Assembly (NCBI RefSeq): GCF_004010195.1
Contig: NC_057718.1
Location: 103,368,754 to 103,405,915, forward strand
Direction of reading: 5' to 3'
DNA from: Chiloscyllium plagiosum
Taxonomy: Eukaryota
DNA: 37,162 bases
Under the pieces are notes generated by a model that saw nothing but the letters and a program-made list of their open reading frames with translations, was not told where the DNA came from and searched no databases. Both the position numbers and the translations under genes were made by a program. Below, one piece after another: positions 1 to 37,162 of this stretch. Position 1 is the first letter of the stretch. The number at the start of each line of letters is the position of its first letter.

Positions 1-186
1 AGAGAGACAGAGAAAGACAGTAAGAAAGAACAGATAGAGGGAGAAACAGAGAGAGAGATAGACAAAGATAGACAGAGAGAGAGAGGGAGACAGAGGCAGA
101 GTGCAAAAGAGATAGAGAGAGAGTGAGAAAGAACAGAAAGAGCCAGAAGGGGAGGGAGACAGAGAGAGAGACAGAGAGAAAGAGTG
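1..186. repeat. GA-rich low-complexity/microsatellite tract ((GA)n/(GACA)n-like)
   Basis: Near-pure purine tract agagagacagagaaagacag... read directly. Confidence 0.9.
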
Positions 187-987
187 AGTAGGTTTTGTTT
201 GCTTGCTCCGGAGAGGAATTTTGAGTGAAGGGGGTAGGGGTACACAAGAACGCAGCCATTTGCAGGGGCTCCCATTCACATAAGCAATACATCTCCCCTG
301 GGGGAGAGCTCTTGGGAGGAGAAAGGGGACGTGAGAGTGGGGGGGGTTGGAAGTGCCTCGGAACTTGTCCCTCCCTCCCCGAAGCATAGAGTCACTTAAA
401 GAGGGGAGAGGGTGGGGAAACAGGCTTTGAGTTGGTAACAGGGAAATGTGGGGGTAGAATTTAGGGTTAGTGAGCGTGGGGGTGGGGGTGGGGAGCGATG
501 GTGATCTGTAGCTAGGAAATGCTAGGTGGCCTCAAGGAAAGGGCATCAGTCCCAGCAAAATGTACTTAACGTGGTCCATTCAGAGAATGCAATAAGGCGT
601 GACTGGGAACTAATCTCTGTATTTAAATGTTTGACTCAAAATTATCTGAATGAATTTTAATGGGAAAAGGAGAGATCGGTTTTCCACTGGATTCATGATA
701 GTCTGTATCCATCCTGTTTGGGAAGGGGGGGAGAAACAGTTCTGGCACTAACAATTTTATTTAAAAAAGACAAAATGGTTTGCTTTACATTTTGAGCAGT
801 GCTAGTTTGAGAGCTACACTCCTTGCTGAGTGGGCTGTGATCACTATCATTCAGTTACAGGGCTCCTGATCTCTCCATTGAACCAGTCCAGCCTTTTGCT
901 GCAACACCTTGCATTTTACAAAACTAAACTGAAACAGAAAACACGAAAGAGTCACAGCAGACATGAAGCTGTACAGATGTCACATTA

Positions 988-1812
988 AAGGAAATGTTCC
1001 ACAAGAGATCAGTGTTGAGTCCACTGTTGTTTGTCATTTCTATAAATGGTTTGGATGAGAATATAGGAGGCGTGGTTAGTAAGTTCATGGTACTTACACA
1101 GGACTTACACAGTTCATAGTAGGGCTTTGCGAGCATTGGTGAACAGAGAGACCTAGGGGTGCAGGTACATAGTTCCTTGAAAGTGGAATTGTCGGTAGAC
1201 AGGGTTGTGAAGGAGGTGTTTGGTATGCTTGCTTTCATTGGTCAGAGCACTGAGTCTGGCAGTAAGGAGGTTAGCTGTCCAGGACATTGGTGATACTACT
1301 TTTAGAATAACGCATTCAGTTCAAGTCTCCCTGCTATTATTACATTGGAAAGATTGCAGAAAAGATGGAAAAGGATGTTGCCAGGATTGGTTGTGAGGAG
1401 AGGTTGGATAGGCTGGGATCCGTGGATCACATGAAGTTGAGGGGTGATCTGATAGAGGTTTATAAAATCATGAGTGTCATGGAAAAGGTGAATAGTGAGG
1501 GTCTTTTCCCAGGAGTCGGAGAATTTAAAACTAGAGGGCATAGTTCTAAGGCGAGAGGGGAAAGGTTTAAAAGGGATGTGAGGGCAACCTTTTCACACAG
1601 AGGATGGTGCATATGTGGAATGAGCTGCCAGAGGAAGTGGTAGGTGAAGGTACAGTTATACATTTGAAAGACATTTGGACAGGTAAATGCATAGGAAAGG
1701 TTTCAAGGGCTATAGGTTAAATGCAGGCAAATGGAACTAGTTTAGTTTGGGAAACCTGGTCAGCATGGACAAGTTGGACCGAAGGGTCTGTTTCCGTACT
1801 GGCTGACTGTTT
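988..1812 (+). mobile_element. Degenerate, internally deleted CR1-clade LINE (RT fragment, ORF2 C-terminus and 3'UTR)
   Basis: 991-1086 decodes as a decayed VPQGSVLGPLLFVIYINDLDENIGGVVSKF RT motif. ORF 1365-1643 contains EERLDRLG...LRGDLIEVYKIM...TRGHS. The 3' tail ttggaccgaagggtctgtttcc is CR1-type. Confidence 0.85.
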
Positions 1813-1826
1813 GAAACGTGTGTATG

Positions 1827-4800
1827 CATTGGACAGGGTGCAGATGCTATTTACAAGAACATTGGAGAGGGAGTGGATGGTATTCATAAGAATATTAGAG
1901 AGGGTGCAGATGCTATTCAGAAGAACATTGGAAAGGGTGAAGATGTTATTCACAAAAACATTGGAGAGGGTGCGGATGGTACTCACAGGAACATTGAGGA
2001 GGGTGCACATGTTATTCACAATATCATTGGAAAGGGTGCAGTTACTAATCACAAGGACATTATAGAGGGTGGAGATGTTATTCACAAGAACATAAAAGAG
2101 GCTGTAGATGGTAATCACAAGAACATTGGAGAGGGTGCGGATGGTACTCACAGGAACATTGGAGAGGGTGCACATGTTATTAACGAGATCATTGGAGAGG
2201 GTGCAGATGTAATTCACAAGAACATTGCAGAGGGTGCGGTTGGTAATCACGGGAATATTGGAGAGGATGTGAATGCTACTCACGAGAAAATTGGAGAGGG
2301 TGCAGATGCTACTCACAAGGACATTGGAGAAAGTGTGGATGCTACTCACAAGAACATTGGAGAAGGTGTGGATGCTACTCACAAGAACATTGGAGAGGGT
2401 GTGGATGGAATTCACAAGTGAAGAGGGTACAGATACTATTCACAAGAGCTTTGGAGAGGGTGCGGATACTACTCATAAGGACATTGGAGAGTGTGCAGAT
2501 GGTATTCAGAAGAATATTGGAGAGGGTGCGGTTGGTACTCTCAAGAACATTGGAGAGGGTTCAGATGTTATTCACAAGAACATTAAAGAGGGTGTAGATG
2601 GTAATCACAAGAACATTGAGAGGGTGCAGATGTTATTCACAAGTAAATGGGGGAGGGTGTGGATGTTATTCACAAGAACATTGGAGAGGGTACAGTTGCT
2701 ACTCACAAGAACATTGGTGAGGGTGTGGAGGTCATTCACAAGAACATTGGAGAGTGTGTGGATGTTATTCACAAGAACATTGGAGAGGGGGCGGAGGTCA
2801 TTCACAAGAACATTTGAGAGGATGCAGATGTTATTTACAACAACATTGGAGAGGGTGTGGATACTACTCACAAGAACATTGGGAAGGGTTTGGATGTTAC
2901 TCACAAGAACATTGAAGAGGGTGCGGATGTTAGTCACAAAGACATTGGAGAGGGTGCAGATCCTATTCACAAGAACATTGCAGAGGGTGCGGATGGTACT
3001 CACAAGGACATTGCAGAGGGTACGGATTGTACTCACAAGGACATTGGAGAGGGTGCAGTTGCGAATCACAAGAATATTGGAGAGGGTGCAGATGTTATTC
3101 ACAATATCATTGGAAAGGGTGCAGTTGCTAATCACAAGGACATGGGAGAGGGTGCAGATGTTATTCACAAGAACATTAAAGAGGGTGTAGATGGTACTCA
3201 CAAGAACATTGGAGTGGGTGCGGATGGTATTCACAAGAACATTGGGGAGGGTGTGGATACTACTCACAAGGACATCAAAGTGGGTGCAGATGCTACCTAC
3301 AAGAACATTGGAAAAGGTTTGGATGTTATTCACAAGAACATTGGCGAGGGTGCGGTTGTTACTCACAAGAACATTGGAGAGGGTGCACAAGCTACTCACG
3401 GGGACATTGAAGAGAGTCCGTTTGTTATTCACACGAACATTGGAGAGGGTGCAGATGGTATTCACAAGTACATTGGAGAGGGTGCGATTGTTACTCACAA
3501 GGATATTGAAGAGGGTGCGGATGCTACTCACAAGAACATTGGAAAGGGTTTGGATGGTAATCACATGAATATTGGAGAGGGTGTGGATGTTATTCACAAG
3601 AACATTGCAGAGGGTGTGGTTGTTACTCACAAGAACATTGGAGAGGGTGTGGATGTTATTCACAAGAACATTGGAAAGGGTGTGGTTGTTACTCACAAGA
3701 ACATTGGAGAGGGTGCAGATGTTATTCACAAGGACATTGCAGAGGGTGTGGTTGTTACTCAAAAGAACATTGGAGAAGGTGTGGATGTTACTCACAAGGA
3801 CATTGGAAAGGGTGTGGTTGTCACTCACAAGAACATTGGAGAGGGTGTGGTTGTTACTCACGAGAACATTGAAGAGGGTGCGGATGTTATTCACAAGAAT
3901 ATTGGAGAGGGTGCAGATTCTATTCAAAAGAACATTGCAGAGGGTGCGGATGTTATTCACAATATCATTGGAGAGGGTGCAGTTGCTAATCACAAGGACA
4001 TTGGAGATAGTGCAGATGTTATTCACAAGAACATTAAAGAGGGTGTAGATGCTATTCACAGGAACATTGGAGAGGGTGAGGATGATATTCACAAGAACAT
4101 TGGAGAGGGTGTAGATGGTACTCACAAGAACATTGGAGAGGGTGTGGATACTACCCACAAGAACATTGGAAAAGTTTGGATGTTATTCACAAGAGCATTG
4201 GCGAGGGTGCGGTTGTGACTCACAAGAACATTGGAGAGGGTGCACAAACTACTCACGGGGACATCGAAGAGATTGCGGTTATTATTCACACGAACATTGG
4301 AGAGGGTGCAGATGGTATTCACAAGAACATTGGAGAGGGTGCAATTGTTACTCACAAGGACATTGAAGAGGGTGCAGATGCTACTCACAAGAACATTGGA
4401 AAGGGTTTGGATGTTATTCATAAGAACATTGGAGAGGGTGCGGATAGTAATCACATGAATATTGGAGAGGGTGCGGAGGTTATTCACAAGAACATTGGAG
4501 AGGGTGCGGAAGCTATTCACAAGAACATTGGAGAGGGTGCAGATTCTATTCAAAAGAACATTGCAGAGGGTGCGGAAGGTACTCGCAAGGACATTGGAGA
4601 AGGTGCAGATGGTACTCGCAAGGACATTGGAGAAGGTGCAGATGGTACTCGCATGGACATTGGAGAAGGTGCGGATGGTACTCGCAAAGACATTGCAGAG
4701 GGGGCGGATGGTACTCGCAAGAACATTGGAGAGGGTGCAGATGCTACTGACAAAAACATTGGAGAGGGTGCAGATGCTATTCACCAGAATATTGGAGAGA

Positions 4801-7800
4801 GTTTAGATGTACTCACAAGATCATTGGAAAGTGTGCAGTTGCTAATCACGAGAACATTGGAGAGGGTGCAGGTGTTATTTGCAAGAACATTGGAGAAGGA
4901 GCGGATGCTACGCAGAAGAACATTGGAGAGGGTGTGGATGTTATTCACAAGAACATTGGAGAGGGTGCAGATGCTACTGACAAGAACATTAGAGAGGGTG
5001 GGGATGTTATTCACAAGAACATTGGCGAGGGTGCGGTTGTTACTCACAAGAACATTGTAGAGGGTGCGGAAGCTACACACGAGAACATGGAAGAGGGTGC
5101 GGTTGTTATTCACAAGAACATTGGAGAGGGTGCAGATTGTATTCACAAGAACGTTGAAGAGGGTGCGGATGCTACTCACAAGAACATTGGAGAGGGTGCT
5201 GTTGTTACTCACAAGAACATTGGAGAGAGTACACATTCTATTCAAATGAACATTGCAGAGGGTGCGGATGGTATCACAAGGACATTGGAGAGGGTGCGGT
5301 TGCTAATCACAAATACATTGGAGAGGGTGCAGATGCTATTCACCAGAATATTGGACATGGTGCACATGTTATTCACAAGAACATTGGAGAGGGTGAAGAT
5401 GCTACTCACAAGAACATTGGAGAGGGTGCAGATGCTACTCACGAGAACTTTGGAGAGGGTGTAGATGATACTCACAAGAACATTGGAGAGGGAGCAGATG
5501 TTATTCACAAGGACATTGGTGAGGGTGCGGTTGATAATCACAAATACATTGGAGAAGGTGCAGATGCTTTTCACCAGAACATTGGAGAGGCTGAAGATGC
5601 TACTCACAAGAACAATGGAGAGGGTGTAGATGGTACTCACAAGAACATTGGAGAGGCTGAAGATGCTACTCACAAGAACATTGGAGAGGGTGTGGATGTT
5701 ATTCACAAGAACATTGGAGAGGGTGTGGATGTTATTCACAAGAACATTGGAGAGGGTGCAGATGGTATTCACAAGAACATTGGAGAGGGTGCTGTTGTTA
5801 CTCACAAGAACATTGGAGAGAGTACACATTCTATTCAAATGAACATTGCAGAGGGTGCGGATGGTACTCACAAGGACATTGGAGAGGGTGCAGTTGCTAA
5901 TCACAAATACATTGGAGAGGGTGCAGGTGCTATTCACCAGAATATTGGACATGGTGCACATGTTATTCACAAGAACATTGGAGAGGGTGCAGATGCTACT
6001 CACAAGAACATTGGAGAGGGTGCAGATGCGACTCACAAGAACATTGGAGAGGGTGTAGATGATACTCACAAGAACATTGGAGAGGGAGTAGATGTTATTC
6101 ACAAATACATTGGAGAAGGTGCAGATGTTATTCACAAGAACATTAAAGAGGGTGTAGATGGTACTCACAAGGACATTGGAGAGGGTGCGGTTGATAATCA
6201 CAAATACATTGGAGAAGGTGCAGATGCTATTCACCAGAACATTGGAGAGGCTGAAGATGCTACTCACAAGAACAATGGAGAGGGTGTAGATGGTACTCAC
6301 AAGAACATTGGAGAGGGTGCAGATGTTTTTCACAATAACATTAAAGAGGGTGTAGATGGTACTCACAAGAACATTGGAGAGGGTGCGGATGGTACTCGTA
6401 AGAGCATTGGAGACGGTGCACATGTTATTCACAATATCATTGGAAAGGGTGCAGTTGCTAATCACAAGGATATTGGAGAGGGTGCAAATGTTATTCACAA
6501 GAATATTAAAGAGGGTGTAGATGGTAATCACAAGAACATTGAGAGGGTGCAGATGTTATTCATAGGAACAATGAAGAAGGTGCAGATGTTATTCACAAGT
6601 AAATGGGAGAGGGTGCGGATGCTATTCACAAGAACATTGGAGAGGGTGTAAATGGTACTCACAAGAACATTGGAGGGGTTGCGGAGGTCATTCACAAGAA
6701 CATTGCAGAGGATGTGGATGTTATTCATAATATCTTTGGAAAGGGTGCAGTTGCTAATCACAAGGACATTGGAGAGGGTGCAAATATTATTCACAAGAAC
6801 ATTAAAGAGGGTGTAGATGGTACTCACAAGAACATCGGAGAGGGTGCGAATGCTACTTAAAAGATCATTGGAGAGGGTGCTGATGCTATTCACAGGAACA
6901 TTGGAGAGGGTGCGGATGATATTCACAGGAACATTGGAGAGGGTGAGGATGGTACTCACAAGAACATTAGAGGGGTTGCGGATGGTATTCACAAGAACAT
7001 TGGAGAGGGTGCGGATGATATTCACAGGAACATTGGAGAGGGTGTGGATACTACTCACAAGAACATTGGAGAGGGTGTAGATTCTATTCAAAAGAACATT
7101 GTGGAGGGTGCGGATGCTACTCACAAGGACATTGGAGAGGGTGAAGATGCTATTCACCAGAACATTGGAGAGGGTGCNNNNNNNNNNNNNNNNNNNNNNN
7201 NNNNNNNNNNNNNNNNNNNNNNNNNNNNNNNNNNNNNNNNNNNNNNNNNNNNNNNNNNNNNNNNNNNNNNNNNNNNNNNNNNNNNNNNNNNNNNNNNNNN
7301 NNNNNNNNNNNNNNNNNNNNNNNNNNNNNNNNNNNNNNNNNNNNNNNNNNNNNNNNNNNNNNNNNNNNNNNNNNNNNNNNNNNNNNNNNNNNNNNNNNNN
7401 NNNNNNNNNNNNNNNNNNNNNNNNNNNNNNNNNNNNNNNNNNNNNNNNNNNNNNNNNNNNNNNNNNNNNNNNNNNNNNNNNNNNNNNNNNNNNNNNNNNN
7501 NNNNNNNNNNNNNNNNNNNNNNNNNNNNNNNNNNNNNNNNNNNNNNNNNNNNNNNNNNNNNNNNNNNNNNNNNNNNNNNNNNNNNNNNNNNNNNNNNNNN
7601 NNNNNNNNNNNNNNNNNNNNNNNNNNNNNNNNNNNNNNNNNNNNNNNNNNNNNNNNNNNNNNNNNNNNNNNNNNNNNAGATGCTACTGACAAGAACATTG
7701 GAGAGGGTGCAAGTACTATTCACATGAACATCGGAGAGGGTGTGGACCTACTCACAATGACATTGGAGAGGGTGCAGATGCTACTGACAAGAACATTAGA

Positions 7801-10593
7801 GAGGGTGGGGATGTTAATCACAAGAACATTGGCGAGGGTGCGGTTGTTACTCACAAGAACATTGAAGAGGGTGCGGATGCTACTCACAAGAACATTGGAG
7901 AGGGTGTGGAGGTCATTCAAAAAAACATTGGAGAGGGTGTAGATGTTATTCACAAGAAAATTGGTGAGGGTGTGGATGCTATTCACAAGAACATTGGAGA
8001 GGGTACAGATGCTATTCACAAGAACATTGGAGAGGGTGCGGATGGTATTCACAAGATCACTGGAAAGTGTGCAGTTGCTAATCACGAGAAAATTGGAGAG
8101 GGTGCAGATGTTACTGACAAGAACATTGGAGAGGGTGTGGATGTTATTCACAAGAACATTGGAGAGAGTGCAGATGCTACTGACAAGAACATTGGAGAGG
8201 GTGCGTATACTATTCACATGAACATTGGAGAGGGTGTGGATACTACTCATAAGAACATTGGAGAGGGTGTGGATGGTATTCCCAAAACATTGGAGAGGGC
8301 GCGGAAGCTAATCACAAGGACATTGGAAGGGTGCGGATGCAGGTGCTATTCACCAGAATATTGGAGAGGGTGAAGATGCTACTCACAAGAACATTGGAGA
8401 GGGTGCGGATGGTATTCACAAGAACATTGGAGAGGGTGCAGGTGCTATTCACCAGAATATTGGAGAGGGTGTAGATGATATTCACCAGAACATTGGAGAG
8501 GGTGAAGATGCTACTCACAAGAACATTGGAGAGGGTGCGCATGGTACTCACAAGAGCATTGGAGAGGGTGCAGATGTTATTCACAAGATCTTTGGAAAGT
8601 GTGCAGTTGCTAATCACAACAGCATTGGAGAGGGTGCAGATGCTATTGGCAAGAACATTGGAGACGGTGCGGATGCTACACAGAAGAACATTGGAGAGGG
8701 GGTGGATGTTATTCACAGGAACATTGGAGACGGTGCGGATGTTATTCACAAGAACATTGGAGAGGGTGTAGATGGTACTCACAAAACATTGGAGAGAGTG
8801 CGGATGTTATTCACAAGAACATTGGCGAGGGTGCGGTGTTACTCACAAGAACATGGGGGAGGGTGCGGAAGCTACTCATGAGAACATTTAAGAGGGTGCA
8901 GTGGTTATTCACACAAATATTGAAGAGGGTGCAGATGGTACTCACAAGAACATTGGAGAGGGTATGGATGCTACTCACAAGAGCATTGGAGAGGGTATGG
9001 ATGCTACTCACACGAACATTGGAGAGGGTGCACATGTTATTCACAAGATCATTGGAAAGTGTGCAGTGGCTAATCACGAGAACATTGGAGAGGGTGCAGA
9101 TGTTATTCGCAAGAACATTGGAGAAGGTGTGGATGTTATTCACAAAAACATTGGAGAGGGTGCAGATGCTACTGACAAGAACATTGGAGAGGGTACGGAT
9201 GCTATTCACACGAACATTGGAGAGGGTGCAGATGGTATTCACAAGAACATTGGAGAGGGTGCGGAAGCTATTCGCAACAACATTGGAGAGGGTGCAGATT
9301 CTATTCAAAAGAACATTGCAGAGGGTGCGGATGGTACTCACAAGGACATTGGAGAGGGTGCAGATGGTATTCACAAGAACATTGGAGAGGGTGTGGATAC
9401 TACTCACAAGGACATTGGAGAGGGTGCAGATGCTACTAACAAGAACATTGGAGAGGGTGCGGAAGCTATTCACAAGGACATTGCAGATGGTGCGGATGGT
9501 ACTCACAAGAACATTGGAGAGGGTGCAGTTGCTAATCAGAACATTGGAGAGGGTGCAGATGCTATTCACAAGAATATTGGAGAGGGTGTAGATGGAATTC
9601 AAAAGAACATTGGAGAGGGTGCAGACGGTACTCACGAGAACATTGGAGAGGGTGCAGATGTTATTCACAATATCATTGGAAAGGGTGCAGTTGCTAATCA
9701 CAAGGACATTGGAGAGGGTGCAGAGATATTCACAAGAACATTAAAGAGGGTGTAGATGGTACTCACAACAACATTGGAGAGGGAGCAGATGCTATTCACA
9801 CGAACATTGGAGAGGCTGCGGAGGTTATTCACAAAAACTTTGGAGAGGGTGCGGAGGTTATTCACAAGAATATTGGAGATGGTGCAGATGGTACTCACAA
9901 GGACATTGGAGAGGGTGTGGATGATATTCACAAAAACATTGGAGAGGGTGCGGATGCTACTCACAAGAATATTTGAGAGTGTGCAAATGTTATTCACAAG
10001 AACATTGGAGAGGGTGTGGATGCTACTCAAGAATATTGGACAGTGTGCAAATGTTATTCACAAGAACATTGGAGAGGGTGTGGATGCTACTCACAAAAAC
10101 ATTGGAGAGGGTGCGGGTGTTATTCACAAGAACATTGGAGAGGGTGTAAATGGTACTCACCAGAACATTGGTGAGGGGCAGATGTTACTCCTAAAAACAT
10201 TAGAGAGGGTGCAGATGTTATTCACAAGAACATTGGAGAGGGCACAGATGTTATTCACAAGAAAATTGGAGAGGGTGTGGATGCTACTCAGAAGAACATT
10301 GGAGAGGATGCAAATATTATTCACAAAAATATTGGAGAGGGTGCAGATGTTATTCACAAGATCATTGGAGAGGATGCAGATGGTATTCACAGGAACATTG
10401 GAGAGTGTGCACGTTATTCACAAGAGCATTGGAGAGGGTGCAGGTGCTACTCACAAGAACATTTTAGAGGGTGCAGATGCTACTCACAGGAACATTGGAA
10501 AGTGTGCAGATGTTATTCACAAGAGCATTGTAGAGGGTGTGGATGCTACTCAGAAGAACATTGGAGAGGGTGCAGATGTTATTCACAAGAACA
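1827..10593 (+). repeat. 33-bp minisatellite (consensus TTGGAGAGGGTGCAGATGTTATTCACAAGAACA), ~160 units before and ~90 after the gap; derived from CR1 ORF2
   Basis: Continuous 33-bp periodicity. Translations show an 11-aa period (HKNIGEGADVI / LERVQMLFTRT / TLSNVLVNNIC). Confidence 0.97.
7178..7677. other. Assembly gap (500 N) inside the minisatellite
   Basis: Run of exactly 500 N, probably a fixed-size scaffold gap, so true array length is unknown. Confidence 0.98.
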
Positions 10594-11040
10594 GTTCAAA
10601 GAATGAGAAACCACACTGATGAGGAGAAATTGATGAAGTTGGGACTGTTGACCCTGGGAGAGGAGAAGGCTAAGAGGTGATTTGATAGAGGTTTTCAAAA
10701 TCATGAGCAGCTGAATAGACTGGGTGAGGCTGCTCCTGCTTGTGAAAGGAAGCAGAATGAGTTGGGCACTGATTTAAAGTGATGTGTAAATGAAGGAAGG
10801 GTGAAGTGCAGGTAACCATTTTCAGCCTGTGACTAATTTGCGTCTGGACCGTAATGCTGGAAAAAATGTGGTGGAGGCAGATTCAATGGAGGCATTGAAG
10901 AGGGGCACTGAATGGTTATGGATAAACATGGAGTGCAAGGATATGGGGAAAAGGTAAGAGATTGGCTCTAGGGGATAGTACCAACATAGATATGATGGAC
11001 TGTATTGCCTGATTCTGCACTGTAACCACTCAGTGATTTT
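10594..11040 (+). mobile_element. CR1 LINE 3' portion, the direct continuation of the last minisatellite unit
   Basis: In frame with the last unit: LERVQMLFTRT-VQRMRNHTDEEKLMKLGLLTL(+1 frameshift)ERRRLRGDLIEVFKIM, followed by a CR1 3'UTR (gtggtggaggcagattc... gatggactgtattgcctgattctgcactgtaac). Confidence 0.85.
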
Positions 11041-11149
11041 GTTGGGTTGCCAGTACTTTCTTATTCTATTTCAGAACCAAACGGTGAACCAAATATAATG
11101 TTTTCCTCAGCCCATCAGCCTGGGGAGGGGAGACATGCCATGGTAGGGG

Positions 11150-11430
11150 GGTCCAGAATAGTGGGCATAGGTTTAAGGTGAGAGGGGAGAGATTTAAAAG
11201 GGACCCGAACGGGCAACTTTTTCACACAGAGGGTTATGTGTGTATGTAATGTGCTGCCAGAGGAAGTGGTGGAGGCTGGCACAATTACAACATTTAAAAG
11301 GCATCTGATTGGATACATGAATAGGAAGGGTTTAGAGGGATTTGGGCCAAATGCTGGCAAACAAGACGGGATTAATTTACGACGGACGAGTTGGACTGAA
11401 GAGTCTGTTTCCATGCTGTATAGCTCTATG
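11150..11430 (+). mobile_element. CR1 LINE 3' end (5'-truncated)
   Basis: gggcataggtttaaggtgagaggggagagatttaaaaggg...; ORF 11236 reads NVLPEEVVEAGTITTFKRHL; tail ctgtttccatgctgtatagctctatga. Confidence 0.88.
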
Positions 11431-11784
11431 AAGAAAATGTGGGTGTCCCTAAAGTATCCAGAGAGCTGTGGTGGGTGGGTGTGTATCTCAACCCCACTTA
11501 GTTCAAAAACCGAGCGGTTGTGACCCCTTTACAAATAAGAGGTGTTACTTAAATAGCTTAGAGGGTCTCAATGCACCGTCCTCAGAGACAGAGAGAGACT
11601 CCTCAGAGCCCCAGAAATCAGCTTCACAGGACTTTAACCAGCCAGGGGAGTAAAGTGTGAAAGTTTTGCCCCTAGGGTGGGGGATTGCTTCAGTGACTGA
11701 ACCGCGCCCCCTGTGTACAACCTTCCCTGAGAGAAATAGGAATGACTAGAGGAGAGTAAAGAACGGCATTCCCCAAACAAATCA

Positions 11785-13063
11785 AGTCAGCATGGCAAAA
11801 ATAATTTTTATTTTATATTCAGATTTCATGACCGCACACATCTTAAGGAAAACTACTACAACTGACTCAGTTATTTTACAATCCGAACCGTTTCTATCAG
11901 AATAAGACTGTGTGCGATTTTCACTTGCCCCTTGCTTCCTCCGATAGCGAAAAAAAACTGCTGTCCACAAGCATCTGTTCAAACCACGATGAAAGGCATT
12001 AACTCATCCCACTTAGTAAATCTTATGCATGCCATCTCATACCAAACTGCTACTTTTACAAAAAAAATTGCAATAATACATTTAATTATTTCCAGTCCTT
12101 TTTTTTTCTCTCTCGTTTTTCTTTTGCACAACAAAAAAGAATCGTTTTCTATTTACAAGGTGTACATAAATTCTTCCGGTTTGATCGCTTTAAAACGAGT
12201 AACACGCAGGACGATGTTGCTGATGCTCTTTTGTTGTTGTTTAGAAAGAAGGGACAAAGTAACAAAATCAAAACAAAGGGTGTAAACAGACTCGCGGAGA
12301 CAGAGGGAAAAAAGAACTCTTCAACCAGTCCTGGATGGTTTTAAATTGCATCTCACAGAATGTGGCGGATCCTGCATTGTTGGAACGGCCTCTCTCTCTT
12401 GTAAATTCCTGCTACCCCACTCTCCTTAACACACTGTCAGTAACAGCTGATTGATCCCTGTTGATAGCTGCAGCTTTCCCTTCCTACCCGATTTACATCT
12501 GTTCAGGTCAATTCAAATATGGTGAGTAAATGAATTGGACATGCAAATTCAAGCCCTAGGCTAGAGACTGCCTAGTTCGAATTCTGGGAAGGCAGTCTTC
12601 CGCCCCATATACTTTGTGTGTGTGTGTGAAAAATCATGACAATAACAGTTCTCAGTCATTTGCAGGACAATTGTAAGGCTGTGTTTGCACTAAGGAGGCT
12701 CATGGAGGAGGATTGGGGCCTTGGAAACAACACACATAGTGTGGAAGAAAGTTCACATAGTTATTTTTTAATCTATAAGAAACACCATATTATAGGGACA
12801 GTACAATACCATGTACAAGTTATAATTAAAAGTCTTCTCTCTCTCTCTCTCATCATCCTATGTGATTCTACAATAGCATTTAACAGAATGTCAAGTCCCC
12901 AGGAGTTGATGCTCACAAGACGTTGCCTGGTTTCAGGATCCCTGTGAAAGATGTTGTTTCAGATTGGTCCACAGCTGATGTGAAGAACATAGATCCCGTC
13001 TCACTGCTTTCTAATCAGTGTTTGATCGCAAGCCCACCATGGGTGCATGCTATTTCCCTTCAG
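11785..13063 (-). other. MEIS1: Meis 3'UTR (~1.28 kb)
   Basis: Lies between the TAG stop (13064-13066) and the poly(A) region. Contains blocks I recognise from vertebrate MEIS1 3'UTRs (TTCCACACTATGTGTGTTGTTTCCA; GGGCTTGAATTTGCATGTCCAATTCATTTACTCACCATATTTGAATT; GTAAAAGTAGCAGTTTGGTATGAG). The end coordinate is approximate. Confidence 0.8.
11807..11812 (-). terminator. Polyadenylation signal AATAAA
   Basis: Minus strand reads GAAATCTGAATATAAAATAAAAATTATTTTTGCCATGCTGACTTGATTTGTTTGGGG, i.e. the hexamer followed by a U/GU-rich downstream element. Confidence 0.8.
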
Positions 13064-13350
13064 CTATTGAGCATGGATGTCCATGACTTGTCCTCCCATT
13101 GTTGGGTCACCAGGGTTGAGCATTGTGGGGCTAGATGCTGACATTGACATCCCAGGATGGGCTGGTGGTCCTCCATGCAACATCATTGCTGGGTGGTGGG
13201 GGTGTCCAGGAATGTACGAATGCATGGGAGGTCCGTGTCGTAGTTGGGCAGGGTGAGGGGGCATCTGGGGAGGGGTGTAACTTGGCTGTCCCATGCTCAT
13301 ACCCATTGGACCACCCTGTGATACATAATCTCCTGGCATACCTTGCAAAC
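13064..13350 (-). CDS. MEIS1: Meis last exon (exon 13/12b), long 'b-type' C-terminal activation domain (G)LQGMPGDYVSQGG...GGQVMDIHAQ*
   Basis: Acceptor TTTTTTGCAG|GT at 13351/13350, phase 1, matching the upstream exon. The His/Pro/Met-rich Meis C-terminus ending VMDIHAQ is diagnostic. Confidence 0.93.
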
Positions 13351-16015
13351 CTGCAAAAAAGCACATGGAAGCCTTTTAGTGAAACAGCACTGGCTCATCA
13401 CAACCCACCTGCAATATTAACACACAAACTACATCTCAGACAACGATGGAGATATGTAAAACTTGTTGGAAAAATACCTTAATCAATGCACAATGCAAAT
13501 ATGTCCGACTACACTGTTTTTCTGCAAAACAAAGGGCCACTTAAACCAACTCGGAAAAATGACAAGTCTCAAAAAATCTTTTCTGTTTCTTTAAGGGCAA
13601 ACATGACCATGCAGAAAATACATATTGAGAGTAACATTTGTAGTGCGTTCCTCAGTTTGAATGAGTCCCCCATTGTTATATGAAATGCCTGGCTCAATAA
13701 TGCAGTTTCAAAATAAATTTTTAACTCTACCATCCCACTCTGAAAATAATGGAGAATATTGGAACAACAATCCCCCTATTGTTCAAAGACCATTGGTGGG
13801 TTGGGGGAGGGAGGGGGGTCACAGCTATTTAAGGGAGACTTTACTCAGCAATCATTTTTATTGCTGAAAATGGTAAGATTTCGAACTAGGGAAAAGAAAG
13901 GGGGGGAGCAGGAATCATGACCTTGTGAAAAGGTCGAAAAAGTTCTGCTTAGTAATTGGAAGGTGGGTTCTTTAACAAAGGCCTCCCAGAGAGCCAGGGT
14001 GGGGGGGCGAGTGCTGGGCAGGCACAGTCGGGGTCACTGACCATGCCGAATAAACCATACCTGCAAGGCCTGATTGGTCATCGTCAGCAAATCAATAATG
14101 CTCATGAATTAAATCTCTCTCTGTGATCACTAATGTCTGAAAAGCGGAATTCAAATTCGGTGGGGGGGGCACCTTCAGCCGGGTTTGGATGGAAACAGAA
14201 AGAGAAATTAAGGCCTAAAACAATAGGCCTCCTACTCTCTGTGGGTCTCTACATTCTGCATGGGTTGTCATGGTTGATGGGAACTGACAGGTGTATTGTT
14301 CCTAAGAGCTATAAGCTCTATAATCGTCAGGGATTGGAAAGCATGGCACTCTCGCTAAGTACGTTCAATTGGCTTCCCCTCCGAGTAATATGGCTCTATG
14401 ACTGCTACATACACCTTGGATTCAGGTCTTCAGTATGAACAGCAAACGGCTGCTTAATCTAGCCTAAAGGAACAATTGTGAGCTAATGAAAATTGCTTAT
14501 AAAATATACTGTACCCACAGCTCCATAATCAAATAAGCCGATAATATTTTTGTAATAACCTATTAATTTAATTGGTCATGAAGCATATAATACATCATTT
14601 AAATTTAATTGACCTAGAAACTAAGAAACAATATTTAAATTAGCCAAGCTCGGAATTTTCATTCTGAGGTAATAAGTCTATTGCATTCCTCAGCTCAATG
14701 GAATTTTTTTCACAGCTAATTGTCAGCTAACAGGCTGATCTTTGATTCCATGCGAAGCACATATCTAGAATTCGCTTGGCCTTGATATCATTAAAACGGG
14801 CATCGCCACATGAGAGAGGACAATCCGAACAGAGTGCTTTCACTTCAGAAAACAAACTTGGAGGACATCAATTAGTGGCAACCCTTTAAGGAGCAGTGGC
14901 GGAAGGGAATGTGCCCTTCTCTTTATGTTACCGTTGCTTGATGTGGTTTGGTGTTTAAACAGGACTGCTTACTCTGAGAATACACCACACACACACACAC
15001 CAAAATGGTTAGTTTAATTAAAACAAAAGGAGAATAATGCTCATTTATCATCAAGGGCAAGGGCAGTAGAACTCAGCAAGCTCACAGGCTTGGCTTTACT
15101 GGGCCCAACCATTCAGGATTGCATTAATGATCTCTATTTGTGATTACTCAAAAAGTCAAATCCATTTGTCACACTGCACGTGATGGCATACTTAATTTGG
15201 ATGTGTGCAATTAGTCTTAGCTGAACTCCATACATTGCTGCAACCTCCTCCATTTTGACTAGCTTTTCTAAAAAAAATAAAATTCTGTAACCCAAAATAA
15301 TGCTTTTACGAGTGGCTGGATATTTTAAACAAACCAAATTGTGATAAATCGTGGCCCTTATTGAATATGGAGGAATTGGTCTCAATTCGAATTATATTCA
15401 AAGCGCCTGTTTTCTTTTGCTGTAGGAACACTGTTCGATTGCCTTTTTGGTGTCTCCCAGGTTAGTGTATAAATGTAACTCATGCATCAACTGTGGCTAG
15501 ACAGATTTATGACACTTTGGGGACATGCTCTTTCCTCTCCTCGCACTGCTGCAGACTGCTTACATTTTGCCAATCAGTCTGTTGCTATGGCGACACACTC
15601 CCCCCTCTGGCTGGTTCTTGTTTTTTTTGTTATGTGGCTAACTCCGTGTTACTGTGCACAGTTGCAGATAACAGAATCAGGCACAAATGCTCCCCTAGTT
15701 ATGTACACATGTATGTATGTGTGTTGAGTGTGTGAGTTAGTGTGTGTCTGTGTGCATACACATATACAAACATGCACATTTTTCAATAGATTTTATGTCA
15801 CTGACAGTGAAGTCAAGCATTCACAACTAGGAGAGAGAAAACAGATGGCCTAAGAACAGTTTGGAAAAAAAAGTGAATGCAGCATGAAGTTATGGGCAGG
15901 AACAGCAAAAAAAAATGTATGAAGGAAAAAAATCTCCTAGAACAAGATGTAAAAACAAAGTCCCTAATTGGTACTTACTTCCCCCTGGCTTTGCGATTGG
16001 TTACCTAGCTGAAGG

Positions 16016-16074
16016 TTACATGTAGTGCCATTGCCCCTCCATGCCTATATTCATGCCCAATCCACTCATAGGTC
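16016..16074 (-). CDS. MEIS1: Meis alternative exon 12 (12a; exon spans 15979-16074, 96 nt), short 'a-type' C-terminus (G)[18 protein letters not shown]
   Basis: Acceptor CTTTCTAG|GA at 16075/16074, TAA at 16016-16018, donor GAA|GTAAGT at 15979/15978. The GQWHYM* end is diagnostic. Too short to appear in the ORF track. Confidence 0.93.
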
Positions 16075-16417
16075 CTAGAAAGGAGATAAAAATCCAAGAA
16101 GATGCCAGAAAATGAGCAAAGTCAAAAAAAAACAGATAGCGCTAAAAAAGACCCTATTCTTTTGTTAAACACCAGGATCGTAGGGTCGAGCGGGGTAATT
16201 GGATCCTGCAACAGGAGAAATCATTCTCCTCCTCTTTTTTTAAATCATTAGGTGCATAGAAGACAGGCAAGGCAAGGCAGGCAGTTTGAAGTGCAGCAAA
16301 AGATGAGGGTGATAATCCTGATGAGCACTCTGAATGGTGTGGAATGAAGATGTAAACACTGGTGAGCAATGAGAAGGGAGTATGAAGGAATACACGCTGT
16401 ACAATGTGAACACCTAC

Positions 16418-16507
16418 CAGGGGGCCGGATACCCATATGCTGCTGTCCGTCCATCACAAAACCTCCCATCGGCTGACCGTCTGGGTTGTAGGGTGCACCT
16501 TGGCTCA
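16418..16507 (-). CDS. MEIS1: Meis exon 11 (90 nt): (V)[29 protein letters not shown](G)
   Basis: Acceptor TCCTCAG|TG at 16508/16507, donor CTG|GTAGGT at 16418/16417, phase 1-1. The peptide matches the post-homeodomain region of Meis1. Confidence 0.95.
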
Positions 16508-17289
16508 CTGAGGATTAAGAACAAGTCTGGATATCATTTTCTGTCGACAGCATTCAGGTCTGATTCAAACACTGGAACACCTTGCCTGACGAGGCTTCAT
16601 AATACAAAGCATATGAACGGAGTTTCAACTCCACTGAGTCATTTCTCACACAACCATTTGAAAGAGGAATGAAAATACTTGCCTGACTGATGTAATCTGG
16701 CCGAGAGCACTTGACCGTATGTGCTCACTTTCATTTCAAATGCTAAACGGATTATTATTAACTTTTATTTTCATTAATTACTGCTTCGTACAGGTACTGG
16801 ATATTTATGTTAGTCTAACAAGGAGAAAGCTGTTTATGTTCTGCTAGCAATGGTGCTAACTCATTTGTATCTTGTACATTTCCCTATTTGCAATGAGTTT
16901 GCTCAGAAGCTGGTGTTAGCTAAAAACAAAATGGAAGATTCCGAAAGGTCTTTGACTGCTTTTTTTTTGGCAGAGTTACCACTAATTACTTTAAGAATAG
17001 ATACCACATCTGCTCCGTACTCTTTTGTGCGATATCTTCGCTATTATTTTATCTTCAGGAGCAGTCAGGAAACTTTGTGTTAGCCAGGACCCAGGAAGTG
17101 ACCCTTTGCTTCTTGCAGTTGGAAAATCTGACACAGGATGGTAAAACCGGCCTTGAAAATTTCCTGTGGGTACAGTTCCAGAACAATTAAAAATAAAGTA
17201 CCCTTTCTGTTCAGCAGGTGGATTTTTCTTGCTTTCCGTGGAATCATCACAAGATACAACACAGACAGGCAAAACTAGGCCAACCCTGC

Positions 17290-17760
17290 CTTTGACAGAG
17301 ACATCCAATTAATTCCATTCTCCTGCTCTTTCCACACAGCCCTCAACATTCTTCCCTTCAACTACTTATCCAAATTGCTTTTGAAAGTCAATCTGTTTCC
17401 ATCACCAGCTCATTTCACGACACAACTTACTGCATTAAGAAAAAATCAAGGTTTCCTTGGGTCACATTGCTTTCTTGTGCCAATTACCTGAAATCTATTT
17501 GCGCTGGTTGCTGATCATCTTGTCACCAGAGACAGTATCTCCTTAAAACCCCCATAATTTTGAAGATGGCTACTAAATCGTCCTTTGACCTTTGTCGAAG
17601 GACAACAAGGCCTGGCTTCTCCAGTGCTTGCACATCATTGAGGTCCCTCAGCCTTGGCACCATCTTTAGAAAATGCTGCCTGTGTCTTCCCTAAGGCTTG
17701 ATCACCTTCGCAACGCACGGTGTGCTGAATTGGACACAACACTACAGTCTAACTAGTGAC
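17290..17760 (-). mobile_element. Highly decayed CR1-like LINE 3' fragment
   Basis: Reverse-oriented CR1-like 3' motifs (ttctcctgctctttcc...ttatccaaattgcttttgaaagt; gtgctgaattggacacaacactacag). Confidence 0.55.
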
Positions 17761-19104
17761 TTCAAATGGCTTTGCCTTATATTTTTGCTTGTGCTTTCTC
17801 TCCCTTGTGATATGATTTTAAAGCACGATAGTTTGTTTTTCAAAGAGAACTGTAGAGCTTCTTTGGTTTGCACAGTCTTCCCTGTCATCAGCTGCTTAAA
17901 GGACCAAAGGTCAATATGTAGTTCCAGCAGAGGTGCTAGACACTGTAGAAAAATGCCAAAAGTCTATGAGAACAATGGCTTCATTGTCCGTATTTTCAAA
18001 TTGTGAAGCATCAGTTCTTTTTTAAAGATTAGAGATTAAAGATGCCTTGTAACGAAACCAGCAACACGATTATAAAGATCAAGGCTATGCCTTAGACACA
18101 CAAAGCACGTGGAGCTAATCTGCACACATTCTGTCCAAGTTTCAAACTGTCCTGCTATTAAAACCGTTCAGCTGGAGAATTCCACTCCATGGAATTCCAA
18201 GGCCCCGGGTTAAAATGACTGCCATTTTAGACAAGAAGGTGGTTGAATGGTTTTGCCGTTAGATGGTTACAGTGGAGGTCACGGCCAAAGCTCAAGGCAA
18301 AATGACACTACATCACCTCTTAAATATCATCATGGCCATACTGATAATTCCTTTCTGAACCCAGTGGAGTGGGAGTTAGGTGAAGGAGATCATCATTGCT
18401 GCAATGCGGTTAAATGTTCATAAATGCCATATTAACCTAGTCCTTTTTTATTGCATTGTTCTGTTTCTCCCTGTGCCAGCCCTGTTAGACCATCTTCCTT
18501 CTGTGTTTGAGAAGCCTAGCAAGGACACGATGCTCCACTGATATCACTCTCCAGCGAGCAGCTCAGAGATCTAGAACCATGGCTCAGCCACGAATTTCCT
18601 TGCACCCTTCCATCCCCACCTGGGAGACACCTCCACTCAACTCAGAGACGTCACACTCATCCACTCACCAACATTACACTCATTCACTCAGTAATGTCAC
18701 ACTCATCCGCTCAGAGATGTGTATGTCACATGTGCCTCGTGCTAACCATGAGAGGGTGTGAACAGTTATTGGGTTAGGAACTTGTTGATCATAGTACAGC
18801 TGCTCATGGTTTAGCTGAAGGGTTCACGAAAACAAAAATCGAGGAAGTTTCAATGAACTAAGAATCTGCAACTACAACAGGGTCATGTGAGCAAAGAAAT
18901 ATGGGATCCCCTTCTAAATCTTTCATCTCTCTCTCTCTCTCCTTTCCTTTCTGATCTTCGTCAAAACCCATCTCTCTCACCTGTCCTTTTTCAGGCTCAG
19001 TGTCAAATTTTGTTTGATAATGCTCTTAAAAGTATCTTGAGGTGGTTTAGGAAGGTGCCACACAAATGCAAAATCTTTTTGTGAAAGAATAAACAAAGGC
19101 GCCC

Positions 19105-19560
19105 AATTATATAGCACTTTTAATAATCACCAATGTCACATGGTGCTTTACATCCAATGAACTGCTTCTGAAGTGCAGTCACTTGTTTTAGGGAAATCAG
19201 ACCTCAATTCATGTGAAGCAAGCTCCCACATGCCAACATGAGAAAGACTCAATGACCTGTTTTTTCTAAGTAGTGATTCAAGAAATAAACATTGACTTGA
19301 ACACCAGGGATAAATCCTTGGATGCTGCCTGAACTGCTGTGCTCTTCCAGCACCACTAATCCAGAACCAGGGATAAATCGCCTTCTCTTTTGCAAAAGAG
19401 TGCCTTGGAATTGTTAAAGCCCACCTGAGGCAACTTTGGACCTCAGTTTATCAACTCAGACAATCGACAGTATTCCGACAGGCAGCACTCCTTCCCTGCC
19501 GGATTTTCTGTCAGATTTCTCTGTTCAATTTTACAAGTGGGGCATGAACCTGCACCCGTG
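19105..19560 (-). mobile_element. Deu-domain SINE (SacSINE1/AmnSINE1-related), decayed
   Basis: gctttacatccaatgaactgcttctgaagtgcagtcac...agcaagctcccaca...ccacctgag...cctcagtttatc...cagcactcc, the reverse complement of a DeuSINE body and tail. Confidence 0.7.
19317..19365 (+). mobile_element. 49-bp Penelope-like element fragment with a 14-bp target-site duplication
   Basis: ACCAGGGATAAATC at 19303-19316 and 19366-19379 flanks cttggatgctgcctgaactgctgtgctcttccagcaccactaatccaga, homologous to the 30620-30665 element. Confidence 0.75.
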
Positions 19561-20099
19561 TAAGAGACAAGATTAATATTCCACTTTCCACTCCACTTTC
19601 CAAAGTCTGATGATCAGTCGGCGATGTAGGGATTTTATTTTGCAAATTGTGCCCTGATTGTAACACATTAGTGGAGAGTGTGCCGTTGAATTCACTAACA
19701 AGTGACTTGTTGTAACGAACGGTGGTGATGCCCTGACAAAAATGCTAAAGTTTAATAGCAAGGTTCGATATATAATTTTTGGTGGATAACTTTCCATGAT
19801 GATTGTAACATGAAAAGTGCTTGAATATCCAAAAATATCTTATTCAATGCATTTTTTTTCTTTCTGCTCAAAGGCAGATTTACTTTAGTTTGCAATATTT
19901 AATTAGATTGACACATATGTACATCATACATCAGAAAATGAACCATGTACATCATGAAACACTTTTAGTGTAAATCAGTCTTTTGAGCTATTGAAAGCTG
20001 GCAAGACTGGTGAAGACTCTATGGGCTGACGGGCCTAATTCTGTGCTGCAAACCTCTAAGACTACTGGAATATTCCTTTTGACTAATAATAAATGATAA

Positions 20100-20262
20100 G
20101 TACGAACAAACTACTGGAAATTATCAGCAGGTCTGTGGAGGCAGACAGAAACAACATCAATAACATTCCATTGCGACCCCTAAAATGTTAACTCCCACTG
20201 GTGTGTATTTCCAGCAGTTTCCACTTTTATTCTGCATTTTCAGCCCCCACAGTACTTTGTTT
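20100..20262. mobile_element. Decayed Penelope-like inverted-repeat (hairpin) element
   Basis: ctggaaattatcagcaggtct...aaatgttaactc...tatttccagcagttt; same family as 24640 and 33048. Confidence 0.55.
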
Positions 20263-20699
20263 AATTGTATGTAAATAGGTAGATATGTGAACTGTAACAG
20301 TAGGCTAAATTAGATACATTTATTCTTTTGAATTCACTAATTAGAAAGGAACCCCGTTGTCCAGGTAAAGCGCCCAGAAGAGTTTGAATCTCATTTTGTT
20401 CCACATGCAATCAGTGCGCTGGTGGCAGCCCTTGATATGAGTTATGTTTTTCACAAAGCAAATGACACCTTTGTGCTAAATACTAAAAAATACAGCAATA
20501 GTGTAATGTTCTGACTGTGACTTACAAAGATGAGAATGCCCTTTTAATGAATTATGAAGTGCTAAATGACTTGACTATGCCCATTATCACACTGAGAACT
20601 GCATTAATGTTAAAGCAGAAAAGAAGGCATATTAGATGTATCCCTTGACAAGAGGCATAAGAAATATTGGAACTAAGTTGAGATAGACTGTCTCCAAAC

Positions 20700-21940
20700 C
20701 ATAGAATAGTACAGTGCAGCACAAAAAGGAGCATATTCAACTCATCGATTCTGCACTGGCTTTTTATGAACGTACAAATTAGAAGTAGATATAGGCAATT
20801 TGACCCTTCCATCATACTCTGCTTTTCAATAAGATTGTGACTGATCTGCCTGCGTTCTAAATTCCACATTCCCATCTAACATTGACAACCTTCCCAAGAA
20901 TCAATCCAACACTGTCTTACAAATATTTGCTGACTTCCTCGACCACCACCACCATTTCCTGAGGGAGGGACTTCCAATACTGCACAGCCCTCTCAGAGGA
21001 AAAAAAAACTCCCCCTCATCTCTGACTTAAAGGGTTCACCGCTAATTTTAAAATAGTGTCCCCTAGTTTCAGACTAATCCACAAGAGGAAACATCCTTTC
21101 CACATGCATCTTGTCAGGAGCATTCAGGATCTCATACACTTCAATCAAATCACCCCGGTGAAAACAAGCCCAGACGGTCCAACCTTTCCTCATAAGACAA
21201 CCCACTCATTCCATGTCTCAATCTGGGTAACCACCTCTGAACCGCCTCCAATACATCTACATCCTTAGAAAGGAGACCCAAACTGCACAAAGTGTTCACG
21301 ATGTGATCTCACTAATGCCCTGTAAGATCCAATTATGTTCATTTCCTCTTGTAACAAAATATAACATCCCATCAACCTTTCAAATCACTTGCTGTAGTTG
21401 AATTCTAACTTTTTGTGATTCATGAACTAGAACACTTAGATTCCTCTGTACCTCAGAATTTTGCAGTGCTTTTCCATTTAAATTACAGTCTGATATTTTA
21501 TCCTTTCTGCCAAACTGAATGACTTCACATATACTGTCAAAGCTTTGTCCATTTACTTAACCAATCTATTACTGTCCTCACCCTTGCTGTAGCATCTTCA
21601 CAACATGTTTTCTGACCCACCTTTGTGTCATCTGCAAATTGTGTCATCATGCCTTCAATCTCCTCATTTAAGTCAGTCATATACACTGTAAAAGGTTGAG
21701 GGCTCAGCCCAGACCCCCATGGGAACCCACTCACCATCTCTTAGCAATCAGAAGATGACCCATTCCTGCACAGTCCCCGCTTTTCTGCCAGCTAGCCAAT
21801 TGTCTAAACACGTTGGTATAGTATACTCTATACCACGACATCCAGCTTTGCATAACAACATTCTGAGAGTGTAAGTACATCAATGACAATTTCCCTTTCA
21901 CAAAACCCATGTTGATTCGTCCTGATTTGCTTGGGTTTTT
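20700..21940 (-). mobile_element. CR1 LINE (RT domain to 3' end), decayed
   Basis: ORF 21537-21737 reads SGFPWGSGLSPQPFTVYMTDLNEEIEGMMTQFADDTKVG, the RT 'FADDTK' motif. CR1 3' tail near 20780-20830. Confidence 0.85.
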
Positions 21941-21944
21941 GATT

Positions 21945-22312
21945 ACTTATAACATCCTAACAGGACTAGACAGGATAAATGCAGGAAGGATATTCTCAAT
22001 GACTAGCGAGTCCAGAACTCGGGGTCCATTTTAAGGTCACGGAGCAGGCCATTTCGGACTGTGATGAGGAGAAATGTCTTCACCCAGAGAGTGGGGAGCC
22101 TGTGGAATACGCTGCCACAGAAAGACCAGAACATTGAATGTTTTCAAGAAGGAGTTAGATATAGATCTTATGGCTAAAGAATCCAATGATTTGGGGAGAA
22201 AGTAGCAACAGGAACTGAGCTAGATGATCTACCATGATCATGTTTAATGGGGGAGGAAATTCAAGGGGCTGAACAGCCTACTCCTGCTCCTATTTTCTAC
22301 GTTTCCATGTTT
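21945..22312 (+). mobile_element. CR1 3' fragment nested in opposite orientation inside the minus-strand CR1
   Basis: acaggactagacaggataaatgcagg...aggagaaatgtcttcacccagagagtgg...ggggctgaacagcctactcctgctcctattttct. Confidence 0.8.
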
Positions 22313-22690
22313 GTCCAAGTGCCCAGTTATAATCGCCTCAGTAGTTGATTCTAACACCTTTCCCATGACAGATGTCAAACTAACTGGGCTATAGACTCCT
22401 GTTTTCTGCCTCACTCCCTCTTTGAACAGAGGGGTTATATTTGCTACTTTCCAGTCTGATGGAACCTTTCCAGAATCAAATGAATTTTGTAATATTAGTA
22501 TTAGCATTAACATTAATTATTTGTAAACATTTGTAATATCAACATTAATATTAACACCAATGCTCCTACCACCTCATTAGCAATCTCCTTTAAGACTCTT
22601 AGATGAAGGCCATCTGGACTCAGAGATTTACATTCCACACCTGCATCACTTTGCTTTGTGCTGCTGACTATAGTTTCATAAGCTCCTCTC
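22313..22690 (-). mobile_element. Upstream continuation of the minus-strand CR1 ORF2
   Basis: ORF 22244-22513 reads SFDSGKVPSDWKVANITPLFKEGVRQKTGVYSPVSLTSVMGKVLES, a CR1 RT N-terminal motif. Confidence 0.85.
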
Positions 22691-22844
22691 TTCCTTCCTC
22701 CTCATTTGCTGTTTGAATCGGGAAAGTTTCTCAATTCTCTATAGTCAAAGGTTGTGAAAGGTCCTTGCGGCGTCTGGGAGATCTAGGCCTATATTACCAG
22801 AGCCTGTGTCTATCCCCTAAAAAGCTGAGTTTGTTCTATTTGCC

Positions 22845-23040
22845 TGTGGGTTATGGGTGTCACTGGCTGGGCCCAGCATTTACTGCCCGTCCCTAGTTGT
22901 CCCTTGAGACGATGGGGGGTGAGTTGCCTTCTGAAACCGCTGGGGTCCATGCGCAGTAGGGAGACTGATATTGCCATTAGGGAGGGAGTTCCAGGATTTT
23001 GACCCAGTGACAGTGAAGGAACAGTGATGTTTTCAAGTCA
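22845..23040 (-). mobile_element. LINE 3' fragment sharing its tail with the SINE family at 29725/35420
   Basis: ctggctgggcccagcatttactgcccgtccctagttg, shared with 35425-35460. Confidence 0.6.
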
Positions 23041-23295
23041 AGAAAAGGTCTTTCTTCACCGTAAGGGTAATGAATGTGTGAAATTCTTACCCACAGAGGG
23101 TTGTCAAAGCTGGGTCATTAAGTATATTCAAGCCTAAGGTAGACAGATTTTTAATCAGGAAGGGATTGAAGGGTAATGTGGAAAAGGGAAGAAAGTGGAG
23201 TTGTGGATTGTCAGATCAGCCTAGATCTCACGGAATGGCACAGCAGACCTGATAGGCCAAAGGGTCTACTTCTGCTCCATTGTGTAATGGTCTAC
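23041..23295 (+). mobile_element. CR1 3' end
   Basis: ttcttcaccgtaagggtaatgaatgtgtgaaattcttacc...gataggccaaagggtctacttctgctcc. Confidence 0.75.
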
Positions 23296-23419
23296 GCCAA
23301 GTCTCCCTCTGCATTTTCTTTTCACAGGAGAATTTTGAGAACTAATAATGTTCACATTATGATGTGATGGGATGGTCCATACACTTTCGTACAGCCGGGA
23401 ATGCTAACCTATGGGGTTC

Positions 23420-23712
23420 TCTCATCAGGCTAGTTATCCAAAGAACTAGACTGATGCACTTGATGAAGCAGTTCAAAACCCACCAGGAGAACTTAAATTA
23501 AATTTTGGAATAAATCTGGATTAAAAATCTTGTATCAGTAAATAGTGGCCATGAAACTACCAGGTTGTTATTTAAAAACCCATCTGGTTCACTATTACCA
23601 TTGCTACCTGGTCTGGCCTACATGTAACTCCTGACCCATGGTATTGTGATTGACTCTTAACTGCTCTCTCGGTTAAGGGCAATCAGAAATTGACAACAAA
23701 AGCTGACCTTGC
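23420..23712 (+). mobile_element. tRNA-derived SINE (unassigned shark family)
   Basis: aaaaacccatctggttcact...acctggtctggcctacatgtaactcc...gactcttaactgctctct; reverse copies at 29725 and 35420. Confidence 0.75.
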
Positions 23713-23989
23713 TCTCAGATCTCTGAATGGATAAGGGATCATTGTGGTGATACAATGATCTCCCACAGGAGAGGGTACATGTGTAACCCCTATCTTACAG
23801 TCTTGTCTCCTCTCTTTAAAAATATCCCCACAAAAGGATACAATCTCAAAAGTGGGTTGGAAAGATGTGTGTTCAGCAGGGCTGTTCAGAGTAATGAAAC
23901 CATTTGATTACCCACACTCTGAATGAATGCTGGAACACACTCAAATGGTCTCCTCTTGTTTTTAACATCAAGCCAATTCCAAAGTCGAT

Positions 23990-24220
23990 ACAGAGTCATA
24001 GAGATATACAGCTGAGAAACAGATCCTTCAGTCCAAATTGTCCATGCCAACCAGATATCCTAAATTAATCTAATCCCACTTGCCAGCATTTGGCCCATAT
24101 CCCTCTAAACCCTTCCTATTCTTTATATCTATCCAGAAGCCTTTTAAATGCTGCAAATGTGTCAGGCTCTACCACTTCCTCTGGCAGCTCTTTCATGCAC
24201 GCACCACCCTCTGCATGAAA
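23990..24220 (-). mobile_element. CR1 3' end
   Basis: cagagtcatagagat...ccagcatttggcccatatccctctaaacccttcctattc, the reverse of 11300-11420. Confidence 0.85.
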
Positions 24221-24619
24221 TTTGGTGGACAGTGATAAGAAATGGATACAAATTGTATTTATATAACCCCTTCCATGTCTGAAGGATTTAATTCCCAGCC
24301 AATTCCATAGGTGGGTGTAACCCCAGTGTCACTACTTGACCAAGACAAATGTATTCACTTTTGACTGGGGCATGGACATAGTTTATATCTGGTCTATGCG
24401 CCAACTCAGTCAAACAGATGAGCTATCAGAACAAGGCAAACAGGATTTCTTACGAAAGAAACAAAGGCTAGGCTTGAATACAGGCCTAGATTTGAAATGT
24501 CATCAGTTTGCAGTAGGGAGTCTCACTGTTTATTAAGCATACCATTGTAATAATTCTTCTACCTTTACAATGGTCCCCATTCTCCCTTTAAAGAACCCAA
24601 GATGATTGATGCCTAAAAT

Positions 24620-24835
24620 AAAACAAAGAAGTGTGGATACTAGAAATCTGAAACAAAACCAGGAAGTGTTCAAGAAACTCAGCAGGTCTGGTAGCACCTG
24701 TAGAGGGAAATCAGAGTTAATGTTTCAGGTCCAGTGACCCACCTTTGGCACTGGACTCAAAACATTAACTCTACTTTCTCCCTACAGGTGCTGCCAGACC
24801 TGCTGAGTTTTCCCAGCAATCCCTGTTTTTGCATT
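24620..24835. mobile_element. Penelope-like inverted-repeat hairpin element
   Basis: aaactcagcaggtctggtagcacctgtag...gagttaatgttt pairs with aaacattaactc...ctacaggtgctgccagacctgctgagttt. Confidence 0.8.
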
Positions 24836-25285
24836 GTTGATTAGTGCTCTCTGGCTAATCTGAAAAATGCTTTCCTTTTTAATGTCTCCCGCCCCCACTA
24901 AGAAAATAAACGTTGAGCAGAGATGAGTGCAAACTGACCAAAATAAAATGGCTCATACTCTGTAACCCTTGGATGTCAGAACTAAAAGTAGAAGGTTTTC
25001 ATGTATAGAGGCACAAACATTTCTGCTGCTGGACTGCCATATTATACCAGCTATAAGTAGGAGGTGGGAGACTAAAATTTGCAGACAGAAACTCTTGACA
25101 GCAACGTATTCTCTTGTTTGTGGTACTGTTCCTTGAAGCAATCTTTAAGCTCCAGAATACAGGCCAGGTGGAGGTTTATGTGCCGCTGCAAAGCTAGCTA
25201 TTCAGGCAACAGTCTTAACGCAGATTTTTTAAAAAAGTTGTGAGCGTGCAGCAACATCTCTGGATTTTAAAACAGTTGCACCCAG

Positions 25286-25298
25286 AGGTCAGAGGTCA
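25286..25298 (+). promoter_or_regulatory. Perfect DR1 nuclear-receptor element AGGTCA-G-AGGTCA (candidate RXR/RAR/COUP-TF/PPAR site)
   Basis: Exact consensus in non-repeat intronic DNA. Function is not demonstrated. Confidence 0.45.
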
Positions 25299-25764
25299 AA
25301 CGAATGAAAATGGAAGTTCACCGAGCTCCCAAAAAAAGGAATTTCCGAGGGATTACAGCCAGGCCCCAGACTCTGGTGCTTTCAAAAAGGAAATACAGAA
25401 AATGGAGTTGGGGGAGGGGGAGTTGGGGGAATGGGTTCCCGACAGTGATCAACCTGATTGAAATTCAGACTGGGACAAATCTGGTTTCCATCGTGTGAAC
25501 CCAATTATCAAGTTAAAACAAAAGCGTTGTTCTCCCCTCCCCCATCTCTGACCTGACCTGCCCTGGCACTAAAGATGTAATGACACAGCTTGCAGCCAGA
25601 GACGTTAATGGAGGAGAACATGCCCTTTAGGACCACGTTTGGGTCCAGAATCCTGCAGAATACTCAGTCTGTTTTGGGTGAGATGTAAAGCCACTGGCTC
25701 TATTAACATTTGCGAAAGTTAAATTCTTGCTTAGGCACATAGAAACACACACATACAAAAATCA

Positions 25765-26200
25765 TATTTACATAACCCCCTCCTGTGTCTGAAGGGTTTG
25801 ATTCCCAGCCAGTTAAGTATTTTTAAAGTGTAGTTAGTTACTCCTACCTCATGATGAAATTAAACAAGCACCCCATGCACAGCAAGCTCCCACAAACAGT
25901 ACTGAGACTAATGGGCGGATGATCTGATTTAGTGATGTTGGTAGATGGATCAATGATGTATAGGGTCACTTTCCAAGCTCTGATTTCCAGCACAGCATCA
26001 GAAACTGAAGTCACACCACACTAGGTTATAAGTCCAACAGGTTTATTTGAAATCACAACCTTTCAGAGTGTAGCCCCTTCACCAAGTGTCAGAGCATCAG
26101 AACAGGCAGACAGAGCTCTCGGTTTAATAGGTTCCTCTGAAACAGTGCAGCACACCCTCACTATCACACTTCTGTGTTTCCGGTGGGATGACTAACTCAG
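25765..26200 (-). mobile_element. Deu-domain SINE, decayed and interrupted by a Penelope-like fragment
   Basis: aagtgtagt...gcacagcaagctcccacaaacag...atctgatttagtgatgttgg...cagacagagctctcggtttaa...acagtgcagcacaccctca. Confidence 0.7.
26004..26092 (-). mobile_element. Penelope-like 3' fragment with a degenerate hammerhead motif and a 10-bp TSD
   Basis: AGCATCAGAA at 25994-26003 and 26093-26102. The insert is the reverse complement of the 32790-32880 motif (aaataaacctgttggac). Confidence 0.7.
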
Positions 26201-26779
26201 GACTAACACACACCAGGAGGCTGACTGATCAGCACCATTGATGGAATTTCCCATGCATTTATACACAGTCCTATTCGGGTAAGAGGGTTGGTGACACGTT
26301 CCTATTTTGTATTCCTTGTCACTGTTCTACATTGAGCTGATGGAAGCTCATTAGGCTGCCGGCCACAGCTTACTAATTTGAATAGAATTTAAATACATTT
26401 TTTTTTAAACACAGCTCCCAGTGGGATAATATCAATTTAGTGAATGGATGCAAGTTGGGCTCAATTGAGTTTGACATCGTGCCCATTTATGTGTCACTAA
26501 GGGAAAGCTGGCCTGACCCAAGATGTTAGGAATTAGGATTTATGAGCTTGGAATTTTACTGTCAAATCTGGAGATTGCCACACAGGATTTTCTTTCCTTC
26601 TTGCCTTTGCTGTTTCTCATGTTTTGCATTTGATCATTCTTCGCTAAGATCCTGAATCTTTCCAAGAACCGCACACTAATCGTCCATTCTGTCATCAGAG
26701 ACCCGCCTTAGTCAGTACTCAAACAGGCCATTTGGCCCGAATGCTCACTGCTGGCGTTTCTTCTCTGCTCAAGTCTCCT

Positions 26780-26920
26780 TCCAGTTCTGAGGGAGGGTCA
26801 CCGGACCCGAAATGTTAACTCTTGATTTCTCTCCACTGATGCTGCCAGCTGCTGAGCTTTTCCAGTAATTTTCAGTTTTGCTTCTGACTTTCATCGCCTG
26901 CAGGTCCTTTCAGTTTTTAT
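26780..26920 (+). mobile_element. Penelope-like half-hairpin with a hammerhead-like motif
   Basis: AGTT-CTGAGGGA-GGGTC-ACCG-GACCC-GAAA-TGTT-AACT, then gatgctgccagctgctgagcttttccag. Confidence 0.7.
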
Positions 26921-27547
26921 TTAATATTGTCCTCCTAGATTTTCTTGTCTAAAATCGACCATCGTGACAATCCATTGCCACCTCATTCAGACCGAGCCGA
27001 GCTTCCTCTTAAATGCACGGGAGGGGACAGAACAGGGTGACACAGTTAGGGCAAGAGCAAAAGGAAAGGACATAAAAGGCAGGAGGGACCACTCCTCCCT
27101 TACTGAGAGAGGGGCTATCAAAGAATTAAATATTGGGAAAGTAGGGGGACAAGCTGGAACCAACTACAAGTTTTTCCCTTGCACACAGAATCCAAACTCA
27201 ATGGGTTATATTTACAAAACAAGAAAAAACACAAGGGACACAGGGAATGCACGATGTACATGTTTTTCCTAAAAGAGTGCTAAGTGTGTAAAACAGATGA
27301 TCTGCATAGAACAAGAAACTTGGCTGGGTTTCAAGAAAGGAGTGGATAAGTTTATCTTCATCTCCAAATGGGACTTTGGGTTATTCAGAGATACACTGAA
27401 GGGACATTAAGGATAGGAGGGTGCTAGATGGGCTGAACCTTTTCTCCAATCTGAAGCTGCTACAATATCAAAGGGCAAATTGGATGCTTGCTTTCAAATT
27501 TGCTCCAACAAGAAACTGAGAGACTTGATAAGGGCAAGGCTGTTAAT

Positions 27548-27980
27548 AGAGTCACAGAGATGTACAGCACGGAAACAGACCATTCGGTCCAACTCATCCA
27601 TGCCGACCAAATACCCTCACCTAATTTACTCCCATTTGCCAGCACCTGACCCATATCCTTCTAAACCCTTCCTATTCATATACCCACCCAGATACCTTTT
27701 AAATATTATTATTGCACCGGTCCCCACCACTTCCTCTGGCAGCTCATTCCATACACGCACCATCCTCTGCATGAAAATGTTGCCCCTTGGGTCCCTTTTA
27801 AATCTTTCTCCTCTCACCTTAAACCTATGCCCTCTAGTTTTGGGCTTCCCTAGACTGGGGACAAAAGTCCTTGTTTATTTAGCCTATCCATGCCCCTTAT
27901 GATTTTAAAAAACTTCTATAAGGTCACCCTTCAGCCTCCGACGTTGCAGGGAAAACAGCCCCAGCCTGTTCAACTTCTCA
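27548..27980 (-). mobile_element. CR1 ORF2 C-terminus and 3'UTR
   Basis: ORF 27626-27817 reads RGERFKRDPRGNIFMQRMVRVWNELPEEVV...FKRYL. Confidence 0.9.
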
Positions 27981-27984
27981 TAAG

Positions 27985-28640
27985 TCATTAAAGATGGGAG
28001 GACAGGTAGAGTGATCTGTTAGTAAAGCATAGTGCCCGAGACTTCATTAAAAGGGTCACAGACTAAAAGAACAGGGAGGTTATGATGAACTCCTATAAGG
28101 CACTGGTTAGCCCTCAGCTGGAGGTCTGTGTACAATGTTGGTGCTACATTATGGGAAGGACAGGAATGCAGTGCACAGAGTGCTGGAGAAATGGTTCCAG
28201 GGATGTGATCCTCCAGTTCTGTCAAAAATCTGGAGGGGACTATTTTCCTTGAAGATGAGTTGGCTGAGGGGGGATTTGATAGACATTTCCAAAATCATAA
28301 ATGGTCTAGACAACATAGATTGGGAGAAACTGTTCCCACTTGGAAATGGATCAAAACCCAGAGGGCACAGTCTTAAAGAGTTTTGCAGAAGCAGCACATG
28401 ATGTGAGAAAAACAACTATTCTTGTAGTGAGTAGCTGGTGTCTGGAATACACTGCCTGGAAATGTGGGGGAGGCAGGTTCAACTGAGGCGTTCAAGAGGG
28501 AATTGGATGGTGATTCAAATGAAAATAGTTTGCAGAGTTATGGGGAAAAGATAGGAGATTGGCACTGAGTTAAAATGCTCAGAGGTAGTGCAGACACAAT
28601 GGGCCGAATAGCCTCATTCTGCACGGTGATGATTTTGTGA
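27985..28640 (+). mobile_element. CR1 ORF2 C-terminus and 3'UTR
   Basis: ctcctataaggcactggttagccctcagctgg (LYKALVxPQLE-like). ORF 28135 reads LRGDLIDISKIINGLDNIDWEKLFP...PRGHSLK. Confidence 0.88.
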
Positions 28641-29084
28641 GTGTGTCACTCTTGGTTTGTTAACATGAAACCCTGCAAACCAAGGCAGACTCTCGATTTG
28701 GCTTTTGCTGAAAATGTTTGCACCACAACAGAACCAGACTCAGCTTTCTCAGGGCACAGGAAAAACAAAACCTGCATCCTTCTACAATGGGGCAATGGAC
28801 TTGGATGTCCAATGCTGTACAGCAGCCACACCCACATCCCCACCTCTAGTGCTGGGTGTTTGATGGGTTCATGCAGCTTTGTGGAGCCCAAGGTGCCACA
28901 CTATGTCATCCTTCTCAGTGACGAGGGAGATGTAGTACAATCGATCTCGGTGTTTCAGGTTTAGCAAGGAGAATTTGGGCATGTTTCGACTCCTGTCTGG
29001 CATTACTCACTCCCTGACAGATATGCAAATAAGTGATCTTGGCTGCTCACAATTGTAGGTCCTCACAATTAATCCTTGCAAATA

Positions 29085-29700
29085 ATCCCAGAGCAGGAGG
29101 TCATTTAGTCTAGCGTGTCTGCACTGGCTCTCCAACCAGCATTATGACTTTGTGCCATTGGCCTGCCTCTTCGCCATACCCTGCACATTATTACCATCAA
29201 TGCCCCAATTGCTTCTACCTCCAGCACACTTCCAGGATATACACACATCACCAATCACTCATCACGTAGAAAGGATTTTTCTCACCTTGTATTTGCTTCT
29301 TTTGCAAATTACTTTAAAATTCAGGAGCTGGAGTAGGCCATTCAGCCCCCTGAGCCTGCTCCCCCATTCAATATGATCAGGGTTGATTATCCAACTCAGT
29401 CTCCTGCTCCTACATTCTCCTCTCTTCCTCCCTTTAGTTCTATGAGCTGTATCGGCATCTTTCTTGAAAGTTTTCAATGCTTTGGCCTCAATTTTCTCCT
29501 GTGGCAGAGAATTGCACAGGCTCCCCAATCTCTGGGTGAAGACATTCTCCTCATCTCAGTCCTACATGGCCCATCCCTTTCCTTAGTCCGTGACTCCAAT
29601 CTTGGATTCCCTGGTCATTGGGAACATCCCTCAATAGAAATCTATAGAAATCTTTAAATCTGTGCCCACTCGTTCTTGAATCTTTTCCAAGCAGAAGCTC
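29085..29700 (-). mobile_element. Two nested CR1 3' fragments
   Basis: gagcaggaggtcatttagtc... interrupted by ggagtaggccattcagccccctgagcctgctcc...ctctgggtgaagacattctcctcatctc. Confidence 0.7.
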
Positions 29701-29721
29701 TGGTCAGTTTCTCTTTCTTAC

Positions 29722-30040
29722 TTTCACGGGACGTGGGCATCATCAGCAAAGTGAGCATTTCGCGCCCCCATCTCTAATTGCCCCTGATCTTGTTGACTTG
29801 CTCAGGCTCTTTCAGAGAGCAGTTCAGAGTCAACCACATCGCTGTGGGTCTGGAGTCACATGTAGGCCAGACCAGGTAAGGATGGCACTTTCCTTCCTTA
29901 AAGGGCAGAACAATTGGCGATGGGTTCAGTGAGATACATTTTAAATTTATTAATTGAATTGTATTCCATCAGCTGCCATAGTGAGATTCGAAACCACATT
30001 CCCAGAGCATTAGCCTGGACCTCTGGATTAATAGTCTAGA
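29722..30040 (-). mobile_element. tRNA-derived SINE (same family as 23420/35420)
   Basis: agagtcaaccacatcgctgtgggtctggagtcacatgtaggccagaccaggtaagg; reverse B-box gagattcgaaacc. Confidence 0.8.
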
Positions 30041-30579
30041 CGAAGAACATGAACAGACCCCATGGGTCCATAGCTGTGCAAAGAATGAACACTGGTGAAG
30101 GATAGAGGGAGCAAGGAGACTAATCAGAAATGATCATCTTTCAATGTAATTTCTGTGAATCTCTCTACCTCAGGCAGTGAGTCTACAATAACAGGCAGAG
30201 CTACCTGATATGATTAAGGAACAGAGGTGTATTAATACACAGGTTCACCAAGGAGGGCAGCAACAAGAGGACTCCCTTTTACACAGTGACTTGTTGCAAC
30301 TAGGAATGCACTGTCTGAAAAGATGGTGGAATCAAATTCAACTAGAACTTGCAAAAAAAAATTACTGAAATAACTGAAAGGAAAATTTCTGCAGGATAAA
30401 TGGGGCTAAAATGAATAGTGCTATCAAAGACTCATATTTATCTAAACGGCCGAAAGGGCATTTTCTGTCTTGAATGATTCGATAATTCCACCTTTTCTAC
30501 CTTCTGTAGAATAACCTACAAGGACATTTGTAATGTGCTATCAATTGTAGGAATGACCACCATTGGCCCTCAACCACTA

Positions 30580-30781
30580 TGCAAAAGTGAGGACTGAAGA
30601 TACTGGAAACCAGAGTTTAGATCAGAATGGTGCTGGAAAAGCACAGCAGGTCAGGCAGCATCCGAAGAGCAGGATAATCGATGTTTTGGGCAAAAGCCCT
30701 TCATCAGGAATAGAGGATTCCCTTCTATTCCTGATGAAGGGCTTTTGCCCGAAACGTCGATTTTCCTGCTCCTCGGATGCT
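30580..30781. mobile_element. Penelope-like inverted-repeat element with minimal hammerhead motifs on both arms
   Basis: 58-bp arms 30657-30714 and 30724-30781 form a near-perfect hairpin. Confidence 0.85.
30727..30762 (+). ncRNA. Minimal type I hammerhead-ribozyme motif (PLE-type)
   Basis: CUGAUGA(A)-GGGC-UUUU-GCCC-GAAA-C-GUC, with the palindromic ACGU in place of helix III. Helix I is weak and activity is untested. Confidence 0.65.
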
Positions 30782-30799
30782 CCCCAACCACTATGCCAA

Positions 30800-31170
30800 C
30801 AAATAAGACCACAAGACTATTGGAAATAGGAATGAGAGAAGGCTATTTGGCCCCTTGAGTCTCTTCCAGCATTCAATAGGATCATGGCTGCTCACATCCA
30901 CTTTCCTGCCCTTTCCCCAGTGCTCTAGATTCCCCAACTGATCAAGCATCTATCTAACTTAGCACTAAATATACACAGGATTCTGCCCCTATAGCTCTCT
31001 GTGGCAATGAGTTCCAAAGACACATAACCCTTGGAGAGAAGAAACTCCTCCCCATCTCATTGGGGCCCCTTTATTCTGAGACTATATCCTCGGGTCCTGG
31101 ACTCTCCCATGAGGGGGAACATCCTCTCAGCACTGACCCCGTCAAACTCCTTAGGAATCCTATACATATG
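30800..31170 (-). mobile_element. CR1 3' fragment
   Basis: ggctatttggccccttgagtc...agagaagaaactcctccccatctc...ggggaacatcctctcagca. Confidence 0.8.
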
Positions 31171-31582
31171 TCAGGCACATGTAGAAGGCAACATCATGTG
31201 GACTGAATCACGACATCATCCACTATTGTGTTAAGGAGGGAAAATCCTGTTCCAATTTACAACTTATAGAGCCCTCAGAAACACCAGCTGCTAAAGTTCG
31301 TCTGAACTGCTGAGTTTCCCAAAATACAAGGGCTTGCTTAAATGTACTCAGGAAGACATCAGTACATGCACTGACGATGGTATACTTCACCTAGGTGACA
31401 TCTTGCTCAACAAACATAATGAATAATTTGTAATCCCCACTCCCCCCAACCCACCACAAAGTGCAGGTGTTAGATGGTTTCATTGTGTTCAGACAGCGAC
31501 CACAATAAATAGTTCCGACTAAAAAGCCCAAACTTCACTCATACAAAACCCACTCAATTATTGGGCTGCATCATTTTGCATT

Positions 31583-32125
31583 GAACATAGAACAATACTG
31601 CATAGGAACAGGCCCTTCGGCCCACAATGTTGTGCTGAACATGACACCAAACTAAACTGATCCCTTCTGCCTACCCTTGGCCCATAGCCCTCCACTCTTT
31701 CCATAGCCATGTGCTTATCTAAAAGTCCCTTCAATACCCCTTTCTAACTGCTTCCACCACCAATCCTGGCAGCACATTCCACATTCTTACCACTCTGTGT
31801 AAAAACTTCTCCCTCTGAATCCTTTGAACTTTCCCCCCTTTCACCTTAAATGTATGCTCCCTAGTTTTAGACATTTCTACTCTAGGAAAAAGATTCTGAC
31901 TCTCAACTCTACCAATGTATCTCACAATTTTACAGACTTCTATCAAGTCTCTGCTACTCCGGAGAAAACAACCCAAGTTTTTCCAGCCTCTCCTTATAGC
32001 CCACACCATCTAACACCCTCTAAAACCTTCTCTGCACCCTCTCCAAAACCTCCACATCCTTCCTTTAATGTGATAACCAGAATTAAACGCAATCCTCCAA
32101 GGGTGGCCTCAGCAAAGTCTTACAA
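31583..32125 (-). mobile_element. CR1 ORF2 C-terminus and 3'UTR
   Basis: ORF 31731-32009 reads DLIEVCKIVRYIGRVESQNLFPRVEMSKTREHTFKV. Tail gaacatagaaca...ggcccttcggccc. Confidence 0.88.
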
Positions 32126-32679
32126 AATTGCAAGTCTTATAAACAGGCAATTATTTCTGCTGCTTTATTTTGGTTACAAACGGCACCATTCGAGTTGGTA
32201 TGTGAAAAAAAATTGGTTTCTGCATTTGAAAACGACAGACTACAAGGTGCAATAAAAATTCCAATTATTTTACATTATGACTGAGTCTCCAATGAGTTGC
32301 AGTCATGCTGACCATTGTGTGTTATGCAATTCTGCGTGCTGTTTATGCCGATTTGAGGAGATAGTGCTGGTGCCTGACTGATGAACTAAGTGGTGAACTA
32401 GTTGATTATGATTCAAGAGGATTTCTGTCTTCATCCACAAATAACTCGGGCAATGTCTTAATCAGTGCTAACAGTGCCATGTGTTGAAAATGCTATGGGG
32501 CAGGAAACAGAGGTAGTGCCAGCAGGCAATGGTGCAGAGTTTATAGAGTAGCAGCTGATATTATTGACAGTCAAATGCTTCAGTGCTTTTACTGTGCGAG
32601 GGATTGCTGAACGTCATCATCTCCCAGTGCCTACTGCTCTATCCAAATCTAGAATATGTAAAACCAACATGGTCATTCT

Positions 32680-32880
32680 AAAGATGAGAGACTTAACAAA
32701 CAATCCTGGTCTTTTTCAATATATAATTTCAGTTACATCACACTGTAAACTTTTGCTATAAATTCTGTGTCCTACAATCTTATACTCCACAACGACCTGA
32801 TGAAGGAGCAGCGCTCCGAAAGCTAGCGCTTCCAAATAAACCTGTTGGACTCTAACCTGGTGTTGTGTGATTTTTAACCC
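32680..32880 (+). mobile_element. Penelope-like 3' end containing a hammerhead motif (32797-32825)
   Basis: CTGATGA-A-GGAGC-AGC-GCTCC-GAAA-GCTA followed by aaataaacctgttggac...tggtgttgtgtgattttt. Confidence 0.75.
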
Positions 32881-33045
32881 AAAATATCGAACTTCCTTAT
32901 TTCTTCTTTTTTTTCTTTATTTTATAATTTTCTTTCTCTAAGAATTTGTACTGAAGGATCTGTACCTCTGTACCTAAGATGTTGCTGTAAGTTGTGACTT
33001 GTCACAGTGTTCATTTGAGTATGTGACAATAATTCTAATTCTTCG

Positions 33046-33265
33046 ATACAAAAGCAGAATTTGCTGGAAAAGCTCAGCAAGCCTGGCAGCACTGTGGAGA
33101 GAAATCAGAGTTAACGTTTCAGCTCCCTTCAGTGACCCTTCCTTAGAACTTGATCTGAAACGTTAACTCTGATTTCTTTCCACAGATGCTGCCAGACCTG
33201 CTGAGCTTTTCCAGCAATTTCTGTTTTTGTTTCTGATTTCCAACATCCACAGTTTTGTTGGTTTT
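33046..33265. mobile_element. Penelope-like inverted-repeat hairpin element
   Basis: tgctggaaaagctcagca...aaatcagagttaacgtttcag pairs with ctgaaacgttaactctgattt...tgctgagcttttccagca. Confidence 0.85.
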
Positions 33266-33559
33266 AATCTAATTCTTTGATAACTGCTTGATAAGTATTC
33301 TCTTAATGAATTAAAGACAGTCCTTATCACTTACTTTTTTTGCATTCACAATAATAATGGCAGCAGCAACCATTCCTATGACAATCATGTCTACAACCTC
33401 TGTTAAGGTGACTGCTACTTCAAGTCTGAGATCTCCCCTTCAAGTCCACATCAAACCTGGCTGTCTGCACACCAGATATCTGTTAACTTCTCTGATCATT
33501 CTGCCTATTTGATACTTTTAAAAACTCAGACACAGACACAACACTCAAACCAGTCACTC

Positions 33560-34560
33560 AACAACAATAACTTGAATTTCTACCGTAAAATATCCCTGGG
33601 CAATTCACAGGAGACACCAACACACTCAATTTGACACTGAAGCACAAAGATAATATTACAGTAACTGATCAAAAAACCCAAGTCATGAGGGAAGGTCTAG
33701 AAGAGAGGCAGCAGAGAGGTTAGGAAGAAGGAGAAAAATAAATCCAGATTATGGGACGCAACTGATAACGTGAGAGAGACCAAAGTTGGGGTATATGCCA
33801 GAATTAGCCGAGAGCACACAGATCTTGGAGAGTTGTAGGGGCTGCAGAGGTGGGGGTGGGAGAAGAGCAGGCCACAGAGAGAATTGGAAACAAGGATGAG
33901 AATTTTAAAATTCGGAATTAATGAGAAGTCATCAAAGGTCAGCCAGCATGGCTGATGGATGATAGGCTGGGACAGAAGCAGCCGAGATCTGGATGACTTC
34001 AAGTTTCCAGAGAACAGGACACAGAAGACCAGCCAGAATTACATTGAAACATTCAAGTGTGGAGGTTACAAAGCTCTGACGATGAGTCTTACAGGACTCG
34101 TAAAATTAATTGTCTTTCGCTCTCCACAGAGGCTACCAGACCTGCTGAGTTTCTCCATGACTTTCTGTTTTGATTGCAGATCCCTGCAGTGTTTTTGCTA
34201 TGGAGGTAACCTACACAGGGATGAGGATGACACCAGTGGACACCCTTCAGCCAGTGTGCAGTCCAGCAATATGACTGAGATGGAAATGAGAGGCCTTATC
34301 CAAACAGCAAGCATGTGGTCGGGATTTCTCCTGGGCGTGAAGGTAACACCAAAGGCACGAGCTGGCTAGTTTGACCCCAGGAAAGGGAATGTAGTCAGCA
34401 CTGAGGGAACAGAGTTGGGAGGTTGTGAATGAAGACAAGTGTTTTCCAAGGACCTTCTTGATGTTTACTTTGAGGAACTCTCTGCACATCCAAGATTAGA
34501 CGGCAGACAAGCAGTGCAACAGTTCAGAGACAGTGGGAGGGGTCAATAAAGGCAGTGGTG
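33560..34560 (-). mobile_element. L2-clade LINE remnant (with a hairpin-family fragment at ~34110-34200)
   Basis: ORF 33697-34002 reads CWL...NFKILILVSNSLCGL...PYNSPRSVCS, resembling the L2 ORF2 C-terminal 'HWLP..FKILLL.YKSLHGL..PY.P.RSLRS' motif. Confidence 0.65.
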
Positions 34561-35419
34561 GGCTCAATCATTGTGTGCCTGGTGTACGTGTGAAGAATGA
34601 TGCTGTGTGATAGACACCCAGTTAGATGTCATCCACAGCAAAGTTATACAAGTTCCTTTTTTGCAAAGAAAACAATGAATCCCTTTTAACAAAAAACAAC
34701 TTGGTCAGCATGGACCAGTAGGATCTGTTCCGTGTTGTAGGACTCCAATACTCTAATAGAAAATCTGACCTTTATTGCTAATTATTCAATGGAAACCCAC
34801 CATACTTTTTCCTTTGCAATTTTCTCTGGAGTCCAATACAGTGAAGGGGGGGTGGGGGGGAGGGGAAGGTCCCTCTGGGCTTTTTGTGGGTGAACCACAG
34901 AAACGTAACAGCAAGTTACTTTGTTGATCTTTGTTGTTAACTTGCTAAAAAAAAAATATGCCCCCAAAATTAAGATGCCATAAAAAGCCCCCAAGTCTGC
35001 AGGACTTTCCACACATTTTAAGACAAACCGTCTCAGGGGATTGCAGAGAACTTGAGATGAAGTCAAATTGTTAACCATTCGGCCTGGAACAAGGCTTAAA
35101 GAAAATGTCAAATGCAAGATGCATTATAAAAATGAAATGAAATGGCAAACTGCCAAGGAAAATAATAAAGCAGCCGCTTTTGTTAGAATGTATCCCTGTA
35201 TTAAATAACAAGGCGGATACACTTAAAACAATACCTGTTTACTTTAGCCTCAGTGTTGAAATGTTCTCCTTATGTGATATTTATGGATGGGGTAGCCCAT
35301 TCAGTCCACCTTAACCTGTCCATCCAGGGTAACCCTAACTTTAACAAACAACTTCATCACAGAGAACTCTATCCAAGTGGGAATGATTTCTTTTGTGAGA
35401 AAGTTCTTTTAAAAAAAAG

Positions 35420-35740
35420 CTCACTGGCTAGGCCAGCATTTATTGCCCATCCCTAACTGCCCAGTGGGTTATTAAAAATCAGACACATTGCTGTGGGCCT
35501 GGAGTCACATGTAGGCAGGGTAAGGATGGCAGTCTCCTTCCTTAATGAACCAGATGGGTTTTTTTCCCCCTGACAATCAACAATGGATTCATGGTCGCCA
35601 TTCGACTCCTAATTCCAGAGTTTTATTGATTTCAAGTTCAATCATCTGCTTTGGTGGGATTTGAATTCAGGTCCCCAGAACATTACTTGGGCCTCTGGAT
35701 TAACAGCCCAGTGATAACACCACTGAGCTATCACCTCTCT
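35420..35740 (-). mobile_element. tRNA-derived SINE (same family as 23420/29722), near full length
   Basis: ctggctaggccagcatttattgcccatcccta...ggagtcacatgtagg...ggtgggatttgaattcagg...gataacaccactgagctatcacctc. Confidence 0.82.
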
Positions 35741-36266
35741 TTAAGTTCCTTTTATCAGCTGTAGCACACACCCCCGACTTCCACCTGTCGTTCCTTGCCT
35801 GGCAAACACAGTTTAAGTTCTCACGTGAACAGTGAATTCACCTTGTCCCGCAGCATTTATCACCCCTGCACTGAGGGAACAGCTATTGGGCACAGTCTTT
35901 TAGAGTAAACTCAGAGAATAGCCACGGTGCCAAGTGAAAATATTCAGCCCATTGTGCCTGCACACCCGTCTGAATAAATGATTTGCCTGTTCTCTGCCTT
36001 AACCCTCAACCCTACACCTCCATCCTTTTCAGATAACAGTCTCACTCTCTTTCTGAATGTTGTGACTTGAAGCTGCTTCCACCTCACTCTCAGGGAGCGT
36101 TCCCCAGACCTTAATCACCCGATGCCTGTCAGTGCTCCTTTTCTTAATTACTTTAAATCTCTTGTTCACTATCTCCAAATAGAAAGGTAATGTTGACCTT
36201 ATATCCTGCAATATTTACCAAACCCCCTTTCCTCGGCCCTGCCAGAGTTTAGCCTCCTGAGTTTGT

Positions 36267-36585
36267 GGGGGGCACTGTGGCACAGTGGTTAGCACTGCTG
36301 CCTCACAGCGCCAGAGACCCGGGTTCAATTCCCGCCTCAGGCGACTGACTGTGTGAAGTTTGCACATTCTCCCCGTGTCTGTGTGGGTTTACTCCAGGTG
36401 CTCCGGTTTCCTCCCACAGTCCAAAGATTAGGTGAATTGGCCATGCTAAATTGCCCGTAGTGTTAGGTAAGGGGTAAATGTAGGGGTATGGGTGGGTTGC
36501 GCTTCGGCGGGTCGGTGTGGACTTGTTGGGCCGAAGGGCCTGTTTCCACACTATAATGTAATGTAATGTAATCTAATCTAATCTA
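36267..36585 (+). mobile_element. HE1-type V-SINE, near full length
   Basis: Pol III A box TGGCACAGTGG (36278-36288), B box GGTTCAATTCC (36322-36332), V-domain tttgcacattctccccgtgtctg...gtttcctcccacagtccaaaga, CR1-like tail gggccgaagggcctgtttcc, and a (TAATG/TAATC)n end. Confidence 0.92.
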
Positions 36586-36837
36586 GTCTGCCATTCCTGG
36601 CAGCTGGCTCAGTCCCCCAGGTCTCATTGGCAGCTCAGGAACGGGAACATTTCCGTCGGCTTCTGATAATATGCTCTTCCAGACCTTAAACCAACTCAAC
36701 CTGCAGTATACCAATGTGGAGCCTTAGCAAGGCCTGTGGCACCTCTGGGAAAAATGGTGCCAGGGTGGGTAGTGTCAGCTAAATAGCTCATTAGGTGACC
36801 AATAACACGAGCATCCAAGGTCATCGCCACAAGGGAC

Positions 36838-37162
36838 TAGAGGGAGAGAAAGTGAGATAGAGGGAGAGAGAGTGGGACAGAGGGAGAGAAAGTGGAATGG
36901 AGGGAGAGAATGGGATAGCGGGAGAGTGTGGGACAGAGGGAGAGAGAGTGGGACATAGGGAGAGAGTGGGAGAGAGGGAGAGAGAGTGGGATAGAGGGAG
37001 AGAATGTGGAGGAGAGGAGAGAGTGGGATAGAGGGACAGACAATAGAATGGATGGAGAGAGCATGGGATAGAGACAGGGATAGGGAGGGGAGAGAATGTG
37101 GAATAGAGGGACAGGACAGTGGGGTGGAGGGAGAGTGTGGGATAGAGGGAGAGATAGTGGGA
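36838..37162. repeat. GA-rich degenerate ~20-bp tandem repeat (GGGAGAGAGAGTGGGATAGA-like)
   Basis: Read directly; runs off the window end. Confidence 0.88.

Follow-up and report, generated by a model that had tools for sequence, protein, structure and literature searches.

Satellites that contain a piece of a LINE, such as those of chicken, Phodopus and cetaceans, are multi-copy families with long monomers. Examples are the chicken HinfI/SCR1 repeat, the CR1-C centromeric repeats, Phodopus PROsat and the common cetacean satellite (accessible parts of PMC9659126 and PMC6947457). Other tandem arrays reside inside their parent elements, as do mouse Ms6-hm and Hm-2 in MaLR LTRs, VNTRs derived from B1 and the Alu-derived minisatellites (PMC6947457, PMC9659126, both in excerpt). 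Among human minisatellites and satellites, 7,276 of 31,472 (23%) are TE-derived, mostly as single-locus clusters that have expanded locally, and 94% of the TE-derived cases have neither flanking direct repeats nor a short terminal unit, going by the available portion of PMC3389668. In a search of mostly open-access literature, with supplements, Repbase and Dfam outside its scope, no description was found of the array reported here or of any shark CR1-derived minisatellite, and the accessible parts of PMC10620051, PMC3747384 and PMC4992247 describe no such array.

The present locus is probably a single-locus minisatellite, both large and old, that has grown inside a dead LINE fragment. It lies in a stretch of 37,162 nt of Chiloscyllium plagiosum contig NC_057718.1 (the window), to which all coordinates refer. 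Its components and immediate neighbours are as follows:

1009-1801, plus strand: upstream neighbour, the 3' part of a common-subfamily LINE (P0061 residues 625-904 collinear; self-BLAST; subfamily scores)
1813-1828, plus strand: 5' tip of the parent LINE, roughly 5 codons ahead of the motif (left boundary uncertain by a few bases)
1829-7177, plus strand: left array part, 162 complete 33-bp units and a 13-bp partial unit
7178-7677, no strand: scaffold gap inside the array, 500 N
7678-10593, plus strand: right array part, a 20-bp partial unit and 88 complete units
10594-11040, plus strand: remainder of the parent LINE, with ORF2 C-terminal codons that are decayed farther downstream, followed by 3' UTR and tail
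11144-11431, plus strand: downstream neighbour, a 3' fragment of the common, very high-copy LINE subfamily
11770-13342, minus strand: last exon of MEIS1, with its coding part (13064-13342), 3' UTR and poly(A) signal (11807-11812)

TRF calls a 33-bp period over 1827-10593, and unit-by-unit parsing resolves the span 1829-10593 into 250 complete 33-bp units and 2 partial ones. The units run head to tail and their length falls within the 10-100 bp range of minisatellites, to which class the 250 complete copies assign the array. Both the unit count and the array length are minima because the 500-N gap interrupts the array. The original prediction, made without mention of this gap, had described an array of about 9 kb produced by 250 or more amplifications; the tandem array and the number of units are borne out by the parsing, whereas the size figure includes the Ns (as do the 266 copies of TRF), the bases read in the array being 8,265. 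The unit had been read as LERVQMLFTRT, which holds for the translations of the consensus and of the last unit (10561-10593). This exact peptide occurs in 5 of 234 gap-free units, and 34 of the 234 have a stop in the ORF2 frame. On average the units diverge by 12.5% from the consensus and by 19.3% from each other; 212 of the 250 are distinct in sequence and 17 carry indels. Since the first and last units are only 2 bases and 1 base away from the consensus, respectively, the latter is likely to be close to the founder. The divergence from the consensus, together with the stops, the indels and the multi-unit duplications described below, points to an old array without a coding signal.

The fixed, round size of the gap might mean that two separate arrays of the 33-bp unit were joined in scaffolding, a reading that we hold to be very improbable. 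Consistent with it, no exact 80-mer is common to both halves, which excludes a simple overlap, and no listed contig bridges the gap, the contigs having been placed on 10528-11900 only. Against it, the halves share rare unit types, with 6 identical left-right pairs that are 4-5 differences away from the consensus, and they have blocks of units in common (units 96-98 versus 181-183 at 1% divergence, and 39-42 versus 238-241 at 2.3%). The left-right divergence of 19.0% also falls between the left-left (19.9%) and right-right (17.9%) values, and the 5' tip of a LINE on the left has its complementary 3' remainder on the right, on the same strand.

The nature of this LINE is indicated by its relation to known ORF2 proteins. 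A full HMMER search with an RT fragment from 22.3-22.5 kb of the window supplied the reference proteins; 3 of the 150 returned (P0061, P0103 and P0122) have the C-terminal motif, and all three contain Pfam endonuclease (Exo_endo_phos on P0061) and RVT_1 domains. By tblastn, residues 792-823 of P0061 correspond to 10561-10656 and residues 824-839 to 10658-10705 (joint E 8e-4), with one extra base near 10657 in the parent remainder. The last unit with its flank outscores 500 of 500 shuffles against P0061, and is matched more weakly by P0103 (31 of 500 shuffles reach the score) and P0122 (7 of 500). The unit alone is not significant against the ORF2 proteins (18, 77 and 202 of 500 shuffles reach its score), nor are the flank alone or the tip with the first unit. 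Word-index protein searches with the last unit and flank, and with the RT fragment, returned no match. The parent is thus homologous to the C-terminus of an ORF2 that combines endonuclease and RT, with the unit located about 120 codons before the ORF2 end.

The details of the junctions are as originally predicted: the first unit is preceded by YA, and the last continues in frame into the flank, where a one-base shift near 10657 is followed by the RRLRGDLIEVFKIM block. The flank is collinear with the LINE segment 3' of the motif, on which the prediction had been staked; 10594-11040 had further been labelled CR1 3' UTR, and while it does represent the 3' part of the LINE, it is not 3' UTR throughout. 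Much of it is decayed ORF2, because the reference ORF2 continues for 75 residues beyond the block that ends at 10705.

On the basis of ORF2 motifs, we take the parent element to be a member of the CR1 group. The array-bearing fragment is without the RT part, and the matched ORF2 proteins carry no family name; this putative label draws on the motifs and on the dominance of CR1-like LINEs in a shark genome. The latter is that of the whale shark, in which such LINEs are described as abundant or dominant in the available text of 10.1101/443036.

Further evidence comes from LINE copies elsewhere in the window, of which two are of particular relevance:

28164-28646, plus strand: unamplified copy most closely related to the parent within the window (collapsed-locus score 312.5 versus a shuffle maximum of 92)
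31596-32062, minus strand: LINE copy cited in the original prediction, of a subfamily other than the parent's

The array was reduced to one unit in a script, and this collapsed locus was aligned with ten LINE-like fragments of the window. Against six of the ten it scored higher than all 200 shuffles, but not against the remaining four. Beside the 28-kb relative, the scores and shuffle maxima are 207.5 versus 95 at 27 kb, 178 versus 105 at 1 kb, 146.5 versus 98 at 29 kb, 145 versus 105 at 32 kb and 104 versus 70 at 21 kb; in the four alignments shown, the match extends from the tip or the unit start through the flank. In self-BLAST the parent remainder matches the 28-kb copy at 67% over 328 columns (E 1e-16), although this relative has a 10-bp deletion in the unit region. 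Subfamily scores group the parent with the 28-kb and 29-kb copies. The 32-kb copy had been put forward as an unamplified relative on account of an exact 16-nt match to the unit at 32031-32046 (minus strand); the match is real, as 300 shuffles of the unit reach 13 at most, but the copy groups with the common LINE subfamily and not with that of the parent.

Among the other repeats of the window, the parent-subfamily copy at 29080-29700 (minus strand) is apparently split by another repeat at about 29331-29633, and 20950-22629 (minus strand) contains longer decayed fragments of LINE ORF2, including RT-region codons. A dispersed element at 24614-24844, 33035-33271, 26780-26925 and 34091-34181 has copies that match in both orientations, which suggests that it is largely palindromic (MITE-like). 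TRF additionally reports 3.3 copies of a 23-bp repeat at 18640-18715 and purine-rich simple repeats at the window ends (1-188 and 36833-37162).

The 16-bp tip has 9/16 identity to each of three window LINE copies and 4/16 to the end of the unit. Its joint agreement with the three copies (27/48, p 0.0017-0.0024), as opposed to 4/16 with the unit end, indicates that the tip is LINE-like rather than a partial unit. The two halves of the unit itself behave differently when set against three codon-anchored copies: bases 1-16 agree at 42/48 positions (shuffle p < 1/5000), whereas bases 17-33 agree at 18/51 (p 0.08-0.14), no better than chance. When the whole unit is compared ungapped with the rest of the window, the best match is 20/33, and 333 of 500 shuffles of the unit do as well or better. 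At its end the unit reads CA, against TG in the three anchored copies, implying that the parent copy changed first or that the end was overwritten. Together with the unmatched bases 17-33, this leaves the founder sequence incompletely accounted for, the parent subfamily's bases at these places being absent from the 40 contig rows listed (of 126). Judged from position and flanks, the LINE homology can be considered secure, and the second half of the unit would be either derived or subfamily-specific. Through the collapsed locus and unit bases 1-16, the array also answers the other point on which the prediction had been staked, namely that the unit should align with CR1 better than random sequence does.

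The parent behaves as a 5'-truncated member of a dispersed, high-copy family whose copies share the 3' end, given the depth of about 3,000x at 10666-10711 and the related copies at 28 and 29 kb. In tblastn with the ORF2 protein, no upstream ORF2 belonging to the parent was detected. CR1 insertions often are without a clear target-site duplication. Around the parent insertion, which is an old copy, the search for such a duplication gave only one 5-bp match, away from the junctions. In the upstream neighbour (1009-1801) the motif is also present, unamplified, at 1345; this neighbour belongs to the common subfamily and is not the parent. With this neighbour, the parent locus (1813-11040) and the downstream neighbour (11144-11431), three LINE 3' ends are arranged head to tail on the same strand beyond the 3' end of MEIS1. 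A minisatellite may be classed as TE-derived if its unit is TE-like or if array and TE overlap over one period or more, and the present array belongs to this class.

We consider it likely that this minisatellite, which sits in register between the tip and the 3' remainder of one dead LINE, arose in place by a single duplication of 11 codons, with unequal exchange and gene conversion accounting for its later expansion. The claim of a tandem amplification beside the 5' tip of a truncated CR1, with the parent still attached, is thereby supported, an origin in place being the best reading of the locus. The growth of the array has left several traces. Five repeated blocks of 3-10 units with 1-6% divergence stand above all 100 shuffles of the unit order (for example, units 103-112 versus 121-130 at 2.7%), and two of the five join the left and right halves. 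Most of the variation is concentrated in six unit sites, the remaining sites varying at 7.3%, and all four allele combinations are present at sites 13/14, 14/22 and 19/22, a pattern that recurrent mutation could also give. Exchange or block duplication has accordingly rearranged the unit variants. A regular higher-order period is absent: across lags of 1-59 units, mean divergence stays flat at 0.18-0.20. Where a CG variant exists, TG is over-represented (odds ratio of TG:CG versus TA:CA 3.2, the units not being independent), as expected from the decay of methyl-C. The irregular blocks, four-gamete patterns and TG excess would fit a long history of irregular unequal exchange and conversion. The hypervariable unit positions 4, 13, 16, 19 and 22 are mostly three bases apart, in the same register, and lie in the LINE-divergent part.

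How the first duplication came about is less apparent from the sequence context. No direct repeats of 5-10 bp were found around the amplified motif, the only repeat at the two boundaries being one of 2 bp (CA). Four 99-nt strands of the array show no unusual fold (z-scores -0.72 to +0.24), the array strands contain no canonical G4 motif with loops of up to 7, and no Rfam family was recognised in the window. The lack of direct repeats could be explained, together with the closeness of the array start to the 5' truncation point (16 bases away, in an element of about 500 bases), if the first duplication was made during insertion, by RT stutter or re-priming at the 5' end or from a source with a short tandem run, with exchange merely enlarging it. 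Such an origin is nevertheless improbable: the first unit, the last unit and the consensus share changes at bases 17-20 and 32-33 that are absent from the anchored copies, which fits the amplification of a copy that had already decayed. Moreover, only 17 contigs in the sequencing run X1 and 18 in X7 fit two places of a two-unit stretch, so that the existence of many copies with a short run is unsupported.

For the origin in place, we propose the following sequence of events. A short CR1-group copy would have inserted beyond the MEIS1 poly(A) site, at a distance of about 0.75 kb, and then decayed, after which one 33-bp stretch beside its 5' end may have been duplicated by slip or repair using at most 2 bp of homology. 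Misaligned recombination or conversion would then have enlarged and reshuffled the array. The array would have been methylated in the germ line, with TG in excess where CG arose, and may have remained confined to one or very few loci, probably as a length-variable sequence without a selected function.

Sequencing runs allow the number of such loci to be gauged. A run search with 7678-12400 listed 24 runs, of which 20 have some share of this sequence and 7 have half or more; no RNA holder is among those listed, which is evidence neither way. The contigs of four runs were placed on 10528-11900 at 80% likeness, X13 being the one small-share run used. A single-copy contig of X1 covers 10687-11188 at a depth of 9.09 without any difference to the window, and one of X7, from another individual and study, covers 10687-11186 at a depth of 12.4 with 2 differences. 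Relative to these contigs, the last two units have a summed contig depth of 149x in X1 and 374x in X7, the parent subfamily one of 2,936x and 3,288x, and the common subfamily one of about 500,000x; summed contig depth is not copy number and serves here for the order of magnitude only. The unit depths, set against that of the common LINE, are in line with a single array that has some hundred units, not with an abundant satellite. By this rough measure, the unit is three orders below the common LINE, far from the thousands of copies or more over many arrays that make an abundant satellite.

The depth values bear on the idea that the array is a member of a dispersed family of LINE-derived satellites which originated elsewhere and reached this homologous LINE copy by gene conversion or recombination. 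This could account for the second unit half, which differs from the window copies, and it is in keeping with the one contig of a second organism that has tandem units, its locus being unplaced. We regard it as improbable, since a unit depth of 150-370x single copy is about that of one array alone, while a true high-copy family reaches 500,000x, and since both ends of the array are in exact codon register with their flanks. The contig in question is among those that contain the tandem joint (10593 back to 10528), which was seen in 3 contigs of X1, 3 of X7 and 1 of X13, among the contigs listed. The joint contig of X13, from a second organism and a run presumed to be RNA, has a depth of 3.5 and 43 letters on its short side. 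This one contig suggests that a related species, too, has the unit in tandem, at an unplaced locus. The unit depths of X1 and X7 differ by about 2.5-fold, whereas the two LINE-family controls agree within 12% (in two runs whose libraries are not on record), which hints that the array differs in length between individuals.

The age and decay of the array also bear on whether it could be coding. A protein-coding tandem repeat was tried and rejected, as there are stops in every frame and no synonymous excess in six frames (lowest p 0.089). The variant that comes nearest, and which we find scarcely credible, is that the array is or was a coding repeat in another frame of the old ORF2, with the 11-residue unit GEGADAIHKNI on the plus strand. 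In this frame only 4 of 215 units have a stop, open stretches of 300-525 codons exist, and over 1831-10593 (plus frame 2) the three single changes that make a stop occur 4, 0 and 0 times in 250 units (permutation p 0.005, uncorrected for six frames). Yet the frame has no synonymous excess (p 0.75), variation is highest at its second codon positions, and the longest open stretch is reached by 57% of unit-order shuffles. Indels are found in 17 of 250 units, some of the deletions having been copied with blocks (units 25/144 and 196/211); there is no Pfam family at cut-off and no Atlas look-alike, and X21 RNA has no reads at 10528-10619 (2% of the run, one 3'-biased library). The scarcity of stop-making changes in plus frame 2, without a synonymous excess, is probably due to chance.

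The gene next to the array is MEIS1. Its last exon encodes 92 aa at 13067-13342 (minus strand) that are 100% identical to a bamboo-shark Meis1b record, and the region at about 16250-16510 (minus strand), recognised in the ORF list, is presumably an upstream MEIS1 3' exon. The array lies beyond the MEIS1 poly(A) signal, its end about 1.2 kb away. In RNA run X21 the depth is 3.7-7.7 at 11770-11900 and 0 at 11448-11769 (2% of the run, one 3'-biased library); from this we infer a transcript end near 11770-11800, and no read-through of MEIS1 into the array was seen in that 2% of X21. In a broader and rather doubtful interpretation, the 3' part of shark CR1 ORF2 might give rise to tandem arrays repeatedly, with truncated insertions seeding them at their 5' junctions. 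The present array would then be at a single-locus founder stage that predates a species split, with its length still changing, and would be near enough to the MEIS1 3' end to provide a methylated, size-variable boundary of a developmental gene.

The conversion of TEs into minisatellites is a common and published process, of which the shark array is a large and clean new example rather than a new process. What had been called a clear birth of a satellite from a TE is accordingly so in that the parent is still attached, but not a fresh birth, the array being old and diverged and the process already described in the accessible text of PMC3389668. It points to no new process or function; its value is that of a teaching case, in which a tandem repeat was born within a transposon and both flanks of the parent are kept in codon register. 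The array may also serve as a VNTR marker. Its flanks and the MEIS1 exon are unique anchors, so that the first duplication could be dated, and its mechanism revealed, from the orthologous alleles of related sharks. For about 94% of the human cases this mechanism is unexplained, as far as the available part of PMC3389668 indicates.

Compared with the human TE-derived minisatellites, as presented in the same portion of PMC3389668, the shark array is alike in that the unit is part of a TE, the array overlaps the TE, and both flanking direct repeats and a short terminal unit are absent. It differs from most of them in deriving from LINE ORF2 codons, and from the human set, which was selected at 95% identity or more and has mostly two units, in having at least 250 units with about 19% pairwise divergence. 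Most published TE-derived minisatellites are far smaller. Like Ms6-hm/Hm-2 and the B1 and Alu arrays, it is still inside its source element and, once a first duplication had occurred, would have grown through slippage, conversion or unequal crossing-over, but its parent is a LINE while theirs are LTRs or SINEs (PMC6947457, PMC9659126, both in excerpt). The Haber-Louis model, in the excerpt of PMC6947457, has the first step proceed from direct repeats of 5-10 bp, which are absent around the shark unit. With the LINE-derived satellites the array shares an origin of tandem DNA from CR1 or L1, in several of them from ORF2 or the 3' end (accessible parts of PMC9659126 and PMC6947457). It is set apart from these satellites by a 33-bp unit that lies wholly within ORF2, by the retention of both parent flanks and by a depth that points to one locus.
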